NCBI GenBank assembly: GCA_964512105.1
Contig: CAZEGI010000001.1
Coordinates: 40,534 to 104,533, forward strand
Origin: an uncultured archaeon
GTDB taxonomy: Archaea > Altiarchaeota > Altiarchaeia > IMC4 > CAZEGI01
Length of the DNA stretch: 64,000 nt
Reading direction: 5' to 3'
Position 1 is the first letter of the stretch; every line of letters begins with the position of its first letter. The notes below the pieces were generated by a model, which was given only the letters and a program-made list of their open reading frames with translations, made no database searches and had not been told where the DNA came from. Of the stretch, positions 1 to 64,000 are shown one piece after another. Both the position numbers and the translations under genes were made by a program.

Positions 1-569
1 TCGTAGATTGCGAAACTCGCTTTTGGATTGCCGTCCCGCGGCTGGCCCACGGAGCCGGGGTTCAGAATTGTTTTTTCGCCGAATTTTTTTATCATCGGCT
101 GGTGGGTGTGCCCGAGCACGAGCAGGTTTTGTTTTATTCCTTCGAGGAATGATTCCATATACGGATGGTGGGGAAAAATGTATTCCTCAAGCGGGTTTCG
201 GGGACTGCCATGGACCATGTAAAAATCCTTGGTTTCGTAAAACAGCGGCAGGGACTTAAGGAATTTCAGGTTCTCGGGTTTCAAATTTTTTTGCGTCCAT
301 TCTATGGCTTTGTATGCTACGGGATTGAAACCTTCCTTCAATTCTATTCTTTTGAAAACCGACGTATCGTTTTCCGCAGCAACAAAATCGTGGTTTCCTA
401 GAATGCAGGGGATTTTTTTGTTTCGTAACATTTCAATAACCTCGTTTGGGAATGGATTGTAGCCGACAAGGTCGCCACAGCAAAAAATCTTCAGGTTTCC
501 TATCTCATTTAGCACTGCTTCTAGAGCCGGAAGATTTCCATGCGGGTCCGCTATGAATGCGACTTTCAT
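1..569 (-). CDS. Calcineurin-like metallophosphoesterase (YfcE/MJ0936-like); the C-terminal end runs off the window
   Basis: Reverse-strand translation from ATG (569-567) reads MKVAFIADPHGNLPALEAVLNEI...CCGDLVGYNPFPNEV...ILGNHD...MVHGSPRNPLEEY...VLGHTHQP. This gives the classic DxH, GD, GNH[DE] and GHxH phosphoesterase motifs. The ORF is absent from the track because it is truncated by the window edge. Confidence 0.7.
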   Translation of the reverse strand, partial: MKVAFIADPHGNLPALEAVLNEIGNLKIFCCGDLVGYNPFPNEVIEMLRNKKIPCILGNHDFVAAENDTSVFKRIELKEGFNPVAYKAIEWTQKNLKPENLKFLKSLPLFYETKDFYMVHGSPRNPLEEYIFPHHPYMESFLEGIKQNLLVLGHTHQPMIKKFGEKTILNPGSVGQPRDGNPKASFAIY

Positions 570-596
570 ATAATAGTATTATAAATTAATTGTTAA

Positions 597-3149
597 TTGC
601 CGAGAATGGATCTGGTCAAGTTAGCCCAGCTGAGGTATCTACCGAAACAGGCGGATGGGGATTTTGAAAAGGGCGACTACAAAAAAGCGCTGCAGAAGTA
701 CCTGAAGATTGCCGAGATAATACTTGAGTCTGAACGTTATTCCGAGCTTGCGCCGTACTACATGAAGATAGCGCAGTGCTATGGAAAGCTGAAGGGTAGA
801 GACGACGAAAGGGAAAAGTTCAACCAAAAGGCTGGCGAGTACTACACCAAGTCCGCGGAGATGCTGAAACGACAGGGCAAGTATCTTGAGGCCGCAAGTT
901 CCTACGGGAACGCGGCAAAGGCCTATGAGAACGCTGGCGATTACAAAACGGCGGCACAGTACTCGGAAAAGGCAGCTAACATCTATTTAGAAAAAAACGA
1001 TAATTTTTCAGCGTCTGCGGAGTACAACAATGCGGCAAAGTATCACGAGCGTGTTGGGGATTCAGGAACCGCCTCGCAGTATTATGTAAAGGCTGGTGAC
1101 ATGGACCTGGAGCTGAAGGATTATCCGTCTGCTGCCGCTTCATACAGCGATGCTGCAAACTGTTACAACCAAGCAGGAAACTACAAAACCGCGATAGATT
1201 ACTATCTTAAGGCGATTGGTTTCGACCAGAGCGCAAAGCGCTACGACGAGGTTGCAAAACTGTACGATCTAATAGCCAAGTGTTATGAGCATCAGGGTGA
1301 CCATAAAAACGCGCTGCGGTATTACATGGAATCCGTAAGGTACAGTAAGGACATCAACGATGCGGTTTCCATCATCAGGAGTTACAAGAATGTTGCCCAG
1401 AGTTATGAAAAACTCGGGGAACATGAAAAATCCATAGAGAACTACATAACGGCTGCTGACCTGAGTTCCGATTTGCGGGATTACGGAAATGCCTTCGAGT
1501 CGTACCTTGGAGCTGCGACGGGTTATGAAAAAACCGGAAATCTCGTCAAGGCCGCGGAGTACTATGCGCTGGCTGCCAAGGCAAGCCTTTCGAACAAGAA
1601 CGAGAGGGATGCCCTGAGGTATTATACACGGGCTACGGAGTTGGGCATAGAACTGGCGAAACGGGAAACGGACAAGGAAAAATCCGCAGGGCATTATATC
1701 CGGGCTGCAGACGGTTTTAGAGACATCAGGGAATATGGAAAAGCCGCCGACAACTACCTGAAATTTGCTGAACTAATGGCTGACGTTAACCACGACAGAG
1801 CGGTCGATGGTTACAAAAAGGCTGCGGAGATGTTTATAGAAATGGACGACCTCTACAGCGCAGGAAACGCGTATGTCATGGCCGGAGAGTTTGTAAACGC
1901 AACGCACAATTACATCAATCACGGGGATGTGATGGTGAAACAGGGGCTGAACCTGCATGCGGCTAACGGTTACATGCGTGCGGCAGAATGTTACCATGAG
2001 CTTAAGAACGAGGAACTTGAGCACGAATACTATGACCGGGCCATATGGAATTACACGCGATACTTCAAGACGAATCAGGATACTGCGGAAAATACGGAAG
2101 AACTGGGGATGATCGCTGAGGCGTATAAGAACGCAGCCGAATGCTACAGAAACCTTAAGGATTTGCAAAAGGCGAGCGACCACTTTAAAGGGGCTGTGGA
2201 ATTTTACAAGCGGGCCGGATGGGAGGATGAAACTACTATCACAAGCGCATTTCTGGCAAAGGTTGATGGAGAACTCGCTGTTGAACACGGTTATTACGAG
2301 AATGCTGATAAACTGCTGAATTCTGCAGTGAAATATTTCGAATCCGCGCTCAAGATTGAGGATTTAACTCCGGTTTATAGAGAACGCCTGAAACAGAATT
2401 TGGAGGACATAAAAAACATCCTGAAGAAGGTCAAGGTAAAACCGGATGTTGTTTTGGAACTCAACGAGCATTCCCGCTGTCCTGTGGGCAAGCAGATGAT
2501 TTTGGATGGTGCGATAAGGAATCTGGGCGAGCACATCATCAGGAAAATCATGTTCCTGTCGCATCTTCCGGAGGAGCTCGAGCTTGAAAAAATTCCGGGC
2601 GAGATTGACGAACTCAAACCGAAGGAGTCCAGGAAGATTGCACTTGTGATTAAGGCCGGTGCTGCGGGAACGTTTAAACTCAAGCCGCTTGAGGCCATCT
2701 ATGAGGACGAGCTTGGAACGAAGTACGTCAAGGCATCCAACGAGGTTCTGATTGATGTGGGTGGCACAGCCGGTGTGAAACTCGGGGGGAGAAAAATTCC
2801 GGGAGCAGACAAAGGCAAGCCGCAAGTGGACTTGGTTTTGGAAAAGCCACCGGCCGTTAAGATGGGCCAGAAATTTTCAATGAATGGGAAGGTGATGAAC
2901 CGGGGCGGTGAGGAGGTTACCGACGTCAGGATTATGCAGAACCTTCCGGATGAGTTCGAACTGGTGAAACCGCCTGAAGAAATCAAGGTCCTGAAACCGG
3001 GTGAAGTGAAGGGTGTGGAGCTCGAGCTGAAAGCACGCAAGCATGGAGAATACAGATTCAGCCCGCTCGAGATGTTTTACCATGACAGGCATGGCGGAAG
3101 GTTCTTCAAGGCGGCTGAGGAAGTGGACGTCGTTGTTAAGAAAAAATAG
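597..3149 (+). CDS. Large cytoplasmic alpha-solenoid repeat protein: about 25 copies of a 20-aa Tyr/Ala repeat (SNAP/TPR-like), with a C-terminal DUF11/CARDB-like beta domain
   Basis: The 850-aa ORF is dominated by tandem units of the form Y-x2-A-A-x2-Y-x3-G-D-Y-x2-A (e.g. YGNAAKAYENAGDYKTAAQ; YSDAANCYNQAGNYKTAIDYYLKA). There is no signal peptide. The last 120 aa or so (KPPAVKMGQKFSMNGKVMNRGGEEVTDVRIMQNLPDEFELV...) resemble a DUF11/CARDB beta-sandwich. Confidence 0.55.
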   Translation: MPRMDLVKLAQLRYLPKQADGDFEKGDYKKALQKYLKIAEIILESERYSELAPYYMKIAQCYGKLKGRDDEREKFNQKAGEYYTKSAEMLKRQGKYLEAASSYGNAAKAYENAGDYKTAAQYSEKAANIYLEKNDNFSASAEYNNAAKYHERVGDSGTASQYYVKAGDMDLELKDYPSAAASYSDAANCYNQAGNYKTAIDYYLKAIGFDQSAKRYDEVAKLYDLIAKCYEHQGDHKNALRYYMESVRYSKDINDAVSIIRSYKNVAQSYEKLGEHEKSIENYITAADLSSDLRDYGNAFESYLGAATGYEKTGNLVKAAEYYALAAKASLSNKNERDALRYYTRATELGIELAKRETDKEKSAGHYIRAADGFRDIREYGKAADNYLKFAELMADVNHDRAVDGYKKAAEMFIEMDDLYSAGNAYVMAGEFVNATHNYINHGDVMVKQGLNLHAANGYMRAAECYHELKNEELEHEYYDRAIWNYTRYFKTNQDTAENTEELGMIAEAYKNAAECYRNLKDLQKASDHFKGAVEFYKRAGWEDETTITSAFLAKVDGELAVEHGYYENADKLLNSAVKYFESALKIEDLTPVYRERLKQNLEDIKNILKKVKVKPDVVLELNEHSRCPVGKQMILDGAIRNLGEHIIRKIMFLSHLPEELELEKIPGEIDELKPKESRKIALVIKAGAAGTFKLKPLEAIYEDELGTKYVKASNEVLIDVGGTAGVKLGGRKIPGADKGKPQVDLVLEKPPAVKMGQKFSMNGKVMNRGGEEVTDVRIMQNLPDEFELVKPPEEIKVLKPGEVKGVELELKARKHGEYRFSPLEMFYHDRHGGRFFKAAEEVDVVVKKK

Positions 3150-3205
3150 CCCGGTTAACCTGTTTTCTGTTACGTTTTAATTCCTTATTCTTAATTAATA
3201 CTGAA

Positions 3206-4159
3206 ATGCCGGAACGCGATAAGGATGTTTACCAGCAGTTTGCACAGATGTACGACGAAATCCACAAGCGGATTGTCGGTGAAGAGGAAACCATAAGGGA
3301 CATAATTATCGCGATATTCGGTGGCGGCCATGTGCTGATTGAGAGTGTTCCGGGCATGGGCAAAACGATGCTTGCCAAGACCATTTCCGAAACGTTAGAC
3401 TGCGACTTCAAGAGGATTCAGTGCACAGCGGACCTTAGGCCGACGGATATAATCGGCAAGATGGCTTTCGACGAGGCTAAGAAGAAATACGTTCTGTCCA
3501 AGGGACCGATATTCACGAACATCCTGCTGATTGACGAAATAAACCGCGCGCCGCCAAAGACACAGTCAGCGCTGCTTGAGGCGATGGCCGAGAAAAATGT
3601 CACCATCGGCGGTGAATCGTACAAAGTGACAGAGCCGTTTATCGTTCTTGCAACGGAAAACCCCGTGGAGCAGGAGGGGACCTTTCCGCTGCCCGAGGCG
3701 CAGAAGGACAGGTTTCTTTTCAAATCGGTTATAAAATACCTCCCCATGGAGGAAGAGATCGCCATTGTGAAGTCAAAGGCGAGGGAGGAGAAGATAAACA
3801 AGATTTTCAACCCGCCTGAGATTTTGATAATACGGGAGGAGATAGCAAAAACCGTCTCAATTTCGGATGCGATTCTGGAGTATGTGGTGAAGATCGTCGA
3901 TGCAACGCGCGAACGGAGGGAGGTCGCAACCGGCGCAAGCCCGAGGGCGTCGATTGCGTTCATGACCGCGACAAAGACCAAGGCGTTTCTTGAGGGAAGG
4001 AACCATGTAACCGCGAAGGACATAAAGGAGATGGCACTCCCGATTTTGAGGCACCGCCTGATATTGAACCCGGACTCGGCGGATTTCGGAGTTACACCGG
4101 ACGACGTTATAACGAAGGTGCTTGAGAGAATCGAAGCACCGGCGGAAAAAAATGTATAA
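3206..4159 (+). CDS. MoxR-family AAA+ ATPase
   Basis: Walker A is GHVLIESVPGMGKTMLAK and Walker B is LLIDEINRAPPKTQSALLEAMAE. The 317-aa length and overall order match MoxR/RavA-type chaperone ATPases. Confidence 0.85.
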   Translation: MPERDKDVYQQFAQMYDEIHKRIVGEEETIRDIIIAIFGGGHVLIESVPGMGKTMLAKTISETLDCDFKRIQCTADLRPTDIIGKMAFDEAKKKYVLSKGPIFTNILLIDEINRAPPKTQSALLEAMAEKNVTIGGESYKVTEPFIVLATENPVEQEGTFPLPEAQKDRFLFKSVIKYLPMEEEIAIVKSKAREEKINKIFNPPEILIIREEIAKTVSISDAILEYVVKIVDATRERREVATGASPRASIAFMTATKTKAFLEGRNHVTAKDIKEMALPILRHRLILNPDSADFGVTPDDVITKVLERIEAPAEKNV

Positions 4160-6191
4160 ACCGACTGTTGTTGCACTGGTGGTTTTGGTGCTGGTCTGGA
4201 GCTGCAGCGCGGAACTTCTTGAGGAGCGCATCAGTGAGGTGTGGAAGCAGACCATGACGGGCATCGGCACGTTTAATGTCGTAGACCTGGACGACGACGG
4301 CTCGAAGGAGATTTTGGTGGCGTTCAACGACAGTATTTTCGTTTTGAATTCTACGGGGAAGATTGCAAAAAGTTATTTGCTGGGCAACACTTCCGGCAGC
4401 ATATATGCGGTTGATGCGGCGGACATAAACGGCAACGGAAGAAAGGAACTTGTTGTCGGGGTCGGGGGAATGCGGGTGATTAATGAATACGGTTTGTACG
4501 GATTTGAAACTCCGGAAAACAAGAGCATAGTGTGGAAAACGAAGGTTCTGCACGAAACCCTTAACACGCGGGGTTCGATTGTTGTGCTGGATTTGAATGG
4601 AAGCGTGTTGTGGAGCGTTGAAACGAACGATAGCGTGAATGCCTTGGGTGTGTGCGACCTTGACGGCAATGTCCCTAAGGAGATTATCGGCGGTGTCGGG
4701 GATTACGCTGTTGATACGTATAATGAGTACAAAGGTACTGATGCCAACGGGACTGCGGTATGGGAGCTTGTTGATTACCCAAAGCAGGACGGCTGGGTTT
4801 ATGTTTTCAACAGCACCGGTGTTTTGAGGTGGGGTTATAAGTTGAAACTCGTATCCGAGGGTAAAGAGGTTGTTGATGCTGACAATAACGTTAAGCGCCT
4901 GCAACTCGTGGACGTAAATCAGGACGGAATTAATGAGATATTCGCGGGCTCGGACAATGGATGGATTTACCTGCTGAACCGCACGGGGAGCTTGGCATGG
5001 AGTTACGGTTTTGGCGGAGCTATAAAATCTATGTACGCGGGAGATATCAACCGTGATAACAAGAGCGAATTTGTTATCGGCTCTGGGGATAACTACATCA
5101 CTGCCCTTGACAGCGGCAGGAGATTGTTGTGGAGGTATCGCCTTGGGGATTTTCCATCTGCTGTATACGTTACGGATTTCAATCTTGACGAGAGTGAGGA
5201 CATATTAGTGGCATCATGGGACCGCTACATCTACTCGTTTGACAAAACAGGGGGCCTGCAGTGGAAATACTTCGTCGGGGAGCGAATTTATTCCATGTTC
5301 GTAGCGGATATAGACAACGATGGCTACGAAGAGATAATTACTGCATCGCCCAACAACCTTACGGTGTTCAAACTGAACGAGAACTACCTGACGAAACAAC
5401 AGGCGGACAGGTACTACAACAAATCTTTGGCATACTTTGAATCTGCGGATTACGGCATAGCCATAATATACGCGCAAAAGGCAAGGGATTTGTACACGCG
5501 CATAGAGGACGGCACGGGCGTATCCAAGGCAAAGAAGATAATCGATGATGTGGAGCGACAACTCAGATTAGATAGAAAACTGAGCGCCGACGAGAAGTAT
5601 ACAGCGGCTTTGAATTTCTACAGCAAGAGCGAGTACGATACCGCGGAGGTTTATGTAAACTCCGCCAAAAGCATATACAAGGAGATAAACGATGATGAGG
5701 GAGTAGGCAAGTGTGATAAACTGCTCGCAAGGATAGAAAACGAACGCACAGTAAAGCGCAGGATTGATGTTGATGCCGTCTATGCAAAAGCCATGCTCGC
5801 TCTGGACTTCAATAACTACACGGCAGCGAGGGACTATGCACTGGAAGCGAGGGAGGATTACAACAACCTCGGTGCAACAAACGATGCGGAAAAATGCGAC
5901 CTTATAATAAACAGGGTTGGCGAGGCGTATTACGAAACTTCACAGCGCTATTTCAATGAAGCCAATTACACGCGGTCGAGGGAATACTCGCAACTCGCGA
6001 AGGAAACGTTCATGCTCACCAGAAACACCGAGGGTGTAACAAAAGTGGAAATGCTTCTAACGCAGCTTGATGCCGCGGAGACGAGCGAGCAAGAACGGCT
6101 ACCTTCGGAACCGAGCACGCTTCCCTACGTGGTTTTTGCTGTTTTGATTGTCGCCTCTGTGGTGATTGTGGTAAGGAGCTTGAGAAAGTAA
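4152..6191 (+). CDS. Membrane-anchored 7-bladed PQQ/FG-GAP-like beta-propeller protein with four C-terminal Tyr/Ala-rich helical repeats and a C-terminal TM anchor
   Basis: ATG at 4152 overlaps the MoxR stop (ATGTATAA). There is a signal/anchor (MYKPTVVALVVLVLVWSCSA) and seven repeats of DxDxDG..E + G.L.W.Y (VDLDDDGSKEILVAF; VDVNQDGINEIFAGSDNGWIYLLNRTGSLAWSY; and others). Then come four ~50-aa repeats (YYNKSLAYFESADYGIAIIYAQKARDLY...) and a C-terminal TM segment, LPYVVFAVLIVASVVIVV. Confidence 0.6.
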   Translation: MYKPTVVALVVLVLVWSCSAELLEERISEVWKQTMTGIGTFNVVDLDDDGSKEILVAFNDSIFVLNSTGKIAKSYLLGNTSGSIYAVDAADINGNGRKELVVGVGGMRVINEYGLYGFETPENKSIVWKTKVLHETLNTRGSIVVLDLNGSVLWSVETNDSVNALGVCDLDGNVPKEIIGGVGDYAVDTYNEYKGTDANGTAVWELVDYPKQDGWVYVFNSTGVLRWGYKLKLVSEGKEVVDADNNVKRLQLVDVNQDGINEIFAGSDNGWIYLLNRTGSLAWSYGFGGAIKSMYAGDINRDNKSEFVIGSGDNYITALDSGRRLLWRYRLGDFPSAVYVTDFNLDESEDILVASWDRYIYSFDKTGGLQWKYFVGERIYSMFVADIDNDGYEEIITASPNNLTVFKLNENYLTKQQADRYYNKSLAYFESADYGIAIIYAQKARDLYTRIEDGTGVSKAKKIIDDVERQLRLDRKLSADEKYTAALNFYSKSEYDTAEVYVNSAKSIYKEINDDEGVGKCDKLLARIENERTVKRRIDVDAVYAKAMLALDFNNYTAARDYALEAREDYNNLGATNDAEKCDLIINRVGEAYYETSQRYFNEANYTRSREYSQLAKETFMLTRNTEGVTKVEMLLTQLDAAETSEQERLPSEPSTLPYVVFAVLIVASVVIVVRSLRK

Positions 6192-6196
6192 TTAAA

Positions 6197-8224
6197 ATGG
6201 AGAAGAGGGCTGGCGTTGTGGTTGTTTTTTTGTTAGTGTTGTTTCTGCTGCCGTTAATGCCTGCACAGCCGGTAAACCTGCAGATAGTTATAAACAACGA
6301 TGCAGAGTACACAAACTCTAGGGATGTTGTGTTAAAGGTGAGTGCAACGAACGCAGACAGTTGCCGCTATAAGAATGCAGGCGAGGACTGGAGTTCATGG
6401 GAAAAGTGGGTTTTTGTTCCGGGCGTTCCACAGACCAAGGGAAAAGATTGGATGCTGTCCGCAGGCGATGGCGCCAAGCAGGTTTATTTCCAGTGTAAGG
6501 ATGAAGATGAACAGTTATCGCAGGTGGTTTCGGACACGATAGTTCTTGATACAGCACCGCCAAGCGGACTGTCAATTTTGATAAACAACGGTGATGAATA
6601 CGCGACTGCGCAGGAGGTTACACTTACACTGTCCGCGAGCGGCGCAAGCGACTGCAGATACAAAAATGAGGACGAAGAATGGGGTTCGTGGGAAAACTAC
6701 GTGGCGGAGAGGTTGTGGAATTTGAGTGCAGGGGATGGTTTGAAGAGTGTTTCCTACCAGTGCAAGGACCTTGCGGAAAATTATGCGGAAACCTCAGACA
6801 CGATAACCCTTGATACGACGATGCCGATTATTGGAATTTTTTTGGTTGATAATGATGCAGATTACACAAACAGCGTAGGGGTAACGCTAAACGTAATTGC
6901 AAGTAATGTTACGGAATGTAGGTATAATGAAAACGAATGGACTGCATGGGAGGATTATGTTACAGAAAAGCCATGGGTGTTGTCGTCGGGTGACGGTTTA
7001 AAGACGGTTTACTGCCAGTGCAGAAATGTCGCGGGGGTGGAATCCGGAATTGTTAATGATTCCATAACCTTGGACAGCACCCCGCCGGAAAACCTTTCAA
7101 TAAGGATAAACCACAATGCGGACTACGCCACAAAAAAATCCGTTGTTCTGAATCTCAACGCAGAGAGCGCGAGCGAATGCCAGCAGAGGAATGAGAATGA
7201 TGCATGGACCGGGTTTGAGGCTTACGGAACGCGAAGGTTGTGGAACCTCAGCGACGGCAACGGTTTGAAAAACGTTTCATACCAATGCGTTGACCCTGCA
7301 GGAAACCCGTCGGTTGTCGTTTATGACCTTATACTTCTGGACAACAATGCGATTCCTCCCGCGCCCGTGATAACAGAACCTGTTAGTGGCGTGATACAGA
7401 ACACTCCGCCGTTAGAGATAAGCGTTGCAGGAACCGCGGAACCGGAAAGGGAAGTTTGGGTTTACGTTAATCTTGTTCTGGTAAACAAAACGGTTGCGGA
7501 TGAATACGGAATTTTTAGTTTGAACCTGACGCTGAACGAAGAAACGAACGTCATAACCGCAAAGGCGCTGAACTACAACGGCATGAGCGAAAGCTCGAAT
7601 GAGGTTGTTGTTTTTGTCACCCCGCAACAACCGACCACGAGGAACGTCTCGTTGTATTTCGGATGGAATTTCTTCACGCTTCCGATAGAGCCGATAGACA
7701 AGAGGCCGGGAATCGTGATGTCCGGACTGGAGTACGACCGCGTTGTAAGGTACAATCCCTCAAAGGAAAAATTCGAGCGATACACGGAAAAAATGCTGGA
7801 ATCCATGCAGACGCTGAAGGAGCTCAGGGCGGGTTATGCGTACTACGTGTTCGTAACAGATAGGGATTACAGGTATCCTGATGCAATAAACCTTGTTATT
7901 ACCGGACCGCTGCCGCAGTACCAGCTCCCGCCGAAAATAACGCTGGTGTACGGCTGGAACAGTTTTGGCATTCCGGAGGAAAGCTATCTTGCAAAGGACA
8001 TACGTTCCGCTCTTGAGAACGTCAGCACCGTGGGCGGCCAAGCCAAATACGCGGATCTTACAGGAAAGTACGAGAAGATTGCACGTTACTCGAAAGCGGA
8101 TGAGCGATTTGAAACCTATGACCCGAATCCTGGTGGTTTGCGAGAGTTCGACACGTTTGAGGTTGGCAAGGCCTATTGGATTTACTACAACGATACGGAA
8201 AGCATTACCATAAGGTTGAGATGA
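6197..8224 (+). CDS. Secreted adhesin-like protein: signal peptide, four tandem ~95-aa two-cysteine modules, Ig-like domain and C-terminal domain
   Basis: Signal peptide MEKRAGVVVVFLLVLFLLPLMPA. Four paralogous modules each carry ...NND.EY....V.L......S.CRYKNE...W..WE.......W.LSAGDGLK.V.YQCKD...... An Ig-like segment (VITEPVSGVIQNTPPLEISVAGTAEPEREVWVYVN...) follows. Confidence 0.55.
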   Translation: MEKRAGVVVVFLLVLFLLPLMPAQPVNLQIVINNDAEYTNSRDVVLKVSATNADSCRYKNAGEDWSSWEKWVFVPGVPQTKGKDWMLSAGDGAKQVYFQCKDEDEQLSQVVSDTIVLDTAPPSGLSILINNGDEYATAQEVTLTLSASGASDCRYKNEDEEWGSWENYVAERLWNLSAGDGLKSVSYQCKDLAENYAETSDTITLDTTMPIIGIFLVDNDADYTNSVGVTLNVIASNVTECRYNENEWTAWEDYVTEKPWVLSSGDGLKTVYCQCRNVAGVESGIVNDSITLDSTPPENLSIRINHNADYATKKSVVLNLNAESASECQQRNENDAWTGFEAYGTRRLWNLSDGNGLKNVSYQCVDPAGNPSVVVYDLILLDNNAIPPAPVITEPVSGVIQNTPPLEISVAGTAEPEREVWVYVNLVLVNKTVADEYGIFSLNLTLNEETNVITAKALNYNGMSESSNEVVVFVTPQQPTTRNVSLYFGWNFFTLPIEPIDKRPGIVMSGLEYDRVVRYNPSKEKFERYTEKMLESMQTLKELRAGYAYYVFVTDRDYRYPDAINLVITGPLPQYQLPPKITLVYGWNSFGIPEESYLAKDIRSALENVSTVGGQAKYADLTGKYEKIARYSKADERFETYDPNPGGLREFDTFEVGKAYWIYYNDTESITIRLR

Positions 8225-9174
8225 TGAGATTTGTAACAATAATAACAATAATGGTCATGATAACGGGCGTGAGCGCGCAGCCGCTGCCGGGAATAGAGGT
8301 CTGGGGACAGGTTGAGAACTATCAGGGTGCAGTGGATAACGCAATGGTTGTTGTAGTGGTTCCGAACACCGGTTACAGCAACACGACCTACACGAACGCG
8401 GACGGGTTTTACGATTTTTTAAGCGTTAATGCAAGTGTTGACGATGTCGTGATAGTAAACGCCACAAAGAACTTCCAGGTCGGTGGAAGTTCCGTGACTG
8501 TTGTGGAAGGTTCGAACCTTTACCGTGCGGATATCACACTTGTTCTGACAGTCATGCTCACCAACGTTGCGCTGGATGTCGGCAACGATACGGAAAAACC
8601 GTTTGAATTTTACGTCCCAGGGAATTTTACCGGAACCTTCATGACGGGGGACTTTTCCGACAGGGTCAACGAGATTTTGATGAAAAACTGCGAATGCGGC
8701 GGGTGTGCGATTGTAGGTGGTGATTGCATCATTCCCTTGAGATTGGGCTCGGATTCGCCTGGAAATTTAACAGTCAACGACCTTTATGTTCAGTACTCTG
8801 TGGGGAAAAGCATCAGGAACGTGAGTTACGGAAATGGCTTCAGATATTCGCGCGGGGGCTGCTGGGAAATCGAGTACGAAACTGTAAGTGGTAGAAAAAC
8901 GATGAACGTTTCGGTTCCGCCCGGACACGATTGCAGCAATCCCCTGAAGTACACGGGTGTGGAGCATGGATATCAGGAAACCGACGACGCGATAAATGAT
9001 GCGATGTATAGGTTGCTTAACGAAACAATGGATGCGGACGGAAACGGTGTTGTGGACAAGATAACTCAGGATGAGTATTTCAACCCGGAAAGCATGGTGT
9101 TCAACGCAGACGGCAGCATCGGAATAAAATCGCTCTGGGGGCCGTCGCTGTTTAAACTTATAGTGTGGATATGA
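8221..9174 (+). CDS. Secreted protein with a carboxypeptidase-regulatory-like (CarbopepD_reg) beta-sandwich domain
   Basis: Start at 8221 (MMRFVTIITIMVMITGVSAQP gives a Sec signal with AQP cleavage) overlaps the upstream stop. The segment VVVVPNTGYSNTTYTNADGFYDF...VVIVNATKNF matches the CarbopepD_reg pattern. The protein is Cys-rich (CECGGCAIVGGDC). Confidence 0.45.
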   Translation: MMRFVTIITIMVMITGVSAQPLPGIEVWGQVENYQGAVDNAMVVVVVPNTGYSNTTYTNADGFYDFLSVNASVDDVVIVNATKNFQVGGSSVTVVEGSNLYRADITLVLTVMLTNVALDVGNDTEKPFEFYVPGNFTGTFMTGDFSDRVNEILMKNCECGGCAIVGGDCIIPLRLGSDSPGNLTVNDLYVQYSVGKSIRNVSYGNGFRYSRGGCWEIEYETVSGRKTMNVSVPPGHDCSNPLKYTGVEHGYQETDDAINDAMYRLLNETMDADGNGVVDKITQDEYFNPESMVFNADGSIGIKSLWGPSLFKLIVWI

Positions 9175-10235
9175 TGGACAACAAGGGATACATTTACACG
9201 CTGATAACGATAACGCTCGCACTGATGCTTTTGAGTCTGGCGCTTTTTTACTTCGAGTCCACAGGAACGAAGGTCGAGGACATATCAACCAAGCTCAGAA
9301 CCGATGAGTTGTATTACTTCGTTGAATCGATGGGATACGATTTGGACAGAAGCGTTCACATAACCGCGCAACGGGCAGCAACCTATGCGATAGATGAGGT
9401 GATAGAAACCGGTAGGGGTTTAGGAGATTACGACATGGAAGGTAGAAACTGCACGGCGTTCGTGTATGGTCTGAACGGCTCGCAGGCTGCGATAGCAGAA
9501 CTCATGCTGTGCGGGACCCTCTACGGCGTCGGCACGGATTCTGCGGAGTACATGCAGAACCACACGCTTCTGGACTGGATTGGGAAAATGGAGAAAGCCG
9601 GCGATGAGCTGAATTTCGATGTTGATATCGAAGTGAAAGGGATAAACCTGTATGCTTACGACATCGGTAACTTTGCGGTTTTGACAATGCTCGATGTAGG
9701 GGTGAAAGACCGTCTGGGAATCAGCGGATACGAGCAGCGTAACATGCCGGTGCTGTCTTTAATTCCGACGAGGGGAATGGAAGATCCGCTCTACCTGCTG
9801 AAAACCAGGGAGCCGGCACTGATTCCGAGGTTTGTTCCGTGCAATGAAAGTGCGGTGGTGGATGCACGCGTTGTGGATTCGTGGATAGACACGCAGTGCT
9901 ATCGTGCCGTGGATTCCGCATACAACGCACCATCGTTCTTTGACAGGATTGATGGCAACCTTTACCTCTCAGAAAAATATCTCGAGCAGAGTTTGTGGTT
10001 GAAAGGTTCACTTGGTTCGGGAGGGAAACTTATTGGTATCGAGAATTTTTTGAATCCCGAAAGGATGAGCAGGTACGGAATTCCGGTTAACGTGAACAAC
10101 ACGTGGGTTGATTATCTGTACTGGCAAAACGTTTCGGGGGAATGTACGGTAAATGGCACGGCACACGCCTACTTCAGGATAGACCAAGGGCACGGTTTGC
10201 TGTACAACATCACGAATCTTAGCTGCAGTATATAA
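9165..10235 (+). CDS. Large pilin-like protein (class-III-signal-like N-terminus; candidate minor pilin/pseudopilin)
   Basis: The N-terminus MDMMDNKG|YIYTLITITLALMLLSLALFYFE is a short charged segment followed by K-G and a ~22-aa hydrophobic helix, which is the prepilin-like architecture. The start overlaps the upstream gene by 10 nt. Confidence 0.4.
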   Translation: MDMMDNKGYIYTLITITLALMLLSLALFYFESTGTKVEDISTKLRTDELYYFVESMGYDLDRSVHITAQRAATYAIDEVIETGRGLGDYDMEGRNCTAFVYGLNGSQAAIAELMLCGTLYGVGTDSAEYMQNHTLLDWIGKMEKAGDELNFDVDIEVKGINLYAYDIGNFAVLTMLDVGVKDRLGISGYEQRNMPVLSLIPTRGMEDPLYLLKTREPALIPRFVPCNESAVVDARVVDSWIDTQCYRAVDSAYNAPSFFDRIDGNLYLSEKYLEQSLWLKGSLGSGGKLIGIENFLNPERMSRYGIPVNVNNTWVDYLYWQNVSGECTVNGTAHAYFRIDQGHGLLYNITNLSCSI

Positions 10236-10255
10236 ATTGTTATTCCTATCTTTTT

Positions 10256-12001
10256 ATGATGGCAGAGAAACCCGACAAACTGAAAGAGAAACTTCTGGAA
10301 CTGCTTCAGATTAGTGGAAAAAGCGGTTTGGATGATGTTGGTAAAAAACTGAAGGTTGACAAGAAACTGCTGCTTCCGGTGGTCGAGGAACTTGCGAGGG
10401 AAGGACGCATCCGGGTCGAGACCCGAATTCTGAAGGACCCGGAGATAGAACTGATTAAAACAGCAGCCGAGAGAAAACCGGATGAAATAAAGGTAGCAAA
10501 GAAGGTTGAGGGGAAGGTTGTTGAATCCTACGACATAGTTGCTGACGACGTTAAACTTCCCGTGAAAATTCTAGAGGTCGGGGATTACGTAAGGCACTAC
10601 GATGTCGCGTTGCCGCATATAGATTTGTCAACGCGTGCGATTCTCGACGAAACCAAGCGCATGCTGGTTGGCGATATCCAGATTGAAACCCGCGAGGCGA
10701 TAGATTCCGAAACCTTCCAGAGGTTGAGGGAAAGATTCGTGATACACTCGAAGGAACGGCTGAAGGATGTTTTAAAGGAGAGGTCCGAAGAGGACATCGG
10801 GCTTTTGTCGAGGGTTTTGGTAAACGAAATGTTGGGTTTGGGTGACCTTGAATACCTACTGCTTGACACGAACCTTGAGGAAGTAACTGTCAACAACAGC
10901 CGGGAACCGGTGTGGGTTTACCACAAAAAACACGGCTGGCTGAAAACGGAGATGATTATTCCGACCGAGGACATGATCAGGAATTATTCCTCGAGAATTG
11001 CGAGGGAAGTCGGCAGGGAGATAACGCACCTCGAGCCGCTGCTGGACGCCCACCTTCTTACGGGAGACAGGTTTAACGCCACGCTGTTCCCGGTATCCAC
11101 GCAGGGCAACACCATAACCATAAGGCGGTTCTCGAGGGTGCCATGGACGATTGTAAACCTCATGTCTGATGAACTTAAAACAGTAAATTCGAGCGTTGCG
11201 GCGTTCCTCTGGCTTGCGGTTGAATATGAGCTAAGTATGCTGGTCACCGGCGGAACCGCTGCTGGAAAAACAACAGTCCTCAATGCAATGATGCCGTTCA
11301 TGCCAGCCAACCAGAGGATAATAACGATGGAGGACACCCGTGAATTGAACCTGCCGGATTACCTGCAGTGGATTTCTCTGGTGAGCAGGCCTCCGAACCC
11401 GCAGGGTGAAGGCGAGGTGTCAATGCTGGATTTGGCAAAAAACGCTTTGAGAATGCGCCCGGACCGCGTTATAATCGGCGAGGTCAGAAGGAGGGAAGAA
11501 ACCGAAGTTTTATTCGAGGCCATGCACACCGGACATTCGGTTTATGGAACCTTCCATGCGGACCGCGCAGCCGAGGTCGTGGAAAGAATCACGAGCCCGC
11601 CGATGAATATTCCGGGCATTGTTCTTGGCTCCCTGCATCTGATCGTAACAACGTATCGCAACAGAAGGACAGGAACGAGAAGAATCTTCGAGATAGCGGA
11701 ACTGTTGAGGACGGAAACCGGAAAGCCGAACCTGAACGTACTTTACATATGGGACCCGAAAACCGACACCACGAAGCCGATGTACCCGAGCATGCGGGTA
11801 AAGGAGGAAATCGAAACGTTCACGGGCATGAGCGAAAAGGAAATCAAGGATAATCTGGACGACAAGCGGATGGTGCTTGAGGTGTTGCTGAAGCAGGGCA
11901 TTTTCGATGTTAACAACGTCGGAAGGATTATAAGCCGCTATTACATGGAACCGGATAAGGTAATCGAAGCCGCAAAACGCGGTAAATCTCTAAAGGAGTA
12001 A
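10256..12001 (+). CDS. Type IV pilus / archaellum-type secretion ATPase (VirB11/PilB/TadA/FlaI family)
   Basis: Walker A is LVTGGTAAGKTTVLNAMM. The Asp box/Walker B region is IITMEDTRELNLP and the His box is RPDRVIIGEVRRREE...EAMHTGHSVYGTFHA. Length is 581 aa. Confidence 0.85.
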   Translation: MMAEKPDKLKEKLLELLQISGKSGLDDVGKKLKVDKKLLLPVVEELAREGRIRVETRILKDPEIELIKTAAERKPDEIKVAKKVEGKVVESYDIVADDVKLPVKILEVGDYVRHYDVALPHIDLSTRAILDETKRMLVGDIQIETREAIDSETFQRLRERFVIHSKERLKDVLKERSEEDIGLLSRVLVNEMLGLGDLEYLLLDTNLEEVTVNNSREPVWVYHKKHGWLKTEMIIPTEDMIRNYSSRIAREVGREITHLEPLLDAHLLTGDRFNATLFPVSTQGNTITIRRFSRVPWTIVNLMSDELKTVNSSVAAFLWLAVEYELSMLVTGGTAAGKTTVLNAMMPFMPANQRIITMEDTRELNLPDYLQWISLVSRPPNPQGEGEVSMLDLAKNALRMRPDRVIIGEVRRREETEVLFEAMHTGHSVYGTFHADRAAEVVERITSPPMNIPGIVLGSLHLIVTTYRNRRTGTRRIFEIAELLRTETGKPNLNVLYIWDPKTDTTKPMYPSMRVKEEIETFTGMSEKEIKDNLDDKRMVLEVLLKQGIFDVNNVGRIISRYYMEPDKVIEAAKRGKSLKE

Positions 12002-12002
12002 G

Positions 12003-12872
12003 ATGGTATCCATCCTGGAATCGGAGCTTGTGGAAACTGCATCGAAACCTTTCAGGAGTACTGCCGAAAGGCTTACGGTTTTGTTCCCGAGTCTGGAATG
12101 GGACCTGAAAAAAGCGGGTTACATAATAGACACGATACAGTTTCTGTCCGTAGTTCTGTATCTCACGACGTTGGTTTTTGTAACTTCCGTGCTTTTTACA
12201 ACGCTCCCCATAATCATGCTTGAGGGCTTTACGAGAACGCTCTACTTTCTTGTGATTTTCTGCGCCGGAGTGAGTGCGCTTACCTTTTTCTACCTGATTA
12301 TCACGCCGCACGCAAGGATGCAGCGGCGTGCGAGACTTATCGACAAGGACCTCGAGTACATGTTGAAGGATATCGAGATACAACTGAGCGCCGGGATACC
12401 GTTGTTCGACACGTTTGTCAACGTGTCCAGGGGGCAGTACGGTGAATGCTCCGCAATAGCCAATGGCATAGTCCAGGAGGTTGAATCCGGTAAGTCCATA
12501 ACGGATGTGCTGAACGATGTCGGAATGTGGTCGCCCTCGGAGTATCTAAGGGGGGTTTTGTGGCAGATTGTGAACGCTGTAAAAACCGGCTCAAACGTGT
12601 CTGAAGTTTTGGGTGCATTGTCGGAGGACATAAGGATAGATAAAAAAAGCAGGATTGAGTCGTACGGGCACGAACTGAATCTCTGGGGTCTGATATACAT
12701 GATGGGTGCGATTATAATGCCGTCGATGGGCGTCACGCTTATGATAATACTGTCAACGTTCCTCGGAGCCAAGATAATAAATGAAAGGCTGCTGTGGATT
12801 ATACTTCTCGCCCTGATGATATTTCAGACCCTGCTGATAACGTTCATAAAAGGCAGGAGGCCGGAGGTTTAG
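12003..12872 (+). CDS. T2SSF-domain polytopic membrane protein (TadB-like half of a split FlaJ/PilC platform)
   Basis: It starts 1 nt after the ATPase stop. It has several TM helices plus a cytoplasmic T2SSF-like segment (DIEIQLSAGIPLFDTFVNVS...GKSITDVL). Together with the next gene it equals a split FlaJ/TadBC. Confidence 0.65.
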   Translation: MVSILESELVETASKPFRSTAERLTVLFPSLEWDLKKAGYIIDTIQFLSVVLYLTTLVFVTSVLFTTLPIIMLEGFTRTLYFLVIFCAGVSALTFFYLIITPHARMQRRARLIDKDLEYMLKDIEIQLSAGIPLFDTFVNVSRGQYGECSAIANGIVQEVESGKSITDVLNDVGMWSPSEYLRGVLWQIVNAVKTGSNVSEVLGALSEDIRIDKKSRIESYGHELNLWGLIYMMGAIIMPSMGVTLMIILSTFLGAKIINERLLWIILLALMIFQTLLITFIKGRRPEV

Positions 12873-12873
12873 A

Positions 12874-14016
12874 ATGACCGATGGAAAAGATTTCAGAGGT
12901 GTGTTAAGAGGCGCACTCGGACCTGTGCTATGGCTTCTGGGGATCATACTCTGGGGCATAAACGCGATTATACTGTTTATCATAATTTCGCTGAAGGCGG
13001 TAATCGACATATTCAAGAGCGTTGTGGTTGTGTTGCCATCGAAACTCGAGAGAATCGTTCCGAGCCCCCTTCAGGGCAGACTGAACCAGCTTCTGGTTTA
13101 CGCCGGAATAAAACGAACGTCAAGCGATGTTATCAGCATAACGCTGATTTACAGTCTGGTATTGAGCATCATGACCTACCTCATCCTCTACATTCTGAAG
13201 GTTTCTATACCTATTTTGTTGATGAGCACGGTGGTTGTATTCATATTTGTGTGGCTGGTAATGTACGCCACCGTGAATTTTCTTATGGAGAAGCGGGCGG
13301 AGATTATAGAGGAGGTTCTGCCCGACATCCTCGACATGATTTCCCAGAACATGATAGCGGGAATGACCACGTACAACGCGCTGTGGTCGGCTGCAAGACC
13401 CGAATTCGGGCCTCTCGCAGTTGAGATACAGACGGTTGCACGAGCTACCCTGGCCGGAACTCCGTTAACAGACGCGCTCATAGGAATGACCAACCGCATA
13501 AAATCAATGCGTCTGGAGAGAAGCGTAAAACTGATTATTCAAGGAATACAGTCCGGCGGTGAACTCCCAAACGTTCTGAAAGGAATATCAGCAGACATGC
13601 GCGCGGAGCACAACCTGAGAAAGGAAATCCGTGCGGAAACCAATATCAACACGATATTCATCCTGTTCTCGATTCTGGTTGGCGCGCCCGTGCTGTTTGC
13701 CGTGTCGTTACAGTTCATAACGATATTTTCCACGCTTTTCTCGAGAATAAACGTATCGGAATTGACAAACATATCCCGGCACACGATGATAACGCTGAGG
13801 GAGCTTTCGATATCGCCTGAATTCTTTATGCAATACGCCATGGCAATACTCATTGTTCTCAGTTTCTACGGCGCGCTTCTCATCGGCCTGGTACGAACGG
13901 GGAAGATTATAACAGGAATACGGAATATACCGATACTGATAATCGTATCCACGGGTGTGTTTTTCTTGGTAAATTATCTGCTTGAGATATTCTTGAGCGG
14001 ATTGATGAGGTTGTAG
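12874..14016 (+). CDS. T2SSF-domain polytopic membrane protein (TadC-like second half of the platform protein)
   Basis: It starts 1 nt after the previous stop. It has TM helices and the cytoplasmic segment EEVLPDILDMISQNMIAGMTTYNALWSAARPEFGPLAVEIQTVARATLAGTPLTDAL, which is typical of GspF/TadC repeats. Confidence 0.65.
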   Translation: MTDGKDFRGVLRGALGPVLWLLGIILWGINAIILFIIISLKAVIDIFKSVVVVLPSKLERIVPSPLQGRLNQLLVYAGIKRTSSDVISITLIYSLVLSIMTYLILYILKVSIPILLMSTVVVFIFVWLVMYATVNFLMEKRAEIIEEVLPDILDMISQNMIAGMTTYNALWSAARPEFGPLAVEIQTVARATLAGTPLTDALIGMTNRIKSMRLERSVKLIIQGIQSGGELPNVLKGISADMRAEHNLRKEIRAETNINTIFILFSILVGAPVLFAVSLQFITIFSTLFSRINVSELTNISRHTMITLRELSISPEFFMQYAMAILIVLSFYGALLIGLVRTGKIITGIRNIPILIIVSTGVFFLVNYLLEIFLSGLMRL

Positions 14017-14078
14017 GATTTAAATACAGAGCAGGAATGTATTATATTCTCGCATCAATTTAGTTAATTCAACGTAAA

Positions 14079-15182
14079 ATGCCGGTGGAAAACAACGGAG
14101 AAAAAACCCCGTATGGTGTGAACAACCAACATCAGGACAGAAAGAAGGCCATCTGCGTTACGCTGACCCAACCAGACAATCCGGTGAGGGTCGAGTGCAA
14201 CACAACGGACGAGATTCTCAGTTTAATCCAGGATGCCAAGATTGCCTGGGTTGACTTCATGGTCTCGGACATTGAGGGTGAGGGTGAAGCGATTGCAACA
14301 CGATTGGGTTTTGGGCCAAACCTTGTTTCGGTCCTGATTAAGGGTTATTACTCGAGCTACGAGGATCGCGATACTGAACTTGGGCTGGTGGTGCCGAATG
14401 TCAGTGTTGAAAAACTCGAGGTTACGGTAACCCCGTTGCTGATACTGATGAGAAAGGGTTTGATTGTAACACTGCACAAGGGTACATCGCGACGTCTTTT
14501 AAAGTTTTCGCGTTATGCAAACACCTTCATGCGCAAGATGCCGCCTGAAACGACGTGGCAGGACGCACTGACCATTGTTCTGACGAGAATTCTGGACGAA
14601 AACAACAGCAGGAACTTCGACCACCTGAGGGAGATAGAGGAACAGGCGGATGAACTCAGCAGGGACCTCATGGACCCGAGAACGCCAAGAACCAAGATCG
14701 GGCCTGAGATATACAACATGAAGCATGCCCTCATAACCTACATGAACGCGCTCTGGGCGACGCTTGACGTGCTGGATTCATTACGATACGGCGATGCCGA
14801 ACTGCTAACGGACAACGCAAAGTTGTTGAGGAGGATAGGCATCCTTGCCGATGATGTCAACAGGCAGCTTTCCCTGAGCGAACACATGAGCGAAGTGCTT
14901 GCTTCAGGACTCGAGGTTTTGCAGACGATTTACAACAACCAGCTCCAGATGCTGAACAACCGTTTGTCTTTGGTGGTAACGTGGCTCACTATTGTTGGCA
15001 CAGCGATACTTATACCAAACACGCTCGCAACGATATATGGAATTCCTGCAATTTCTGAACATATCGATTGGCATTTCACAATCTGGACTATTCTGCTGAC
15101 ATCCATTCTTTCGGCTATTGTAACGTTCTATTACTTCAAATGGAGGGGTAAGATTCCAACATCATCGGAGCATTACGATTGA
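14079..15182 (+). CDS. CorA-family divalent cation channel homolog with an atypical pore motif (Y-G-I-P instead of Y-G-M-N)
   Basis: A ~300-aa soluble N-domain is followed by two C-terminal TM helices (LSLVVTWLTIVGTAILIPNTLATIYGIPAI ... FTIWTILLTSILSAIVTFYYFKW). This aligns with CorA (IFIPLTFIAGIYGMNF) except that GMN becomes GIP. Confidence 0.6.
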   Translation: MPVENNGEKTPYGVNNQHQDRKKAICVTLTQPDNPVRVECNTTDEILSLIQDAKIAWVDFMVSDIEGEGEAIATRLGFGPNLVSVLIKGYYSSYEDRDTELGLVVPNVSVEKLEVTVTPLLILMRKGLIVTLHKGTSRRLLKFSRYANTFMRKMPPETTWQDALTIVLTRILDENNSRNFDHLREIEEQADELSRDLMDPRTPRTKIGPEIYNMKHALITYMNALWATLDVLDSLRYGDAELLTDNAKLLRRIGILADDVNRQLSLSEHMSEVLASGLEVLQTIYNNQLQMLNNRLSLVVTWLTIVGTAILIPNTLATIYGIPAISEHIDWHFTIWTILLTSILSAIVTFYYFKWRGKIPTSSEHYD

Positions 15183-15920
15183 TTATAGATACTCCGCATG
15201 TTTCATTATAACGTTTCCTAAATTTTTAACCTCTCTTTCGCTTAGTCCTGTGCCTTCGGTGTTGTTCTTTATGAACTCCACCAGCTTGTTTGGAGAAACA
15301 ATGCTAACTGTCGGATTTTTTATTTTCAGCACTACTGCGGGGTTTGTGAACACCAGTATACCCTCGACCCATATATGGGGTGTTTTTTTGAATATCTCCC
15401 TTTGATGCCTTAGTATGAAGTCCTTCAGCACCTTTGCGTTTCGCTTAACCTGGTTGCTCGGATTGCCTATCTCGAGCGGGTATGGTTTGCCACGCCTGCC
15501 AATCTTTCTCCTGCCCCAGACATCGCCGTTGCAACTGACCTCCCCGGAATAGTTTTTTGTTTCAACCACAAATATCCCGTTTCTGCCCAGCACGATGTGG
15601 TCAACATCACCGCGGTTCGGCGGGATTACAACGCCGCTGATCAGACAGTAGGTGTCGTCAAGTTTTTTCAGTTCGTTTATAACGATTTTTTCCCCTTCCG
15701 AGCCGCTGCCCCAGATGAGATGCTTTCGGTAGGTGTATATTCCAAGACCATAGGCTATGGGAATCAGAATCAAACCGACTGAAGCGTAAGGTACAATGTC
15801 CATGATGAAAAGTAAAAAACCCAGCAAAATCAACGTCACAAAAATCAGCAGCCTGCTCCTGTTGAGCTGTATGTTCCGCCAGACATAAAGCGTTTCCGTA
15901 TGCTTTTTCAGTAGTATCAT
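15183..15920 (-). CDS. NERD (nuclease-related domain) protein with two N-terminal TM helices
   Basis: GDVDHIVLGRNGIFVVETKNYSGEV matches the NERD core. The N-terminus is hydrophobic (LLIFVTLILLGFLLFIM; LILIPIAYGLGIY). Confidence 0.7.
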   Translation of the reverse strand: MILLKKHTETLYVWRNIQLNRSRLLIFVTLILLGFLLFIMDIVPYASVGLILIPIAYGLGIYTYRKHLIWGSGSEGEKIVINELKKLDDTYCLISGVVIPPNRGDVDHIVLGRNGIFVVETKNYSGEVSCNGDVWGRRKIGRRGKPYPLEIGNPSNQVKRNAKVLKDFILRHQREIFKKTPHIWVEGILVFTNPAVVLKIKNPTVSIVSPNKLVEFIKNNTEGTGLSEREVKNLGNVIMKHAEYL

Positions 15921-15924
15921 TTGG

Positions 15925-15991
15925 AGTTACATTTATATAGGGGTCGAAAGTAATATTTTCCTACTATATATAAAAAGAGAGGTGAAAAAAC
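15925..15991 (+). promoter_or_regulatory. Candidate archaeal promoter (TATA-like TTTATATA / CTATATATAAAAA) and Shine-Dalgarno GAGGTGA upstream of pilin gene 1
   Basis: ...catTTATATAggggtcgaaagtaatattttcctaCTATATATAAAAAgaGAGGTGAaaaaacATG. Two TATA-like boxes are present, and GGAGGTGA-like RBS lies 7 nt before the ATG at 15992. Confidence 0.5.
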
Positions 15992-16483
15992 ATGATTGGA
16001 AGAAGAGGTCAGGGTGCCATGGAGTACCTCATGACCTATGGATGGGCAATCCTGGTGGTTATGATCGTCGGGATTGTCATGTGGCAGTTGGGTATTTTTT
16101 CTATGGGAACCACAACCGTCACAGCGACGGGCTTTAGCAAGATAAAGCCACAGCTCGCCGGAACGGGTGTTTCGGGCAGCACAGGTAAGTTTACGGGGGT
16201 ATTTATGAATGGCGCAGGTTCTGCAGTAAGCGTAAAGAGTGTTACCCTTGAAGGAAAGACTGGTAATTTGGACTGTTCCGCTGCGATTGTTGCATTACCA
16301 TCGGCTCCCGTAGCTGCGGGCGATAACTTCGAGCTGTCAACAACGGCACCGACACACTGTACCGAAACGGGTAATGCCGGCGATGTCTACCAGTTGTTAG
16401 TGACGATAAACTACAACATAAGCATAGGCGGACTGACTACAGACCACTCGGACAGCGGCATAATAAGGGGGCCACTTGAATAA
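15992..16483 (+). CDS. Archaeal type IV pilin (class III signal peptide, QxSxEY motif), paralog 1
   Basis: The N-terminus MIGRRGQGAMEYLMTYGWAILVVMIVGIVMWQLGIF fits the PF04021-like class III signal (Q-x-[SA]-x-E-x3-T, then a hydrophobic helix). The C-terminus GGLTTDHSDSGIIRGPLE is shared with the two downstream paralogs. Confidence 0.8.
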   Translation: MIGRRGQGAMEYLMTYGWAILVVMIVGIVMWQLGIFSMGTTTVTATGFSKIKPQLAGTGVSGSTGKFTGVFMNGAGSAVSVKSVTLEGKTGNLDCSAAIVALPSAPVAAGDNFELSTTAPTHCTETGNAGDVYQLLVTINYNISIGGLTTDHSDSGIIRGPLE

Positions 16484-16545
16484 ACCCTTACTTTTTCTTT
16501 TTTTATTTTTTATTTGTTTTTATTTCCCCTGTTTTATATTTTATT

Positions 16546-17046
16546 ATGAAGTCCAGAAAAGCCCAGTCCGCACTGGAGTATATAACAACGTATGGTTGGG
16601 CCGTGCTCGTTGTACTTATCCTTGGAATTGCGCTGTGGCAGCTCGGAATTTTTCAGACAAGCCCTGCCACGAGTTTTTCCGGTTTTGGCGCTTTAAAGCC
16701 GCAGCTTAGCGGGACGGAATTAAAGCTTTCGGGCAGCACTGCAAACTTTACAGGGATGTTCATAAACGGTTTTGGTGACCGTGTAATCGTTACGGACGTG
16801 AACATCACGGAAAAGTATGGCGGTTGTGCTGCCGACATTACGGTTAACGACAACTTCATAGGACCAAACGGTGTAGTTATCGGGAGGGGGAATTTTTTTG
16901 TTGTGAAGGGAACGGGTATAGATACGGCGGCTGCGTCTGTTGGTGATATCTACGAACTTACGGTGCGGTTTGACTACAACATTTTGGTGGGAGGCACAAA
17001 AACCAATCACTCAGTTTCGGGAGTTATACGTGGTCCTTATGTCTAA
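16546..17046 (+). CDS. Archaeal type IV pilin, paralog 2
   Basis: MKSRKAQSALEYITTYGWAVLVVLILGIALWQLGIF, with the conserved C-terminal ...TNHSVSGVIRGPYV. Confidence 0.8.
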   Translation: MKSRKAQSALEYITTYGWAVLVVLILGIALWQLGIFQTSPATSFSGFGALKPQLSGTELKLSGSTANFTGMFINGFGDRVIVTDVNITEKYGGCAADITVNDNFIGPNGVVIGRGNFFVVKGTGIDTAAASVGDIYELTVRFDYNILVGGTKTNHSVSGVIRGPYV

Positions 17047-17527
17047 GCCGAAAAAATCCCAGGCTGCTGTAGAGTACGTGATGACCTATGGTTGGGCCAT
17101 TCTCGTCATCCTGATAGTCGGGGTGATGATGTGGCAGCTCGGCATTTTCAAGATTGGAGGTCAGACCGCGCCGGGCAGTAGGGGATTTTCACAGATAAGG
17201 CCTCTTGATTGGTCGCTCAAAAAAATAAGCGCAACCGACGGAACCCTTGACATGATAGTGGTGAACGATGCGGGAGTCATACTGCAACTGCCAGCAAACA
17301 GCGTATTCGCGGCCGTTGACCTAGTGAACTGCAGCACGGGGCCAGCAACAGCATACACGAAATTCCGACCGGGTCAGACGATACCCGTAACACTAACGTG
17401 CCAGAATCTTCCTGCAGAATATCAAACAGGGGAGTATTACAGGGCAACCGTTGTAATCAATTACATAAACCCGGCATCGGGTCTTAACCACTCGAGCGTC
17501 GGGATAGTTTTTGGAGGCGTTGAGTAA
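17039..17527 (+). CDS. Archaeal type IV pilin, paralog 3
   Basis: MSKPKKSQAAVEYVMTYGWAILVILIVGVMMWQLGIF. The ATG at 17039 overlaps the stop of paralog 2 (ATGTCTAA). Confidence 0.75.
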   Translation: MSKPKKSQAAVEYVMTYGWAILVILIVGVMMWQLGIFKIGGQTAPGSRGFSQIRPLDWSLKKISATDGTLDMIVVNDAGVILQLPANSVFAAVDLVNCSTGPATAYTKFRPGQTIPVTLTCQNLPAEYQTGEYYRATVVINYINPASGLNHSSVGIVFGGVE

Positions 17528-17621
17528 TAGCAAAACACATTAATTTATGAACTTTTTACATGCGTTTTGATAGCTAGCAAATTGCAATTATAGTTCAAAT
17601 ATTTTTGCAATTTGCTATAAT
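17528..17621. repeat. 95-bp palindromic intergenic element, copy A, the inverted partner of 28127-28220. It has internal 12-bp inverted repeats AGCAAATTGCAA/TTGCAATTTGCT and TIR-like ends
   Basis: The reverse complement of 17528-17621 matches 28127-28220 with a 62-nt perfect core (AATTGCAATTTGCTAGCTATCAAAACGCATGTAAAAAGTTCATAAATTAATGTGTTTTGCTA) plus a 14-nt block. It fills the convergent hisS/pilin intergenic space. Confidence 0.85.
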
Positions 17622-18871
17622 CAGGAAAGTTTTTCAATTAGATTTGCAATCTTCACTTCTTCTTGTTTCTTTTTCCGCATATTTTTAACAACAACGGAGT
17701 TGTTTTTTAATTCTTTTTCGCCGACAATAACCACAAACTCTGCATTAATCCTGTCTGCATACTCGAGAATCTTATCCAGTTTTCTGTCAATCAGGTTCAA
17801 ATCAACCTTCACGTTACCGGGGTTTTTTCTTAGGTTTGCAGCAATACGCCATGCCTGTTCCGTTGTGTTGCCTATCTGCGCTATAACAACTGCCCTTTCC
17901 TTTTTTTCGAGTTTCTTTTTTTGAATTTCGCACGCCTCGACAACCCTGTCGAACCCGAATGCAAACCCAACTGCTGGCGTATCCGGGCCTCCAAAAAGTT
18001 TTACGAGATTGTCGTAACGGCCGCCTCCGCATATCTGGTTTTCCGCACCCAGACCATCAACACGCAACTCGAAAATCATTCCGGTGTAGTATTCCAAGCC
18101 GCGCGCCCTTCCGAGGTTTATGGTGTATTTTGTTTTCAGCATGTCCAGCCAGCCGGCAATCTCCATGAGGCGGTTGAGTTGCTCTGCGGATTTGTTGCTG
18201 TTTCTGAGCAGGGCTGCTGCCTCTCTGAGTTTTTCGCTGCCGCCCTTCATCCCGATGATTTTATAAAAAACCCCGCTGTCCACGAATTTTTTCAAAATTT
18301 CGGTATCGCCCTTGTCTATGCTTGCTATAACAGAGTCATGCTTTTCCTTCGGAACTCTAAAGTCATCAAGCATGCTTCTCAGCAGCCCGATACTTCCGAT
18401 TTCAAGTTCGAACTCCAAACCCAGCGCATTCAGGGAATCAACAGCGACCCGTATGACCTCGGCATCAGCCAAACTATTGTCTGCTCCGATAAGCTCTATT
18501 CCTAACTGCCAGAACTCGCGGTAGCGACCCTTCTGCGGTCTTTCGTATCGAAACATCGGGCAGGAATAGTAAACCTTCAATGGTTTTTGCATGCTTATGA
18601 GTTCGCTCGCGTACATCCTGCACACGGAAGCAGTCATCTCGGGTCTTAAGCAAAGTTCCCTGTCCGATTTGTCCCTGAAAACGTACATGTGCTCCTTGAT
18701 TTCCTCTCCGGATTTGAGTCTGAACAACTCTGCAGGTTCAAACGTCGGGGTCAGAATCTTTCGGTAGTTGTACGCTTTGAACACTCCAGCGATTGCGACC
18801 TCGACAAAATCCCTTTTGCCCATTTCCTCCGGGTTGAAATCCCTGGTTCCGCGGGGTTTCTCGACTTTCAT
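17621..18871 (-). CDS. hisS: Histidyl-tRNA synthetase
   Basis: MKVEKPRGTRDFNPEEMGKR...FRYERPQKGRYREFWQLGIELIG...GGGRYDNLVKLFGG gives class II aaRS motifs 1-3 and the HisRS-specific blocks. Confidence 0.9.
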   Translation of the reverse strand: MKVEKPRGTRDFNPEEMGKRDFVEVAIAGVFKAYNYRKILTPTFEPAELFRLKSGEEIKEHMYVFRDKSDRELCLRPEMTASVCRMYASELISMQKPLKVYYSCPMFRYERPQKGRYREFWQLGIELIGADNSLADAEVIRVAVDSLNALGLEFELEIGSIGLLRSMLDDFRVPKEKHDSVIASIDKGDTEILKKFVDSGVFYKIIGMKGGSEKLREAAALLRNSNKSAEQLNRLMEIAGWLDMLKTKYTINLGRARGLEYYTGMIFELRVDGLGAENQICGGGRYDNLVKLFGGPDTPAVGFAFGFDRVVEACEIQKKKLEKKERAVVIAQIGNTTEQAWRIAANLRKNPGNVKVDLNLIDRKLDKILEYADRINAEFVVIVGEKELKNNSVVVKNMRKKKQEEVKIANLIEKLS

Positions 18872-18912
18872 CCTTATTATTTTTATTTAGGGAACTAAAA
18901 ACAATTTTTTAT

Positions 18913-19458
18913 ATGGAAATCAAAGCCGGCAATTTCTACAAGGTTCTGGCGCCGCGGCCGACGGTTATAATTACAACGATTGACAAAAACGGTAATGTAA
19001 ACGCCGCACCGTTCAGTTTTGTGATGCCGGTTTCCATGAATCCTGCACTCGTCGCATTTGCATCGGGGCATGGCAAACACACGCTTGGGAATGTCCGTGA
19101 AACAAAAGAATTTGTGGTGAACATTCCTCCCGAAAAAATTCTGAAAAAACTGCTTATAACAGCGGAAAATTTTCCGAAGGGCGTGAATGAACTGGAAAAG
19201 GCAGGGCTGACAGAGAAAAAATCGAAACTTGTAAAACCGCCGTGCATTGAGGAATGCATCGCATGGTTCGAATGCGAACTCGAGTTCGAAAAAACCGCAG
19301 GCGACCACGTGATTGTTGTCGGAAGGGTTGTGAATGCGGAAATTGCTGACGGATTTATGAAAGAGAATGGAAATCTTGATGTGAAAAAAGCGAAGCCGTT
19401 GCTTCATCTCGGTGGTAATGAGTTTGCAGTTCCAGAGCGCATTATTGAATCCAAATAA
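18913..19458 (+). CDS. Flavin reductase-like FMN-binding split-barrel domain protein
   Basis: ...YKVLAPRPTVIITTIDKNGNVNAAPFSFVMPVSMNPALVAFAS... is the typical flavin reductase-like domain signature. Confidence 0.7.
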   Translation: MEIKAGNFYKVLAPRPTVIITTIDKNGNVNAAPFSFVMPVSMNPALVAFASGHGKHTLGNVRETKEFVVNIPPEKILKKLLITAENFPKGVNELEKAGLTEKKSKLVKPPCIEECIAWFECELEFEKTAGDHVIVVGRVVNAEIADGFMKENGNLDVKKAKPLLHLGGNEFAVPERIIESK

Positions 19459-21780
19459 TTACCACTCACCAATCCCCATCTGTTTCCCGAGACCCTTGAG
19501 CTGCTCTTCCGAATAACCCAGCGCCTCGAGAATTCTCATGACTGCGGGCAGAAGCTGGTTGTTTATGTAGTATTCCGCATCGTAATCTCCTTCCTTCACG
19601 AAGTCTATGACCACAGATTTGTCGCTGATGCTTTTTCCCCTTCTGGTGACTATGTAGGTTACGATGCTGCCCTCCTTGAAATCTGTTCCCTGCTTCATGG
19701 CTTTTTTTGCAGCGACGATGTGCGGCCCTTCCTGGACATATTCCCCCATCTTCCGCGTTATCTGCGTGTTTATCGCAAGGTCCGCGAGTTTCACCTTCCC
19801 GTCCTTTATGTTTTTTATCGCGTCGCGAACAATGTTGGCCGCCTTTTCGGGACTCCTGTCCTGCAGTATCGCGTTCAGAACCTTTTCCTGGGTTTCCTTC
19901 GCTATGTTGGCCCAGTCCCGCCTTCTCGTTTCCAAACCCTTTACCGTGAGTTTCTTGTGCTCGTCCATCAGGGCGTAGCGCTTTTTCGTGATGAAGATTC
20001 CGCGCGGGTACATGCCCTCGAACTCGAGCTCCATCGAGCCTGGAAGTTTTTTGTTTATGTAATCCTGGAGTGCCTTTGCGCTTTCCTTGATTTTACCCGC
20101 ATCCTTTTCGTTTAATTTTACGATGAAGATGCTGTCGGTATCACCGTAAATCACTTTAAACCCATGCGCTTCCGCGTCTTTTATCGTCTGGTGGATGTAC
20201 TCCCTGCCCCATGCCGTGATTGCTTCTGCGCAGTCCTTGGAATACCATCTCGCACGCGCAAACGCGTAATAACCGTACATGCTGTTCGCCAGAATCTTGA
20301 GGGCCTGTTGCTGGACATCGAGCATCTTTTTTTTCTCAGCGTCCTTCTCCTTGCTCTGCCGCGCTTTGGTTTCCATTCTTTTTGAGATAAGACCTTCAAG
20401 AATTTCAGGAATGAAGCCTTTCTTGTTCTTGCAGAAATAATGTCCTGTCGGGGCTTTGTAACCGTCGTTCTTGCAGCAATCGCAGTCCATGGTTGACGGG
20501 TCAACGTTGTGTGATATGATGATGCTTGGATAAAGTGAGCGGAAGTCGAACAAGAGAATGTTATCGTGAATTCCTTTAACCGGCTCAACGACGTATGCCC
20601 CAACATAGGATTCGCTCTGCCGTTCATTGGCTATGTTGTCTGACGGCCTGTTGGGGATGAGAATTCCTTTTTCGTGCGCCTTTATCATGAGTAACTGTTC
20701 GACGCGCTGGCCGGATGCAAGACGCGAGGTTTCGTATATCGGATGCCGCAGAATGCGCGACAGCTCGTACTCGAGAGGAAGAACCGCAAGCGCGATTTTT
20801 AATGCCGCCCTGACATCGCTTATCGAATACTCCATGAGTTTTTTGAAATCTTCCGCATTTTTCGATTCCCATGAGCGGAATATCTCGCTAACGGTTATTA
20901 AACTTTTTTTCTCCTCTCCGAATATTCCGAGATAAACGTCCTCAAGTCTGTACCTCGGAAAATTAAAGTTCTGCCTGCATATCGGGAAGGTGTCAATGTG
21001 CGGCCGGCCCCTGACCTTGGCCCCAAGATTCATGCCTCTGCGCTCCAATTTTATGTCACTGCCATCAATCCCCAGGTCAAGCTCTATTTTATACTTTGCG
21101 GCCCGGTCTTTGAGGTACGGGAAGTCGAAGTTGTCCGTGTTGTAGCCGGTGATGATGTCGACCCCGCGCTCCTTGACGGTTTCAACGAACTTTTTTATCA
21201 TCTCCTGCTCGTCATCAACGAATTCCACGTATTTCAGGTTGGAGCCGGAAATTTTTTTGTAGGTCCAGACGCGTTCAAACCCCTTTGAATCCGCATACCC
21301 GATTACTATCGCCGGGTCCCGCTCGGCGTTCGGGTCGCCCTTCGGCGCGTAAACCTCGATGTCAAACGCTCCGACGAGGAGGTCTGCGAATTCCGCATCC
21401 TCCATCGGAACAAGTTTCGAATCTATGAGATAGCGGTGAGCGAATGGTATTCCCGCCTCTCTGACTTCCTTGCAGGAATCCAGCGCCTTCACGTGCTCTC
21501 TTAGCTCCGGAACATCCCCTGGTTGTTTTACGATAATTTTTGTAACATCGATTTTTTTGGAGACGTTTATCATTGATTTTTTATCGACCCGAACAACCTT
21601 ATTCAGTCCTCTTAATTCCTTTATGAGTTTGTCTATATCGCTATCGGGAATCGCATAGAAATACGGCTCAAATCCGGAAACTTCCTCAACGTTTCTTTTA
21701 TCCTTTTCCTTGTAGAACAGCCTTATCACGGGCTTTTCGTCCCTTATCGTATAATCAATATCCAGAAGCGTTTTCGACAT
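19459..21780 (-). CDS. polB: Family B DNA polymerase
   Basis: Exo motifs are FDIEVYAP and YNTDNFDFPYL. Polymerase motifs are KILANSMYGYYAF and KVIYGDTDSIFI. The likely start is MSKTLLDIDYTIRDEKPVIRLFYK (21780); the longer ORF to 21942 adds an implausible hydrophobic leader. Confidence 0.9.
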   Translation of the reverse strand: MSKTLLDIDYTIRDEKPVIRLFYKEKDKRNVEEVSGFEPYFYAIPDSDIDKLIKELRGLNKVVRVDKKSMINVSKKIDVTKIIVKQPGDVPELREHVKALDSCKEVREAGIPFAHRYLIDSKLVPMEDAEFADLLVGAFDIEVYAPKGDPNAERDPAIVIGYADSKGFERVWTYKKISGSNLKYVEFVDDEQEMIKKFVETVKERGVDIITGYNTDNFDFPYLKDRAAKYKIELDLGIDGSDIKLERRGMNLGAKVRGRPHIDTFPICRQNFNFPRYRLEDVYLGIFGEEKKSLITVSEIFRSWESKNAEDFKKLMEYSISDVRAALKIALAVLPLEYELSRILRHPIYETSRLASGQRVEQLLMIKAHEKGILIPNRPSDNIANERQSESYVGAYVVEPVKGIHDNILLFDFRSLYPSIIISHNVDPSTMDCDCCKNDGYKAPTGHYFCKNKKGFIPEILEGLISKRMETKARQSKEKDAEKKKMLDVQQQALKILANSMYGYYAFARARWYSKDCAEAITAWGREYIHQTIKDAEAHGFKVIYGDTDSIFIVKLNEKDAGKIKESAKALQDYINKKLPGSMELEFEGMYPRGIFITKKRYALMDEHKKLTVKGLETRRRDWANIAKETQEKVLNAILQDRSPEKAANIVRDAIKNIKDGKVKLADLAINTQITRKMGEYVQEGPHIVAAKKAMKQGTDFKEGSIVTYIVTRRGKSISDKSVVIDFVKEGDYDAEYYINNQLLPAVMRILEALGYSEEQLKGLGKQMGIGEW

Positions 21781-21823
21781 TTTAATTTTATAATATAATA
21801 ATCCCAGAGTATAACATATAAGC

Positions 21824-22471
21824 ATGAAAACCGTTCTTTGGATTAAACTGAAAAACGTTGTGGGTGCATTGAGGGAATTGAGCACCGTTATTGCAGAGAG
21901 GAAAGGCAATATCACATATATAGAACAGATAGGCAGCGGCAACGTAGTTTATCTTTCTCTTGAAATCGAAGGTATAAAAAATAGAAAACCACTGATAGAT
22001 GGTCTAAAAAAGTTAAAACCCGTTCTATCTGTTGAAACGGTTCCGAGTTTTTCCGAGATTTACGGGAAACGGGTTATTGTCATAGGCGGTGGGGCGCAGG
22101 TCGCCGAAGTGGCGAAGGGCGCGATATCGGAGGCCGACAGGCACAACATTCGGGGGGAAAAGATAAGTGTCGATACGATCCCCCTGGTTGGTGAGAGGGA
22201 AATCGCAATGGCTGTCAGGGCAGTTCCAAGACTGCCGAGGGCCAGCATTCTTGTCCTTGCGGGCTCGCTGATGGGTGGCGAGATAACGAAGGCCGTGAAG
22301 GAAGTCAGAAAGGGGAGGATTCCGGTCATATCTTTGAACATGGCCGGCTCGGTTCCGGAAGCTGCAGACATGGTTATCTCGGACCCAATACAGGCAGGAG
22401 TCATGGCCGTGATGAGCATAGCAAAAACCGCATGCTTCGACCTCAAAAAACAGAAGGGCAGAAAATATTAG
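21824..22471 (+). CDS. ACT-domain protein with an uncharacterised C-terminal domain
   Basis: The N-terminus [32 protein letters not shown] has an ACT-like beta-alpha-beta-beta-alpha-beta pattern. The C-terminus [20 protein letters not shown]... has no family I can name. Confidence 0.4.
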
Positions 22472-22476
22472 CTGAT

Positions 22477-23004
22477 TCAATGCACTTCAATCTTCGTCAC
22501 GCCACCCGCCTTGTACACCGCCTTTATGGTTGCGTCCCTGACGGCACTCGCATATTTTTTGTCATCGGATTTTTTGTTTATCCTGAGGATGTATAACGCA
22601 TCCGTGATGCCCGCGTGCTCCAACACAGAAACCAGGAGTTTCTCTAGATTATCTGTGGTTTCTTTCTTAAGGCCAATGTCTGATTGAACCGCCAACGATT
22701 TTATGCCTTCACCCAAAGCGGACGGCATGAGTGAAACCTTTACTGTTTTTTCTTCATCAGATGCAAATCCGGAACACGAAACCGTAAGCCCGTATTTTTC
22801 CCACTGCAGGACGTTTAGATTGTCCATTCCCATGCTTCTCAGAGAATCCGTAATCTTCTCGATATTCTCACTCTTTAGGTTCAGTGTTATTTCCCTGCCG
22901 ATGAGAGACATGCTCAGAACTTCATATTTGGAGAGATTCTCGAAAAGTTTCCCTATGTTGTGCCCGGTGTAGGAACCGCTTATCGCGATACGGTAGTTGG
23001 TCAT
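22477..23004 (-). CDS. Hypothetical protein
   Basis: 175-aa ORF with coding-like composition, packed between neighbours (4-nt overlap with agmatinase). I recognise no motif. Confidence 0.4.
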   Translation of the reverse strand: MTNYRIAISGSYTGHNIGKLFENLSKYEVLSMSLIGREITLNLKSENIEKITDSLRSMGMDNLNVLQWEKYGLTVSCSGFASDEEKTVKVSLMPSALGEGIKSLAVQSDIGLKKETTDNLEKLLVSVLEHAGITDALYILRINKKSDDKKYASAVRDATIKAVYKAGGVTKIEVH

Positions 23005-23843
23005 TTTAGCAACATGAAATCCAGCAGCAGTTTTGCCGCCGTCACGGTCGTTGCGCCGTTGTCGAAGAGTGGGTTTACCTCCATTATATCAAAACCGACG
23101 ATATTGTTTTGTTTTTTTGAGACATTAATAATTTCAATGAGGGTATTTAAGCTTATGCCGTTCGGTTCGGGATTTGAAACCCCCGGTGCAACGGAAGGGT
23201 CTAGAACGTCCATGTCCAGGGTTATGTAAAGATTCTTTCCTTTCGTTTTTTTCAGTAGTTTTTTGATTTTTGTAACATCAACACCGCAATAATCCATTCC
23301 TTTTTCTTTTGCAAATTTTGATTCTTCATTGCTCATGCTTCTAACGCCCATGGATGTTATTTTAACGCCGAGTTCAGAAACACGGCGCATAACCGTCGAG
23401 TGATTCCATTTTTCCCCGAGGTAGTCGTCCCTCAAATCAAGGTGCGCATCTAGATGCAACATGCTGATTTTTTTTCTTTCATTTAAAATTTTTAGTATCG
23501 GGTAGGTTAGGGTATGCTCGCCACCAAGCACAATTGGTACAAAATTTTCATTTTTTTTAAATGTATTTTGCATCGTATGCACAACCCGTTCAAAGGTTTT
23601 TTGCAGATTTCCATGGACAACCTCTATATTTCCAAGATCGCAGAACTTGACATCGAAAAAACTCTTCTTTCCCGATTCCTTCTCCAGCTCCAAAAACTCT
23701 TTTCGTATCTCCAGTGGCGCAAATCTCGAACCCGTGCGATACGTGGATGTGGAATCGAACGGTATTCCGAGAAGTACGAATTTCGCGTCCTCAACCTCGC
23801 AATTCGACTCGAGTATGAGGTTTTTATTTGTGTACAAATCCAT
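23001..23843 (-). CDS. speB: Agmatinase / arginase-family ureohydrolase
   Basis: LLGIPFDSTSTYRTGSRFAPLEIR, GGEHTLTYP, LHLDAHLDLRDDY and TLDMDVLDPSVAPGVSNPEPNG are the Mn-binding arginase-fold motifs. Confidence 0.85.
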   Translation of the reverse strand: MDLYTNKNLILESNCEVEDAKFVLLGIPFDSTSTYRTGSRFAPLEIRKEFLELEKESGKKSFFDVKFCDLGNIEVVHGNLQKTFERVVHTMQNTFKKNENFVPIVLGGEHTLTYPILKILNERKKISMLHLDAHLDLRDDYLGEKWNHSTVMRRVSELGVKITSMGVRSMSNEESKFAKEKGMDYCGVDVTKIKKLLKKTKGKNLYITLDMDVLDPSVAPGVSNPEPNGISLNTLIEIINVSKKQNNIVGFDIMEVNPLFDNGATTVTAAKLLLDFMLLK

Positions 23844-23854
23844 TCTACTTTAGA

Positions 23855-24430
23855 ATGATATACTTTGAGGATATAAAACTTAAAACGCATCCGGAGGTTT
23901 ACGTTCCATGCGATGATTCTTTTTTGCTTGCTGAAAATCTGCGGGTGCAGGAAGAGGACGAGGTTCTGGATGTGGGCACAGGAACCGGAATTCTTGCCAT
24001 CGTTGCTGCCAAAAAAGCGGAATTTATTTTGGCAACGGACATTAATCCGCAGGCGTTGGAATTGGCAAATGAGAATGCACGTTTGAATGGTATGAAGAAC
24101 GTAAAATTTCTGGAAAGCGACCTGTTTGAAAAGATAAATGGAAAGTTCGACCTTGTTATTTTTAATGCTCCGTATCTGCCGTCTTTCGAAAACGACCCGC
24201 TCGGAAGGGCGTGGTCCGGCGGTAAGGACGGAACAGCGGTCATTAAGAAGTTCCTGGAAAACGTATCGGAACATTTGAAAGCCAACGGTAGGATACAGAT
24301 GCTTGTTTCTTCAATTACAAATTTTGAAAAAATAGAAAGCGCCGCAAAGAAAAATAATCTGAAAGTAAAAATCCTAGCGCAAAAAAGGAATTTTTTTGAA
24401 ACATTTTACGTTTTGCTTTTTGAGAGGTAG
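23855..24430 (+). CDS. HemK/PrmC-like SAM-dependent methyltransferase (N5-glutamine / small-MTase family)
   Basis: VLDVGTGTGILAI is the SAM motif I, and VIFNAPYLP is the NPPY-type motif IV. The ORF in the track starts at 23828; the start at 23855 (MIYFEDIKL...) is more likely. Confidence 0.7.
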   Translation: MIYFEDIKLKTHPEVYVPCDDSFLLAENLRVQEEDEVLDVGTGTGILAIVAAKKAEFILATDINPQALELANENARLNGMKNVKFLESDLFEKINGKFDLVIFNAPYLPSFENDPLGRAWSGGKDGTAVIKKFLENVSEHLKANGRIQMLVSSITNFEKIESAAKKNNLKVKILAQKRNFFETFYVLLFER

Positions 24431-24457
24431 TTTTAACCTTATTCCTAATTAATAAAG

Positions 24458-25594
24458 ATGAATTTCAAAAAAATTGAGGATCTGGAAAAGAAATACTACG
24501 CTGGTGTTTTTTCACGGTTACCGGTTGCGGTAGACCATGGAAAAGGCGTTTATCTGTATGATGTTAAAGGTAAGAGGTACCTTGATTTTTTTGCAGGCAT
24601 AGCAGTAAATGTTCTCGGGCATTGCCATCCAAAGGTTACCAAGACAATTGCAAAACAGGCAGGCATGCTGGTACATACGTCAAACTGGCTTTACACAAAA
24701 CCGCAGCTGGAGCTGGCCAAGCTGCTCACAAAAATAACTAAGCAGGATAGGGTTTTTTTCACGAATGACGGTACCGAGGCGGTTGAGGCGGCAATAAAAC
24801 TTGTAAGGTCCACGACAGGAAAAAAAGAGATAATAGCGATGAAAAATGCGTTCCATGGAAGAACCCTCGGCTCATTAAGTCTGACGTGGGACGAAAAATT
24901 CCGCAAACCATTCGAGCCCCTTGTACCTGGAGTGAAGTTTGTCGAATATAACAACGTAAAAAAACTTGAAAGTGCAATAACCGGGAATACCGCGGCCGTG
25001 ATACTTGAACCAATTCAGGGCGAAGCGGGCGTGATAATTCCTGATGTCGGCTATTTGAAAAAAGTGAGGGAGATGACGGAAAGAGAGGGGGTGTTGCTGG
25101 TACTCGACGAGGTCCAGACCGGGTTGGGAAGGACCGGAAAGTTGTTCGCTTACGAACACGAGGATGTTAAACCGGACATTTTGTGCCTGGGAAAGGCGCT
25201 TGGTAACGGGTTCCCGATAGGGGCTGCGCTTTACAATGGAATGGATTTCAAGACCGTGGAGCATGGTGGAACGTTCGTCGGCAATCCGCTGGCGTGCGCT
25301 GTTTCGAAGACCGTTGTTGAGACGGTGATAAATGAGAATCTTCCAAAAAAATCTGCAAAGCTTGGTTTATATCTGCTAAAAGAATTGAAAGAAGGATTGG
25401 GATTACGGGCCCGTGGAAGGGGATTGATGATGGGAATTGAAGTTAAGGACGGTAAGAAGACCGTTTTGGACTTGATAGAACGGAGCGTTCTGACGATACA
25501 CACGAAAAACACGGTCAGGATTTTGCCGCCTCTGATAATCGAGAAAAAACACGCGGATTTGTTTCTTGAGAGGATTGGTAGTTTAAGGGTTTAA
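24458..25594 (+). CDS. argD: Class III PLP aminotransferase (acetylornithine/LysJ-type)
   Basis: GHCHPKV, LVLDEVQTGLGRTGKLFAYEH and the PLP-lysine region LCLGKALGNGFPIGA match it. Confidence 0.85.
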   Translation: MNFKKIEDLEKKYYAGVFSRLPVAVDHGKGVYLYDVKGKRYLDFFAGIAVNVLGHCHPKVTKTIAKQAGMLVHTSNWLYTKPQLELAKLLTKITKQDRVFFTNDGTEAVEAAIKLVRSTTGKKEIIAMKNAFHGRTLGSLSLTWDEKFRKPFEPLVPGVKFVEYNNVKKLESAITGNTAAVILEPIQGEAGVIIPDVGYLKKVREMTEREGVLLVLDEVQTGLGRTGKLFAYEHEDVKPDILCLGKALGNGFPIGAALYNGMDFKTVEHGGTFVGNPLACAVSKTVVETVINENLPKKSAKLGLYLLKELKEGLGLRARGRGLMMGIEVKDGKKTVLDLIERSVLTIHTKNTVRILPPLIIEKKHADLFLERIGSLRV

Positions 25595-25595
25595 C

Positions 25596-26243
25596 ATGCT
25601 TGTCGTTTTGAAAATCGGCGGTAGTCTTTGCAGAGACCCGAAGATCCTTAAAAAACTTCTAAAAAAAATTTCGGCACTTTCGTGTAAATTTGATTTTCTG
25701 GTGGTTCCGGGCGGCGGAGGTTTCGCTGACCTTGTCAGGTCGTATGACAAAAAATTCGAACTAAAACCGGAGATTTCGCATGAGATGGCAATCCTGGCAA
25801 TGGACATCAACGGCCAACTGATTTGTAATTTTAACGGATTTTATCCTGCTTACGATTTGAATTTTAAAAGAAATAAAAAAATTCCGGTGTTGATTCCGTC
25901 GCGGTTTTTATCCAACAAAAAAATCAGGAAAACGTGGGATGTGACTTCGGATTCGATAGCGGCTTACGTTGCCGGATTGATAAATGCCGATATGTTGATT
26001 TTACTCAAGGATGTTGACGGTGTGTTTAGTGGGGACCCCAAGAAGAATAGGGATGTTATCATGTTTGAAAGAATAAACGCAAAGAATCTGAAAAAAATCA
26101 AAAGTTCGTGTCTGGACAAGGAATTCCCGGATTTTATAAAGAAGTTTAAGTTGAAGTCTTATGTTATTAATGGGAAAACCCCGGAAAGGTTAGAAGACCT
26201 GCTGAACGGAAAAAGGTTTGTAGGAACAACGATCGAAGAATGA
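25596..26243 (+). CDS. Amino-acid-kinase-fold protein (short UMP-kinase/isopentenyl-phosphate-kinase-like paralog)
   Basis: MLVVLKIGGSL...VVPGGGGFAD...LILLKDVDGV... and the C-terminal NGKRFVGTTIEE parallel the archaeal PyrH at 36850 (..NGKKFVGTVIE). The specific substrate is unclear. Confidence 0.5.
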   Translation: MLVVLKIGGSLCRDPKILKKLLKKISALSCKFDFLVVPGGGGFADLVRSYDKKFELKPEISHEMAILAMDINGQLICNFNGFYPAYDLNFKRNKKIPVLIPSRFLSNKKIRKTWDVTSDSIAAYVAGLINADMLILLKDVDGVFSGDPKKNRDVIMFERINAKNLKKIKSSCLDKEFPDFIKKFKLKSYVINGKTPERLEDLLNGKRFVGTTIEE

Positions 26244-27103
26244 ATCTTAACGAAAAGGCTTGGCGTTTAATGGATGACGTTATGAGGGGTGGAGAGATTA
26301 AAGCTGATAGATTTAAAACGATGCAAGGTGACGTCATCATTCTTAATTTAAATTTGGTTAAAGATGAGGGTGTAGCCAAAAAAGTTGCGGAGGCGTGCAT
26401 GGGCGGCTTGGGGAAGGTGGATATAGAGAATGATAATTTGGTGGTTGGGTGTAAAGGCAGGGTGGCGCTCGCGACCATGGGCTGTCAGCTTTCGGGCTGG
26501 TCCATAAACGGCGCGCTTGGTTCCGGCCCCGCACGCATTCTCGCAAGAAAGCCGAAGGAGATTTTTAATTTTTTGGGGTACAGTGAAAACGCAAAAAAAG
26601 CAGTGCTTTTTTTGGAAACCGACGGTGGGGTTGGTGAGGATTTATACCGAACTATTCTGGAAAAAACACAAACAGAAAAACTCATGGTCGCTGTGTTTAG
26701 TGGACGTTCGATGGTCGGAAAGATAAATGTTTTGGCACGAGTTCTTGAGATGGCGGTGTTCCGGCTTTATCACCTGGGATACGACATAAGGAATGTGGTT
26801 TACGGAAAAGGTTCTGTGCCGGTACCGAAAAGTAACGACCCAGGTTTATGCAACGACGCGATAATATATTTCGGCTCCGTCCATTTGAAGGTTAAGGGCT
26901 GGGACAAAAATCTTACGGAAAAATGCGTCTCAGGTTCATCGAAGATTCACGGAAAAAGATTCAACGAAATTTTAAAGGACGCAGGGGGCGATTTTTATAA
27001 GATAGACCCCGGGATATTTGCGCCCGCGGAACTGACGGTGAATGATGCAAGAACAGGTAAGAGGTACCATGCGGGTAAAAGGCACAAATATACTAAAAGT
27101 TAA
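26240..27103 (+). CDS. mch: Methenyltetrahydromethanopterin cyclohydrolase
   Basis: VAEACMGGLGKVDIE, GWSINGALGSGPARILARKPKE and FYKIDPGIFAPAELTVNDARTGKRYHAG closely parallel the conserved Mch blocks I recall from methanogen Mch. Confidence 0.75.
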   Translation: MNLNEKAWRLMDDVMRGGEIKADRFKTMQGDVIILNLNLVKDEGVAKKVAEACMGGLGKVDIENDNLVVGCKGRVALATMGCQLSGWSINGALGSGPARILARKPKEIFNFLGYSENAKKAVLFLETDGGVGEDLYRTILEKTQTEKLMVAVFSGRSMVGKINVLARVLEMAVFRLYHLGYDIRNVVYGKGSVPVPKSNDPGLCNDAIIYFGSVHLKVKGWDKNLTEKCVSGSSKIHGKRFNEILKDAGGDFYKIDPGIFAPAELTVNDARTGKRYHAGKRHKYTKS

Positions 27104-27112
27104 TACTTTACG

Positions 27113-27295
27113 ATGGATAAGGAAGTGGTCTTGAGGATTTATGAGTTATTACCAAAGAAGGATTGTGGTAAATGCAGGGAAAAGAAATGCGCCGAGTTTG
27201 CCAGAAGACTGCTAACTGGAGAGAGAAAACTCTACGAATGCCCTGAACTGGATGAAAAATCCGTGGAGGGGATAACGCTCATTCTTGAGGAGTAG
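27113..27295 (+). CDS. Stand-alone putative Fe-S cluster domain protein (PF04060-like, RnfC/CdhE N-terminal type), 60 aa
   Basis: LPKKDCGKCREKKCAEFARRLLTGERKLYECPEL gives the four-Cys pattern LP..DCG.C....C..FA..L..G......C. Confidence 0.5.
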   Translation: MDKEVVLRIYELLPKKDCGKCREKKCAEFARRLLTGERKLYECPELDEKSVEGITLILEE

Positions 27296-28106
27296 CAGCA
27301 TTTATAAAATCGCCCGTGGGGATTGTTAGCTTATTAAGTCGTTCCCTCAAATCAGGGGCAAGGATGTCACGGACTATTATTGAACCTGCGTAGATGTGAT
27401 CATCGTCACCGATGATAAGAACCTTTTTGTCATCAATGATTATGGCATTTTCACTTCCGTATTTCAGATAAAATCCGGGAATGTCGCAGCTGAATGTTTT
27501 ATTGGTGCTTACCATGGTAAGGCCGCTTTCGTTTAGTATTGTGAGTATGGAGCAATTTTCGCCATTCATGATGTAACTGTGTATCGGTGCGTTCGTCTGG
27601 GCATTTATCGCACCAAGCGCATAGTAAATGGCGAGCATGCCCTCTAAACCCCTGCCCGTCAATTCCTCGTCCATGACAAGATTTATCGGGTTAAGGTTTA
27701 GTGCTATATCCCTCGCGCGCTCCATTTTCACTGAGCAGTTTAAATCCGTCATAATACAGGAAAAAACATGGCACGTTTTTAAAAGTTCCGCGTCTGTTGA
27801 GCCCTTTATGGACGCCTCGTTCTTGGTTATGTATATTCCGGTATCGCCTGACTCGATTCGTATTTTTTTACCTTCCTCGCTTATTCTGGCAAGGGACGCC
27901 AACTCCAAGCCGCAGTAAAGTTCCGCCTTTCCTGCTGGCTGGAAGAGGTATATGTCCCACCACTTCTGCAGCTCCGTTAGAGGAACATCGGAACAAACCT
28001 TTGTGTCAAGCGTTAGTGAACAGTTCGAATTTGGTTGGTAGGTAAGGTAAGCAAATCCAAAGACGATTGCAATAACAGCCACAACAACAAAAATCCGTTT
28101 GTCCAT
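27279..28106 (-). CDS. Hypothetical membrane-anchored or secreted Cys-rich protein
   Basis: Probable start MDKRIFVVVAVIAIVFGFAYL (N-terminal TM/signal anchor), with several Cys. No family recognised. Confidence 0.4.
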   Translation of the reverse strand: MDKRIFVVVAVIAIVFGFAYLTYQPNSNCSLTLDTKVCSDVPLTELQKWWDIYLFQPAGKAELYCGLELASLARISEEGKKIRIESGDTGIYITKNEASIKGSTDAELLKTCHVFSCIMTDLNCSVKMERARDIALNLNPINLVMDEELTGRGLEGMLAIYYALGAINAQTNAPIHSYIMNGENCSILTILNESGLTMVSTNKTFSCDIPGFYLKYGSENAIIIDDKKVLIIGDDDHIYAGSIIVRDILAPDLRERLNKLTIPTGDFINAATPQE

Positions 28107-28126
28107 CTTAATTATCTTCCCTAAGA

Positions 28127-28220
28127 TAATAGCAAATTGCAAATATTGAAATTTAATTGCAATTTGCTAGCTATCAAAACGCATGTAAAAAGTTCATAAA
28201 TTAATGTGTTTTGCTATAAT
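28127..28220. repeat. 95-bp palindromic intergenic element, copy B, the inverted partner of 17528-17621
   Basis: See copy A. It sits in the divergent promoter space between 28106(-) and 28226(+) and ends ...TTTTGCTATAATataacATG. Confidence 0.85.
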
Positions 28221-28225
28221 ATAAC

Positions 28226-28795
28226 ATGCGATTTGAAAAACAAAAAAATAACGCAATGAAGCGGCTGAACGCGGCGCTGAGGGAAAAAGAGGTCGATAAG
28301 GAGTTAATTCCGATGATAGAGTATGTGAATTCGCTTAATGACTATTATACAACATCGGGCTGCGCCGGAAGAATTTCACTGCTGCATGATTTGGGTTCAA
28401 AACTTGATAGCGAGATGATAGTGAAATGGCACAGGAAGGTGGAAAACGATGAAATTTTAAGATTAATAAAGCCGGTCAATGGAATCGTCTGGTTTATGTA
28501 CGAACCTATGATAGTGCACATCGTCTCAAGAACCGCCGCCGGGGCAAAAAAAGTCCTCGAGATCGGGCTTTCGTCGGGTTTTAAACGCACGGGAATTAGG
28601 GCATTTAAAGAGGAAAGGTACATGGTCGAGATTTGCTCTACGGAGAGGATAGATGTTCCGGTTGTTGAAAACAAGAAAAGACTCGTTGATGACGATTACG
28701 TAAGATATCTGGTCGGTTTGGCTAACAAAAAATTCGTGCAGGGGCAGAAAAAGTTGGTTAGGCTGGAGAGCAATATTAAAAAGGGCTTACCATAA
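28226..28795 (+). CDS. taw3: tRNA wybutosine/wyosine-synthesizing protein 3 (Taw3/TYW3 family)
   Basis: IPMIEYVNSLNDYYTTSGCAGRISLL matches the TYW3 hallmark (..YFTTSSCSGRI..). Confidence 0.75.
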   Translation: MRFEKQKNNAMKRLNAALREKEVDKELIPMIEYVNSLNDYYTTSGCAGRISLLHDLGSKLDSEMIVKWHRKVENDEILRLIKPVNGIVWFMYEPMIVHIVSRTAAGAKKVLEIGLSSGFKRTGIRAFKEERYMVEICSTERIDVPVVENKKRLVDDDYVRYLVGLANKKFVQGQKKLVRLESNIKKGLP

Positions 28796-28804
28796 TAATG
28801 TGAG

Positions 28805-30217
28805 ATGAACGTAAAGCAGACACGTCCCGGGGTCTGGGAATTTAAGGATGAAGGAATGAACGTTCCCGTGAGGATTTATGCGACCGAAAAACTCTTTGGA
28901 ACGATAGAGGAGGGTGTCTTTAGACAGGCTTCGAACGTTGCAAAACTTCCAGGGATATTGAATGCGAGCATGGTCATGCCAGACGGCCATTACGGTTACG
29001 GTTTTCCTATCGGCGGGGTTGCTGCGTTCGATTTGGAAAAGGGAATCATAAGCCCAGGCGGTGTGGGTTATGACATAAATTGCGGCGTGCGTCTTTTGGT
29101 TTCAAACCTTACTGAAGCGGAGGTAAGACCGAAACTCAGGGAATTGGTGGATGGATTGTTCCACAACATACCTTCGGGTTTAGGCAGCAAATCTAAACTT
29201 CGAGCGTCGGGCGCACAGCTCGAGAGGGCATGCACACTCGGCTCACGGTGGGCTGTTGAAGAAGGTTATGGGGTTGAGGATGACTTAGAACATACAGAGG
29301 AGAATGGTGCAATTCCGGGTGCAGACCCGTCAAAAATCAGCGGCAGGGCAAAAGAACGCGGCCAGCCACAGCTTGGAACGCTTGGTTCTGGAAACCATTT
29401 TCTGGAGGTTCAAAGAGTTGACAGGATTATTGACCCTGAAATCGCAGGGAAATTTGGTATAACGGATGTCGGCCAGATTGCGGTTATGGTGCACTGCGGT
29501 AGCCGGGGCCTGGGTTACCAGATTGCTGACGAAGCTATCCAGACGATGCTCAACGCTTCGCGAAAGTACGGTATAAAACTTCCGGACAATGAACTTGCAT
29601 GTGCCCCGCTGAAGTCGAAGGAAGCGGATGACTACGTTAAAGCGATGTACTGTGCCGTGAATTATGCATTCGCGAACAGACAGGTGATAACGCACTGGGT
29701 AAGAGAAACATTCGAACGTGTTTTTGGTGAAAAAATAGGGTTAAAACTTCTTTATGATGTTTGTCATAATATAGCGAAATTTGAAGAACACGAAGGTTTT
29801 GGAAGGGTGTGTGTCCATAGAAAGGGGGCGACAAGAGCATTTGCTGCAGGCAGGAAGGAGATTCCAGCAGAACTCAGGAACATTGGGCAACCAGTAATCG
29901 TGCCGGGCGACATGGGAACAGCTTCCTACGTGCTTGTCGGAACAGAAACCGCGATGAAGGAATCGTGGGGGAGCGTGTGCCACGGTGCAGGCCGGCTTCT
30001 CTCAAGGACCGCGGCAATAAAGAAAGTCCGCGGCGAGCAGGTTAAGCAGGAACTCGAAAAAAAAGGCCAGGTGGTGCGCTCCGATTCATGGAAAACCCTA
30101 GCTGAGGAAGCACCAATGGCGTACAAGAACGTGGATGATGTCATAAGAAGCGTAGAGTTGGCAGGTTTGTCAAAGCCTGTAGCGAGGATGACACCGTTAG
30201 GGGTTGCGAAGGGTTGA
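28805..30217 (+). CDS. rtcB: RNA-splicing ligase RtcB
   Basis: MPDGHYGYGFPIGGV, GYDINCG, GSGNHFLEVQ, HCGSRGLGYQ and SVCHGAGR are the RtcB metal/GMP-binding motifs. Confidence 0.9.
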   Translation: MNVKQTRPGVWEFKDEGMNVPVRIYATEKLFGTIEEGVFRQASNVAKLPGILNASMVMPDGHYGYGFPIGGVAAFDLEKGIISPGGVGYDINCGVRLLVSNLTEAEVRPKLRELVDGLFHNIPSGLGSKSKLRASGAQLERACTLGSRWAVEEGYGVEDDLEHTEENGAIPGADPSKISGRAKERGQPQLGTLGSGNHFLEVQRVDRIIDPEIAGKFGITDVGQIAVMVHCGSRGLGYQIADEAIQTMLNASRKYGIKLPDNELACAPLKSKEADDYVKAMYCAVNYAFANRQVITHWVRETFERVFGEKIGLKLLYDVCHNIAKFEEHEGFGRVCVHRKGATRAFAAGRKEIPAELRNIGQPVIVPGDMGTASYVLVGTETAMKESWGSVCHGAGRLLSRTAAIKKVRGEQVKQELEKKGQVVRSDSWKTLAEEAPMAYKNVDDVIRSVELAGLSKPVARMTPLGVAKG

Positions 30218-30280
30218 GTTAGTAGCAAGTAATCTGGACTTGTTTAAGTTTATTTATGCATCATATGCTGAATTATTATC

Positions 30281-30766
30281 ATGCGGACGAAAGCAAGGGA
30301 TTACGGGGCTACCCTGAGGGCATTCGGTAGGGCGAAAGCCTTCGGTGAAGAGTTGAGGGATTTTGCAGGCTCTGTTGATCCGGTATACGCTACCCTTGCA
30401 GATGAGTATGAAAGGTTTGTAGCACCTACTTTGCTCAGGAGAGATAGTCCAGTAGTAGGTAAACATAACCTTATTGATCTGATTCGCAAACCTCCGGATA
30501 ATATTAATGCCCTTGGCTTGGATGAAACGGATGTGAGGATAGTGGGGTTTTCTAGAAGGCTTAATAACCCCGACCTCCGTGATGCTTTGGCGAATAACGC
30601 AACCTATTTGATTGCACTAAAACCAGATTCGAATGAATACGAAGAGTTGGTACAGAAGTTCGGGGTAAGTGCATGCAAACGATTCGGAGAAATTCCTACT
30701 CCAAAAGATATAGGTGGTGAAAAGAGGATAGACGAACATGGTAGGACACCTCACAGTCTGGATTAG
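30281..30766 (+). CDS. Hypothetical protein, locally GC-rich
   Basis: 161-aa ORF with a TATA-like TTTATTTATG about 35 nt upstream. I recognise no motif. GC is noticeably higher than in the flanks. Confidence 0.4.
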   Translation: MRTKARDYGATLRAFGRAKAFGEELRDFAGSVDPVYATLADEYERFVAPTLLRRDSPVVGKHNLIDLIRKPPDNINALGLDETDVRIVGFSRRLNNPDLRDALANNATYLIALKPDSNEYEELVQKFGVSACKRFGEIPTPKDIGGEKRIDEHGRTPHSLD

Positions 30767-30774
30767 ATAACAAA

Positions 30775-31569
30775 ATGCCAACAGTCGAATTTGACATTGA
30801 CGAATTGAACGAAGGAATCGGGAAAAAACTCTCCGAGAAGGAACTCCGGGAGATTGTTCCGATGATTGGTGTTGGTCTCGAGAGTATTGCTGACGGAAAA
30901 CTTATTATCGAGGTTTTCCCGAATCGGCCGGACATGCTCAGCATCGAGGGTTTCACGCATGCGTTTAGAGGTTTTCTCGGAATTGAAACCGGAATGAAGG
31001 AACTTACGGTGAGAAACTCGGACGTAAAACTCTTTGTGGATAGCTCCGTGAAAAACGTAAGGCCATTTGTTGTTGCGGGAATGATAAAAAATGTGGAGAT
31101 AGACAACAAAAAGCTGATATCCATAATGAACGTGCAGGAGAAGTTGCACCTTACGCACGGGCAGAACAGAAAGAAGGTCGCGATTGGCGTTCACGACATG
31201 GATAAGGTTAATGCACCGTTTTTCTACAAGGCAGTCAAGCCTGAGGCGGTTTCTTTTGTTCCTTTGGATATGAGTAAGGAGTTAAACCTGAAACAGATTC
31301 TGCAACAGCACCCGAAAGGCAGGGATTACGCTTACACGCTTGAGGGTTTTGAAAAGTATCCGGTAATTGTTGATGGCAAAAACAACGTCTTGTCCTTCCC
31401 GCCGATAATAAACGGAGAGCTTACAAGGGTTACTGAAGAAACACGGAATTTGTTTATGGAACTGACCGGCACGAATCAGCACGCTCTCGAAATTGCGCTG
31501 AATATCGTTGTTAGCTCGATAGCCGACTCTAAGGTGGATGTTTACTCCGTCGAAATAATAAAAAAATAG
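30775..31569 (+). CDS. pheT: Phenylalanyl-tRNA synthetase beta subunit, N-terminal fragment only (B1 + B3/B4 editing region); truncated or split gene
   Basis: MPTVEFDIDELNEGIGKKLSEKELREIVPMIGV...VFPNRPDMLSIEGFTHAFRGFLG matches the archaeal PheT N-terminus. The ORF stops after 264 aa, about half of PheT, and a minus-strand gene follows directly. Confidence 0.65.
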   Translation: MPTVEFDIDELNEGIGKKLSEKELREIVPMIGVGLESIADGKLIIEVFPNRPDMLSIEGFTHAFRGFLGIETGMKELTVRNSDVKLFVDSSVKNVRPFVVAGMIKNVEIDNKKLISIMNVQEKLHLTHGQNRKKVAIGVHDMDKVNAPFFYKAVKPEAVSFVPLDMSKELNLKQILQQHPKGRDYAYTLEGFEKYPVIVDGKNNVLSFPPIINGELTRVTEETRNLFMELTGTNQHALEIALNIVVSSIADSKVDVYSVEIIKK

Positions 31570-31573
31570 GGAA

Positions 31574-31963
31574 TTAAGCGTATCTCTCAGCTATGTTCCC
31601 TATCATCGGCAGCTTGTACTTAATCCCGCGGTATGCCTGGAATATCAGGAGTAACCAAACCAAAATCGTTCCGAGTATCAGAAGGGACCACATCAGCACG
31701 AACAGAAATCCACCACCAAGCAGCAGCGTCACTATAAGCACCGGTGATATGAGAAGTGCAATAAACCAGATAGCAATCACAACGAGGCTTGCGATGATTG
31801 ACTGCATGGCGTGAAACCGCACAAATTTATCGTCCCTCTCGGACAGGTAGACCGACAAACCGCTAAATAAACCGAAGATGTACGTCACCGCAGCTACCAT
31901 GTTGTTTTGTTTTTTTGTGGTCGTTTGGGATTTTTTTGCCGTTGTTTGGGCTTTCCTTGCCAT
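31574..31963 (-). CDS. DUF4870-family small membrane protein
   Basis: MVAAVTYIFGLFSGLSVYLSERDDKFVRFHAMQSIIASLVVIAIWF...AYRGIKYKLPMIGNIAE matches the DUF4870 pattern (D.FVRFHA.QS..., Y.LP.IG). Confidence 0.65.
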   Translation of the reverse strand: MARKAQTTAKKSQTTTKKQNNMVAAVTYIFGLFSGLSVYLSERDDKFVRFHAMQSIIASLVVIAIWFIALLISPVLIVTLLLGGGFLFVLMWSLLILGTILVWLLLIFQAYRGIKYKLPMIGNIAERYA

Positions 31964-32118
31964 TGTATCACCCCCTTATTCATTGTTCGTAGGAGTATAA
32001 AAATCGTATATAAAAACCGCTGGCTAAAGACAAGGTTTTTATAGATAAAACTGTCCCTTTTAATGGACTGTTGGGGTAGTTTTATAGATATAAAAAACGA
32101 AACCCATAATATAGCAGA

Positions 32119-34911
32119 ATGAAAATTAGCAAGATTTACACGCTGTCCTTTGCCATTTCTGCCAACACTGAAAAATCCCTGCTCCAAACCCTCAGCAAGA
32201 AAAAGAACGCCAAGATTGTAAAGGGTTACATGCCTCTGGGCAAGTTCAAAATTTCACGAGCCGAAGAGATAAAAAAAGGCACGATAATCAAGAAGATTTC
32301 ATACGACACGAGAACGAACCACTTTTTTGTTGACCTTGCGCACGGCGACCTCTACTACATGAACAGGATGGGCGCCTTCAAAAAGAATCCGGAAGTGGTC
32401 AAGTCGGATTTCCTGAGGAAGATTATTGACTTCCCGCCTGAGGCAATTTCGCTTCTGGGGCAGCTTCACGAGTTTGGAAGCATTCCATACGACGAGCTAA
32501 ACCAGACGCTTGTGTATGACCTTGCACGCGAGGGATTCATAGACATCTGGGAACCGGAAGCAGACCAGATATTCAACCTCATACGCTCGACCATAGAGCC
32601 GGATGAAGTTATAATGCACAAGCACTTTGTGAAACTCCGCGATTACCTTCCGAACTTCAGCAATTCACGGTATAACCTTGATGTTTTTTTGCACGTAAGT
32701 GAGACCGTTGATGATACCTATACAAAAGATACCATCAGGTATTCGAACGAGAGGGTTTGCGAATTGCTGGAGGGCATATTCGGCGGACACTGCGTCCTAA
32801 CTGGTTTGGTTTATCTGCCATACATAACGTGCATACACATAGAGAAGGACAGGCACGTCTCCGAGGTGTTCTTCCCCCTGTGCGCAAGAGACGCATCGGA
32901 CGTGAAAACCGGTTTTAAGGATGAGGTAAAGCTAAAACCGATAACCTTCATGACCCGGATGGATGCAGCCGGCTCCGTTCCGCTTGAGTCATCGACAATA
33001 AGCTTTTCCGATGTTGCGGATTTGGAGGATGTAAAGGAAAAAATCAGGCGTCTGATAGTTTATCCTCTGGTGAAACCGGAAGTTGCAAAGAAGTTTAAGA
33101 AGGTTGGAGGCGGCAGCGTTCTTTTTTACGGGCCTCCGGGTTGCGGTAAAACGTACATTGCAAGGGCAACGGTCGGCGAGTGCGGACTTTCTTTCTTCAA
33201 CATAAATACAAGCGACATTATTGCCGAGGGTTCCGAGGTGGCAACGAAGAATCTGCACGATGTGTTCATGCGTGCTTCCAAAAACGCACCTACGATTTTA
33301 TTCTTTGATGAGATTGACGCAATCGGCGGGGCCAGAAGCGATAAGGGCTCGCAGAGGGTCGTGGTTAACCAGTTTCTGATGGAGATGGACGGCATTGAAA
33401 CGCTGAGCGAGAACGTGCTGGTTATAGGCTCGACGAACGCGCCGTGGTACCTGGACCCTGCGCTGAGAAGGGCAGGTAGGTTTAATGATTTGATATTCAT
33501 TCCGCCACCCGACCTGAAAACACGGGTGGAGATATTCAAGATACACACGAGGAAAAAACCCATTTCCGAGGATATTGACTTTGAAAAACTTGCGGAGTTG
33601 ACTGAGGGCTATGCCTCATCGGACATAAAGGCGATATGCGATGACGCCATTGAAATACCTTGGGAGGAAGCGCTGCATGGAATTCCGGAAAGAAAGGCCA
33701 ACATGCAGGATTTTAGGTCAGTCATAAAAAAGAGGAAATCCTCACTTACGCCATGGTACAAGTTGGCCGAGCGGGAGATAAAGAAGAGTGGCGAGTCTGA
33801 ATTGTTTAGTGAACTTGCGACGCACATCTTGAAGCATGCGGGCGGTGTAGATGCCGCAGTCAAGCCGGGGGTGACGTTTGCTGACGTCGGTAATATGGAG
33901 GACGTCAAGGAGGAGATAAGGAAGAAGGTTGTTTATCCGATAAAAGACCCAAAACTGGCCGAGAGTTATGGTACAAAGGTTGGCGGCGGAATACTGTTTT
34001 ACGGGCCTCCGGGTTGCGGTAAAACATACATTGCAAGAGCGGCCGCAGGTGAATGCGAGGCAGCGTTCTTCAACATCCGGATTACGGACATATTGGGCGA
34101 GGAAGAAGGTTTGCGAGAAAAGAAGCTAAATTACGTTTTTGACAGGGCATCGAGAAACACGCCAGCGATACTTTTTTTCGATGAGCTTGACGCTATCGGT
34201 GGCAGAAGAGAAACCACAAGGGGTGACGCACGCACGCTTATAAACCAGTTCCTCACGGAAATGGATGGTTTTGAGAAGAAAGAGGGCGTTGTGGTTGTGG
34301 GTTCAACCAACGCACCGTGGGATATCGACCCCGCACTGCGGAGAGCGGGTAGGTTTACGGAGCAGGTTTATGTTCCGCCGCCGAACAAGGAAATGCGAAT
34401 TGAGATATTCAAGATACACGTGAAGAATAAACCCGTGGCAAAGAACATAAACTTCGGAAAGCTTGCGGAACTCACGGAAGGTTATTCGTCAGCAGACATA
34501 AAGGCGATATGCGACCTTGCTGCAGAGATACCGTGGGTTGAGGCGCTGGATGGTAAGGAAAAAAGAGAGATCAACATGCAGGACTTCCTGTCAGTGATAA
34601 AAAAGAGGAACTCTTCCATAATCCCGTGGTTCAAACTCGCAAAGAAACAGCTGAAGGAAAGCGGCGAGCGCGACATCTACGAGGAGTTATGGTTGGATAT
34701 AAAAACGCTCAGCAAAAAATTTGAGGAGAAAGAAAAGGCGGAGGATAAAAAGAAAAGCAAGGACAAGCTCAAGACCGAAAGGGAAAAGCTTGAAAAAATG
34801 ATAAAAACTGCAAAACAGAAGTTTGGCAGGGGCGAAATTGACAAAAGCGTTTACAACGAAATCATGAAGGACTACGAAAAACGGCTGATTGAGATTGAGT
34901 GTTCCGAGTGA
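32119..34911 (+). CDS. Tandem-AAA+ ATPase (CDC48/VCP-like D1+D2) with a novel ~300-aa N-terminal domain and a C-terminal coiled-coil
   Basis: Two AAA modules have Walker A LFYGPPGCGKTYIARA (twice) and Walker B ILFFDEIDAIGG / ILFFDELDAIGG, plus second-region-of-homology arginines. The N-terminal 300 aa show no CDC48-N-like motif. Confidence 0.7.
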   Translation: MKISKIYTLSFAISANTEKSLLQTLSKKKNAKIVKGYMPLGKFKISRAEEIKKGTIIKKISYDTRTNHFFVDLAHGDLYYMNRMGAFKKNPEVVKSDFLRKIIDFPPEAISLLGQLHEFGSIPYDELNQTLVYDLAREGFIDIWEPEADQIFNLIRSTIEPDEVIMHKHFVKLRDYLPNFSNSRYNLDVFLHVSETVDDTYTKDTIRYSNERVCELLEGIFGGHCVLTGLVYLPYITCIHIEKDRHVSEVFFPLCARDASDVKTGFKDEVKLKPITFMTRMDAAGSVPLESSTISFSDVADLEDVKEKIRRLIVYPLVKPEVAKKFKKVGGGSVLFYGPPGCGKTYIARATVGECGLSFFNINTSDIIAEGSEVATKNLHDVFMRASKNAPTILFFDEIDAIGGARSDKGSQRVVVNQFLMEMDGIETLSENVLVIGSTNAPWYLDPALRRAGRFNDLIFIPPPDLKTRVEIFKIHTRKKPISEDIDFEKLAELTEGYASSDIKAICDDAIEIPWEEALHGIPERKANMQDFRSVIKKRKSSLTPWYKLAEREIKKSGESELFSELATHILKHAGGVDAAVKPGVTFADVGNMEDVKEEIRKKVVYPIKDPKLAESYGTKVGGGILFYGPPGCGKTYIARAAAGECEAAFFNIRITDILGEEEGLREKKLNYVFDRASRNTPAILFFDELDAIGGRRETTRGDARTLINQFLTEMDGFEKKEGVVVVGSTNAPWDIDPALRRAGRFTEQVYVPPPNKEMRIEIFKIHVKNKPVAKNINFGKLAELTEGYSSADIKAICDLAAEIPWVEALDGKEKREINMQDFLSVIKKRNSSIIPWFKLAKKQLKESGERDIYEELWLDIKTLSKKFEEKEKAEDKKKSKDKLKTEREKLEKMIKTAKQKFGRGEIDKSVYNEIMKDYEKRLIEIECSE

Positions 34912-35922
34912 TTAGGGATGCCCTGCCACGAGTTTTAAACCCGTTGTTTCTTTGTATCCCAGCATGAGGTTCATGTTCTGGATTGCGTTCCCTGCCGCGC
35001 CTTTTATGAGGTTGTCGATTGCCGATATGACGAGCACGCGTGAATTTTCCGCATCCAGATGAACCGATATGTCGCAGTAATTCGTGTTCAGAACGTCCTT
35101 GACGTATGAAACGTCCATTATCCTCACGAATGGTTCATTTTTGTAAAATGTTTTATAATGATTTTCAAAGTTGATGTTTATAGTAGTTGAGAAAACGTGC
35201 ACGTTCGTCAGAATTCCGCGGATTATGGGGACGAGTGTTGGGGTAAATGATATTTTTATTTTTTTGAAAAAGTTCAGCAGTACTGATTCGATTTCCGGCT
35301 GGTGCCTGTGATCGACCATCTTGTACGGTTTCAGGTTATCGTGTACTTCCGGGTGGTGTATGAAATCTGAAAGTTTTGCGCCAGCCCCGGAGGTTCCGGA
35401 TTTTGCGTCAACGACGATTTTTTCAACATCAAGTTTGTTCTGGAATTTTGCGAGCGGCGCTATCGCCAGAATCGCACCGAGCGCATAGCATCCCGGGTTT
35501 GCAACCAGTTTCGCGTTCTTTATTTTATTCCTGAAAAGTTCCGGAACGCCGTAAACCGCCTGCTTCAGAAGCTCCGGGTTCTTGTGTTTCCCGTAGATTT
35601 TTTCGTAATCGCGTTTATCCTTGAATCTGTAATCCGCAGAGAGGTCGATAACCCTGATTCCCTTGCCCAGTATTCTGGGTGCGTACTCCATGGACTCCGT
35701 ATGTGGGGTTGCTAGGAAAACAACATCCGAGTCCAGCCTGCTTAAACTGAACTCGTGGAATTTTTCGTTGTATATCCCATGCAGATTTCTGTGCAAATCC
35801 GAGACTTTTTTTCCTGCATAAGTTCGTGACGTTGCGGTTATGCCGTCAATTTCGGGGTGATTCACCAGTAATCTCAGTAACTCGCTTCCCGTGTATCCGG
35901 ATGCTCCGACTATTGTGACTTT
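34912..35922 (-). CDS. argC: N-acetyl-gamma-glutamyl-phosphate reductase (ArgC/LysY)
   Basis: MKVTIVGASGYTGSELLRLL, VANPGCYALGAILAIAPL (catalytic Cys) and the semialdehyde-dehydrogenase C-domain match. The start is chosen at MKVTIVG, which overlaps the stop of the downstream gene. Confidence 0.85.
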   Translation of the reverse strand, partial: KVTIVGASGYTGSELLRLLVNHPEIDGITATSRTYAGKKVSDLHRNLHGIYNEKFHEFSLSRLDSDVVFLATPHTESMEYAPRILGKGIRVIDLSADYRFKDKRDYEKIYGKHKNPELLKQAVYGVPELFRNKIKNAKLVANPGCYALGAILAIAPLAKFQNKLDVEKIVVDAKSGTSGAGAKLSDFIHHPEVHDNLKPYKMVDHRHQPEIESVLLNFFKKIKISFTPTLVPIIRGILTNVHVFSTTININFENHYKTFYKNEPFVRIMDVSYVKDVLNTNYCDISVHLDAENSRVLVISAIDNLIKGAAGNAIQNMNLMLGYKETTGLKLVAGHP

Positions 35923-36809
35923 CATTGTATTTTGTGGCAACGCTCCAAAACGTTTGCCCACGTCGGCAAATTCGACTGGCAACCCCACTTTTCTATGACA
36001 AACGAGGCAGCAGCATTACCTATTTTTGCTGCTTCAACGAAATCGTGACCCTTGACGTAACCCGCAATGAACCCTGCATTGAAGGCGTCTCCTGCACCCG
36101 ATGTATCAACGACCTTTGTCCGGTAGGATGATATGGAGATGTTGGTGTTCCGCGTGTAAAGCAGGCAGCCGTCCTTCCCTTTCGTGACGATAAACACCTC
36201 CGGGCCTTGTTTGAAGTCCATCCTGAATCCCAATTCATGCAGATGGTCAAGTTCGTGGGTGTTCAGGATAAAGACCTTTGTTTTTTTCAGAACGCGGTAG
36301 AATTGCGGCGGGATTTTTTCGAACTTAAAGACACCGTAACCGGGATTGTAAACCACGAATTTGTTCTTACACAGCTTTGCAACCTTTTCCTGAAGTTTGA
36401 GATAGGTCCGTGCAAGGTAAATGCACGCGGAATTGTTTATGAACTTTCTATCCGGTTCCAAATTCTCCAGTCCTTCAGTAACGCCCTTGTAGAAGAAACT
36501 CACCTGATTTCCGTCGCTCTTGAAGAACATGGATTTCATTGTGTCGCCAAGGACAACGTTGAAATACTGCCCCACACCGAGATTCTGCATGTACTTTACG
36601 TAATCCTCGACGTCCGAACCGATAACGCTAACCAGTCCGGTTTTCAAACCGAGAACAGAGGCGACGACCGCGGTATTCGCACCCATCCCGCCGTAAAATC
36701 TGTGCGCTTTTAAAACTTCACTGGCCTCGTTTATTTTCGGGAACCTGTCAACCTCATAGAAGTAGTCCATTGCCGTATCCCCGAATACCAAGAGGTCGAG
36801 TTTCTCCAT
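35922..36809 (-). CDS. PfkB-family carbohydrate/nucleoside kinase (ribokinase-like)
   Basis: VVDTSGAGDAFNAGFIAG is the PfkB signature 2, with the N-terminal GG/ATP-lid region. Confidence 0.75.
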   Translation of the reverse strand: MEKLDLLVFGDTAMDYFYEVDRFPKINEASEVLKAHRFYGGMGANTAVVASVLGLKTGLVSVIGSDVEDYVKYMQNLGVGQYFNVVLGDTMKSMFFKSDGNQVSFFYKGVTEGLENLEPDRKFINNSACIYLARTYLKLQEKVAKLCKNKFVVYNPGYGVFKFEKIPPQFYRVLKKTKVFILNTHELDHLHELGFRMDFKQGPEVFIVTKGKDGCLLYTRNTNISISSYRTKVVDTSGAGDAFNAGFIAGYVKGHDFVEAAKIGNAAASFVIEKWGCQSNLPTWANVLERCHKIQ

Positions 36810-36849
36810 TTTACGGTTATTTATTAGAAGTAATCATTAAGAATATAAG

Positions 36850-37536
36850 ATGAAAATCGTTATATCGCTTGGCGGGTCGGTTTTTTTACAGGACGGGATT
36901 GATGTTGCCTACATAAGGAATTTCTCATCGCTGATAAATGGGTTGTGCAAAAAACACCTCCTGGCGATAGTTGCTGGTGGTGGGAAAGTAGCGAGGGACT
37001 ACATAAAAATTGCAAGGAACTTCGGAGCTTCCGAGATGTTCTGCGACCTTATGGGAATCGAGGCAACGCGGCTGAACGCAAGGTTGTTATCTGCGGCCAT
37101 AGGCGACGCCGCAAATCTTGAGCCGCCGAAGGATTATGTCGGAGCGATGAAGGCGATGGATTTCGGGAAGGTTGTAGTAATGGGTGGCACCGATCCCGGA
37201 CATTCAACAGATGCGGTTGCCGCACTTCTCGCGGAATACATACGTGCGGATTTGCTGATTAACGCGACGAACGTTGAGGCCGTGTACGATAAGGACCCGA
37301 AAAAACACAAAGATGCGAAAAAACTGGGGCGGATTACAGTGGACAGGCTGATAGACCTCGTGAAGAATGAATCCATAGGCGCAGGACAGTACAAACTCAT
37401 GGATTTGCTTGCAGCAAAAATAATCCAGAGGTCGAAGATAAAAACCTTCGTTCTGAACGGCAGAAACTTAAAGAATCTGGAAAACGCGATAAACGGCAAA
37501 AAATTCGTAGGAACCGTAATCGAAAATGGAGTATGA
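36850..37536 (+). CDS. pyrH: Archaeal-type UMP kinase
   Basis: MKIVISLGGSV, AIVAGGGKVAR, VVMGGTDPGHSTDAVAALLAE, ADLLINATNVEAVYDKDPKK and NGKKFVGTVIE match. Confidence 0.85.
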   Translation: MKIVISLGGSVFLQDGIDVAYIRNFSSLINGLCKKHLLAIVAGGGKVARDYIKIARNFGASEMFCDLMGIEATRLNARLLSAAIGDAANLEPPKDYVGAMKAMDFGKVVVMGGTDPGHSTDAVAALLAEYIRADLLINATNVEAVYDKDPKKHKDAKKLGRITVDRLIDLVKNESIGAGQYKLMDLLAAKIIQRSKIKTFVLNGRNLKNLENAINGKKFVGTVIENGV

Positions 37537-38224
37537 GATAAAGAACAGGCCTGCATACCCGATGCTTGTCGTTTCCCTCGGTGCTGGGGAAAAAATTACC
37601 GCGGAGGCAGGGGCATTAGTTTACATGACGCCAAACGTTCAGTTAGAGACGCGGATGCGCAGCGGCATTCTGCGGTCGTTAAAGGTGTCGGTTCTCGGCG
37701 GACAGTCATTTTTTGTTAATGATTATTTTGTTAAGAATGGTTTAGGCGAAATCGGCTTTGTTGCTGCCCCGACCGGCGATATAGAGGTTTTTGAATTGAT
37801 GGGTAACGGTTACGTACTGCAGAGTTCCGCATACATCGCATCCACTTCGGGAATTGCATTGGATACCGAATGGCAGGGCTTCAAAGGAATTTTCGCACAG
37901 GGGTTGTTCATGGTGAAAGCCGCGGGGAGCGGAAAGTTGTTCATAAACGTTTTCGGCGCGATAGAGAAAAAAGTTCTGAAAGCAGGCGAACACCTTATCG
38001 TGGATAACTTTCATCTGGTTGCATTCAGCGATACCTGCAGGTACAGCATAAAAAAGGTCGGTGGTTTGAAGTCAACCATTTTGAGCGGCGAGGGTCTTGT
38101 GGTCGATATTGAAGGTCCAGGAGAAGTACACCTGCAGACCAAGAGCGTGCGGGAACTGGTGGCGTGGTTGTGGACGCTGCTCGAGCCAAGGGTTTCGACA
38201 ATGTTGAGTAGCAGGGCGCGTTAG
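37526..38224 (+). CDS. AIM24/TIGR00266-family (DUF124) protein
   Basis: The overall pattern ...VVSLGAGEKITAEAGALVYMTPNVQLETRM...GIFAQGLFMVKAAGSGKLFINVFGAIEK... matches the AIM24 beta-rich fold family. Confidence 0.6.
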   Translation: MEYEIKNRPAYPMLVVSLGAGEKITAEAGALVYMTPNVQLETRMRSGILRSLKVSVLGGQSFFVNDYFVKNGLGEIGFVAAPTGDIEVFELMGNGYVLQSSAYIASTSGIALDTEWQGFKGIFAQGLFMVKAAGSGKLFINVFGAIEKKVLKAGEHLIVDNFHLVAFSDTCRYSIKKVGGLKSTILSGEGLVVDIEGPGEVHLQTKSVRELVAWLWTLLEPRVSTMLSSRAR

Positions 38225-39135
38225 ACAAAATCCAGCCACTTTACGTATTTTTTATTCTCACCACGGATAATCCCGAAGAATTTTTCCTGGAGTTTTTTGG
38301 TTATCGGTCCAGGCTTGCCTATTCTGTGACCGTCAATCTCGCGTACCGGGGTGACCTCGGCTGCCGTTCCCGTGAAGAATACCTCGTCCGCGTCAAGAAG
38401 CCGGCGCTTGGTTATGTCTTTTTCTTTTACTTTAATCCCGCTGTCCTTCGCAAGCGTCATTATGCTGTCGCGGGTTATTCCGATGAGAATGCTTGCGTTT
38501 TCGGGCGGCGTGTACAGAACGCCTTTCTTTACTATGAATATGTTTTCTCCGGGGCCCTCTGCAACAAAGCCGCGGTGGTCGAGCATTATCGCCTCGTCGC
38601 ATCCTTTTTTCAGGGCATCGACCTTTGCCAATATTGAATTTATGTACTGGCCGCACGCCTTTGCTTTGTTAGGAAGCGCTTTCGGACTTATTCTTTCGTG
38701 TGAGGATATGCAACATTTTATTCCGTTCTTAAGGCCGTCCTCCCCGAGGTAGGTCCCCCAGGACCAAACAGCTATTGCTACATTCACCACGGAGTTTAGC
38801 GGGTTCAGACCCATCTCCCCATAGCCGCGATAAACTATCGGCCGTATGTAACATGCCTCCAGTTTGTTCGCCCGTATCAGCAATTTTGTGGCCTCGCACA
38901 TTTCATTGACCGTGTACGGCATTTTTATGAAATAGAATTCCGCAGATTTCTCGAGGCGTTTCATGTGGTCTTTAAGGCGGAACACCGCCGGACCGTTCAC
39001 GGTGTTGTAGCAGCGTATACCCTCAAAAACGCCGGAGCCGTAGTGAAGCGCATGGGTCAGTACATGAATCTTTGCGTCTTTCCAGTTTACCAATGCGCCG
39101 TCCATCCAGATTTTATCTACGGTTTGTATTGGCAT
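38221..39135 (-). CDS. ilvE: Branched-chain amino acid aminotransferase
   Basis: IWMDGALVNWKDAKIHVLTHALHYGSGVFEGIRCY and fold-type IV PLP motifs (EAFFTGTAAEVTPV) match. Confidence 0.85.
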   Translation of the reverse strand: MPIQTVDKIWMDGALVNWKDAKIHVLTHALHYGSGVFEGIRCYNTVNGPAVFRLKDHMKRLEKSAEFYFIKMPYTVNEMCEATKLLIRANKLEACYIRPIVYRGYGEMGLNPLNSVVNVAIAVWSWGTYLGEDGLKNGIKCCISSHERISPKALPNKAKACGQYINSILAKVDALKKGCDEAIMLDHRGFVAEGPGENIFIVKKGVLYTPPENASILIGITRDSIMTLAKDSGIKVKEKDITKRRLLDADEVFFTGTAAEVTPVREIDGHRIGKPGPITKKLQEKFFGIIRGENKKYVKWLDFV

Positions 39136-39141
39136 TTTGCA

Positions 39142-40182
39142 TCATATCGGGTATTCGAATATTGTTTCTTTACCGTTTTTTATTACTTTTACGTACGGTT
39201 CTTCGACGACTTTCCCAATTTCGGACATTCCATACTCTTTTCCATGCTTTTCCAGTATGTTATCGGCATTTTCTTTGTTCGTTATTACGCAAAAACCGAT
39301 GCCCATGTTGAAGGTTCTGTACATCTCCTTGTCTGATATCTTGCCAAGTTCCTGAATTTTCTTGAAAATCATTTGCGGTTCGGGTGGCTTGTCCACGATG
39401 AATCCGTACTTTGTCACGCGGCTCAGGTTGGTTATACCCCCGCCGGTTATGTTCACGAGGCCGTGAATTTCGTAATTCTCGAGTAAATTTAAAACCTCGT
39501 GGACGTATATGCGTGTTGGCTGAAGCAGGGCGGACCACATGTCTTTTGGCAACACTTTCCTTGCCAGCGTTAACCCGTTGCTGTGGATACCGCTACTCTT
39601 AAATCCGAGAACAACGTCTCCTGGGATAACTCTTTCGCCTGTCACGATTTTTTCTTTTTTTGCAACGCCCAGCACAGTGGCTGCAAGGTCAAAGCCGCGG
39701 TTGTTTAAGCCGACGATTGTGTCCGGGAGCGTGGCGGTCTCGCCACCTATAATCGCAATGTCTGCCTGTTTCGCGCCCTCGCACATGCCTATGGAGATTT
39801 CCCTTGCAAGTTCCGGATCTGTGTTCTGCATCGCAAGATAATCAACCATTGCTATGGGTGTTGCACCAACGCAGATTGCATCATTAACGTTCATCGCAAC
39901 AACATCAATGCCGATAGTATCGAATTTGTTGAGTTCCTGTGCAACCAGAACCTTGGAGCCAACGCCATCCGCGCACAGCGTGAGGGCATAATCGCCCATG
40001 TCTATGAGGTTCGCGAAATGTCCGATGTCGGTCAAAACCTGACCAACCTTGCCCTCGCGATACTTGAACGTTTTTTTGACCCAGCTGCATATGCCCCTTA
40101 TTGCCAGATCTTCCCTCCGTATGTCAACGCCCGCCTTTGCATACGTATCGGGTTTTTCTTTGGGTTTTCTGTCTATTTTCAT
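39142..40182 (-). CDS. purM: Phosphoribosylformylglycinamidine cyclo-ligase (AIR synthetase)
   Basis: YAKAGVDI, DGVGSKVLVAQ, VNDAICVGATP and GGETATLP match the PurM family. Confidence 0.85.
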   Translation of the reverse strand: MKIDRKPKEKPDTYAKAGVDIRREDLAIRGICSWVKKTFKYREGKVGQVLTDIGHFANLIDMGDYALTLCADGVGSKVLVAQELNKFDTIGIDVVAMNVNDAICVGATPIAMVDYLAMQNTDPELAREISIGMCEGAKQADIAIIGGETATLPDTIVGLNNRGFDLAATVLGVAKKEKIVTGERVIPGDVVLGFKSSGIHSNGLTLARKVLPKDMWSALLQPTRIYVHEVLNLLENYEIHGLVNITGGGITNLSRVTKYGFIVDKPPEPQMIFKKIQELGKISDKEMYRTFNMGIGFCVITNKENADNILEKHGKEYGMSEIGKVVEEPYVKVIKNGKETIFEYPI

Positions 40183-40203
40183 GGCGATGTGTTTTAATAG
40201 TGT

Positions 40204-40965
40204 TTATTGGCTTAAATCTTTAGAGTTGAGATTAAAGAAATCCGCCGCATTGGAAGTTGTTCTTTTTGAAACCGTCTGAAAATCGGTTTCCGTAAGCTCG
40301 GCTATTTTTTTTGCCGCGAATTTCAGGTTTGCGGGTTCGTTTCTCGTTTTTGGTTTTGGCGAAAGCCACGGAGAATCTGTTTCCAGGACAATGTGGTCCA
40401 GAGGAATTTTTTTTACGAGTTCCTGTTTTTGTTTCGAGTTGACGACGGACGTGGGGATAGATAACAAACAACCGAATGAAATTGCGTCATTCGCCTGCTC
40501 CAGACTTCCGGAGAAGCAGTGAAGCAGAGCGGGTTTTTCATTTTCCTTTAGGATTTTTATCACGTCATGCTCAGCATCCCTTGAATGGACGACCAGCGGC
40601 AGGTCGAGTTTTTTGCTTAACTCGATGAACCTTACAAAGTTTTCCTTTTGCTTCTCTCTTTTTTTATTGTCTTTTATCCAGTAGTAGTCCAGACCAACTT
40701 CACCGATGCCGACAATTTCATTTTTGTTTTTTTCTATCAAACCAGTAGTAAGCTGCAGTGTTTCCGGGTTAAGTATTGTTGGTGTCAAACCGAGAGTAAG
40801 AAAGACCCCGTTGTTTTTAACTATCCTGAGCGATTTCTCAAAAAAATCCGGGTTCACGCATGAGGTTACGACACGGATGTTTTCCCTTCTCGCGTTTTCT
40901 AAAACCCTTTTTAGATCGGTGTCGAAACTTTTGTCATCTAAGTGCGAATGAACATCGATCAGCAT
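40204..40965 (-). CDS. tatD: TatD-family metal-dependent hydrolase / DNase
   Basis: MLIDVHSHLDDKSF, VVHSRDAEHD and LHCFSG are the TatD metal-binding motifs. Confidence 0.8.
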   Translation of the reverse strand: MLIDVHSHLDDKSFDTDLKRVLENARRENIRVVTSCVNPDFFEKSLRIVKNNGVFLTLGLTPTILNPETLQLTTGLIEKNKNEIVGIGEVGLDYYWIKDNKKREKQKENFVRFIELSKKLDLPLVVHSRDAEHDVIKILKENEKPALLHCFSGSLEQANDAISFGCLLSIPTSVVNSKQKQELVKKIPLDHIVLETDSPWLSPKPKTRNEPANLKFAAKKIAELTETDFQTVSKRTTSNAADFFNLNSKDLSQ

Positions 40966-41708
40966 TTTAGGATTTCTATTTTGTCGCCAACCCGTGCATT
41001 TAGTTTTCTTGCTGCATTTCCGCGGTTTACGTCAACTTCCAAAAAACCGCTGCTGCCCTCAAGAACCAAGAGTCCACCGGATGAAACATCACTAAACGTT
41101 TTGACGAATTTTGCACTATGCTTCTTATTTTTGAGTTTTATGATTAATTCGTCATTAATCTTGAATTTTTTATCGCACGTTGTGATTATGTTTCCGAAGG
41201 CATCGATGTATGCGACGCTGTTCTTTTTCAGAATTAGTTTTTTTATTTTTTGTTTTTTGTTACCAAGGGTTTCTGGTTTTTCGTCAAGGGACAGCCTTGC
41301 GGCTATTGGTGCAAATATGTCGCGACCATGGAACGTTTGCGAAATTTTGCCTGGGAGTTTACTTTTGTCTATCTCGATTATTTTTTTGATGTTTCTGTTT
41401 TTCAGCACGGGGGAGAAAATGCCGTTGTCTGGGCCGACAAAAATTCCATTATCGGTTTCGATTATTGTTTCCTTCCGCGTTCCGCCGACACCGGGGTCTA
41501 CGACCACGATGTGAATGGTGCTTTTCGGGAAATAATCAACGACTTGCAATAGAAAAAACGCGCCCTCAACGATGTTGTATTTGCTAATTTTATGGGTTAA
41601 ATCCACGATTTTCACATCTGGATTTATTGACAAAATTCGACCTTTGATTTGCGCAACATAAAGGTCGTCACCAAAATCGGTGGTCAGCGTTATTAGGTTA
41701 GATTTCAT
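40959..41708 (-). CDS. SAM hydroxide adenosyltransferase family (DUF62; fluorinase/chlorinase-like)
   Basis: MKSNLITLTTDFGDDLYVAQIKG and HIVVVDPGVGGTR are the DUF62/SalL-FlA N-domain motifs. The start at 41708 overlaps hisA by 11 nt; the longer ORF in the track to 41816 is unlikely. Confidence 0.65.
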   Translation of the reverse strand: MKSNLITLTTDFGDDLYVAQIKGRILSINPDVKIVDLTHKISKYNIVEGAFFLLQVVDYFPKSTIHIVVVDPGVGGTRKETIIETDNGIFVGPDNGIFSPVLKNRNIKKIIEIDKSKLPGKISQTFHGRDIFAPIAARLSLDEKPETLGNKKQKIKKLILKKNSVAYIDAFGNIITTCDKKFKINDELIIKLKNKKHSAKFVKTFSDVSSGGLLVLEGSSGFLEVDVNRGNAARKLNARVGDKIEILKC

Positions 41709-42405
41709 TCTTGAATTGTATCTTCCCTTCGTACAGTGCTTTTCCGACAATCGCGCCCCACGCCTCTGCTTCCTTTGTGTCCTCAAGGTCCTGTTCGGTG
41801 GAAATTCCGCCTGCAACGATTACCGGTTTTGTGGTTGAAGAAACAACCTTTGCTATCCTCGCCTTGTTTATGCCCTGCATTCTGCCTTCAACATCAACGT
41901 TCGTGTACAGAAACCCCCAGCAGCGGTCCTCGAGTTCTTTCATTAGCTCCGTGGTTTTGAATTCTGTTTTCTCCTGCCAGCCTTTGACCACAATGGTGTC
42001 CTGCTTCGAATCGAGAGCGATTATAACGCGGTTGAGCCCGAACTCCTTTTCTAACTTTCGTATTATAATAAAATTGTTTTTGTAATCGTTTATTGCAAGC
42101 GTGCCGAGAATCACCCTGTCCATGCCCATCCTCAGGGCGGTTTGCGCTTTTTCGTAATCCCTTATCCCGCCGCCGAAATGCACTTTTGCTCCGGTTTGTC
42201 TTTTTATCTCCCAAACGGTTTTTAGGTTGTCGGCATCGCCGAAGGTGGCATCGAGGTCGATAACGTGCAAAATTTCCGCTCCGAGATAACGCCAGTTTTT
42301 TGCTATCGTCACCGGGTCGCCGTAAAACTTTTCCGTTCCGGGTTTTCCGCCAACGAGCTGTGCACATTTCCCTCCATATATGTCAATTGCTGGAATGACC
42401 TTCAT
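41698..42405 (-). CDS. hisA: ProFAR isomerase HisA (HisA/HisF TIM-barrel)
   Basis: MKVIPAIDIYGGKCAQLV, ILHVIDLDA, FGGGIR and VIVAGGIST match. Confidence 0.8.
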   Translation of the reverse strand: MKVIPAIDIYGGKCAQLVGGKPGTEKFYGDPVTIAKNWRYLGAEILHVIDLDATFGDADNLKTVWEIKRQTGAKVHFGGGIRDYEKAQTALRMGMDRVILGTLAINDYKNNFIIIRKLEKEFGLNRVIIALDSKQDTIVVKGWQEKTEFKTTELMKELEDRCWGFLYTNVDVEGRMQGINKARIAKVVSSTTKPVIVAGGISTEQDLEDTKEAEAWGAIVGKALYEGKIQFKNEI

Positions 42406-43679
42406 TTTATGTTTTTTCGTAAATCCGCTATCGCTTCCGTAGTCTGAAGTGGCTGTTTTTTATTTTTGATTTTTTCGTACGTTTTTTCCGACAGCAGGTT
42501 TTTTAATTCGATTCTGAGCTCGTCGCATGCCTGTTTTAGGGCAACGTGCGATTCTGAATCGTATTTCAAAAAACAGACCACCCCAATGTAACTATTCCTA
42601 TGCGAAGTTAAATAATCCGCGACCCTTCTTTTTGTTACTTCGATGTATCTCTTTTTTATTTCATCCGTTTCCTTGCTTTCGTCCCAATCGTATGAGTTGA
42701 AAGGGTAACAGTCTTCGAACTCCCTCGGAACAACGCCCGCGTTGCTCAGCATAAGTTCGTGGATTTCGTCGCGGTTCTTTAAGCCCTTCAGAACGTTTAT
42801 TATTTTTTTGTGGGTTTCGGATTCCAAATACGGTTTTTTGTACGAGCATGGCAGGAACAGCGCGACCTTCTTTTTTTCCGGCGGAGCGTACCACCTGTTG
42901 AGGTAGTCCTGCCAGATTTCGAAGTAAGGGTGGGTTAAAAATTCCTCCCCGACCCCAACAAGGGGTTTCTTCAGGCGGTTGGGGAAGTTTGGTATAAAGC
43001 GAAACGTTTCTGCATCAAATTCAATCCTCTTGTTTCCTGCATATTTTTTCGTTAATTCAAAAAATTCTTTTTTCGACAAAAAATTCCATTCCCCGTTCAG
43101 CCACAGGTTGAACAGCTGTGAATTTTTATGCGGAAGCGTGTTTATTAGGACTATTGAATCCGAGTGCTTTAGCGCATAACCAACGGATTCATCCAGACTT
43201 TTCCTGACGTTTTTCACGAACGGCGGGTTTACGAGGATGTACGTTCTTAGTTTTACCCCGTGCTTTTTTAGAATTCTGGCTGCGTCTTCGTAGTTCTTGA
43301 GCGTGAACCCCTTGTTGATTTTTTTCAGAATTTTGTCGTCTGCAACCTCTAAACCGATGGCCACGATTAATTGCAAATCTCTGAATTCATTTAACTTCTC
43401 ATCGGTTATGAATTCCGGCCGTGACTCTATCATAAGTTTTTTTATTTTCCTCTCTTTTAGGTTTCTTACGAAATATTCCCTGACTTTCAGGGAAACCTGT
43501 TTATCGTCCAGAAAACTTCCGGAGCCGAAGACCTTGACGCCGGTCATGTTTTTCAGTTTTTTGAAGAACTGCTCCATGCGGCCTTTAAGCTGCTCTTGTG
43601 AGATTTCACTCGTGCTGTAGCCGCAGAATATGCACCTGCTCCAAGAACACCTTCCGGGAAGAATCAACACCGAATCCAT
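42402..43679 (-). CDS. Radical-SAM-like protein with a noncanonical CX4CX2C motif and a C-terminal domain of unknown function (archaeosine RaSEA-like?)
   Basis: N-terminal LPGRCSWSRCIFCGY. The C-terminal region ALFLPCSYKKPY...GVVCFLKYDSE has no family I can name with confidence. Confidence 0.45.
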   Translation of the reverse strand: MDSVLILPGRCSWSRCIFCGYSTSEISQEQLKGRMEQFFKKLKNMTGVKVFGSGSFLDDKQVSLKVREYFVRNLKERKIKKLMIESRPEFITDEKLNEFRDLQLIVAIGLEVADDKILKKINKGFTLKNYEDAARILKKHGVKLRTYILVNPPFVKNVRKSLDESVGYALKHSDSIVLINTLPHKNSQLFNLWLNGEWNFLSKKEFFELTKKYAGNKRIEFDAETFRFIPNFPNRLKKPLVGVGEEFLTHPYFEIWQDYLNRWYAPPEKKKVALFLPCSYKKPYLESETHKKIINVLKGLKNRDEIHELMLSNAGVVPREFEDCYPFNSYDWDESKETDEIKKRYIEVTKRRVADYLTSHRNSYIGVVCFLKYDSESHVALKQACDELRIELKNLLSEKTYEKIKNKKQPLQTTEAIADLRKNIK

Positions 43680-43690
43680 GTTTCAGCACA

Positions 43691-44617
43691 TCAGTAGCCG
43701 CGCTCACGAAGTTTTTTCTGCTCCTCGCGTATGCGCGCAAGTTCGTCGCGTATGCTTTGCACCGTTACGGCTTCCTTTTCCTCGCGCATCTTTCTTTCAG
43801 CATCTCCTGTGAGGTTCAACAGAACGCCATGAAGCAGTTTCTTTTTTATGGACACTATGTTTTTCAACTCAAGCTCCGCCACCCATTCCAATACCGTATG
43901 CTCGTCAATCCCGATTTCCCTTGCCGCATTTCTGGCAGTCATTTCACCCTTTTGCTTCAGGAGTTTTACTAGGTCTTCTTTTGTCTTTTCGCTTGTCTGA
44001 AAATCGCTTCCGTACAAAAATTCTTCTTCCGATGGTTTTGGTGCGGATGTTTTTTCTTTAACCGGCTCCTGCGGAAGTTCGCCTCGTTCTTCCCTCGGTT
44101 CAAGACCCGCCTTCATGCGCTCCTGCTTTAACAGTTCTTCCTGTTTTTTCAGTTCTTCCTCTAATTTTAGCCGTGCCATGCGAACTTTTTTGAGTTCGCT
44201 TTCTTTTTTCAGAAGTTCTTCCTTCTCTTTCTTTAGCAGCTGCTCTATATTTTTCTTCCTGAGTGTTTCTCTTCTCTCCTTTATTGCCGTAAGCCGGTCA
44301 AGAACGGATTGCCTTATCCGGAGTGTCGGGTTTCCAAGGTAGCGATCATCAACCCGTATCAACCCGCGTTTTTCGAGAGCGTTGGCCCATTTGTCTACGG
44401 TTTTGATTGGCAGACCGAGCGTCTTTGACGCATCGCTTACACGAATCTCGCCGATGTTTACTATTAGTTTCAGCAGGTCCTTGGGCGTTTTCCCCTCCCT
44501 CTTCTGCTTTTCGACATCTATGAGTCTTTGTAATTTCTCGATTTCGTCTTTTCTGTTTTTCTCATTACGCATCATCTTCTTCCATTCCTTGCGTTTTTCC
44601 CATAACTCGTCCTGCAT
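43691..44617 (-). CDS. Coiled-coil protein with winged-helix-like DNA-binding segments
   Basis: Lys/Glu-rich heptad-like stretch (LKKEKEELLKKESELKKVRMARLKLEEELKKQEELLKQ) plus two HTH-like segments (ASKTLGLPIKTVDKWANALEKRGLI; AAREIGIDEHTVLEWVAELE). Confidence 0.45.
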   Translation of the reverse strand: MQDELWEKRKEWKKMMRNEKNRKDEIEKLQRLIDVEKQKREGKTPKDLLKLIVNIGEIRVSDASKTLGLPIKTVDKWANALEKRGLIRVDDRYLGNPTLRIRQSVLDRLTAIKERRETLRKKNIEQLLKKEKEELLKKESELKKVRMARLKLEEELKKQEELLKQERMKAGLEPREERGELPQEPVKEKTSAPKPSEEEFLYGSDFQTSEKTKEDLVKLLKQKGEMTARNAAREIGIDEHTVLEWVAELELKNIVSIKKKLLHGVLLNLTGDAERKMREEKEAVTVQSIRDELARIREEQKKLRERGY

Positions 44618-44667
44618 TTTTTTAACCTACACCACTCTAATATATATGAAAGCTAGGCGGCATAAAA

Positions 44668-46110
44668 ATGATGTTGGAGACAACGAAGGACATTAAGATA
44701 CCCAAAGATCCAATCGAACGAGTAATCGGACAGGATAACGCAGTCTCTAAGGTTAAGCTGGCAATACGACAGAGGAGACATTTGTTGTTGGTCGGCCCAC
44801 CAGGAATTGGTAAATCCATGTTGGCGATGGGTCTAGCAGCACATCTACCAAAACCAAGAGATGAGGTGTCTGTGGTACACAACCCAAAAAACGAAAACCG
44901 ACCCCTGCTGGAGGTGCGAAGTAGGGGGGAGATAATGAAGGGGGGGTTGGTTTCGGGGGTTAGAGGTAGGGTGGTTGCTCCGACAGAGGTTCCAACGTTT
45001 GTTGCAGAGCGCCTTGGTTTTAGATGCTCTTCCTGCGGCGATATAAGTTCTTCGAGGAATGTTGTGTGCCCACGGTGCGGGGCAGCAAAGCGGGGTAAAC
45101 TCTCGCGCGGTAAGCGTCTGTCGCCGTTTGGTGACATAATAACGGAGATATTCGAGATTGGTACGGTAGAGCCAGAAATTGAGGTTCAACTAACGTACGG
45201 TGATAACGCCAAAAAAACGGTTGTTTACCAGAGGATAGACGAAACACGCATAAGGATTGTTGATAAAGATGAGCTAGAAAGTAGCAGGAAATCACCCGAT
45301 AGGAAGCTCGTAAATACGATACTGCCGCTGAACAGGCAGTTGTTCGTCGGGGTTAGTGGTGCCTCAGAAACCGAACTTTTAGGTGACATCAGACACGACC
45401 CGTACGGGGGCCACCCGCAGATAGGAACGCCGGCGTATTTGAGGGTTGTTCCCGGCGCAATCCATGAAGCGCACGAGGGTGTTTTGTTCGTTGACGAAAT
45501 CTCACACCTCGGGCATCTGCAGAATTACGTGCTTACGGCCCTGCAGGAAAAAAAGTTTCCGATTGTCGGCAGGAACCCGCACTCCGCCGGCGCCTCCGTT
45601 AAGGTCAACGACGTTCCGTGCGATTTTATATTTGTGGGGGCATGCAACATAGGCGAGCTTGAGAGCATCCTTCCGCCGCTGAGGTCACGAATACTCGGAA
45701 ACGGATATGAGATACTGTTAAACACGACCATGCCCGATAACAGCGCCAATAGAGATAAATTGGTGAGGTTTATCGCACAGGAGATAGAGAAGGATGGGAG
45801 GATACCGCACGCCAACCGCGGCGCCATGGGGGAGATTGTTGCGGAGGCCAAGAAAAAGGCCAAGGAGATGGATAACGCAAGGGACGCACTCACCCTGCGG
45901 CTCAGAGATCTTGGCGGAATTGTGCGTTTGGCTGGCGACCTGGCTGTTGATGACGGTTCCAAGGTAATAGAGAAAAAACACGTGAAGCGGGCCATAAGTG
46001 AGGCAAAATCCATCGAGCACCAGCTTTTTGACAGATACGGCTCCGTGTGGAGCGGATTGAAGAAGGACGAGCCATATTTAGAGCATGGGGGGGCCGACGG
46101 CTATGTATAG
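44668..46110 (+). CDS. Lon-related AAA+ ATPase without a protease domain, carrying an inserted C4 zinc ribbon
   Basis: Walker A is LLLVGPPGIGKSMLAMGLAAHLP and Walker B is VLFVDEISHL; the sensor/arginine-finger region RSRILGNGYEI resembles the LonB ATPase module. CSSCGDISSSRNVVCPRCG is inserted. No Ser-Lys protease domain follows. Confidence 0.55.
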   Translation: MMLETTKDIKIPKDPIERVIGQDNAVSKVKLAIRQRRHLLLVGPPGIGKSMLAMGLAAHLPKPRDEVSVVHNPKNENRPLLEVRSRGEIMKGGLVSGVRGRVVAPTEVPTFVAERLGFRCSSCGDISSSRNVVCPRCGAAKRGKLSRGKRLSPFGDIITEIFEIGTVEPEIEVQLTYGDNAKKTVVYQRIDETRIRIVDKDELESSRKSPDRKLVNTILPLNRQLFVGVSGASETELLGDIRHDPYGGHPQIGTPAYLRVVPGAIHEAHEGVLFVDEISHLGHLQNYVLTALQEKKFPIVGRNPHSAGASVKVNDVPCDFIFVGACNIGELESILPPLRSRILGNGYEILLNTTMPDNSANRDKLVRFIAQEIEKDGRIPHANRGAMGEIVAEAKKKAKEMDNARDALTLRLRDLGGIVRLAGDLAVDDGSKVIEKKHVKRAISEAKSIEHQLFDRYGSVWSGLKKDEPYLEHGGADGYV

Positions 46111-46143
46111 GGGGGTCACTTCCTGTATTTGATGTAATCAAGA

Positions 46144-47451
46144 ATGAACGGTGTTGTTCTTATATCGCCTGCGTGTGGTGGGATTGTAGAGTCTGGCGGG
46201 ATTTACTATTCTTCTTTTCCGCTTGGTCTGGGGTATATCGGCGCGGTTTTAAGGGAGAACGGAATCCGTGTCAGTGCGGTTGACTGCGAGGTTGAGAAGC
46301 GACCGTTAAATGAAGTTGAACGTGTTTTAAAAAAAGAGTCGCCATCTGTTGTTGGTATTAGTGTCACGAGCCGGACGCTGCCATTTGTTTACGGACTGGT
46401 GAATCACATAAAACGTTTGGGGTTGGACACACCGGTCGTTGTTGGCGGACCACACATAACTGCTGACCCGGACATTGTTCCTCTGCTTGGTGCGGACTAT
46501 GGTTTTGCCGGAGAATGTGAGTATTCTTTCTTGGAATTTTTGAGCGGGGGGGTTTATAATGCCCGCGTGTCTGATGTTCCTGGATTGATAACGAGTCAGG
46601 ACGGCAGATTACGGGTAAACAAACCAGCAAAAATAACCGATCTAAACACACTACCATTTCCTGGCCGCAAACTTTTCAGGCTAGAGAAATACAAATTTAC
46701 GCCAATCCTAACGTCGCGCGGGTGTTCATTTAATTGCGCATTCTGCGCGCAGGCAGGAAGCGGCGTTCGGTTTAGACGCCCCGAGAACGTAGTTAGTGAG
46801 GTGGAAGAATGCGCAGCGGGGGGTAACAAGATAGATTTTGTGGATGATGTATTTACCGTAGATAAAAAAAGGGTGTTGCGTGTTTGCGAGTTGATGAAGG
46901 ACGCAAAGATAAACGTGAAGTGGGCGTGCACCACGCGCGCAGATTTGGTTGATTACGATATTTTGAGAGAGATGTATGCTGCCGGTTGTTGGTATATTTC
47001 CTTTGGTGTTGAGTCCGGCTCCGAGAGGATAAGGCAAGAAATCGGAAAGGGACTGAGCAACAAAAAGATAATTGATGCGTTTAGGAATTGTAGGATGATA
47101 GGCATCAAAACGCGCGCATACGGTATGTTTGGTCATCCTGGAGAAACCCCGGGGGAGATGAAAAGCACGATAGATTTTATATGCGGTCTGGACGCGACGG
47201 ACGCGTTGTTCATGCCGACGGACATCGTTCCAGGAACGCGGCTTTACACGCTCTCCTTGAAGGAAGGCCGAATAGATGGCGGCGTCTGGGAGAGTTACAT
47301 GCGGGGATTAGAAGAATATCCGATATATATTCCCAAGAACGTATATGTGGAGGAGGTCTTCGGGTTCGTGGAATCTGCTTACCGGTCGTTTTACGGCCGA
47401 CGGGCATACAATAAAATAAAAAACGCCCTTCAAAAATGGATGAAAACATAA
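46144..47451 (+). CDS. B12-binding-domain radical SAM protein (class B)
   Basis: The N-terminal Rossmann-like B12 domain (VVGISVTSRT...VVVGGPHITADPD) is followed by the radical SAM CX3CX2C motif (TSRGCSFNCAFCAQ). Confidence 0.75.
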   Translation: MNGVVLISPACGGIVESGGIYYSSFPLGLGYIGAVLRENGIRVSAVDCEVEKRPLNEVERVLKKESPSVVGISVTSRTLPFVYGLVNHIKRLGLDTPVVVGGPHITADPDIVPLLGADYGFAGECEYSFLEFLSGGVYNARVSDVPGLITSQDGRLRVNKPAKITDLNTLPFPGRKLFRLEKYKFTPILTSRGCSFNCAFCAQAGSGVRFRRPENVVSEVEECAAGGNKIDFVDDVFTVDKKRVLRVCELMKDAKINVKWACTTRADLVDYDILREMYAAGCWYISFGVESGSERIRQEIGKGLSNKKIIDAFRNCRMIGIKTRAYGMFGHPGETPGEMKSTIDFICGLDATDALFMPTDIVPGTRLYTLSLKEGRIDGGVWESYMRGLEEYPIYIPKNVYVEEVFGFVESAYRSFYGRRAYNKIKNALQKWMKT

Positions 47452-49040
47452 GGTGCCGGATCAATCTTGGTTTGCTTGACCGCGTTGGTTGGTACGGTTT
47501 GGAGAAGGAGTTTTTTGATGTTTTGGTTGTTGGTTCCGGCGTTGCTGGGCTTAGAACAGCAATCGAAATCCTGAACAGAAAAGATGTCTCCTTGGCGATC
47601 ATCACAAAAGATTCGAGAGAGAGCAACAGCAAGTATGCGCAGGGCGGCATAGCCGTGGCGCTTGGGGAAAGGGACAACGCAAGACTGCACGTAAGAGACA
47701 CCATGAACGTTGGTGCTGGTTTGTGTGATGTAAGGACGGTAAACATTGTTGTGAAGGAGGCTCCGGAACGCGTAAAGGAACTTGTTGGGTGGGGGTGTAC
47801 GTTTGATAAGTCAAACAGGAACTTTGATTTTGGTCTCGAATCCGCGCATTCGGTGGCAAGGATAGTGCACTACAAAGACAAAACGGGTGATGTTTTGTGC
47901 GATGTCCTGAAGAAGAAGGTTTCAGAGCGCTCTCCGGTGTGGTTTGACGGATGTTTTTGCGTGGATTTTTTGTTGAATCGTGGGTTTGTCGGTGTTCTGG
48001 TTTTGGACAAACACGAGGAACTGAAACTTCTGTTGGCCAAGGCGTGCGTCTTGGCAAGCGGGGGGGTTGGGCAGATATATTCAAACACAACAAATCCTTT
48101 GGGTTCGACAGGAGACGGGATAGCGATGGGTTATCGTGCTGGTGCGTTGCTGCGGGGCATGGAGTTTGTACAGTTCCATCCTACCGCGCTCTCCGCCGAG
48201 ACGGTTGGTGGGCGGTGTTTTTTAATATCCGAATCCGTCCGTGGAGCCGGGGCGTTTTTAGTTAATTCGGTCGGGGAGCGGTTCATGGGTAAGTACTCCC
48301 GTAATAAGGACCTTGCTACGAGAGACGTTGTTTCTCGTGCGATTTGGAACGAAATGTTGGGTGGGCGCTCTGTTTTTTTAGACATGCGTCTTTTAGACGG
48401 GTCTTTTGTAAGGCGCCGCTTTCCGACGATAGTAAAAGAGTGCGAACGGAACGGCATTGACGTCTCCGTCGATTTACTGCCTATTGTTCCTGCAGCGCAT
48501 TACCTAGTCGGCGGTATAAAAACGGATTTGTTCGGGCGGTGTAATATTGGTGGGATTTTTGTTGTTGGTGAAGCCGCATCCACCGGCCTGCACGGCGCAA
48601 ACCGACTTGCATCAAACTCTCTTGCAGAGGCCCTTGTTTTCGGGCGGCGTTGTGGTGTCGGTGTTTTAAGATACATTGAAAAAAACGAACAGAAAAAACC
48701 GGCCCCCCCAAAGGGCAGAAGAGTGCGGCCGCGTGGGTTTTTTGGTGGGGTGTCTAAGATTAAAAACAAGATTCAGGAATCCTGTTGGGGGGGATTAGGA
48801 ATTCTCCGGTCAAGACAGTCAATAACGGACGGTTTATTGATGCTGAAAAGCGTTGAGGGGGAGTTAGGCACTACATTATTTTTGAGTAGGGAGTATTTTG
48901 AAGCGGTTAATATGCTAACCGTTGCGAAACTTGTTGGGGTGGCGGCCATGAAGAGAAAAGAGAGCCGAGGGGCACACTATAGAAGCGACTACCCGAAAAA
49001 AATAGATTCTTGGAGAAAAAACATAAATATAACAAGATAA
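47436..49040 (+). CDS. nadB: L-aspartate oxidase (fumarate-reductase flavoprotein family)
   Basis: The FAD dinucleotide motif DVLVVGSGVAGLRTA, AQGGIAVAL, HYLVGGIKTD and RLASNSLAEALVFG match the NadB/SdhA family. NadB is preferred because of its size (534 aa) and because nadC is nearby. Confidence 0.65.
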   Translation: MDENIRCRINLGLLDRVGWYGLEKEFFDVLVVGSGVAGLRTAIEILNRKDVSLAIITKDSRESNSKYAQGGIAVALGERDNARLHVRDTMNVGAGLCDVRTVNIVVKEAPERVKELVGWGCTFDKSNRNFDFGLESAHSVARIVHYKDKTGDVLCDVLKKKVSERSPVWFDGCFCVDFLLNRGFVGVLVLDKHEELKLLLAKACVLASGGVGQIYSNTTNPLGSTGDGIAMGYRAGALLRGMEFVQFHPTALSAETVGGRCFLISESVRGAGAFLVNSVGERFMGKYSRNKDLATRDVVSRAIWNEMLGGRSVFLDMRLLDGSFVRRRFPTIVKECERNGIDVSVDLLPIVPAAHYLVGGIKTDLFGRCNIGGIFVVGEAASTGLHGANRLASNSLAEALVFGRRCGVGVLRYIEKNEQKKPAPPKGRRVRPRGFFGGVSKIKNKIQESCWGGLGILRSRQSITDGLLMLKSVEGELGTTLFLSREYFEAVNMLTVAKLVGVAAMKRKESRGAHYRSDYPKKIDSWRKNINITR

Positions 49041-49041
49041 A

Positions 49042-49941
49042 ATGAAGGTAAAAGACATACGAATAAAAAACAGCAGCAGGATACGAGACCTAACAAAACA
49101 ACTTCCTGCGACGGGGTTTCAGGCTACGGAAGTTGGGCGGGGCGTAGAATTAATAAAAAGAATGAAAAGGGAAAAATGTACTATTTTTTTGAGTTTTACC
49201 GCAAACCTTGTTGCCTCGGGTCTCCGGGGCGTTATAGTTGATTTCATCCGTAAGGGGCTCGTTGATGTTGTAATAACAACGGGTGGCGCGATAGACCACG
49301 ACATCATACGCTCCTTTAGGGATTACGAATTGGGTGGCTTTGATGCGAACGATGTTCGTTTACATAAACGGGGAATAAACCGGTTGGGCAACATACTTAT
49401 CCCGAACGAGAGGTACGTGTTGCTGGAAGAAAGAGTGCAGGGAATTTTAAGTGATATATACAAAAGAAAGAAAACGATTTCGACGAAAGAAGTTATAACC
49501 GAAATCGCCGCCAACCTAAGAGATAGGAACTCGATTTTAAACAATTGTTATAAAAAAAACATACCGGTTTTTTCGCCCGGAATAATTGATTCCGCAGTTG
49601 GTTTGCAGATGTTTTTTTTCAAACAAAAACACAAGGATTTCGTTCTTGACGCAACGGCGGACATGTCCGAACTTTTTGACTGTGTTTTTGAAGCAAAAAA
49701 AACCGGGGGCGTTGTTCTTGGTGGGGGCATATCAAAACACCATCTCCTTGGTGCGAATTTGTTGCGTGGTGGTTTGGATTATGCGGTTTACGTCACAACC
49801 GCCACACCCTTTGACGGCTCCTTATCCGGGGCGCACGCGAGTGAGGGAAGGGCGTGGGGCAAAATATCGGAAAAGGGAAAGGAGGCCACAATCTACGGAG
49901 ACGCAACCATAATCTTCCCCTTGATCGTTGGAAGTTTGTAG
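49042..49941 (+). CDS. dys: Deoxyhypusine synthase
   Basis: FTANLVASGLRGVIVDFIRKGLVDVVITTGGAIDHDIIRSF...INRLGNILIPNERY matches the DHS family (human FTSNLISSGIRE...VLVTTAGGVEEDLIK...RIGNLLVPNENY). I rejected quinolinate synthase. Confidence 0.75.
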   Translation: MKVKDIRIKNSSRIRDLTKQLPATGFQATEVGRGVELIKRMKREKCTIFLSFTANLVASGLRGVIVDFIRKGLVDVVITTGGAIDHDIIRSFRDYELGGFDANDVRLHKRGINRLGNILIPNERYVLLEERVQGILSDIYKRKKTISTKEVITEIAANLRDRNSILNNCYKKNIPVFSPGIIDSAVGLQMFFFKQKHKDFVLDATADMSELFDCVFEAKKTGGVVLGGGISKHHLLGANLLRGGLDYAVYVTTATPFDGSLSGAHASEGRAWGKISEKGKEATIYGDATIIFPLIVGSL

Positions 49942-50082
49942 TGCCTAACTCACAGCGGATTAAACGGAGCGCACGTTCAAGTGTTTAACGGTTTTGTGTA
50001 GTGCAGCTAAGCGAGTGAAACGAGCGCACGCTGCACATGTTTTGATCAACCTTTTGTTAAAAGGTTGTTGTAGTGCCTAACT
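49936..50082. repeat. Direct-repeat region: TTGTAGTGCCTAACT (49936-49950 and 50068-50082), a degenerate middle copy (49985-50001), a duplicated GAGCGCACG, and hairpin AACCTTTTgttAAAAGGTT (50048-50066)
   Basis: Read directly from the sequence. The first copy overlaps the dys stop codon and the last lies about 28 nt upstream of the small basic ORF. Confidence 0.8.
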
Positions 50083-50109
50083 TTTATACCTGCGTTCGTA
50101 ATGCCTACC

Positions 50110-50280
50110 ATGTACATACGAAAAAAAACCATAAAGGGGAAGGAATACTACTACCTCGTGCGCTCCGTAAGGGAAGGCAAAAACGTAAGGCAGGCGTTTC
50201 TTGCATACCTCGGGACAGAAAAACCGGACAAAAAAGAGCTAAAGAAAATCGGAGTAAAGTACGGAAAAAATAAACCCTAA
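50110..50280 (+). CDS. Small basic protein (56 aa), putative nucleic-acid-binding
   Basis: MYIRKKTIKGKEYYYLVRSVREGKNVRQAFLAYLGTEKPDKKELKKIGVKYGKNKP. It is below the length cutoff of the ORF track. The overlapping 66-aa ORF in the track (50073..50273) is a poly-K/R low-complexity frame and was rejected. Confidence 0.45.
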   Translation: MYIRKKTIKGKEYYYLVRSVREGKNVRQAFLAYLGTEKPDKKELKKIGVKYGKNKP

Positions 50281-51254
50281 ACTGATTTTTTCTCCTTGTT
50301 CTTTCTCGTTTCTTCTGTTGTTTGCGTTTCCCTAAACGCCTCACCCAACGCGGCCATCCCCCCCAACGCCCCGGTCGTTTCCAAAGGGAGAAAAACCTTG
50401 GTTGATTTTCCGTCAGAAATCTTCCCCAGGGCATCAAGGTATTTCACCGCCAACAGGTCTTTTGTCGGGTTACCCTTATGTATCGCCTCGTAAACCGACT
50501 CAATCGCCCGGGCCTCGCCGTCGGCAACCGTTTCCTTCTTATACTTCTCCGCCTCAGCGAGTTTTTTCGTTGCCTGGTATTTTCCTTCCGCACCAAGTAT
50601 GTCTGCCTGTTTCTGGCCTTCCGCACGCAGTATCTGTGACTGCTTAATGCCTTCGGCCTCAAGTATCGCTGCCCTTTTTGTACGCTCTGCCTTCATCTGG
50701 CGGCTCATAGCTTCTGCAATGTCTCTTGGGGGCTCTATTTTTTGTATCTCAACGCGCGTTATCCTAACCCCCCACATATCTGTCGCGTCATCAAGTATCT
50801 GTTTTAACTCCAGGTTAATGCGTTCCCTTGAAATAAGCGTCTGGTCTAAACTCATGTCACCCATTATGTTTCTCAGGTTCGTTTGGGCCAGCTTAACGGC
50901 GGCGTCCTCGAACATGGCGACATTATACATGACCTTGACAGGATCCGTAACCTTAAAATAAATAACGGCGTCTACCCCAACACCAACGTTATCCTTTGTG
51001 ATAACCTCCTGCGCGGGCACGTCTATCAGAGTTTCGCGCATATCCACCTTAAGGATGGCCTCTACCTGGGGGATGATAAAATTTAACCCCGGACCAAGCG
51101 TGCGGTTGTATTTACCCCAACGCTCTACCACCGCGCGCTCATAAGGTCGGACTATCCTTACGCTTCTGATAGCGAACACCAAAACCAATACAAAAAAAGC
51201 AATAAAAAACACCCGCAACAAGGTGTTGCTAAATATCGCATCCATTAGTGCCAT
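50277..51254 (-). CDS. SPFH/band-7 (stomatin/prohibitin-like) membrane protein
   Basis: An N-terminal TM (LLRVFFIAFFVLVLVFAI) is followed by an SPFH domain (IVRPYERAVVERWGKYNRTLGPGLNFIIP...DAVIYFKVTDPVKV) and a coiled-coil tail. The start is chosen at MALMDAIF. Confidence 0.8.
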   Translation of the reverse strand: MALMDAIFSNTLLRVFFIAFFVLVLVFAIRSVRIVRPYERAVVERWGKYNRTLGPGLNFIIPQVEAILKVDMRETLIDVPAQEVITKDNVGVGVDAVIYFKVTDPVKVMYNVAMFEDAAVKLAQTNLRNIMGDMSLDQTLISRERINLELKQILDDATDMWGVRITRVEIQKIEPPRDIAEAMSRQMKAERTKRAAILEAEGIKQSQILRAEGQKQADILGAEGKYQATKKLAEAEKYKKETVADGEARAIESVYEAIHKGNPTKDLLAVKYLDALGKISDGKSTKVFLPLETTGALGGMAALGEAFRETQTTEETRKNKEKKSV

Positions 51255-51372
51255 TTTCTGCTTCTTATATTTACGCAACCAAGCCTTTAAAAGCACAGAA
51301 AACAGGAAGTGACCCCCCACAGGGGCCTTTTTTATACTCCCACCAATAGATAACAATCAACTTATGTGAGGG

Positions 51373-51648
51373 ATGGAAGTGGGCAAACGACTTTCTGAAA
51401 TGTACGGGCTTGATATATACACACAAAACGCAGAACGGGTTGGTCGGGTGGAGGACATTGTCCTGAATCTAGAAAAAGGGGGGGTCATGAAACTCTGCCT
51501 CAAACCACTAAAAGGGCAGTCGCTGCAGACCGAAGACATCAGACAAATACTGCAAGCAGAAAGCATCGGCTATGATGATATATCTGTTATCGGGGAGATA
51601 ATCCTTGTTGAAAAGGCCCCGCAAGCACCCACAAAACTAAAAGGTTAA
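51373..51648 (+). CDS. PRC-barrel domain protein
   Basis: LSEMYGLDIYTQNAERVGRVEDIVLNLEKGGV is the PRC-barrel pattern (G..V....G..lG.V.D...d...G.). Confidence 0.6.
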   Translation: MEVGKRLSEMYGLDIYTQNAERVGRVEDIVLNLEKGGVMKLCLKPLKGQSLQTEDIRQILQAESIGYDDISVIGEIILVEKAPQAPTKLKG

Positions 51649-51682
51649 CTCGTTCTAAACATCTGCATGAATGTTCTAGAAA

Positions 51683-52525
51683 ATGATGCACCGAAAAATT
51701 TTGGAGGGAAAACTTCTGCAATTTGTTAAGGAAGACGCGGGCGTATCTGATATCACCCTGCACTTTACTCCGGATAAAAAGGTCAGCGCGGAAATTATCG
51801 CCAACGACACCGGAATTTTGGCCGGTGCGCATGAACTAAACACACTTTTTGAACTCTTCGGCGTAAAAGTAAAAAAACACTCCAACGACGGCGACAAAAT
51901 ACGGAAGGGGCAGGCAGTTTTCATTCTAACTGGAAACTCCCGCGACATTCTTCTTGTGAAACGAACCGCACTGAGCATACTGTCGAGGATGTCCGGAATA
52001 GCGACTGCAACAAAACAGTTTATAGATTCGGCCAAAAAATCAAATCCTCGGGTTAGGGTCGCAGCCACGCGAAAAACAACGCCCGGGTTCAGATACTTTG
52101 AAAAGTGTGCCGTTAGGGTTGCGGGGGGCGACACGCACCGCTTAACCCTGTCCGAAGAGGTTTTGATAAAAAAGGAACACCTGAAACTATTCAAAGACCT
52201 TGCGTCTGCGATACAGGCCGCAAAGAGACAAACGAGTTTCGTCCACAAGATTGAAGTTGAGGTCGATAAGGTTGAGAATGCGCTAATCGCGGCGAAAGAA
52301 GGCGCAGACATAATAATGCTGGACAACATGTCCGCAGGCAACGTACAAAAAACAATAAAAAAATTAAACGAACTCGGGCTTAGGAAAAACGTTATTCTGG
52401 AGGTTTCCGGCGGAATAACCCTCCAAAACATTCAAACATACGCCAAGGCCGGCCCCGACATCATTTCCGTCGGCGAGATAACAAAAAACACGAAGGCAAT
52501 AGACTTCTCTTTGAATCTGAGATAA
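51683..52525 (+). CDS. nadC: Nicotinate-nucleotide pyrophosphorylase (quinolinate phosphoribosyltransferase)
   Basis: AATRKTTPGFRYFEKCAVRVAGGDTHRL and ADIIMLDNMS are the NadC signatures. Confidence 0.85.
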   Translation: MMHRKILEGKLLQFVKEDAGVSDITLHFTPDKKVSAEIIANDTGILAGAHELNTLFELFGVKVKKHSNDGDKIRKGQAVFILTGNSRDILLVKRTALSILSRMSGIATATKQFIDSAKKSNPRVRVAATRKTTPGFRYFEKCAVRVAGGDTHRLTLSEEVLIKKEHLKLFKDLASAIQAAKRQTSFVHKIEVEVDKVENALIAAKEGADIIMLDNMSAGNVQKTIKKLNELGLRKNVILEVSGGITLQNIQTYAKAGPDIISVGEITKNTKAIDFSLNLR

Positions 52526-52527
52526 GG

Positions 52528-52836
52528 ATGTTCATTCTTGTTTATCTAACTGCCGGAAACGAACAGGAAGCCAAAAAAATAGCGGAAACCCTCGTGACTG
52601 AGAAACTGGTTGCATGTGTTAATTACTTTCCGATTAACTCGGTTTACGAATGGAAAAATAAACTTGAAAAAACAACCGAGTTTGTGCTGATTTGCAAAAC
52701 CAAAAAGGAAAAATTCAAGAGTTTGGAGAAACGGGTTAGGAAGATTCATTCCTATGAGAACCCGGCGATAGTGGCCCTGGATATTGTTGACGGTAGCAAA
52801 ATCTTTTTGGACTGGATAAACGATCAGACCAAATAA
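52528..52836 (+). CDS. cutA: CutA1 divalent-cation tolerance protein
   Basis: VYLTAGNEQEAKKIAETLVTEKLVACVNYFP..SVYEWKNK...E..L..KT matches the CutA1 family. Confidence 0.8.
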   Translation: MFILVYLTAGNEQEAKKIAETLVTEKLVACVNYFPINSVYEWKNKLEKTTEFVLICKTKKEKFKSLEKRVRKIHSYENPAIVALDIVDGSKIFLDWINDQTK

Positions 52837-53016
52837 GATTTTTATTCATAACTCCTAATAGAATTAAAAATGTTTCGTTCTCTATGTGTGGATGGGGTGG
52901 TAAAAGACCCAGTTATCAGTGCGCTAATAACGGGCGAAATAATCGCATTGCTGGCTTTGACCATCCCCTTGGCCATAGCAAGGGCGTTTATGTTGTCAAT
53001 AGGGTTGTAAGACAGG

Positions 53017-53454
53017 ATGACACTGAAGTTTAATCCGCTCATGCGAAGGGTAGAGGTAACCCTTTTGATTTTAGTGTCAATCTCTGCTGTTTCTTTTGCA
53101 GGCTATGCAGTAACAACCAATGAATTGTTCATGTGGAGAAGCATCGCCCTCGGCTTTTCCGTTTCTCTTTTGCTTTTTTTGTTGTACCCGACAGCAAGAG
53201 GCATAAAAAGGGGCGATGTCGTTATGGTTTCGGTATGGCGGGAGATAGAAACACCAACCATTACGGAATCGTACATCGATGACCTACCGACAATCGCATT
53301 GGAAAACGGCAGGAAAAATTCAAGAATACACGTCCAGCTCTGGGATGGAAGCAAAGGCATAGTTGAAATAGAAAGCTACGGTTTTATAACTCCCGCCGAG
53401 GGGAAACTTCTGGAAACGGAAATGCCCGTGAGGAACCGTTATCTAAACCCGTAA
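53017..53454 (+). CDS. Small membrane protein with a C-terminal beta domain (NfeD-like?)
   Basis: Two N-terminal TM helices plus a soluble C-terminus (GIKRGDVVMVSVWREI...GIVEIESYGF). The NfeD assignment is tentative. Confidence 0.35.
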   Translation: MTLKFNPLMRRVEVTLLILVSISAVSFAGYAVTTNELFMWRSIALGFSVSLLLFLLYPTARGIKRGDVVMVSVWREIETPTITESYIDDLPTIALENGRKNSRIHVQLWDGSKGIVEIESYGFITPAEGKLLETEMPVRNRYLNP

Positions 53455-54026
53455 TCCCTAAGAATCTTGCGGCCTTTTGTCAGGTCGATTATTTTTGACG
53501 GTACCCCGTGCTTGCATCTTCCTGCATCCAAAACCAACGAAACGGAATCCAGAACACTTTTTTCTATTTCGTTAATGTCCGCTGGAGCAGGCTTTCCTGA
53601 AACATTTGCAGACGTCGTCACTATCGGTTTGCCAAAATTTTTTATTATCTCTCTAGTCAGAGGATGGTTTATTATTCTGATTCCTACGGTGCCAAGACAA
53701 GCCGTAATCAAGTTAGGCACTACACTTTTTTTCTTGACAATAAACGTGTAAGGCCCATCCATTCTCTCCGCTATAAACCTCTCCTGTTCGTTGTCGATTT
53801 CGGCATATGTTTTCGCCATTTTCAGATCAGAAAAAGCAACAGACAATGGCTTATCCTTCTCACGTTTTTTTATTTCAAAAATTTTGGCAACGTTCCGTGA
53901 AAAAATACTGCAGCCGATGCCGTAAACCGTATCTGTCGGATAAATTATGATGTTGCCTTTTTCGAGTTCATTAACAACCTCACCAACAATATCCTGATTT
54001 TCAGAACCCACCCTAAGAATTCTCAT
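53439..54026 (-). CDS. tsaC: YrdC/Sua5-family L-threonylcarbamoyladenylate synthase (TsaC-like)
   Basis: IIIYPTDTVYGIGCSI, SVAFSD and RIINHPLTREIIKNFGKPIVTTSANVSGKP are YrdC motifs. The start is chosen at MRILRVG (54026); the ORF in the track to 54149 is an unlikely extension. Confidence 0.8.
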   Translation of the reverse strand: MRILRVGSENQDIVGEVVNELEKGNIIIYPTDTVYGIGCSIFSRNVAKIFEIKKREKDKPLSVAFSDLKMAKTYAEIDNEQERFIAERMDGPYTFIVKKKSVVPNLITACLGTVGIRIINHPLTREIIKNFGKPIVTTSANVSGKPAPADINEIEKSVLDSVSLVLDAGRCKHGVPSKIIDLTKGRKILRDYGFR

Positions 54027-54027
54027 C

Positions 54028-54183
54028 TCACGGACCTTCAAATCCGCAACTTCCGCAGACGTACTTTGCACCGAGACCCCGGCAGGAACTGCATCTCGTG
54101 ATTTTTTCCTTACCGCAAACCGGGCAGTTAAACTCGACGTATCTCTCAACTACCTCTTTACCGCAACTGCTGCATTTTTTCAT
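54028..54183 (-). CDS. Four-CxxC zinc-ribbon small protein (51 aa), not in the ORF track
   Basis: Reverse translation gives MKKCSSCGKEVVERYVEFNCPVCGKEKITRCSSCRGLGAKYVCGSCGFEGP. Its stop TGA overlaps the tsaC-like ATG (GTGAGATG). Confidence 0.6.
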   Translation of the reverse strand: MKKCSSCGKEVVERYVEFNCPVCGKEKITRCSSCRGLGAKYVCGSCGFEGP

Positions 54184-54216
54184 GGAAGTAATAATTACGC
54201 AATATCATATTTAAAT

Positions 54217-54735
54217 ATGGCTGAAGTAATCGCAAAGCGGGGTGACATAACAAAACTAACGGTTGACGCCATAGTGAACCCGGCGAACTCATCCGGAACC
54301 ATGGGCGGTGGCGTTGCTCTGGCGATAAAAAAAGCAGGTGGCGACAGAATCGAGGAGGAAGCAGTAAGGAAATCACCGGTTCCGATTGGTGAAGCGGTTG
54401 CAACAGCGGCAGGAAAACTAAATGCCAAGTTTGTAATACACGCCCCAACCATGGAGAAATCAGCAGAGTTAATAACAACAAAAAACGTGCTTTTGGCAAC
54501 AACGGCGGCACTTAATTGTGCCAAAAATTTAAAAGTAAAAAGCATCGCTTTTCCGGGAATGGGCACGGGCGTTGGCGGCGTCCCGAAAAAACAGGCAGCA
54601 ATTGCGATGGTTAGTGAGATAAACAAATTTGTTAAAAAGAACCCAGACGCGTTTGATGCCGTATTTTTGATAGGATACGATAATTCTTTATACACGGAAT
54701 TCGAAAATGCACTCCGAACCAAAGCCAGGAGATAG
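54217..54735 (+). CDS. Macro-domain protein (ADP-ribose / O-acetyl-ADP-ribose binding, Af1521-like)
   Basis: GDITKLTVDAIVNPANSSGTMGGGVALAIKKAGG and AFPGMGTGVGGVP match the macro domain. Confidence 0.8.
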   Translation: MAEVIAKRGDITKLTVDAIVNPANSSGTMGGGVALAIKKAGGDRIEEEAVRKSPVPIGEAVATAAGKLNAKFVIHAPTMEKSAELITTKNVLLATTAALNCAKNLKVKSIAFPGMGTGVGGVPKKQAAIAMVSEINKFVKKNPDAFDAVFLIGYDNSLYTEFENALRTKARR

Positions 54736-56011
54736 GGTCGAGATTGTAACGGAAAGCGAAACATACCGCGGATTTGTCATGCCGAGGCCGGAGCTTGCGG
54801 GCGACAGACACCTCGTGTTAAAACTTGAGAACGGTTACAACATCGGCATAGAAAAAAACAAAATAAAAAAGATAAACATCATCGAAAAAATAAAAGAGAA
54901 AAAAAATATTGAAAGGGCGGCGGTAAAGGAAGATAAGAATAAAGCAACCGTGTCCGTGCTCTCTACGGGCGGAACAATCTCCTCCCGGGTTGATTACCGT
55001 ACGGGCGGCGTTTATGCGAGCTACACGGCCAAGGATTTGCTTGAGGTCGCCCCAGAACTGAATGACATCGCCAACATAAAATCCCGTTTTTTGATGAATA
55101 TCATGTCCGAAGACATGAACCCGAAACTCTGGATAAAAATTGCAAGGGAAGTTGCTGAAGAACTCAAAAAATCGGATGGCGTTGTCGTCACGCATGGAAC
55201 GGACACCATGCACTATTCGACGGCTGCGGTGAGTTTTTTGCTCAGGGATTTACACAAACCAGTCGTTTTTACCGGTTCTCAACGTTCAACGGACCGTGGT
55301 TCTTCGGATTGTTTCGTCAACCTCATATGTTCAGCGATACTTGCAAAAAGCGACATTGCCGGCGTTTCCTTGGTTATGCACGGATCCTTGAACGATAATT
55401 ATTGTTTTGCGCATCGCGGAACAAAGGTAAGGAAAATGCACACCTCCCGCAGGGACGCGTTCCAGAGCATAAATGATAAACCTTTAGCAAAAATTTATCC
55501 CAGTGGAAAGATAGAGGTGTTGAATAAAAATTATCCAAAAAGAAAAGAAGGTAAGGTAACCGTTGATGATAAATTAGAAGAAAAAGTAGCATTCATAAAA
55601 ATCTACCCAGGAATGAATCCCGAAATAGTGGATTTTTACCTTGGTAAAGGTTACAAAGGCATCGTTTTCGAGGGAACTGCGCTGGGGCACGTTCCTACCA
55701 CCCTAAAGGAAACCAGCATTATACCTAAGATAGAGCTGGCAAAGGACAGAGGTGTTGCAATGGCAATGACAACTCAGTGCCTATTTGGGCGCGTGCACCC
55801 GCACGTCTATGCAAATCTACGCGAGGTCAGTTCCTGTGGCGTGATATATTGCGAGGATATGCTTCCAGAAACAGCCTACGTCAAACTAATGTGGGTTTTA
55901 GGTCATACAAGTAAGTCAGAAGAAGTCAAGAAACTTATGCTGACAAACATTGCGGGCGAAATAACTCCCAGAACGCACATAGACGAAACTATTCTTTCAA
56001 CTTCTTTATGA
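54707..56011 (+). CDS. gatD: Glu-tRNA(Gln) amidotransferase subunit D
   Basis: The N-terminal GatD-specific domain (GDRVEIVTESETYRGFVMP) is followed by an asparaginase fold (VLSTGGTISS, VTHGTDTMHYS). Confidence 0.85.
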   Translation: MHSEPKPGDRVEIVTESETYRGFVMPRPELAGDRHLVLKLENGYNIGIEKNKIKKINIIEKIKEKKNIERAAVKEDKNKATVSVLSTGGTISSRVDYRTGGVYASYTAKDLLEVAPELNDIANIKSRFLMNIMSEDMNPKLWIKIAREVAEELKKSDGVVVTHGTDTMHYSTAAVSFLLRDLHKPVVFTGSQRSTDRGSSDCFVNLICSAILAKSDIAGVSLVMHGSLNDNYCFAHRGTKVRKMHTSRRDAFQSINDKPLAKIYPSGKIEVLNKNYPKRKEGKVTVDDKLEEKVAFIKIYPGMNPEIVDFYLGKGYKGIVFEGTALGHVPTTLKETSIIPKIELAKDRGVAMAMTTQCLFGRVHPHVYANLREVSSCGVIYCEDMLPETAYVKLMWVLGHTSKSEEVKKLMLTNIAGEITPRTHIDETILSTSL

Positions 56012-56285
56012 CCTCTAAAACGTCCTTCAGCGAGTTGTAAATAAGGAACGAATTTCTAAGTCGTTCCGAGTTCGTGTCACCCAGCTCAGTTGACTTACTG
56101 AGCTGCTGATACTGCTCCTCATTAAGCGTCACCATTATCTTCTTTCTCATATCTATCCCCCAGAGCTACTATATATGTATGATATATGTCTGATAACTTA
56201 TAAATGGTAAATATATCTGTAAACGCCAAAATCGGTCATTTACGCCGGAATTTTGACTTATCCTAGCGCTCGATGCATATCGATT

Positions 56286-57437
56286 TTATTTTGCGAGTAA
56301 CCTTCGTGCATTATCCGAAAGGCCGTAAACATACTGGATTCTGCCAGCCCTTTTTTCCTTACTGCAACGTATAACAAGCGGATAAGGCACCCCAGGCTTT
56401 CTTTTTACCTCCTCTGGATTAAGCCCTCGGAGTTTCCTTATCAATGAACCTATGCTCCTGATGTCCTTCCCCAAGACATCCGATAACTCCGTTATGCTCA
56501 TGGATTCACGTTCCATTAACAACTTCACAATTTCGAGTTGCGTCGGGGACAATTCATCAGTAAAATCGCCGCTGGGCACCGCTTTTTCCACTGTTATGCC
56601 TGGGCTTAATTCGGACTCAAAATCCTCCACTTCGGGTTCAATTTTTTCTTCATATGTGTGTGTTCCTAACAACTCCTCCACAACCCTGTCCGTAATCTCA
56701 AATATTTCCCTCTTTGCGCAACCCTCTAAAACGGTCTGGCCGTTCTCCAAAAGAAGTCTCGGAACGCTGTTTGCAGACTCTGCAAGTCGCTTTATGCCGG
56801 CCTCCGTGAATGGTGCGGTCCCCTTACCTTTGACCCACGCTATGCGGTTTTTTACAATTTCAACCAGCTGCTCGGTGGTCAGGGGCTTTAGCGTTATCGT
56901 CCTTGATTTCCTGTCCCTAAACGCGCTCTCAGCGGTAATTCTATCCACCAAACTACTCAGACCGAAGAACATCATAAAGACATTGTCTGCCCTGTCATTC
57001 AGTATCCTGAGCCACTTAAACAACCCGTCATCATATTCATGGGCTTCATCAAACAGGATGAGTAGCCTCTTTTTACCAAGGTTTTTTTGCAGAAAATCGC
57101 CAACAGACGTTCTATCCATATTCCTTGCTGATAAACGTTTCCAAAACGGCAGTGTGCTGATAATTCTTCTCGCAACGTTTTCTTCTGGTTCATATGCGTC
57201 AAATGAGACAACATAGTCTACGCCTATCGGTTTTTTCATCATGATCTGGTTCATAAATGTTGTTTTTCCATAGCCGATAGGTGCAGTAACCACTATTATT
57301 CTATCCCAGCCGCCGACAGATTCGCAAACCTGCCTGTACTCATCAACACGCCCTATTATCGGTATGTCTAAAGAGGTCGATTTTATGAATGGGCTCTTTG
57401 ACCAACCATAATGTACGTAGTACTCGTTTCTGTCCAT
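56286..57437 (-). CDS. AAA+ ATPase (ExeA/AAA_22-like, Orc1-like architecture) with a C-terminal winged-helix domain
   Basis: The N-terminus YYVHYGWSKSPF...IIGRVDEYRQV matches the ExeA pattern. Walker A is VTAPIGYGKTTF and Walker B is LLILFDEAHEY. The C-terminal ITELSDVLGKDIRSIGSLIRKL is wHTH-like. Confidence 0.6.
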   Translation of the reverse strand: MDRNEYYVHYGWSKSPFIKSTSLDIPIIGRVDEYRQVCESVGGWDRIIVVTAPIGYGKTTFMNQIMMKKPIGVDYVVSFDAYEPEENVARRIISTLPFWKRLSARNMDRTSVGDFLQKNLGKKRLLILFDEAHEYDDGLFKWLRILNDRADNVFMMFFGLSSLVDRITAESAFRDRKSRTITLKPLTTEQLVEIVKNRIAWVKGKGTAPFTEAGIKRLAESANSVPRLLLENGQTVLEGCAKREIFEITDRVVEELLGTHTYEEKIEPEVEDFESELSPGITVEKAVPSGDFTDELSPTQLEIVKLLMERESMSITELSDVLGKDIRSIGSLIRKLRGLNPEEVKRKPGVPYPLVIRCSKEKRAGRIQYVYGLSDNARRLLAK

Positions 57438-57583
57438 TTCAAGTCACAAAAATAATTCACATGACTTACATCTAAATATACTCGTTGCAATTTAAAAATA
57501 AACCGTGTTTTTGCAATGAAAGTAAGTCATAATACTAAGTCAAAGTAAGTCACAAAGATACGTCATGACTTACTTTTATTTTT
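57438..57583. promoter_or_regulatory. Repeat-dense intergenic region: AAGTCA-N15-TGACTT; AGTAAGTCA (x2), TAAGTCA, and the perfect 9-bp inverted repeat AGTAAGTCA-N13-TGACTTACT; the stretch between is AT-rich with TTGCAA boxes
   Basis: Read directly: 57521-57529, 57536-57542, 57544-57552 and 57566-57574. The same 9-mer TGACTTACT also sits at 56091-56099 on the far side of the ATPase gene. Confidence 0.7.
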
Positions 57584-57613
57584 ATGTTACAAATCTTTAG
57601 AAATAACTGGAAA

Positions 57614-58870
57614 ATGTTAGTCGGAATAGACGACACGGATTCATTAAAGGGAATGTGCACAACGTATCTGGCTGCAATAATATCGCGAGAGTTGGATGTT
57701 TATGGCTATCCGCGTCTTATACGGCTAAACCCAAACATCCCATACAAGACACGCGGCAATGGCGCAGTTATGCTGAATATCAACGGGAATTCCAGAACAA
57801 TAAAGAGCACGGTTTTAAAACTCGTCAAGAAACTATCACAACTGGATGATAAAAAAACCAACCCCGGAGTAGTTTTTCTCGAAAATCCAGAAAAAGAAAA
57901 AATAAAAATTCTGAACAATTTTTACAGGCGGGTGGTTTCCGAACTTGTGACAATCAGGGATGCGGAGAACGTTGCAGAAAAGGTTAATGCAGACGTCCAC
58001 AAATTCAAAAACGGAAGAGGAATCATCGGCGCTCTGGCAGCAATCGGCGCAGTTCTTGATGATAAGACCTACGAAATGATAGGGTATCGTCATCCGAATA
58101 ACTACGGAAAGGCCCGCAGAATTGATAGGGAATCTGTTTATAAAATGAACGAGAAATTCTATCCAAAACTGTTCGATACCATCGACCCGGAAACAAAGCG
58201 CATCCTGATAACGCCGCGCGGCTATGATCCGATCTTATTCGGAATCCGTGGCGAAGACCCAAAAGAACTCGAGTCTGCGTTCAGGCAACTTAAAATTTAC
58301 GAACCTCTTGAACTAAAACTGATTTTTGAAACAAACCAGGCAACCGACTCCCACCTCAGAAAAAAGAAAATAACCGACATTAAACCGTACGATTGTGTTA
58401 TCGTTGACGGGCATATTACACAAAAACCAAAAACGCTAGAAGGCGGCCATGTGGTTTTTAATATCCAGGACTCATCAACAAACATGGATTGTGCTGCCTA
58501 CGAACCAACAGGCGGGTTTAGGGACATCGTGAAACAGTTGGAAGTGGGGGATTACGTGGAAGCATGCGGGGGCGTCGGCAAATACAAAAAAACAATCAAT
58601 CTCGAAAAAATCAGAATTTTGGAACTGAACAAAAAATACGAAAATGTAGTGCCTAACTGCTGCAACAAAAAAATGACCTCCGCCGGAAAAAACAAGGGCT
58701 ACAAGTGCAGAAAATGCGGTAAACGAATACGGAGTCATGAAATTAAGTCAAGAGAAGTCAGGAGAAATCTTGAACTTAGGAGTTATGAAGTTCCGCCGCG
58801 GGCGAGAAGACACCTAAGCAAACCGCTCGTGAGGGAATCACTTCAATCTTCTAATCAACTCCTCTTTTGA
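57614..58870 (+). CDS. tiaS: tRNA(Ile2) 2-agmatinylcytidine synthetase
   Basis: The N-terminus MLVGIDDTDSLKGMCTTYLAA is the TiaS hallmark. There is a C-terminal Zn ribbon (CRKCGKRI). Confidence 0.8.
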   Translation: MLVGIDDTDSLKGMCTTYLAAIISRELDVYGYPRLIRLNPNIPYKTRGNGAVMLNINGNSRTIKSTVLKLVKKLSQLDDKKTNPGVVFLENPEKEKIKILNNFYRRVVSELVTIRDAENVAEKVNADVHKFKNGRGIIGALAAIGAVLDDKTYEMIGYRHPNNYGKARRIDRESVYKMNEKFYPKLFDTIDPETKRILITPRGYDPILFGIRGEDPKELESAFRQLKIYEPLELKLIFETNQATDSHLRKKKITDIKPYDCVIVDGHITQKPKTLEGGHVVFNIQDSSTNMDCAAYEPTGGFRDIVKQLEVGDYVEACGGVGKYKKTINLEKIRILELNKKYENVVPNCCNKKMTSAGKNKGYKCRKCGKRIRSHEIKSREVRRNLELRSYEVPPRARRHLSKPLVRESLQSSNQLLF

Positions 58871-59197
58871 TGGAACTTCTCCGGTGGACACAACCTCATC
58901 ATCAACAACGATTCCTGGCGTTGAGGCAATCTGGTGCGTCAATGCTTCAAGAACAACATCGCTGTTGGCAACCACAGCAGGCGTCTTTTTTATTTCATCG
59001 ACGGAAGAATACACATTCAACACGTCCCCTTCTATATCTGCTGCACTTCCGGGTTTCAAATTATCCCCGTCTATCAGCTTCTCGACAAAATCCTTACCCT
59101 CCTTAAGGCCAACTTCTTTTACGACCTCTCTAACAACTCTTCGTGCCTCTGGGCACTTTGGGCATTTAATTCCCGTGTACAAAACAATCCTTGCCAT
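58838..59197 (-). CDS. Thioredoxin-fold protein (CPKC; glutaredoxin/NrdH-like)
   Basis: MARIVLYTGIKCPKCPEARRVV... has the thioredoxin-fold CxxC near the N-terminus and sits adjacent to nrdD. Confidence 0.55.
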   Translation of the reverse strand: MARIVLYTGIKCPKCPEARRVVREVVKEVGLKEGKDFVEKLIDGDNLKPGSAADIEGDVLNVYSSVDEIKKTPAVVANSDVVLEALTHQIASTPGIVVDDEVVSTGEVPSKEELIRRLK

Positions 59198-59202
59198 CTT
59201 AA

Positions 59203-61593
59203 TCAGAAATCAAGGTCGCTGTTCCAGCCATTGACACCCTGAAGTTCGATACTCTTCTTTATATCGTCTGGAAGCTCCACCGGCTTACCACCCAATCCGT
59301 AGCGTTTCCTTTCCCTCAGCTCAGTAAGTTTTCCTTTATTCCAACCACCAACGTTCTGATAGTAGCCCGTTATTCTGGACCACCAGTCAAGGTTTTTGGA
59401 ACCGCATTTCGGGCAGATGTTCGTCAAACCGCTTGTCGTATAATTGCATTCTTTGCAGACCGAAAGGTCCTTTGTATACGAATAATACTGAATTGCCGTC
59501 TGTGTCGCGATTTTTTCCGTTAACTCGTAAATGCCTTCGGCTTTTGGTGTCGATTCCCCAAGCCAAACATGCGTCATCGCCCCACCATCCGTCAGCGGAT
59601 GGAAAGAACCCTCGATTTTCAACCTCTTCCAGAGTGGAACATCCGCCGATGGTCTGACATGGAACGAATTTGTGTAATATGCCTCGTCGCCCCTGCCGTT
59701 CGCAACAAACCTCTTTCCGTATTTCTTGTTGTCTATCTGTGCCAGTCTATAAGCGCAAGATTCAGCAGGGGTTCTTGCAAGTGAAAAGTTAAGTTTCGTT
59801 TCCTTTCTGAATTCGGCTACGGTATCCTTCATCTTCTTCATCACCTTCAGACCGAATTTCCATGCGTTATCGGATTCATGCATCTCTTCACCCAGATGCG
59901 CCTTTAAAAGTTCATTCATTCCAACCAGACCGACAATAAAGCTCTGCCTGTCGGTTTCCAGGTAGCGAGCCCCTTTTTTGTCGATTGGCTGGTTCATGAA
60001 CGGCAACAACCCGTTTTTCAGGTTTCTCTCTATTATTCTGCGCTTCAGAAGCAGGACGTTCTTGGCCTTTTCCATCCTGCTTCTCAGCAGGGCAAATAAC
60101 TTTTCGTCATTCCCGTTTGCTTCATAGGCGATTTGCGGAAGATTTATTGTAACAACCTGCAGTGCACCACCGCGAATGGTTCCATTTACGACATCATCAG
60201 ATGTACTCGCATCATCCAAGGGCATCAAAAAAGAGCAGCACTGGTAACACGCGAACTCCGGCATGTACGGCTGGTTGATTATGTAATACGGCGTTCCGAA
60301 CTTTGCAGCAAGCGCGGAAACCTTCAGCAATTCTTCTTTATGTTCCCCTTTCTTGAAATCCTCAGGATAAACCTGAACCTCGAACTTCGGGAAAATGAAC
60401 GGTTTGCCCACATAGTCGCCGCCGGAATAAACATCGAGAAGCGCGTTAAACAGAAGCTTTATCTCGTCCTCAAAATCCGAGTACGTGACCCGCTCCCTCA
60501 CCTTTCCGGACGGCGTTATTGCCGGAATGTCCTTGAATTTTTTCGGTGCAGACATATCGCAATCAATGCTGCTGAAAACCGTTTGTCCGCCGCGTGCAAC
60601 GTACATCTGCGACATTTCATAGATGAACATCTGTGCCAGCTGTTTCACCCTATCGTAGTCCAAGCCCTCAATATAAGGAGCCATGAACGTGTTGAAGTAA
60701 CTGAAACCCTGACCGCCGGCACAGTTTGTCTGAGCTGCCGCCAGAATCTTTGCTGCATGCAGGAACGCAACCTCGGGACGTTTTGCGGGACCGGCAATCG
60801 CGGTATGATTGCCAACACCGTCCGCCTTAAAACCGTTTTTCAGGAAAAATCTCACGTCGTGCGAAAAACAGAACGGTCTCGTCGGGAAGTAATCCAGATC
60901 ATGGATGTGGATTTCACCGGCCATGTGCGCATCCGCGAGTTCGATGGGCAGAACGTTTATCAGCGCGTATTCTTTTGAAATCTGGTCAGCCATTAACTTA
61001 TGCACGGTTTCGGGGTTGTACTGCAGATTCGCGTTTTCCTTTGAACCGTGCTCCACAAGATTGCGGACATCGTAAACGGGCATCCCTAATCTTGTATACT
61101 TCGCACGCGCCTTTTCCAGTCCGTGCTCCAGCAGTTTTACATTTACCAATTCCCTTATAAGCGGAGCCGTGACGTAATTCAACTTCAAATGCCCAATCTC
61201 CTTTTCAACCGCCTTCGCTATAGTTTCAGCATGTATCTTATCCAGACCGGTTTCCTTAATCAGCGATTTTACTATCCTTCCCCTGTCAAAAACGTCCAGC
61301 GTCGTTTTTGATGTTCTGACTTTCAGGCCCGACCGATACATATAATTTTCAGCAATCTTCGGGTTTTCTTTTTTTAATCTCGTGTAAACTATTTTTCGTA
61401 TCTCGCTTGTTGTAGTGCCATCATCTACCGTTTCCGCAATCTTTGAGGCAATCTTTGAAGCGAGAACGAAAGAGGCACCGGCATTCATGCAGCTCGCGAT
61501 AATCTTGTCGACATTAAACTCCTGAAGGGCATTGTTGTTTTTTTTGACCTTCACTTTTTTATTGTTTTCCAGTATAGCCCATCGCATCGCCAT
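59203..61593 (-). CDS. nrdD: Anaerobic ribonucleoside-triphosphate reductase (class III) with an ATP-cone
   Basis: The N-terminal ATP-cone (VKKNNNALQEFNVDKII) is followed by the glycyl-radical RNR core. There is a C-terminal Zn ribbon CKECNY...CPKCG and a glycyl radical motif SRITGYY. Confidence 0.85.
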   Translation of the reverse strand: MAMRWAILENNKKVKVKKNNNALQEFNVDKIIASCMNAGASFVLASKIASKIAETVDDGTTTSEIRKIVYTRLKKENPKIAENYMYRSGLKVRTSKTTLDVFDRGRIVKSLIKETGLDKIHAETIAKAVEKEIGHLKLNYVTAPLIRELVNVKLLEHGLEKARAKYTRLGMPVYDVRNLVEHGSKENANLQYNPETVHKLMADQISKEYALINVLPIELADAHMAGEIHIHDLDYFPTRPFCFSHDVRFFLKNGFKADGVGNHTAIAGPAKRPEVAFLHAAKILAAAQTNCAGGQGFSYFNTFMAPYIEGLDYDRVKQLAQMFIYEMSQMYVARGGQTVFSSIDCDMSAPKKFKDIPAITPSGKVRERVTYSDFEDEIKLLFNALLDVYSGGDYVGKPFIFPKFEVQVYPEDFKKGEHKEELLKVSALAAKFGTPYYIINQPYMPEFACYQCCSFLMPLDDASTSDDVVNGTIRGGALQVVTINLPQIAYEANGNDEKLFALLRSRMEKAKNVLLLKRRIIERNLKNGLLPFMNQPIDKKGARYLETDRQSFIVGLVGMNELLKAHLGEEMHESDNAWKFGLKVMKKMKDTVAEFRKETKLNFSLARTPAESCAYRLAQIDNKKYGKRFVANGRGDEAYYTNSFHVRPSADVPLWKRLKIEGSFHPLTDGGAMTHVWLGESTPKAEGIYELTEKIATQTAIQYYSYTKDLSVCKECNYTTSGLTNICPKCGSKNLDWWSRITGYYQNVGGWNKGKLTELRERKRYGLGGKPVELPDDIKKSIELQGVNGWNSDLDF

Positions 61594-61697
61594 TCTATTT
61601 TTCCAAATCTCCGCTTGGAATTTCAGTAATGAATATAATTACGTAAATAAAAATGTTGCACTATCAACAAGGATAGTTTCTTTTCAAACCAAAAAAA

Positions 61698-61919
61698 TCA
61701 AACAGCGTCAACCCTCTTGATTCCCTTTACCTTTTCCTTTAAAGTTCTTTCAATCCCCATCTGCAGAGTCATCTGCGACATAGGACAACCCGCGCACGCA
61801 CCCCGCAATTTTACTTTAACCACGCCGCCATCAACACCTACAAGCTCGACATCGCCGCCGTCCGCCTGCAGCATCGGCCTTATCTCTTCGAGAACCTTTT
61901 CAACCTCGTCTTTTTTCAT
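61698..61919 (-). CDS. NifU-like (Nfu) Fe-S cluster scaffold domain protein
   Basis: VLEEIRPMLQADGGDVELVGVDGGVVKVKLRGACAGCPMSQMTLQMGIE is the NifU C-terminal domain with its CxxC. Confidence 0.8.
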   Translation of the reverse strand: MKKDEVEKVLEEIRPMLQADGGDVELVGVDGGVVKVKLRGACAGCPMSQMTLQMGIERTLKEKVKGIKRVDAV

Positions 61920-62167
61920 TTCCTCAATGCCTGCTCTATCCTAGCCCTATCGAATCCGACCACAATCTCGCCAGCAATATCCAAAACCGGAACACCGAGC
62001 TGCCCACTCTTCTCCACCATCTCGCGTGCGGCCTCCTGGTCTTCCGCGACGTTTATCTCCTCAAAGGCCACGCCGCCCTTTTTCAGATACTCTTTTGCCA
62101 TGGTGCAGTACGGACACGTTGGTGTTGAGTAAACAATAACTTTTTTTCCAGCCATTTTACCCCCCAA
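61916..62167 (-). CDS. grx: Glutaredoxin
   Basis: KKVIVYSTPTCPYCTMAKEYL...GVPVL is the classic CPYC glutaredoxin fold. Confidence 0.8.
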   Translation of the reverse strand: MGGKMAGKKVIVYSTPTCPYCTMAKEYLKKGGVAFEEINVAEDQEAAREMVEKSGQLGVPVLDIAGEIVVGFDRARIEQALRK

Positions 62168-62654
62168 CCGTTATCTTTGGCAAATCCATAACCTTATCTG
62201 CCGGCACCATAAACTCCGAATCGTCTATCGCTGTTTCTTCGCAACTCACCCGTGTTTTGTCCATCGCTTTTACGTCCTCCTCCGAAACAAAACCCTGCTC
62301 ACCAGCCGTTTTAATGTCATAGCTCATTCTTATCCATTTGTCTGTTCTGCTCATGTAAATATACAGATATTCACCATCGACGACGCCCCTAACAATGACC
62401 CCCCCAATCGTTCCATCATATCTCACTCGGTTGCCCTTAACCTTCATCTCCATCGTTCCGTCATCCACTTTTACATCGCACTTATACGAACCGCTAGCAA
62501 AAACATCCCCAGAACTTACGGTAGAACTCTCCTTGACTGTCGTTTGAGCCAAGGTCGTCTGGATGCTTGTGGTTTCTTCCTCTTTTGTCTCTGCGATGCA
62601 ACCAACCGCAAAAATACAAATTAGGACTAAAATAAAAACTAATGCTTTTTTCAT
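62157..62654 (-). CDS. Hypothetical secreted / lipoprotein-like protein
   Basis: Start MKKALVFILVLICIFAVGCIAE (signal peptide with Cys). The mature part is Thr/Ser-rich. No family recognised. Confidence 0.4.
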   Translation of the reverse strand: MKKALVFILVLICIFAVGCIAETKEEETTSIQTTLAQTTVKESSTVSSGDVFASGSYKCDVKVDDGTMEMKVKGNRVRYDGTIGGVIVRGVVDGEYLYIYMSRTDKWIRMSYDIKTAGEQGFVSEEDVKAMDKTRVSCEETAIDDSEFMVPADKVMDLPKITVGG

Positions 62655-62690
62655 GCCATTATCTAATACCCGAATAAACATAAAAGCAAG

Positions 62691-63893
62691 ATGCTCGATT
62701 ACCTACTGCTAACACTCATTGGGTGTTTGATTGGTGTGATAACCGGTCTAACTCCGGGCTTGCATGTGAACACCGTAACCCTCATTGGCCTTTCCATGTT
62801 TCCGGTGCTTGGTCTCACACCGCTCCAGTTCGCAGCCATAATGATCGCCGTCTCCATAACCCAAAATTTCCTTGATTTCATACCTGCCATATTCGTCGGC
62901 GTTCCTGAAGAAAGAACCGCGCTCAGCATACTGCCAACGCACAAACTGCTCTTACAGGGCAAGGCCCTCGAGGCTGTAAAGCTCACGGCGTACGGCAGTT
63001 TACTCGGGGTTGCCTTTTCGCTTCTGCTTTTGGTGCCCGCGTTGTTCATAATCCCGATAATCTACGAAAGTATTCGCGGATTTGTTGTATGGGTCGTCCT
63101 TATCGCGGTGCTGTTTCTAATCCTGCGCGAAAAAACCCAGGAAAAAATTATGTGGTCAGTCGCAGTGTTCCTGCTTTCCGGCTATTTTGGATTAACCATA
63201 TTCAAACTTAAAATCGTTTCCTCCACCCAGGTCTTGTTTCCGGCATTCGCAGGGCTGTTCGGTTTATCCACCATCATCTTTTCCCTAAAAGAAAAAACAA
63301 CAAAAATACCGCAGGACAGGTTCGCCCCTTTTCAATTCGACAGAAAACTTCTGTTTTCCGGGTTTCTCGGCTCTCTTGGCGGTGTAATCGTCGGGGTTCT
63401 GCCATCCATGAGCCCCTCGCAGATAGGCATAATAATGTCGGAAATTTTCGGAGGAAGCGTGAGAAATTTTCTTGTGTCGCTCAGCGCAATAAACACCTCC
63501 GACGCAATTTACTCTCTGGTTTCATTGTATACCATCAACAATCCGCGCAGCGGCGTTGCAACCATGCTCGGAAAAATAATAACAATAAACTTCAGCACTC
63601 TCATGTTGTTTACCGGCGTGATAGCTTTCAGTGCGGCGATTGCAACCTTCCTGCACCTGAAAACAGGGAAACTTGCAATAGCGTTCGTTGACAAAATAAA
63701 CTACCGGCTTCTCTGCATGGCATCGCTCGTACTCGTTTTATTTTTAATTTACGTATTCAACGGCATTTTCGGAATTCTGCTCTCGATGTTGGCGATGTCA
63801 ATCGGCATGCTGCCAATACTAACCGGAACGAGCAGAACGCATGCCATGGGCATTCTGGTTGTGCCAACGGTTTTTTATTTTTTAGGACTGTAA
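62691..63893 (+). CDS. TctA-family (DUF112) polytopic membrane transporter subunit
   Basis: The N-terminus LIGCLIGVITGLTPGLHVNTVTLIGLS and a later repeat LGGVIVGVLPSMSPSQIGIIMSE match the two GxxPG-type repeats of TctA. Confidence 0.6.
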   Translation: MLDYLLLTLIGCLIGVITGLTPGLHVNTVTLIGLSMFPVLGLTPLQFAAIMIAVSITQNFLDFIPAIFVGVPEERTALSILPTHKLLLQGKALEAVKLTAYGSLLGVAFSLLLLVPALFIIPIIYESIRGFVVWVVLIAVLFLILREKTQEKIMWSVAVFLLSGYFGLTIFKLKIVSSTQVLFPAFAGLFGLSTIIFSLKEKTTKIPQDRFAPFQFDRKLLFSGFLGSLGGVIVGVLPSMSPSQIGIIMSEIFGGSVRNFLVSLSAINTSDAIYSLVSLYTINNPRSGVATMLGKIITINFSTLMLFTGVIAFSAAIATFLHLKTGKLAIAFVDKINYRLLCMASLVLVLFLIYVFNGIFGILLSMLAMSIGMLPILTGTSRTHAMGILVVPTVFYFLGL

Positions 63894-63910
63894 CTCATAT
63901 ACAGTAACGA

Positions 63911-64000
63911 TGGATGAAGAAATAAAACTGGAAATACTCGAATATTGGCTCAAGAACCCGGACGAGGTCGGTAAAATCCCGAAGGAGTTGGAGAGCAGTG
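63911..64000 (+). CDS. Start of an unidentified gene (runs off the window)
   Basis: MDEEIKLEILEYWLKNPDEVGKIPKELESS... Only 30 codons are visible. Confidence 0.3.

What the first reader, a model, noticed from the sequence alone, without database searches (positions are those of the whole stretch)
30218..31569. Truncated or split phenylalanyl-tRNA synthetase beta subunit next to a GC-rich orphan ORF
ORF 30775-31569 matches the PheT N-terminus (B1 plus the B3/B4 editing domain; PNRPDMLSIEGFTHAFRGFLG) but terminates after 264 aa. An opposite-strand gene starts 5 nt later, so the catalytic-like C-terminal half is not here. It is either a split gene with the other half elsewhere (as seen in small archaeal genomes), a stand-alone trans-editing B3/B4 protein, or a pseudogene. 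The 161-aa ORF immediately upstream (30281-30766) has visibly higher GC and no recognisable family, which hints at an insertion that broke the locus.
Basis: partly seen in the sequence, partly recalled or inferred. Interest (0 to 1): 0.5.

Follow-up and report, generated by a model that had tools for sequence, protein, structure and literature searches.

The report
Known split pheT, N-terminal half
This 264-residue gene is the intact N-terminal (editing) half of the phenylalanyl-tRNA synthetase beta subunit, which is encoded as two separate genes throughout the Altiarchaeota archaea, as published in 2016, so it is real but not new.

Summary
ORF 30775-31569 (+) is real. It is the B1 plus B3/4 (editing) half of archaeal PheT: TIGR00471 positions 1-261 of 551, 307.7 bits, above the equivalog cut-off. 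It is not a pseudogene or an assembly artefact. Of the 120 best homologues (53-64% identity), 119 are also short, 113 of them 262-273 aa; many are named Candidatus Altiarchaeota. Most end within two residues of this one. Editing residues Ser207, Asn213 and Thr231 are invariant. The same locus occurs on 10 independently assembled contigs. Related Altiarchaeota carry the other half (B5 plus B6/7, 277-303 aa, TIGR00471 about 267-550) as a free-standing gene elsewhere. About 130 other archaeal loci examined have the usual 520-600-aa gene. Bird et al. 2016 (PMC4975002) already described this split, just before B5, as a synapomorphy of the Altiarchaeales. The window holds no C-half and no pheS, and I could not retrieve this organism's own C-half. 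The upstream 161-aa ORF is not GC-rich (0.459 against 0.464 for the window; GC3 0.40). It lies at the wrong end to have caused the split and is a singleton orphan absent from related loci. Verdict: already known, low interest.

The parts
30775..31569 (+). pheT-N: N-terminal half of the split phenylalanyl-tRNA synthetase beta subunit (264 aa plus stop)
   Evidence: TIGR00471 positions 1-261 of 551, 307.7 bits. 2CXI at E=6e-52. AF2 model pLDDT 89.9, TM 0.92 to 2CXI. Of the 120 best homologues, 119 are also short.
30775..30981 (+). B1 domain (about residues 1-69)
   Evidence: Pfam PF18262 over residues 1-69, 25.1 bits, just under the gathering score of 26.8. Structurally superposed on 2CXI and 3L4G chain B.
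31018..31548 (+). B3/4 editing domain (about residues 82-258, mapped from P. horikoshii residues 87-263)
   Evidence: Pfam PF03483, 43.4 bits. Alignment to 2CXI. 2CXI domain limits taken from PMC12268091.
31264..31467 (+). Stretch holding the editing-pocket residues L164, I198, S207 (31393-31395), N213 (31411-31413), R218, E229 and T231 (31465-31467)
   Evidence: Mapped from P. horikoshii L168, L202, S211, N217, R223, D234 and T236 through the alignment. S, N and T are invariant in 120/120 N-halves and L in 119/120. The Asn217 role is from PMC3275996. The roles of the other residues are from my memory of Sasaki et al. 2006.
31555..31573 (+). Break point: the last residues (…EIIKK), TAG stop at 31567-31569 and the 4-nt spacer
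   Evidence: Junction alignment: N-halves stop 3 residues after the YSVEI strand, and C-halves of relatives begin at the K-TP-L-P linker before B5. C-halves map to TIGR00471 positions 267-550.
30281..30766 (+). Orphan 161-aa ORF 8 nt upstream of pheT-N. It is a neighbour, not part of the split.
   Evidence: No family match. Singleton cluster. No tblastn hit in about 170 related loci other than the same population's own contigs L001/L002. GC 0.459, GC3 0.40. AF2 pLDDT 39.
31574..31963 (-). Convergent small membrane-protein gene (DUF4870/MamF_MmsF-like, 129 aa) that bounds the locus
   Evidence: Pfam PF09685, 24.2 bits. The same kind of gene lies downstream of pheT-N in relatives.

Best explanation
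This is the N-terminal piece (beta-N: B1 plus the B3/4 editing domain) of a phenylalanyl-tRNA synthetase beta subunit. An ancestor of the Altiarchaeota split this gene into two, in the linker between B3/4 and B5. The window comes from a member of that lineage; this is inferred from the names of the best hits.

Shown here:
- The gene is intact and folds as a complete B1-B3/4 module.
- Its editing pocket and its end point are conserved across more than 100 sequence clusters.
- Related genomes carry the complementary B5-B6/7 piece (beta-C) as a separate gene at an unrelated locus.
- The two pieces tile the archaeal PheT model with nothing missing.

Inferred, with about 70% probability given the identification:
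- Beta-N and beta-C are translated separately.
- They reassemble non-covalently with the alpha subunit (PheS) into an (alpha/beta-N/beta-C)2 enzyme.
- Beta-C provides the alpha-binding, catalytic-like core.
- Beta-N hydrolyses mischarged Tyr-tRNAPhe, using Asn213 and its neighbours.

Neither terminus at the break carries an added docking peptide or intein remnant, so assembly would rely on the native domain interfaces.
For: Identity:
- TIGR00471 positions 1-261 of 551, above the equivalog cut-off.
- Pfam B1 plus B3_4.
- 2CXI at E=6e-52.
- AF2 pLDDT 89.9, with TM 0.92 to 2CXI and 0.91 to human PheRS beta.

Conservation and selection:
- 119 of the 120 best hits are also short and 113 are 262-273 aa, at 53-64% identity. 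Many are named Candidatus Altiarchaeota/Altiarchaeales.
- 100 of 120 end within 2 residues of this protein's end. S207, N213 and T231 are invariant in 120/120.

Not an artefact:
- The identical locus is on 10 contigs from JGI, Logan, ENA and NCBI assemblies.

The other half exists:
- Altiarchaeota proteins of 285-306 aa with B5 plus tRNA_synthFbeta, lying mid-contig among unrelated genes.
- They map to TIGR00471 positions 267-550.
- The junction alignment shows the pieces abut.

Lineage specificity:
- Of 80 genome loci, only the three labelled Altiarchaeota are short (287-301 aa). The others not cut by a contig end are mostly 535-600 aa.
- The metagenome scan shows the same pattern.

Literature:
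- Bird et al. 2016 report the split just before B5, at non-adjacent loci, as a synapomorphy.
- The archaeal N-terminal fragment is stable on its own (2CXI).
- The archaeal B3/4 module edits when transplanted onto TyrRS (PMC3275996).
Against: - I did not retrieve the C-half or pheS of this very organism. They are not in the 64-kb window, and the one metagenome scan returned no contig from the window's known samples.
- Lineage assignment rests on the names of best hits at 53-64% identity.
- Post-translational reassembly has never been tested. In the searched library only Bird et al. discuss the split, and they too only infer function.
- One unsplit relative, P0087, appears among the top 120 hits. 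By sequence it groups with full-length PheTs of other archaea.
Confidence: 0.9

Rival explanations
1. Beta-N is a dissociable, free-standing trans-editing factor. After the split it no longer sits stably in the synthetase. It clears Tyr-tRNAPhe from solution, while alpha plus beta-C alone aminoacylate.
For: It is a separate polypeptide with no added docking element. Its editing residues are strictly conserved. The archaeal N-terminal fragment is stable alone (2CXI). A transplanted B3/4 module edits Tyr-tRNA outside its native context (PMC3275996). Stand-alone relatives of B3/4 exist (CtdA).
Against: The B1 domain is retained and the whole surface is well conserved (66% mean column identity), as expected if native interfaces are kept. 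The isolated archaeal module is said to be non-specific, also attacking Tyr-tRNATyr, which would be harmful if it were free (PMC3275996). No experiment has been done either way.
Confidence: 0.2
2. The ORF is a diverged paralogue, and a normal full-length pheT exists elsewhere in the genome.
For: The rest of this genome was not available to me.
Against: It scores above the pheT_arch equivalog cut-off with only half the model. Every locus identifiable as Altiarchaeota that carries B5-B6/7 is short: L011, L012 and L016 by their record titles, and L091, L092 and L098 by similarity to them. Bird et al. found pheT as a single split copy.
Confidence: 0.03
3. The ORF is a pseudogene, the decaying remnant of a truncated pheT.
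For: It has only half the usual length.
Against: Length, end point and catalytic residues are conserved across 119 clusters at 53-64% identity. The fold is predicted with confidence. PheRS is essential and the complementary half persists.
Confidence: 0.01
4. The truncation is an assembly chimera or sequencing frameshift at 31569-31574.
For: None beyond the abrupt end.
Against: The same junction occurs on 10 contigs from different assemblers and samples, with 99.98-100% identity across 28000-32200. Homologues in other species end at the same residue, and most are followed by a small membrane-protein gene and a double-AAA ATPase gene. Bird et al. checked read mapping and three assemblers.
Confidence: 0.01
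5. Insertion of the upstream 161-aa ORF (foreign, GC-rich DNA) broke the locus.
For: The ORF is an orphan confined to this population, and its GC3 is atypical (0.40).
Against: It is not GC-rich. It lies upstream of the N-half, about 800 nt from the break point. The split is present in relatives that lack this ORF. No match in viral contigs or PHROGs.
Confidence: 0.01

Closest known systems
Split pheT of Altiarchaeales (Bird, Baker, Probst, Podar & Lloyd 2016, Front Microbiol 7:1221; PMC4975002)
   Same: Same break point, after B3/4 and just before B5. Same size of N-piece. The halves are at non-adjacent loci. The best homologues are named Altiarchaeota. Conserved residues are retained.
   Different: Nothing essential. 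This organism's N-half is only 53-64% identical to the others found, so it adds a further lineage. Its own C-half was not retrieved here.
Canonical archaeal/eukaryal PheRS beta subunit (TIGR00471; P. horikoshii 2CXI, human 3L4G chain B)
   Same: B1 and B3/4 folds (TM 0.91-0.92), editing-pocket residues and N-terminal sequence.
   Different: The canonical protein is one chain of about 550 aa that continues into B5 and B6/7. Here the chain stops 3 residues after the last B3/4 strand.
Other split aminoacyl-tRNA synthetase genes (Aquifex aeolicus LeuRS alpha/beta; Nanoarchaeum equitans AlaRS), as cited by Bird et al.
   Same: An essential synthetase encoded in two separately translated pieces, broken at a domain boundary and presumed to reassemble.
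   Different: Different enzymes and lineages. In A. aeolicus LeuRS reassembly has been shown biochemically (from my own knowledge). For this PheT it has not.
CtdA, canavanyl-tRNAArg deacylase, a stand-alone B3/B4-like trans-editing enzyme (PMC12268091)
   Same: A free polypeptide with the B3/B4 fold.
   Different: CtdA is bacterial-type, has no B1, has a different substrate and different catalytic residues, and is a weak structural match (TM 0.43). This protein is not a member.

Membership tests
Archaeal PheRS beta subunit (TIGR00471 pheT_arch) | Whole-protein score at or above the curated equivalog cut-off (282.65 bits) | tested here: met
   307.7 bits over model positions 1-261.
Archaeal PheRS beta subunit (TIGR00471 pheT_arch) | N-terminal B1 domain followed by the B3/4 editing domain | tested here: met
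   PF03483 at 43.4 bits, above its cut-off. PF18262 at 25.1 bits, just under its 26.8 cut-off. Model TM 0.92 to 2CXI over both domains.
Archaeal PheRS beta subunit (TIGR00471 pheT_arch) | Editing-pocket residues (P. horikoshii L168, L202, S211, N217, R223, D234, T236) | tested here: met
   The window protein has L164, I198, S207, N213, R218, E229 and T231. S, N and T are invariant in 120 homologues. The Asn217 role is from PMC3275996; the other roles are recalled from Sasaki et al. 2006.
Archaeal PheRS beta subunit (TIGR00471 pheT_arch) | B5 and B6/7 (catalytic-like) domains on the same polypeptide | tested here: not met
   The ORF stops at residue 264. No B5 or B6/7 is present in the window. 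This is therefore a half-subunit, not a canonical beta chain.
Archaeal PheRS beta subunit (TIGR00471 pheT_arch) | Partner alpha subunit (pheS) in the genome and heteromeric assembly | not testable with these tools
   pheS is not in the window. The rest of the genome is unavailable.
Altiarchaeales split pheT (Bird et al. 2016) | N-piece ends in the linker just before B5 | tested here: met
   Junction alignment. The end point is shared with 100 of 120 homologues to within 2 residues.
Altiarchaeales split pheT (Bird et al. 2016) | Complementary B5-B6/7 piece encoded as a separate gene at a non-adjacent locus | tested here: inconclusive
   Shown for relatives: P0334, P0308 and P0358, and loci L011, L012, L016, L091, L092 and L098. 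It is absent from this 64-kb window. This organism's own C-half was not recovered.
Altiarchaeales split pheT (Bird et al. 2016) | Host belongs to Altiarchaeota (now Candidatus Altarchaeota) | tested here: inconclusive
   Named best hits are almost all Altiarchaeota/Altiarchaeales, and the taxon name was checked.
Stand-alone B3/B4-type trans-editing enzymes (CtdA) | Single B3/B4-like domain of the CtdA subclass with its own catalytic residues | tested here: not met
   TM 0.40-0.43 and 8-9% identity to CtdA. The protein has a B1 domain and archaeal-type PheT residues.

The most novel reading that the evidence does not exclude
After the fission, beta-N became a dissociable trans-acting Tyr-tRNAPhe deacylase, and alpha plus beta-C form a minimal aminoacylating core. 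If so, Altiarchaeota would be a natural example of a synthetase releasing its editing domain as a separate factor, and the first archaeal-type stand-alone B3/B4 editor.
Probability: 0.15. Interest if true: 0.5.

Novelty: already known. Interest (0 to 1): 0.12.

Why it matters
The split was published in 2016 as a phylogenetic marker for the Altiarchaeales, so nothing new is discovered here. Three modest points remain.

1. With today's much larger data the split holds without exception in the data examined. Of the 120 best N-half clusters, 119 are also short. Every B5-B6/7 locus identifiable as Altiarchaeota is short. About 130 loci from other archaea are full length.

2. The function of the two-piece enzyme is still untested, so it is a ready-made natural system for asking how far PheRS editing depends on covalent linkage.

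3. There is an annotation consequence. N-halves pass the NCBIfam cut-off and are named as the whole beta subunit. C-halves score just below it (262-277 bits against 282.65), and the two with an NCBI name are labelled 'hypothetical protein'. This can distort completeness and marker-gene counts.

Tried and rejected
- **B5 stretch as protein-database query.** The 86-aa B5 stretch of the unsplit relative P0087 found only one fragment. That search was wasted.
- **Exhaustive representative search with that fragment.** It returned mostly full-length PheTs and many proteins of about 245 aa that simply start at an internal conserved Met (…RMGY…). I judged these to be truncated gene calls, not C-halves.
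- **Proteins of about 290 aa starting 'MGG.IYS…'.** These also start inside the end of B3/4 and come from short contigs, so they were rejected as evidence of other splits.
- **Exact-sequence cluster look-ups.** They gave no organism names.
- **Pairing N- and C-halves within one assembly.** The accessions returned differed.
- **The single metagenome scan.** It did not return a contig from the window's samples.
- **The 161-aa ORF.** No Pfam, NCBIfam or PHROG match, no viral-contig relative, and a single-sequence AF2 model at pLDDT 39 that was too poor for fold search.
- **Non-coding RNA.** Rfam and tRNA scans of the window found nothing, so no RNA gene explains the RtcB-pheT spacer.
- **Promoter and terminator tool.** Not used, because it models bacterial signals.

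Full report
**Observation.** The ORF at 30775-31569 (+) exists, encodes 264 aa and contains the quoted peptide.
- It matches NCBIfam TIGR00471 (archaeal pheT) over model positions 1-261 of 551 at 307.7 bits, above the equivalog cut-off of 282.65 even though only half the model is covered.
- Pfam finds B3_4 (43.4 bits) and PhetRS_B1 (25.1 bits, just under its cut-off).
- The best solved structure is 2CXI, the N-terminal fragment of the Pyrococcus horikoshii PheRS beta subunit. It matches at E=6e-52, with query residues 3-263 aligned to 3-268.
- An AlphaFold2 model built on 60 homologues has mean pLDDT 89.9. It superposes on 2CXI with TM 0.92 and on human PheRS beta (3L4G chain B) with TM 0.91.
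- The ORF at 30281-30766 (+), 161 aa, also exists and has no Pfam, NCBIfam or PHROG match.

Two details of the finding are wrong.
- The 161-aa ORF is not GC-rich. Its GC is 0.459 against 0.464 for the window. About 61% of windows of the same length have GC at least as high. Its GC3 of 0.40 is lower than that of its neighbours, 0.48-0.58.
- The opposite-strand gene at 31574-31963 does not start next to pheT. It is convergent and ends there, 4 nt from the pheT stop.

**Not an artefact and not a pseudogene.** The exact protein is encoded on 10 contigs from JGI, Logan, ENA and NCBI assemblies, with the same neighbours. DNA identity across 28000-32200 is 99.98-100%.

A protein-database search gave 629 hits.
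- Of the best 120, at 53-64% identity, 119 are also short, and 113 of them are 262-273 aa. Many are named Candidatus Altiarchaeota or Altiarchaeales by NCBI.
- 100 of the 120 end within two residues of this protein's end.
- The only one that continues into B5 is P0087, which is cut by a contig end. By sequence it groups with full-length PheTs of other archaea such as P0123 and P0124.

I mapped the P. horikoshii editing residues through the 2CXI alignment. Asn217 is documented in PMC3275996. L168, L202, S211, R223, D234 and T236 are recalled from Sasaki et al. 2006. The window protein has L164, I198, S207, N213, R218, E229 and T231. Across the 120 homologues:

| Position | Residues found |
|---|---|
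| S207, N213, T231 | invariant (120/120) |
| L164 | L in 119 |
| R218 | R or K in 119, Q in 1 |
| E229 | E or D only |
| I198 | I in 90, F in 28, V and L in 1 each |

. This is purifying selection on a working editing pocket.

**The other half.** Nothing in the window encodes B5 or B6/7, and pheS is absent too. tblastn with eleven C-terminal queries found nothing, and Pfam scans of essentially all long ORFs found only unrelated housekeeping genes.

Using an unsplit relative I reached C-terminal sequences. With a profile of them I recovered proteins of 285-306 aa carrying B5 plus tRNA_synthFbeta. Two are labelled Candidatus Altiarchaeales archaeon A3 and Candidatus Altarchaeum sp..
- They are complete genes in the middle of contigs of up to 61.7 kb, flanked by unrelated genes: Cbf5, a thiolase-like gene, DUF1016 and a Pelota/eRF1-like gene.
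- They map to TIGR00471 positions 267-550, 271-549 and 275-548. The two pieces therefore tile the model.
- A joint alignment shows N-halves stopping three residues after the last B3/4 strand (…YSVEI) and C-halves starting at the K-TP-L-P linker before B5. There is no overlap, no loss and no added docking peptide.

**Lineage specificity.** I scanned one genome per GTDB species with the C-half profile and kept 80 loci.
- The three labelled Altiarchaeota are L011 and L012 (Altarchaeum) and L016 (Altiarchaeales WOR_SM1_SCG). They have an in-frame stop 18-23 codons upstream of the match and ORFs of 287-301 aa.
- The other 77 come from Aenigmatarchaeota, Woesearchaeota, Nanoarchaeota, Methanosarcinales and others. 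Those not cut by a contig end are full length, mostly 535-600 aa. A few larger or irregular ORFs were not examined further.

A metagenome scan gave the same picture. The closest matches (L091, L092 on a 107-kb contig, and L098) are 277-301 aa, and the more distant ones not cut by a contig end are nearly all 520-590 aa.

**Comparison with the literature.** Bird et al. [quoted passage not shown] They place the split just before B5. It was present in five of six genomes and a SAG, supported by read mapping and three assemblers, and inferred to be functional and to recombine post-translationally. It is the only paper in the searched library that discusses the split, and there is no functional follow-up. 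The finding is therefore already known. My analysis adds only that it holds in far more data, and that this window represents a fairly divergent member, with at most 64% identity to any other N-half.

**The upstream ORF.** It is a singleton at 90% clustering. Among about 170 related loci fetched, it has a tblastn match only in the same population's own contigs, L001 and L002. It has no viral relative, and its single-sequence structure model is uninformative (pLDDT 39).

In eight other Altiarchaeota loci the gene upstream of pheT-N differs: TrkA/TrkH, TrkH alone, shikimate dehydrogenase, or an unknown 462-aa gene. Downstream, most keep one or two small membrane-protein genes on the opposite strand and then a double-AAA, Cdc48-like ATPase. 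Because the ORF lies at the 5' end of the N-half and is absent where the split is present, it cannot have caused the split.

By eye, an A+T-rich TTTATTTAT element lies about 26-34 nt upstream of its ATG. This would suit an archaeal TATA box for a leaderless transcript that might also carry pheT-N, 8 nt downstream. This is inference only.

**Mechanism.**
- Shown: an intact, conserved B1-B3/4 module encoded alone, and, in relatives, a complementary B5-B6/7 gene elsewhere.
- Inferred: both are translated separately and assemble with PheS into an (alpha/beta-N/beta-C)2 enzyme. Beta-C supplies the alpha-binding, catalytic-like module, and beta-N hydrolyses Tyr-tRNAPhe. I give this about 70%.
- Main rival, about 15-20%: beta-N acts as a dissociable trans-editing factor. 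The stability of the isolated archaeal fragment (2CXI) and the activity of the transplanted module (PMC3275996) make this conceivable. The reported lack of tRNA specificity of the isolated module argues against a free form.
- Paralogue, pseudogene, chimera and insertion readings are each at or below a few per cent, for the reasons above.

**Limits.** I could not obtain this organism's own C-half or pheS, and I did not place the organism phylogenetically beyond the names of its best hits.

Noticed in passing
window 28226-31569 (+): Four same-strand genes lie close together: Taw3/TYW3 (the tRNA-Phe wyosine methyltransferase, 28226-28795), RtcB tRNA ligase (28805-30217), the orphan ORF (30281-30766) and pheT-N. 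The gaps are 9, 63 and 8 nt. This makes a tRNA(Phe)-themed cluster, but it is not conserved in the other Altiarchaeota loci examined.
   Followed up: partly
window 31574-34911; loci L003, L007, L171, L172, L173, L174: Synteny downstream of pheT-N is conserved in most Altiarchaeota loci examined. One or two small membrane-protein genes (DUF4870/MamF_MmsF, DUF2085 or Yip1-like) lie on the opposite strand, followed by a large double-AAA (Cdc48-like) ATPase of 750-1210 aa (930 aa here, 32119-34911). The IMC4 locus (L005) differs.
   Followed up: partly
P0308, P0358; Altiarchaeota C-halves score 262-277 bits against TIGR00471, just under the 282.65 cut-off. The two with an NCBI name are labelled 'hypothetical protein'. 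N-halves pass the cut-off and are named as the whole beta subunit. This asymmetry may be systematic and could affect marker-gene counts.
   Followed up: partly
window 30281-30766: The orphan ORF has GC3 of 0.40 against 0.48-0.58 for all neighbouring genes. It is either a recently acquired or fast-evolving gene, or not a real coding sequence. Without it the RtcB-pheT spacer would be 557 nt. Rfam and tRNA scans found nothing there.
   Followed up: partly
window 597-14016 (+): A long same-strand block. It holds a TPR/SNAP-like 850-aa protein, a MoxR AAA ATPase, an FG-GAP/beta-propeller protein and three large proteins with few or no domains. These are followed by a T2SSE-type secretion ATPase (10256-12001) and two T2SSF-like membrane proteins (12003-12872 and 12874-14016). 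This looks like a type IV pilus or archaellum-like assembly cluster with cell-surface cargo.
   Followed up: no
window 42402-43679 (-): A 425-aa protein combines a radical SAM domain with DUF5591, a domain I associate with archaeosine tRNA-modification enzymes. It was not examined further.
   Followed up: no
window 17621-18871, 49042-49941, 53439-54149, 54707-56011, 57584-58870: The window is rich in translation-related genes: HisRS, deoxyhypusine synthase, Sua5/YrdC, GatD and TiaS (agmatidine synthase). It also has family B DNA polymerase (19459-21942), NrdD (59203-61593), arginine-biosynthesis genes and methenyl-H4MPT cyclohydrolase (26240-27103). This is an ordinary chromosomal core region, not an island.
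   Followed up: partly
window 27279-28142 (-): A 287-aa ORF with an N-terminal hydrophobic segment and several Cys residues has no Pfam family.
   Followed up: no
loci L027, L030, L035, L072: Some DPANN pheT ORFs are 708-790 aa, well over the usual 550 aa or so. This suggests C-terminal extensions or fusions. They were not examined.
   Followed up: no

What the first reader, a model, noticed from the sequence alone, without database searches (positions are those of the whole stretch)
43691..47451. Lon-like ATPase lacking a protease domain, with a zinc-ribbon insert, between a coiled-coil wHTH protein and a B12 radical SAM enzyme
ORF 44668-46110 has a LonB-like AAA+ module but no Ser-Lys protease domain. 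It carries an inserted C4 ribbon (CSSCGDISSSRNVVCPRCG) between Walker A and B. It is divergently arranged with a coiled-coil/wHTH protein and followed 33 nt later by a class-B B12 radical SAM enzyme. Protease-less Lon ATPases occur in specialised systems, and the trio could be a functional unit.
Basis: partly seen in the sequence, partly recalled or inferred. Interest (0 to 1): 0.5.

Follow-up and report, generated by a model that had tools for sequence, protein, structure and literature searches.

The report
Protease-less Lon ATPase with proteasome-docking tail
The gene encodes a soluble archaeal Lon-type unfolding motor with no protease of its own, whose conserved tail resembles the motif other ATPases use to plug into the proteasome; its conserved gene partner elsewhere is the primase-like DnaG, not its two neighbours here.

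Summary
ORF 44668-46110 (480 aa) has an intact LonB-type AAA+ module, no S16 protease domain and no membrane hairpin. It carries a C4 zinc ribbon between Walker A and B. A frameshift is excluded.

It belongs to a tight, uncharacterised family of about 470-510 aa, found in Altiarchaeota, Methanobacteriales, Thermoplasmata/Methanomassiliicoccales and Micrarchaeota. Swiss-Prot calls the Methanothermobacter member "Putative lon protease homolog".

The proposed trio is not a conserved unit:
- The wHTH protein is an orphan.
- The B12 radical SAM gene follows the ATPase only in some Altiarchaeota.

Two features were missed:
- A disordered tail of about 20 residues ends in an invariant penultimate Tyr ([G/S]-Y-x in 119/119 complete close homologs; Met-Phe-x in Thermoplasmata relatives). 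This fits the published working definition of the HbYX proteasome-docking motif.
- In 21 of 36 non-redundant lineages across three phyla the gene lies directly downstream of archaeal dnaG, while all other flanking genes differ.

Best reading (inferred, about 0.4): a LonB-derived stand-alone unfoldase that delivers substrates to the 20S proteasome, linked by gene order to DnaG and so perhaps to the RNA exosome. No publication on the family was found. It is a new variant of a known kind.

The parts
44668..46110 (+). Protease-less, soluble LonB-type AAA+ ATPase (480 aa)
   Evidence: TIGR00764 LonB scores 365 bits, with its best stretch ending at model position 402/608. The best PDB sequence and fold matches are T. 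onnurineus LonB 3k1j/4zpx. There is no Lon_C domain. The family is 470-510 aa.
44794..44817 (+). Walker A, GPPGIGKS (residues 43-50)
   Evidence: G43, P44, P45, G46, G48, K49 and S50 are invariant in the 64-sequence alignment A2.
44917..45330 (+). Insert (residues ~84-221) at the position where LonB carries its transmembrane hairpin. It holds a zinc ribbon, a disordered loop and a small three-stranded sheet with a helix
   Evidence: The two stretches aligned to 3k1j (chain 28-107 and 155-386) flank it. The highest 19-residue Kyte-Doolittle mean is 0.78, so no TM segment is expected. The insert has no significant fold match.
45025..45078 (+). C4 zinc ribbon, CSSC-x10-CPRC (residues 120-137)
   Evidence: C120, C123, C134 and C137 are invariant. 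CxxC...CxxC is present in 120/120 homologs. The Pfam Zn_ribbon_3 match is weak.
45391..45408 (+). RHDPYG, aligned to the RHDPF segment of LonB (putative pore loop 1; residues 242-247)
   Evidence: H243, D244 and P245 are invariant and Y246 is at least 90% conserved. The segment aligns to RHDPFQS of 3k1j. The pore-loop assignment comes from memory of the TonLonB literature and was not tested here.
45481..45498 (+). Walker B, VLFVDE (residues 272-277)
   Evidence: D276 and E277 are invariant.
45637..45918 (+). Sensor 1 (N327), Arg-finger region LRSRI (338-342) and sensor 2 LTLRLRDLGG (408-417)
   Evidence: N327, R339, R341, R411 and R413 are invariant. The LRSRI and LTLRLRDLGG strings are identical in TonLonB.
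46054..46107 (+). Disordered C-terminal tail (residues 463-480) ending in G-Y-V, an HbYX-like motif with invariant penultimate Tyr
   Evidence: pLDDT is below 50 for residues 463-480. Among close homologs, position -2 is Tyr in 119/119 (entropy 0), position -3 is G or S (1.1 bits) and all other tail positions have at least 2.7 bits. In the loci, 85/91 have Y or F at -2, including a Met-Phe-x class.
44618..44667 (.). 50-nt divergent intergenic region with TAATATATAT at 44639-44648, roughly equidistant from both start codons (a possible shared TATA element)
   Evidence: Read directly from the sequence. Promoter function is inferred, not tested.
43691..44617 (-). Orphan coiled-coil protein with two wHTH-like domains (308 aa). 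It is a neighbour, not a conserved partner
   Evidence: Pfam TrmB, MarR and HTH_29 matches are weak. Only the protein itself is found among 5.8e9 proteins.
46144..47451 (+). Class-B (B12-binding) radical SAM enzyme (435 aa). Its synteny with the ATPase is specific to some Altiarchaeota
   Evidence: PF02310 plus PF04055. It is below every NCBIfam cutoff. Homologs at 36-43% identity are mostly unnamed and mostly from Altiarchaeota. It lies directly downstream of the ATPase in L023, L025, L107 and L108 only.

Best explanation
ORF 44668-46110 encodes a soluble paralogue of the archaeal membrane protease LonB that has kept the ATP-driven unfolding motor and lost the protease.

Shown by the sequence:
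- The motor is intact (Walker A and B, sensor 1, arginine finger, sensor 2).
- LonB's membrane hairpin is replaced by a zinc-ribbon-containing insert.
- LonB's protease domain is replaced by a flexible tail of about 20 residues whose last three residues are [Gly/Ser]-Tyr-X.

Inferred mechanism: the protein forms a hexameric ring. By homology with LonB, the zinc-ribbon inserts crown the substrate-entry face and select substrates or adaptors. The polypeptide is pulled through the pore by the conserved RHDPYG loop. The C-terminal tails on the exit face dock into the pockets of the 20S proteasome alpha ring, as the HbYX tails of PAN, Cdc48 and AMA do. The protein would then act as an alternative proteasomal ATPase.

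Ancestrally the gene is the downstream partner of dnaG, which encodes a subunit of the archaeal RNA exosome. This suggests that its clients or its regulation are tied to that machinery. In this window the pairing has been broken, and the flanking wHTH and radical SAM genes are incidental.
For: Identity as a LonB-type AAA+ module:
- TIGR00764 scores 365 bits.
- Identity to T. onnurineus LonB is 53% over 231 aligned core residues and 44% over the N-terminal 79.
- Foldseek's best hits are 3k1j and 4zpx, with E = 1e-36.
- All catalytic motifs are invariant in 64 sequences.

No protease and no membrane anchor.

The tail:
- AF2 predicts residues 463-480 as disordered.
- Tyr at position -2 is present in 119/119 complete close homologs. 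Position -3 is G or S, and the preceding residues are essentially unconserved.
- 85/91 loci have Tyr or Phe at -2. Thermoplasmata and Methanomassiliicoccales members end in Met-Phe-[H/S/N], a textbook hydrophobic-aromatic-X ending.
- The background rate of Y/F at -2 among window ORFs is 6/59.
- Forouzan et al. 2012 (PMC3493965) assigned HbYX as 'small or hydrophobic at -3, Tyr/Phe at -2'. They surveyed only classical AAA proteins, and they report that Thermoplasmata lack PAN.
- The tail leaves the ring where LonB's protease domain would attach, which is the exit face. This is inferred from homology.

DnaG link:
- dnaG (NF003108, 471 and 554 bits against a cutoff of 300) lies directly upstream on the same strand in 21 of 36 non-redundant lineages, with gaps of about 20-270 nt between aligned ends.
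- The pairing spans Methanobacteriales, Thermoplasmata/Methanomassiliicoccales and Altiarchaeota.
- The genes outside the pair differ completely between lineages.
Against: - There is no physical or experimental evidence for proteasome binding. The tools could not model a complex.
- Position -3 is Gly or Ser, not hydrophobic, in the window's clade. It therefore fits only the relaxed HbYX definition.
- Several divergent 50%-identity representatives lack the motif or bury it about 13 residues from the end (P0246, P0252, P0255, P0256, P0260; loci L003, L046, L054, L067, L093).
- From my own knowledge, not tested here: C-terminal penultimate-Tyr tails can recruit non-proteasomal partners, for example the p97 tail binding PUB/PUL domains.
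- No proteasome gene lies in the window or was seen next to the family.
- Methanobacteriales already have PAN (my own knowledge).
- The conserved dnaG linkage could instead point to a nucleic-acid-related role.
Confidence: 0.42

Rival explanations
1. A stand-alone AAA+ remodeller dedicated to DnaG and the RNA exosome. The hexamer would assemble, disassemble or recycle DnaG-containing complexes (or their protein clients). The conserved C-terminal Tyr tail would bind DnaG or another exosome component rather than the proteasome.
For: The dnaG-ATPase pair is the only gene linkage conserved across three phyla: 21/36 lineages, short gaps, same strand, all other flanks different. DnaG is described as a subunit of the archaeal exosome core in the introduction of PMC10470531. 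The ATPase motor is intact.
Against: No sequence feature points to DnaG binding. About 40% of lineages, this window included, have lost the adjacency yet keep the tail unchanged. A conserved penultimate aromatic residue next to the free carboxylate is the specific signature of alpha-ring pocket docking.
Confidence: 0.25
2. A nucleic-acid motor partnered with the DnaG primase, analogous to DnaB-DnaG or T7 gp4. The ring would translocate on DNA or RNA and the zinc ribbon would bind nucleic acid.
For: The operon with a Toprim primase homolog. Zinc ribbons often bind nucleic acids. [quoted passage not shown] Weaker fold hits include RuvB, ComM and MCM.
Against: The motor is 53% identical to a bona fide protein translocase, LonB, including the RHDP[Y/F] loop. 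Helicase hits are far weaker, at E about 1e-7 against 1e-36. From my own knowledge, archaeal DnaG is better established as an exosome subunit than as a replicative primase.
Confidence: 0.1
3. The wHTH regulator, the Lon-like ATPase and the B12 radical SAM enzyme form one functional module, for example the ATPase unfolding or presenting a substrate to the rSAM enzyme.
For: The ATPase and rSAM genes are 33 nt apart here. They overlap by 4 nt in L023 and L107. The adjacency recurs in several Altiarchaeota although the rSAM proteins share only about 38% identity. Several further Altiarchaeota contigs appear to carry both genes, judged only by matching contig lengths.
Against: The wHTH protein is an orphan. 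The rSAM is absent next to the ATPase in 35 of 38 informative lineages, including other Altiarchaeota and all other phyla. The rSAM is just as consistently followed by an iminoaspartate-forming enzyme and DHS in a long same-strand housekeeping block. No PADLOC system matches.
Confidence: 0.05
4. A split Lon. The ATPase works in trans with a separately encoded S16 Lon protease domain, or hetero-oligomerises with canonical LonB.
For: The AAA+ module is very close to LonB. From my own knowledge, stand-alone Lon protease-domain proteins exist in archaea.
Against: No S16-like sequence lies in the window or in any of about 95 family loci. The conserved tail has no counterpart in LonB.
Confidence: 0.05

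Closest known systems
Archaeal LonB protease (e.g. Thermococcus onnurineus LonB, PDB 3K1J/4ZPX; NCBIfam TIGR00764)
   Same: The AAA+ module is homologous throughout. Identity is 53% over the core, with identical LRSRI and LTLRLRDLGG motifs and an equivalent RHDP[F/Y] loop. It is the best sequence and fold match. Both carry an insertion between Walker A and B at the same site.
   Different: There is no S16 Ser-Lys protease domain and no transmembrane hairpin. The insert is a C4 zinc ribbon plus a small beta unit. The protein ends in a disordered [G/S]-Y-x tail. It scores below the LonB family cutoff.
HbYX-bearing archaeal proteasomal ATPases: PAN, Cdc48/VAT, AMA (Forouzan et al. 2012, PMC3493965)
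   Same: A stand-alone ATPase of unfoldase type with a flexible C-terminus. The penultimate residue is an invariant Tyr (Phe in some lineages) preceded by a small or hydrophobic residue.
   Different: It belongs to the Lon branch of AAA+, not the classical AAA clade. It has no N-terminal coiled-coil/OB or double-psi-barrel domains. The -3 residue is Gly or Ser in most members. Proteasome binding is untested.
ClpX (bacterial AAA+ unfoldase of ClpXP); comparison from my own knowledge
   Same: A motor related to Lon that has no protease of its own. It carries a C4 zinc-binding domain used for substrate and adaptor recognition, and it docks on a separate peptidase. This is the closest analogy for how the family would work.
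   Different: In ClpX the zinc domain is N-terminal, not inserted in the ATPase fold. Docking uses IGF loops rather than a C-terminal tail. ClpX is bacterial. There is no specific sequence similarity beyond the AAA+ core.
LonC (Meiothermus taiwanensis MtaLonC, PDB 4FW9 and others)
   Same: A Lon-family protein with a soluble insertion in the AAA-like domain. It is the second-best group of fold matches.
   Different: It is the inverse case. LonC keeps the protease and, according to the abstract of PMC13069640, lacks ATPase activity. Here the ATPase motifs are intact and the protease is missing.
BrxL of BREX systems, and Methanobrevibacter smithii 'Lon-like-Ms' (PMC10164562; PMC4864567)
   Same: Lon-related AAA+ proteins without transmembrane segments.
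   Different: Both retain a C-terminal Lon-protease-like domain and are much larger (Lon-like-Ms is 77 kDa). PADLOC gives no BrxL hit. Lon-like-Ms clusters with bacterial proteins, not with LonB.

Membership tests
LonB protease (MEROPS S16, subfamily B; TIGR00764) | LonB-type AAA+ module with intact Walker A/B, sensor and Arg-finger motifs | tested here: met
   TIGR00764 E = 7e-109. 53% core identity to 3k1j. The motifs are invariant in 64 sequences.
LonB protease (MEROPS S16, subfamily B; TIGR00764) | C-terminal S16 proteolytic domain with a Ser-Lys dyad | tested here: not met
   No PF05362. The best stretch of the model match ends at position 402/608. tblastn with LonB protease domains finds nothing in the window in any frame. 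The next gene starts 33 nt after the stop.
LonB protease (MEROPS S16, subfamily B; TIGR00764) | Transmembrane hairpin inserted between Walker A and Walker B | tested here: not met
   The highest 19-residue hydropathy mean in the insert is 0.78, and 1.35 in the whole protein. The insert holds a C4 ribbon instead.
LonB protease (MEROPS S16, subfamily B; TIGR00764) | Score above the curated family cutoff | tested here: not met
   365 bits against a cutoff of 516.6.
HbYX-type proteasome-activating ATPases (PAN/Rpt, Cdc48, AMA) | C-terminal tripeptide with Tyr/Phe at the penultimate position next to the free carboxylate | tested here: met
   G-Y-V in the window. 119/119 close homologs have Tyr, and 85/91 loci have Tyr or Phe.
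HbYX-type proteasome-activating ATPases (PAN/Rpt, Cdc48, AMA) | Hydrophobic residue at position -3 | tested here: inconclusive
   Gly or Ser in 117/119 close homologs. Met in the Met-Phe-x class. This meets the 'small or hydrophobic' rule of PMC3493965 but not the strict motif.
HbYX-type proteasome-activating ATPases (PAN/Rpt, Cdc48, AMA) | Membership of the classical AAA clade | tested here: not met
   The best matches are Lon-family throughout. PF00004 matches only weakly at Walker A (25.5 bits, residues 39-60).
HbYX-type proteasome-activating ATPases (PAN/Rpt, Cdc48, AMA) | Binds the 20S alpha ring and opens its gate; supports ATP-dependent degradation | not testable with these tools
   This needs biochemistry or multimer structure prediction. 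Only single chains could be modelled.
LonC (ATPase-dead Lon-like protease) | Degenerate Walker motifs together with an active S16 domain | tested here: not met
   The Walker motifs are intact and invariant. There is no S16 domain.
BREX BrxL and other defence-system Lon-like ATPases | Match to defence-system profiles and a defence-island context | tested here: not met
   PADLOC returns only generic AAA and wHTH fragments of 34 bits or less. The context is housekeeping genes.
Class B (cobalamin-dependent) radical SAM enzymes (neighbour gene 46144-47451) | N-terminal B12-binding domain plus a radical SAM core with CxxxCxxC | tested here: met
   PF02310 at 66 bits and PF04055 at 87.5 bits. CSFNCAFC at residue 194. 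No NCBIfam subfamily cutoff is reached.

The most novel reading that the evidence does not exclude
This family is a fourth, evolutionarily independent class of archaeal proteasome-activating ATPase. It would be derived from the Lon (HCLR) branch of AAA+ rather than from classical AAA proteins, would use a zinc-ribbon crown for substrate selection, and would be encoded in an operon with the exosome subunit DnaG. It would therefore couple RNA-degradation and protein-degradation machineries physically or through regulation. In PAN-less lineages such as Thermoplasmata it might be a principal proteasomal ATPase alongside Cdc48.
Probability: 0.35. Interest if true: 0.8.

Novelty: new variant of a known kind. 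Interest (0 to 1): 0.6.

Why it matters
Archaeal proteasomes are known to be served by PAN, Cdc48 and AMA, which are all classical AAA proteins.

A Lon-derived motor that has swapped its built-in protease for a proteasome-docking tail would show that the proteasome recruited unfoldases from a second AAA+ lineage. It would also show how a fused AAA+ protease can become a modular one.

The cross-phylum dnaG linkage would add a concrete, testable link between RNA-degradation and protein-degradation machineries. [quoted passage not shown]

The family has a cultivable, tractable member in Methanothermobacter (AAB85390.1), so the hypothesis can be tested directly with standard 20S activation assays.

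If the docking idea is wrong, the family is still an uncharacterised, highly conserved archaeal AAA+ protein that databases currently mislabel as 'Lon protease'.

Tried and rejected
1. Hidden protease through a frameshift: rejected.
2. Defence system (BREX BrxL or similar): rejected. PADLOC gives only generic fragments and the context is housekeeping.
3. Identity with the published M. smithii 'Lon-like-Ms': rejected. That protein is 77 kDa, has a protease domain and groups with bacterial homologs.
4. Fold of the insert: a separate AF2 model of residues 78-232 reached only pLDDT 65, and Foldseek against the PDB gave nothing with E below 0.8. The only hint was a 28-residue RanBP2-type zinc finger. 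No fold assignment was made.
A C-terminal sub-alignment was used for the metagenome scan instead.
6. The homolog search for the wHTH protein returned only the protein itself.
7. Literature searches for HbYX+LonB, DnaG+Lon and protease-less archaeal Lon found no description of this family. The library excludes most subscription journals, so absence is not proof.
8. The 930-aa double-AAA protein at 32119-34911 was checked as a possible HbYX Cdc48. Its tail is ...IECSE, so it carries no such motif.

Full report
**Observation.**
The three ORFs exist as described:
- a 308-aa protein on the minus strand (43691-44617);
- a 480-aa ATPase (44668-46110), 50 nt away and divergent;
- a 435-aa B12-binding radical SAM protein (46144-47451), 33 nt after the ATPase stop.

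In the ATPase, Walker A (residues 43-50) and Walker B (272-277) bracket the quoted CSSC...CPRC ribbon at residues 120-137.

**No protease domain, and no frameshift.**
- Pfam finds AAA-type fragments, a weak zinc-ribbon match and a sub-cutoff LonB lid match, but no Lon_C/S16 domain.
- The NCBIfam LonB model TIGR00764 matches strongly (365 bits), but below its cutoff of 516.6, and its best stretch ends at model position 402 of 608.
- The best solved relatives, by sequence and by fold of an AF2 model (pLDDT 80.7), are the T. onnurineus LonB structures 3K1J and 4ZPX.
- Identity to that LonB is 53% over 231 core positions and 44% over the N-terminal 79.
- tblastn with the C-terminal domains of nine canonical LonBs finds no protease-like sequence in any frame of the window or of about 95 related loci.
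- The 120 closest homologs are all 442-522 aa long and stop at the same place.

The truncation is therefore ancestral to a family, not an artefact. The insert between the two LonB-homologous stretches has no hydrophobic segment (maximum 19-residue hydropathy 0.78), so the protein is soluble, unlike LonB.

**The family.**
- Homologs at 53-63% identity come from Altiarchaeota, to which the window evidently belongs (100% identical copies lie on four public contigs), and from Methanobacterium and Methanothermobacter.
- More distant members lie in Thermoplasmata, Methanomassiliicoccales and Micrarchaeota MAGs.
- In a library clustered at 50% identity, only about 10-15 full-length representatives precede the canonical LonBs of 600-1100 aa. 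This is a compact, highly conserved clade.
- The M. thermautotrophicus member (AAB85390.1) is the Swiss-Prot entry 'Putative lon protease homolog'.
- I found no paper describing the family. The published M. smithii 'Lon-like protease' is a different, 77-kDa protein.

**Conserved anatomy.**
In a 64-sequence alignment the following are invariant:
- Walker A and Walker B;
- sensor 1 (N327);
- R339 and R341;
- R411 and R413 of the sensor-2 motif;
- the four ribbon cysteines.

The RHDPYG segment aligns with RHDPF of LonB and is almost as conserved: H243, D244 and P245 are invariant, and Y246 is at least 90% conserved. All 120 homologs have CxxC...CxxC. The motor is therefore very probably active, and the ribbon is functional rather than incidental.

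AF2 places a small three-stranded sheet and a helix after the ribbon, with a disordered loop between them. The isolated insert has no significant fold match.

**The C-terminal tail.**
- The last 18 residues are predicted disordered.
- When sequences are anchored at the C-terminus, position -2 is Tyr in 119 of 119 complete close homologs (entropy 0).
- Position -3 is Gly or Ser (1.1 bits), and every other tail position has at least 2.7 bits.
- Across fetched loci, 85 of 91 complete genes have Tyr or Phe at -2.
- The Thermoplasmata and Methanomassiliicoccales members end in Met-Phe-His/Ser/Asn.
- Only 6 of 59 ORFs in the window have Tyr or Phe at that position.

An aromatic residue fixed relative to the free carboxylate, at the end of a variable linker, is the signature of the HbYX motif. 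PAN, Cdc48 and AMA use that motif to dock into the 20S alpha ring.

Forouzan et al. 2012 assigned the motif by exactly this rule: small or hydrophobic at -3, Tyr or Phe at -2. They surveyed only classical AAA proteins, and they note that Thermoplasmata lack PAN.

Caveat: several divergent representatives lack the motif, or carry a D-Y-G-like motif about 13 residues from the end.

**Neighbourhood.**
Eighty metagenomic loci, six genomic loci and nine look-ups by exact protein were compared by tblastn and clustered at 80% ATPase identity.

- Of 36 lineages with enough upstream sequence, 23 have archaeal dnaG upstream on the same strand, and 21 have it directly adjacent.
- The dnaG genes score 471 and 554 bits on the archaeal DnaG equivalog, against a cutoff of 300.
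- The pair occurs in Methanothermobacter (small Toprim protein-DnaG-ATPase-XerA), in Thermoplasmata and Methanomassiliicoccales (L001, L004, L006, L050), and in Altiarchaeota (L023, L024, L107, L108).
- The genes outside the pair are unrelated between lineages: M50 peptidase, ribulose-phosphate epimerase or cation efflux upstream; a GNAT, a PLD-like protein or an unknown downstream.

By contrast, the wHTH protein is upstream only in the window, and it has no detectable homolog at all.

The B12-rSAM follows the ATPase only in a subset of Altiarchaeota, within a same-strand block dnaG-ATPase-rSAM-(AspDH or NadB)-DHS. Only 3 of 38 informative lineages have it downstream. L107 and L108, fetched later, add two more Altiarchaeota examples.

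In the window the upstream half of this block, including dnaG, has been replaced. No dnaG is found anywhere in the 64 kb.

**Interpretation.**
Shown: a soluble, protease-less, zinc-ribbon-bearing LonB paralogue with an intact motor, a conserved [G/S]-Y-x tail, and an ancestral operon partner, dnaG.

Inferred:
- It forms a LonB-like hexamer.
- The insert sits at the entry face, because that is where LonB's membrane hairpin emerges.
- The tail leaves the exit face, where LonB's protease would be.

The most economical mechanism is a modular unfoldase that hands substrates to a separate peptidase, and the tail points to the 20S proteasome (confidence about 0.4).

The dnaG linkage fits a functional tie to the exosome. 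The introduction of PMC10470531 lists DnaG among the core subunits of the archaeal RNA exosome. The linkage also keeps two rivals alive: a DnaG/exosome-specific remodeller whose tail binds that partner (about 0.25), and a nucleic-acid motor paired with a primase (about 0.1). For the second rival, BrxL shows that Lon-related rings can bind DNA.

The trio hypothesis (about 0.05) and a split Lon working with a separate S16 domain (about 0.05) have little support.

**Verdict.**
Its proposal that the three genes form a unit is not supported. What is really there is an uncharacterised, widely conserved archaeal AAA+ family. It is a new variant of a known kind, with a specific and testable proteasome-docking hypothesis and an unreported cross-phylum linkage to dnaG.

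Noticed in passing
window 44618-44667: The 50-nt gap between the divergent wHTH and ATPase genes contains TAATATATAT (44639-44648). It lies about 20-30 nt from both start codons, which would fit a single shared TATA element and near-leaderless transcripts in both directions.
   Followed up: no
window 42402-43679 (-): This 425-aa protein fuses a radical SAM domain resembling the archaeosine enzyme RaSEA (TIGR01210, 145 bits, below its cutoff of 212) to a DUF5591 domain like that of ArcS. The two partners of the archaeosine synthase complex may be joined in one polypeptide.
   Followed up: no
window 46144-49040; L023, L025, L107, L108: The B12 radical SAM gene is always followed directly by an iminoaspartate-forming enzyme: L-aspartate oxidase NadB in the window (overlapping by 16 nt) and aspartate dehydrogenase in the other Altiarchaeota. 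NadC is close by (51683-52525). No NadA was seen among the window ORFs that were scanned. A link of this rSAM to NAD synthesis is an untested thought.
   Followed up: partly
window 3206-10235: A MoxR-type AAA_3 ATPase (with a weak bpMoxR match) is followed by an FG-GAP beta-propeller protein and three ORFs of 332-675 aa with no Pfam match. This may be a MoxR/beta-propeller ternary-system-like cluster.
   Followed up: no
window 32119-34911 (+): This 930-aa protein has two AAA domains but an unusual N-terminus. Its C-terminus is ...IECSE, so it has no HbYX-type ending, unlike typical archaeal Cdc48.
   Followed up: partly
L003, L046, L054, L067; P0246, P0251, P0252: A divergent subclade of the ATPase family, including a Micrarchaeota MAG, has a D-Y-G/S-like motif about 13-17 residues before the end rather than at the terminus, as if the ancestral tail had been extended. 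Two representatives of about 442 aa (P0255, P0260) lack the tail altogether.
   Followed up: partly
L020-L022 (Methanothermobacter), 6357-10464: In Methanothermobacter the arrangement is a small Toprim protein (PRK04017 family), DnaG, the Lon-like ATPase and the XerA recombinase, all on one strand with short gaps. XerA follows the ATPase throughout the Methanobacteriales-like cluster.
   Followed up: partly
window 56286-57437 (-): An AAA_22 ATPase with a C-terminal winged-helix match (HVO_A0114-like), resembling an Orc1/Cdc6-type protein. It lies near TiaS and the anaerobic ribonucleotide reductase NrdD.
   Followed up: no

Follow-up and report, generated by a model that had tools for sequence, protein, structure and literature searches.

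A conserved array of TAAGTCA boxes beside an AAA+/winged-helix ATPase gene in Altiarchaeota: candidate operator or candidate origin

Introduction

What is a gene for an initiator-like ATPase doing between short inverted repeats in an archaeal chromosome? The question is raised by a stretch of 64,000 nucleotides from an uncultured archaeon of the Altiarchaeota (contig CAZEGI010000001.1; hereafter the window). An earlier note on this DNA described an ExeA/Orc1-like AAA+ ATPase gene bracketed by repeats and proposed an Orc1-type origin of replication, operators for the protein's own winged helix, or a small mobile cassette. Altiarchaeota are abundant, uncultured subsurface carbon fixers, and we know of no replication origin, initiator or transcription factor that has been characterised in them. 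A literature search returned no paper on this ATPase family, on the TAAGTCA box that makes up the repeats or on an Altiarchaeota origin. Since the locus offers a named protein together with an unambiguous motif that is conserved across the phylum, its function can be tested directly in vitro.

Gene order at the ATPase locus

The ATPase gene is transcribed away from tiaS and is followed by a gene of 53 codons (small53) and by gatD, arranged in the window as follows.

54707-56011: gatD, the neighbour beyond small53, convergent with it
55989-56150, minus strand: small53, a conserved 53-aa gene just 3' of the ATPase gene, its product possibly a ribbon-helix-helix partner
56286-57437, minus strand: ATPase gene, 383 aa, AAA_22 (ExeA-like) domain and C-terminal winged helix with a long beta wing
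57438-57613, no strand: divergent tiaS/ATPase intergenic region, 176 bp, GC 0.26, containing the box array
57614-58870, plus strand: tiaS (tRNA-Ile2 agmatidine synthetase; Pfam TiaS_FLD, TiaS_TCKD and Zn_ribbon_TiaS), gene call from the 57614 start

One gene order, with tiaS and the ATPase gene diverging, the 53-aa gene following the latter and gatD converging on it, was found in 15 Altiarchaeota genomes, comprising all loci that extend far enough, and the proteins flanking the array are merely 45-65% identical across these genomes. This constancy bears on the suggestion that the matching boxes on either side of the gene are the ends of a mobile cassette of about 1.5 kb. Boxes in inverted orientation do flank the ATPase/small53 pair, and the transposition proteins TniB, TnsC and MuB belong among the AAA_22 ATPases. 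However, gene order does not change over the 15 divergent genomes, the insertion context is identical although the proteins are only 50-61% identical, and the locus carries no transposase, integrase or other recombinase. The fixed order rules the cassette out as an active element, and we give it almost no credence. The locus also differs from ExeA/GspA, TniB/TnsC and MuB systems in having no secretion or transposition context, and in having a predicted sequence-specific winged helix where those proteins have peptidoglycan-binding or transposase-interaction modules. Searches of viral contigs and of phage and plasmid collections retrieved no relatives, and scans with Rfam and for bacterial-type promoters and terminators gave nothing relevant.

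TAAGTCA boxes in the window

The 9-mer AGTAAGTCA, written TGACTTACT where the box is on the minus strand, has five exact matches in the 64-kb window, where 0.36 are expected and none of 100 shuffles reaches five. The matches start at 55910 (+), 56091 (-), 57521 (+), 57544 (+) and 57566 (-), all inside 55910-57574. The 7-mer TAAGTCA is present in 11 copies (6.15 expected in the window), 8 of them between 55912 and 58750. Within the window the boxes are limited to the ATPase locus, where the following elements can be distinguished.

55910-55928, plus strand: boxes in the 3' end of gatD, AGTAAGTCA at 55910-55918 and AAGTCA at 55923-55928
56091-56099, minus strand: AGTAAGTCA box in small53, where it encodes S-K-S; a perfect 24-bp palindrome (56082-56105) is centred on it
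56254-56260, minus strand: lone TAAGTCA box in the gap from the ATPase stop to the small53 start
57441-57469, no strand: proximal inverted pair, AAGTCA 57441-57446, N15 and TGACTTAC 57462-57469, lying 4-32 nt 5' of the ATPase ATG; candidate auto-operator
57491-57504, minus strand: TATA/BRE-like element GGTTTATTTTTAAA in the AT-rich spacer; putative ATPase promoter, by inference
57521-57574, no strand: distal array, with AGTAAGTCA 57521-57529 (+), CTAAGTCA 57535-57542 (+), AGTAAGTCA 57544-57552 (+), a degenerate TACGTCA 57559-57565 (+) and, abutting it, TGACTTACT 57566-57574 (box on the minus strand)
58744-58750, plus strand: TAAGTCA box in the 3' part of tiaS, in the variable loop of the Zn ribbon

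The repeats that had been reported upstream of the ATPase gene were found again, namely AAGTCA-N15-TGACTT (57441-57467), the series AGTAAGTCA, CTAAGTCA, AGTAAGTCA (57521, 57535 and 57544) and the inverted repeat AGTAAGTCA-N13-TGACTTACT, as were those downstream of it, TGACTTACT at 56091-56099 and TGACTTA at 56254-56260. TTGCAA boxes had also been described; they are present (57485 and 57511) but not conserved, with a single copy in one other locus and none elsewhere. A box at or after the ATPase stop, as in the window, also occurs in two further loci (L011 and L017).

Conservation of the array across Altiarchaeota

The array was compared over 15 non-redundant tiaS/ATPase intergenic regions of 132-370 bp (GC 0.20-0.34; 3457 bp in total). 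These hold 80 exact AAGTCA cores, about 40-fold more than the 2.0 obtained from shuffles, at a density of 23 per kb as against 0.47 per kb in the other 216 kb of the same loci. No hexamer of the pooled regions is commoner than AAGTCA, which all 15 contain in at least two copies, and the 15 regions give the box consensus aaaR-TAAGTCA-yR. This conservation between genomes is the strongest evidence for rejecting a chance origin of the boxes. In about 280 kb of Altiarchaeota DNA, no other TAAGTCA targets were seen.

The layout is kept along with the motif. Followed in the direction of ATPase transcription, most regions start with a distal array in which one to three boxes point one way and the next two or three point back; this head-to-head arrangement is maintained in 15 loci, and boxes lie most often 13 bp apart (16 of 65 intervals). 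In most loci an AT-rich spacer of 50-100 bp separates the distal array from a proximal inverted pair, and a TATA-like element of the TTTTTA(T/A) type is located at -57 to -74 in 11/15. The proximal pair, seen in most loci, has a spacer of 2-15 nt and often measures 21 bp from core to core. It mostly ends 9-18 nt before the ATG, with the TATA-like box (about -60) on one side of it and the start codon on the other; in the remaining loci it is degenerate or lacks exact cores.

Further boxes lie outside the intergenic region. In most loci, the gap where small53 and gatD converge holds one to three, placed on the small53 stop codon or shortly beyond it, and in two of these loci (L004 and L009) they form the palindrome TAAGTCATGACTTA. 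Their equivalents in the window are shifted into coding sequence, at 56091 in small53 and at 55910/55923 in gatD. In 6 of 14 loci, boxes in the 3' part of tiaS occupy roughly equal alignment columns (373-380), in two reading frames; the window box (58744) encodes I-K-S and those of the other five loci V/I-S-Q/H, and in L010, L011 and L012 the tiaS box is doubled, with the copies 21 nt apart. Judged from these alignments, the tiaS boxes look like DNA-level selection within a gene. Two other intragenic occurrences were set aside as probable coding coincidences: AAGTCA at ATPase codon ~178, which specifies RKS of an invariant RDRKS motif, and AAGTCA in the 'LEVIKK' stretch of small53.

The ATPase: an ExeA-like sequence with an Orc1-like fold

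The earlier note called the protein ExeA/Orc1-like, and the two halves of that name fared differently. Pfam places the ATPase in AAA_22 (36.7 bits; cut-off 27), with AAA_14 at 29.4 bits, and its YYxxxGWxKSPF stretch conforms to the N-terminal aromatic-G-[LW]-x3-PF motif, which we take to be the hallmark of ExeA; by sequence it is thus ExeA/GspA-like (COG3267), and several homologues are named 'ExeA' in IMG. A type II secretion context and a peptidoglycan-binding C-terminus were not found, the C-terminus being a winged helix and the neighbours tiaS, gatD and nrdD. Winged-helix matches in Pfam stay below cut-off (HVO_A0114, 26.4 bits against 27.6; HTH_5; HTH_20), and the C-terminal domain has weak matches to ArsR, Lrs14, Sta1 and Csa3-type regulators. 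PADLOC returned only weak matches to Csa3-type winged helices, so that the locus is not considered a defence system.

Database searches gave 74 full-length homologues, 50-61% identical to the window ATPase. Those with names come from Candidatus Altiarchaeota or Altiarchaeales, except for one 'Methanobacteriota archaeon' and one 'uncultured archaeon'; genome-contig titles give Altiarchaeota for most loci, and the gene is present in every sampled member of the phylum. One of the longer sequences with the locus is WJMO01000006.1, a contig of 537 kb from the Altiarchaeota assembly GCA_014727915.1. In the family alignment, the N-terminal motif YYxxxGWxKSPFIKSTS is nearly invariant, followed by Walker A (APIGYGKTT), Walker B (FDEAQDY), an invariant RDR motif and a variable acidic linker. 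The winged helix is also nearly invariant (LSPTQ...DIRSxGSLIRKLRGL...RKPxVPYP...QYVYxLSD).

In the AF2 model (pLDDT 87), three helices separate beta2 from beta3 in the AAA+ base. A lid comes next, then residues 260-289 as a disordered linker, and last a winged helix of three helices and a beta hairpin (residues 298-373; pLDDT >90 over most of the domain), the whole being an AAA+ fold of the initiator clade followed by a C-terminal winged helix. Its structural matches are headed by Drosophila Cdc6 (18.2), Aeropyrum ORC2 (17.5) and yeast Cdc6 (16.6), with PAB2304 (2qen; 16.3), TnsC (15.8) and MuB (15.7) below them, and the nearest fold of the modelled protein is therefore Cdc6/Orc1, narrowly. 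Sequence profiles do not follow the fold. Cdc6_C is not among the Pfam matches at E<=0.01, nor TIGR02928 among the NCBIfam matches at E<=1, and PDB sequence searches, started from the protein alone or from the family profile, yielded no Orc1/Cdc6 chain at E<=1. When 63 relatives were scanned, Cdc6_C was absent from the 25 most-matched of 86 matched Pfam families. By sequence, the ATPase is not an Orc1/Cdc6.

small53 as a possible partner

small53 follows the ATPase gene in 13/13 other loci that reach that far (46-75% identity) and is represented by 33 database clusters, 67-85% identical to the window copy, of which the named ones are from Altiarchaeota or an 'uncultured archaeon'. Going by this conservation, it is a genuine gene.

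If its product is a ribbon-helix-helix protein, small53 rather than the ATPase might read the boxes, with the ATPase as its motor partner, in the manner of partition-type centromere and operator arrays (SegB, ParR or Omega type). The sequence follows the pattern of such proteins: after a basic N-terminal strand (KKIMVTL) come two helices, joined by a G-x-[TSD] turn. It is also more conserved than the ATPase. Ribbon-helix-helix arrays typically consist of short boxes of mixed orientation at near-helical spacing, which the present array resembles. On the other hand, the ATPase is an AAA+ protein with a winged helix of its own and not of the ParA, ParM or TubZ type, a distant homologue treated below (L027) shares the TWAGTCA core and has no small53, and the ribbon-helix-helix assignment draws no support from Pfam, PDB profiles or fold. 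A single family member gives a weak RHH_3 match (E 0.2); a PDB profile search with small53 produced no match, and the AF2 model of the monomer (two helices behind an extended N-terminus; pLDDT 75) produced none in Foldseek. We think it improbable that small53 is the reader.

The wider family and its own repeats

A profile search of 1.84 billion representatives gave 8264 relatives at E<=1e-3, with 800 relatives at E<=1e-10. About eight of the 8264 belong to the Altiarchaeota family; the others form a continuum of 340-400-aa proteins. Among 63 relatives scanned, AAA_22 was detected in all 63 and ATPase_2 (PF01637) in 41, winged helices of the Penicillinase_R, HTH_24 or TrmB type occur in many, and the relatives share a GWxxNPF N-terminus. 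The few that carry names are 'AAA family ATPase' from Nanoarchaeia or Jingweiarchaeum, or 'ExeA'.

Repeats were found upstream of several distant homologues. The protein of L027 (P0170) is 24% identical to the window ATPase over its full length, and its gene is preceded by a gene-free region of 1045 bp with 23 T(T)AGTCA copies at 10-11-bp spacing, in two blocks parted by an A-rich spacer and followed by a TATA box and the ATG; an integrase gene is near. Its core, TTAGTCA, almost equals the TAAGTCA of the window. The 720-bp upstream region of L022 (P0084) holds 13 TCACA cores, enriched 19-58-fold, L023 (Nanoarchaeia) has two GACA-N4-TGTC palindromes straight after the TATA box, and L028 has three ATCATACAA copies inside 90 bp. 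L026 (P0079), whose protein is 29% identical to the window ATPase, is a mobile-element-like contig with a resolvase and many small hypothetical genes. Small ORFs 3' of the distant homologues were considered as counterparts of small53 and proved unrelated to it. Given these repeats, each member examined would seem to bind DNA in front of its own gene. The count of boxes per homologue runs from 2-3, which is operator-like, to 13-23, which is origin-like or centromere-like, and the Altiarchaeota array is intermediate between the two.

The boxes as predicted sites of the ATPase

The best supported reading is that the TAAGTCA boxes are binding sites of the ATPase encoded beside them, which would make the locus a self-regulating nucleoprotein switch. 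It is a prediction from sequence comparison, and we would place it a little below an even chance. The boxes, their conservation and positions, and the domain make-up of the protein are established. The recognition helix DIRSxGSLIRKLRGL is nearly invariant in the family, in parallel with the invariant box. Distant homologues (24-29% identity) that have no small53 carry repeats of their own right upstream of their genes, in L027 with a near-identical core, which points to the ATPase and not small53 as the reader. As expected of an autoregulated winged-helix transcription factor, the protein has a winged helix, and candidate sites lie over its own promoter as judged from the TATA-like box and the ATG. 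Of the explanations in the earlier note, operators for the protein's winged helix therefore fit best, as predicted from the position of the proximal pair and from the promoter boxes of homologues.

A possible mechanism can be proposed, in which the identity of the binder, the sign of regulation, oligomerisation and looping are deduced from position and conservation. The winged helix would recognise the box (consensus aaaR-TAAGTCA-yR). The proximal inverted pair, 3' of the TATA-like box, would cover the start of the ATPase/small53 transcript; this is the position of a repressor, and its occupancy would block transcription, resulting in autorepression. The distal head-to-head array, just 5' of the ATPase promoter and beside the tiaS promoter, may nucleate an AAA+ oligomer, whose dependence on ATP is suggested by the fixed 13-bp spacing together with the AAA+ domain. 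Outlying boxes, after small53 and within tiaS, could join by looping. Against the operator reading, five to eight boxes with outliers 1.3-1.5 kb away on both sides exceed the need of a simple autoregulator, and the 13-23 boxes in gene-free regions of 0.7-1 kb upstream of homologues look like origins or centromeres. That about 280 kb of Altiarchaeota DNA showed no further targets speaks against it as well.

If the ATPase is merely an autoregulator, this would be the first cognate DNA site for a large dark-matter group of archaeal AAA+ ATPase/winged-helix proteins (AAA_22/PF01637). To our knowledge, the ATPase_2 (PF01637) proteins of this architecture, such as PAB2304 (2qen) and SSO1545 (2fna), have no assigned function or DNA sites. 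They occur as many paralogues, whereas the window ATPase is single-copy, syntenic and next to an obvious candidate cognate array. The ATPase may accordingly be described as an AAA+/winged-helix protein, predicted to bind DNA site-specifically at a cognate box array, with an architecture akin to Orc1/Cdc6-ORB systems and to the uncharacterised PF01637 proteins.

A candidate origin of replication

The large arrays of homologues and their mobile-element contexts are the strongest arguments for the main rival explanation, that the locus is a chromosomal replication origin and the ATPase a non-canonical, ExeA-like initiator comparable in action to Orc1/Cdc6 or to a Rep protein that binds iterons. 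In this view, helicase would be loaded onto the AT-rich spacer by the distal head-to-head array, and the initiator would control its own gene through the proximal pair, as for dnaA and in iteron plasmids, whose layout the locus matches. This is possible but doubtful. Inverted boxes do flank an AT-rich spacer, as the origin reading of the earlier note had it, but the box is not ORB-like and the spacer also holds the putative promoter; moreover, the intergenic region is short (132-370 bp), Orc1/Cdc6 membership was not borne out by sequence, and a skew signal was lacking over flanks of about 10 kb.

Across the window, GC skew tracks the coding strand. Skew at 4-fold degenerate sites was therefore regressed on gene orientation and side of the locus (284 genes, 14 loci, flanks of ~10 kb). 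The pooled side term for GC skew was -0.008 +/- 0.011 over these 14 loci and flanks, the AT-skew side terms varied in sign between the 14 genomes, and the picture at this range was heterogeneous, with no consistent switch across the locus.

Comparison with known systems is similarly divided. Archaeal Orc1/Cdc6 proteins acting on ORB/mini-ORB elements are the best structural match, with an AAA+ base, lid and C-terminal winged helix in about 380 aa, and the window ATPase gene likewise adjoins an AT-rich region with inverted short boxes from which it is transcribed away. The differences are an N-terminal motif of ExeA type in the ATPase, a box, TAAGTCA, that bears no relation to the ORB consensus, and a tiaS/ATPase region which, as a candidate origin, is far shorter than known oriCs. 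Iteron plasmids combine a Rep protein and its iterons with an inverted repeat located at the rep promoter, and by analogy the locus shares their phased repeat array, AT-rich stretch and inverted repeat over the initiator's promoter. However, Rep consists of tandem winged helices without an AAA+ domain, iterons are direct repeats of 17-22 bp, and the window locus is chromosomal and syntenic. A third case stands closer to regulation: Sulfolobus Orc1-2 (PMC6061795) is an Orc1/Cdc6 paralogue reported to serve as a transcription regulator, an initiator-type AAA+/winged-helix protein that acts on a short promoter motif and controls transcription, not replication. Orc1-2 belongs to the Orc1/Cdc6 family proper and has a regulon spread over the genome, whereas the only sites seen for the window ATPase are at its own locus.

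A literature search for an Orc1/Cdc6 or an origin in Altiarchaeota gave nothing usable. As far as its core-gene table goes, PMC12133352 names no Orc1/Cdc6; since the table also omits MCM, tiaS and gatD, this is uninformative. Raymann et al. (PMC3914693) report Orc1/Cdc6 from all archaea that they examined except Methanococcales and Methanopyrales. A broader proposal, which we consider unlikely, is that Altiarchaeota and related uncultured archaea, namely those whose homologues have 13-23 boxes, initiate replication of the chromosome or of plasmids through an AAA+/winged-helix initiator of ExeA type reading T(A/T)AGTCA, and that the tiaS/ATPase gap is oriC. In that event, the oriC of Altiarchaeota would be set by a cellular initiator family separate from Orc1/Cdc6 and DnaA. 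An origin at this locus would mean a new kind of cellular initiator and would bear on lineages that manage without canonical Orc1/Cdc6.

Housekeeping surroundings

The ATPase is single-copy, phylum-wide and rigidly syntenic, and its rate of evolution is as low as that of gatD and tiaS. For an AAA+ protein this pattern hints at housekeeping duties that go further than regulating itself, and it counts against the operator reading. Housekeeping neighbours in the window are gatD, tiaS, a thioredoxin-like gene, nrdD and tctA, and further genes there encode a Macro-domain protein, Sua5, CutA, QRPTase and a Band-7 protein. Several independent assemblies end about 1.1 kb past tctA.

Box motifs within coding sequences

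The 53-aa gene that follows the winged-helix AAA_22 ATPase gene contains, at window positions 56082-56105, a perfect palindrome of 24 bp, CAGCTCAGT-TGACTT-ACTGAGCTG, with the box at its center; none was seen at the equivalent position in the other loci. TAAGTCA boxes are also found in tiaS, the divergent neighbor of the ATPase gene, where the variable loop of the Zn ribbon contains them in 6 of 14 genomes, with two reading frames being used. The copy in the window is the following:

58744-58750, TAAGTCA box in tiaS, also present at the tiaS 3' ends of loci L010, L011, and L012 from other genomes

In these three genomes, the embedded boxes form a pair, 21 nt apart. Recurrence across genomes, in two frames and partly as pairs, suggests that the DNA sequence itself is under selection within the tiaS coding region.

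Repeats and possible mobile-element context of distant homologues

At L027 (contig CAZVAJ010000011.1), a gene-free region of 1045 bp upstream of a distant ATPase homologue (P0170, 24% identity) holds 23 copies of T(T)AGTCA (L027:4640-4950), arranged in two blocks with a spacing of 10-11 bp. An integrase gene and a TraB-like gene are located nearby. The array resembles a centromere or an iteron-type origin.

A further repeat, TGTGAGAG (opposite strand: AACTCTCACA), is dispersed at L027:4100-4570 and at L022:5290-5530, in each case in the distal portion of the long region upstream of a distant homologue; the two homologues are unrelated. Another factor may recognize this repeat.

Another full-length homologue (29% identity) lies at the end of a 22.4-kb contig, Logan SRR28370467_99151 (locus L026, identical to L019), which carries co-directional small hypothetical genes together with genes for SNase, DUF6876, DUF3800, and a serine resolvase, and which looks like a mobile element. 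This homologue and a chromosomal Altiarchaeota copy (L020) were found in one common sample.

Strand composition, gene overlaps, and assembly ends

Throughout the window (1-64000), skew in both GC and AT closely tracks the coding strand, the sense strands being purine-rich; what raw cumulative skew shows in this genome is therefore the orientation of the genes and not replication. Two convergent gene pairs have overlapping 3' ends: gatD and the 53-aa gene share 23 bp (55989-56011), and tiaS and a thioredoxin-like gene share 33 bp (58838-58870). Two ORFs without a Pfam match both appear among the gene calls of L024 and L025, other assemblies of this organism:

53017-53454, plus strand, ORF of 145 aa
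62157-62681, minus strand, ORF of 174 aa

Two independent tctA-carrying assemblies of the window's organism (L024 and L025; contigs of 49 kb and 117 kb) stop at one common point, ~1.1 kb past tctA, corresponding to window position about 65000, just outside the window end; similar places suggest that further assemblies stop there too. In several long contigs of other genomes, the locus is 3-25 kb from a contig end, and a repeat or strain-variable region may lie close to it.
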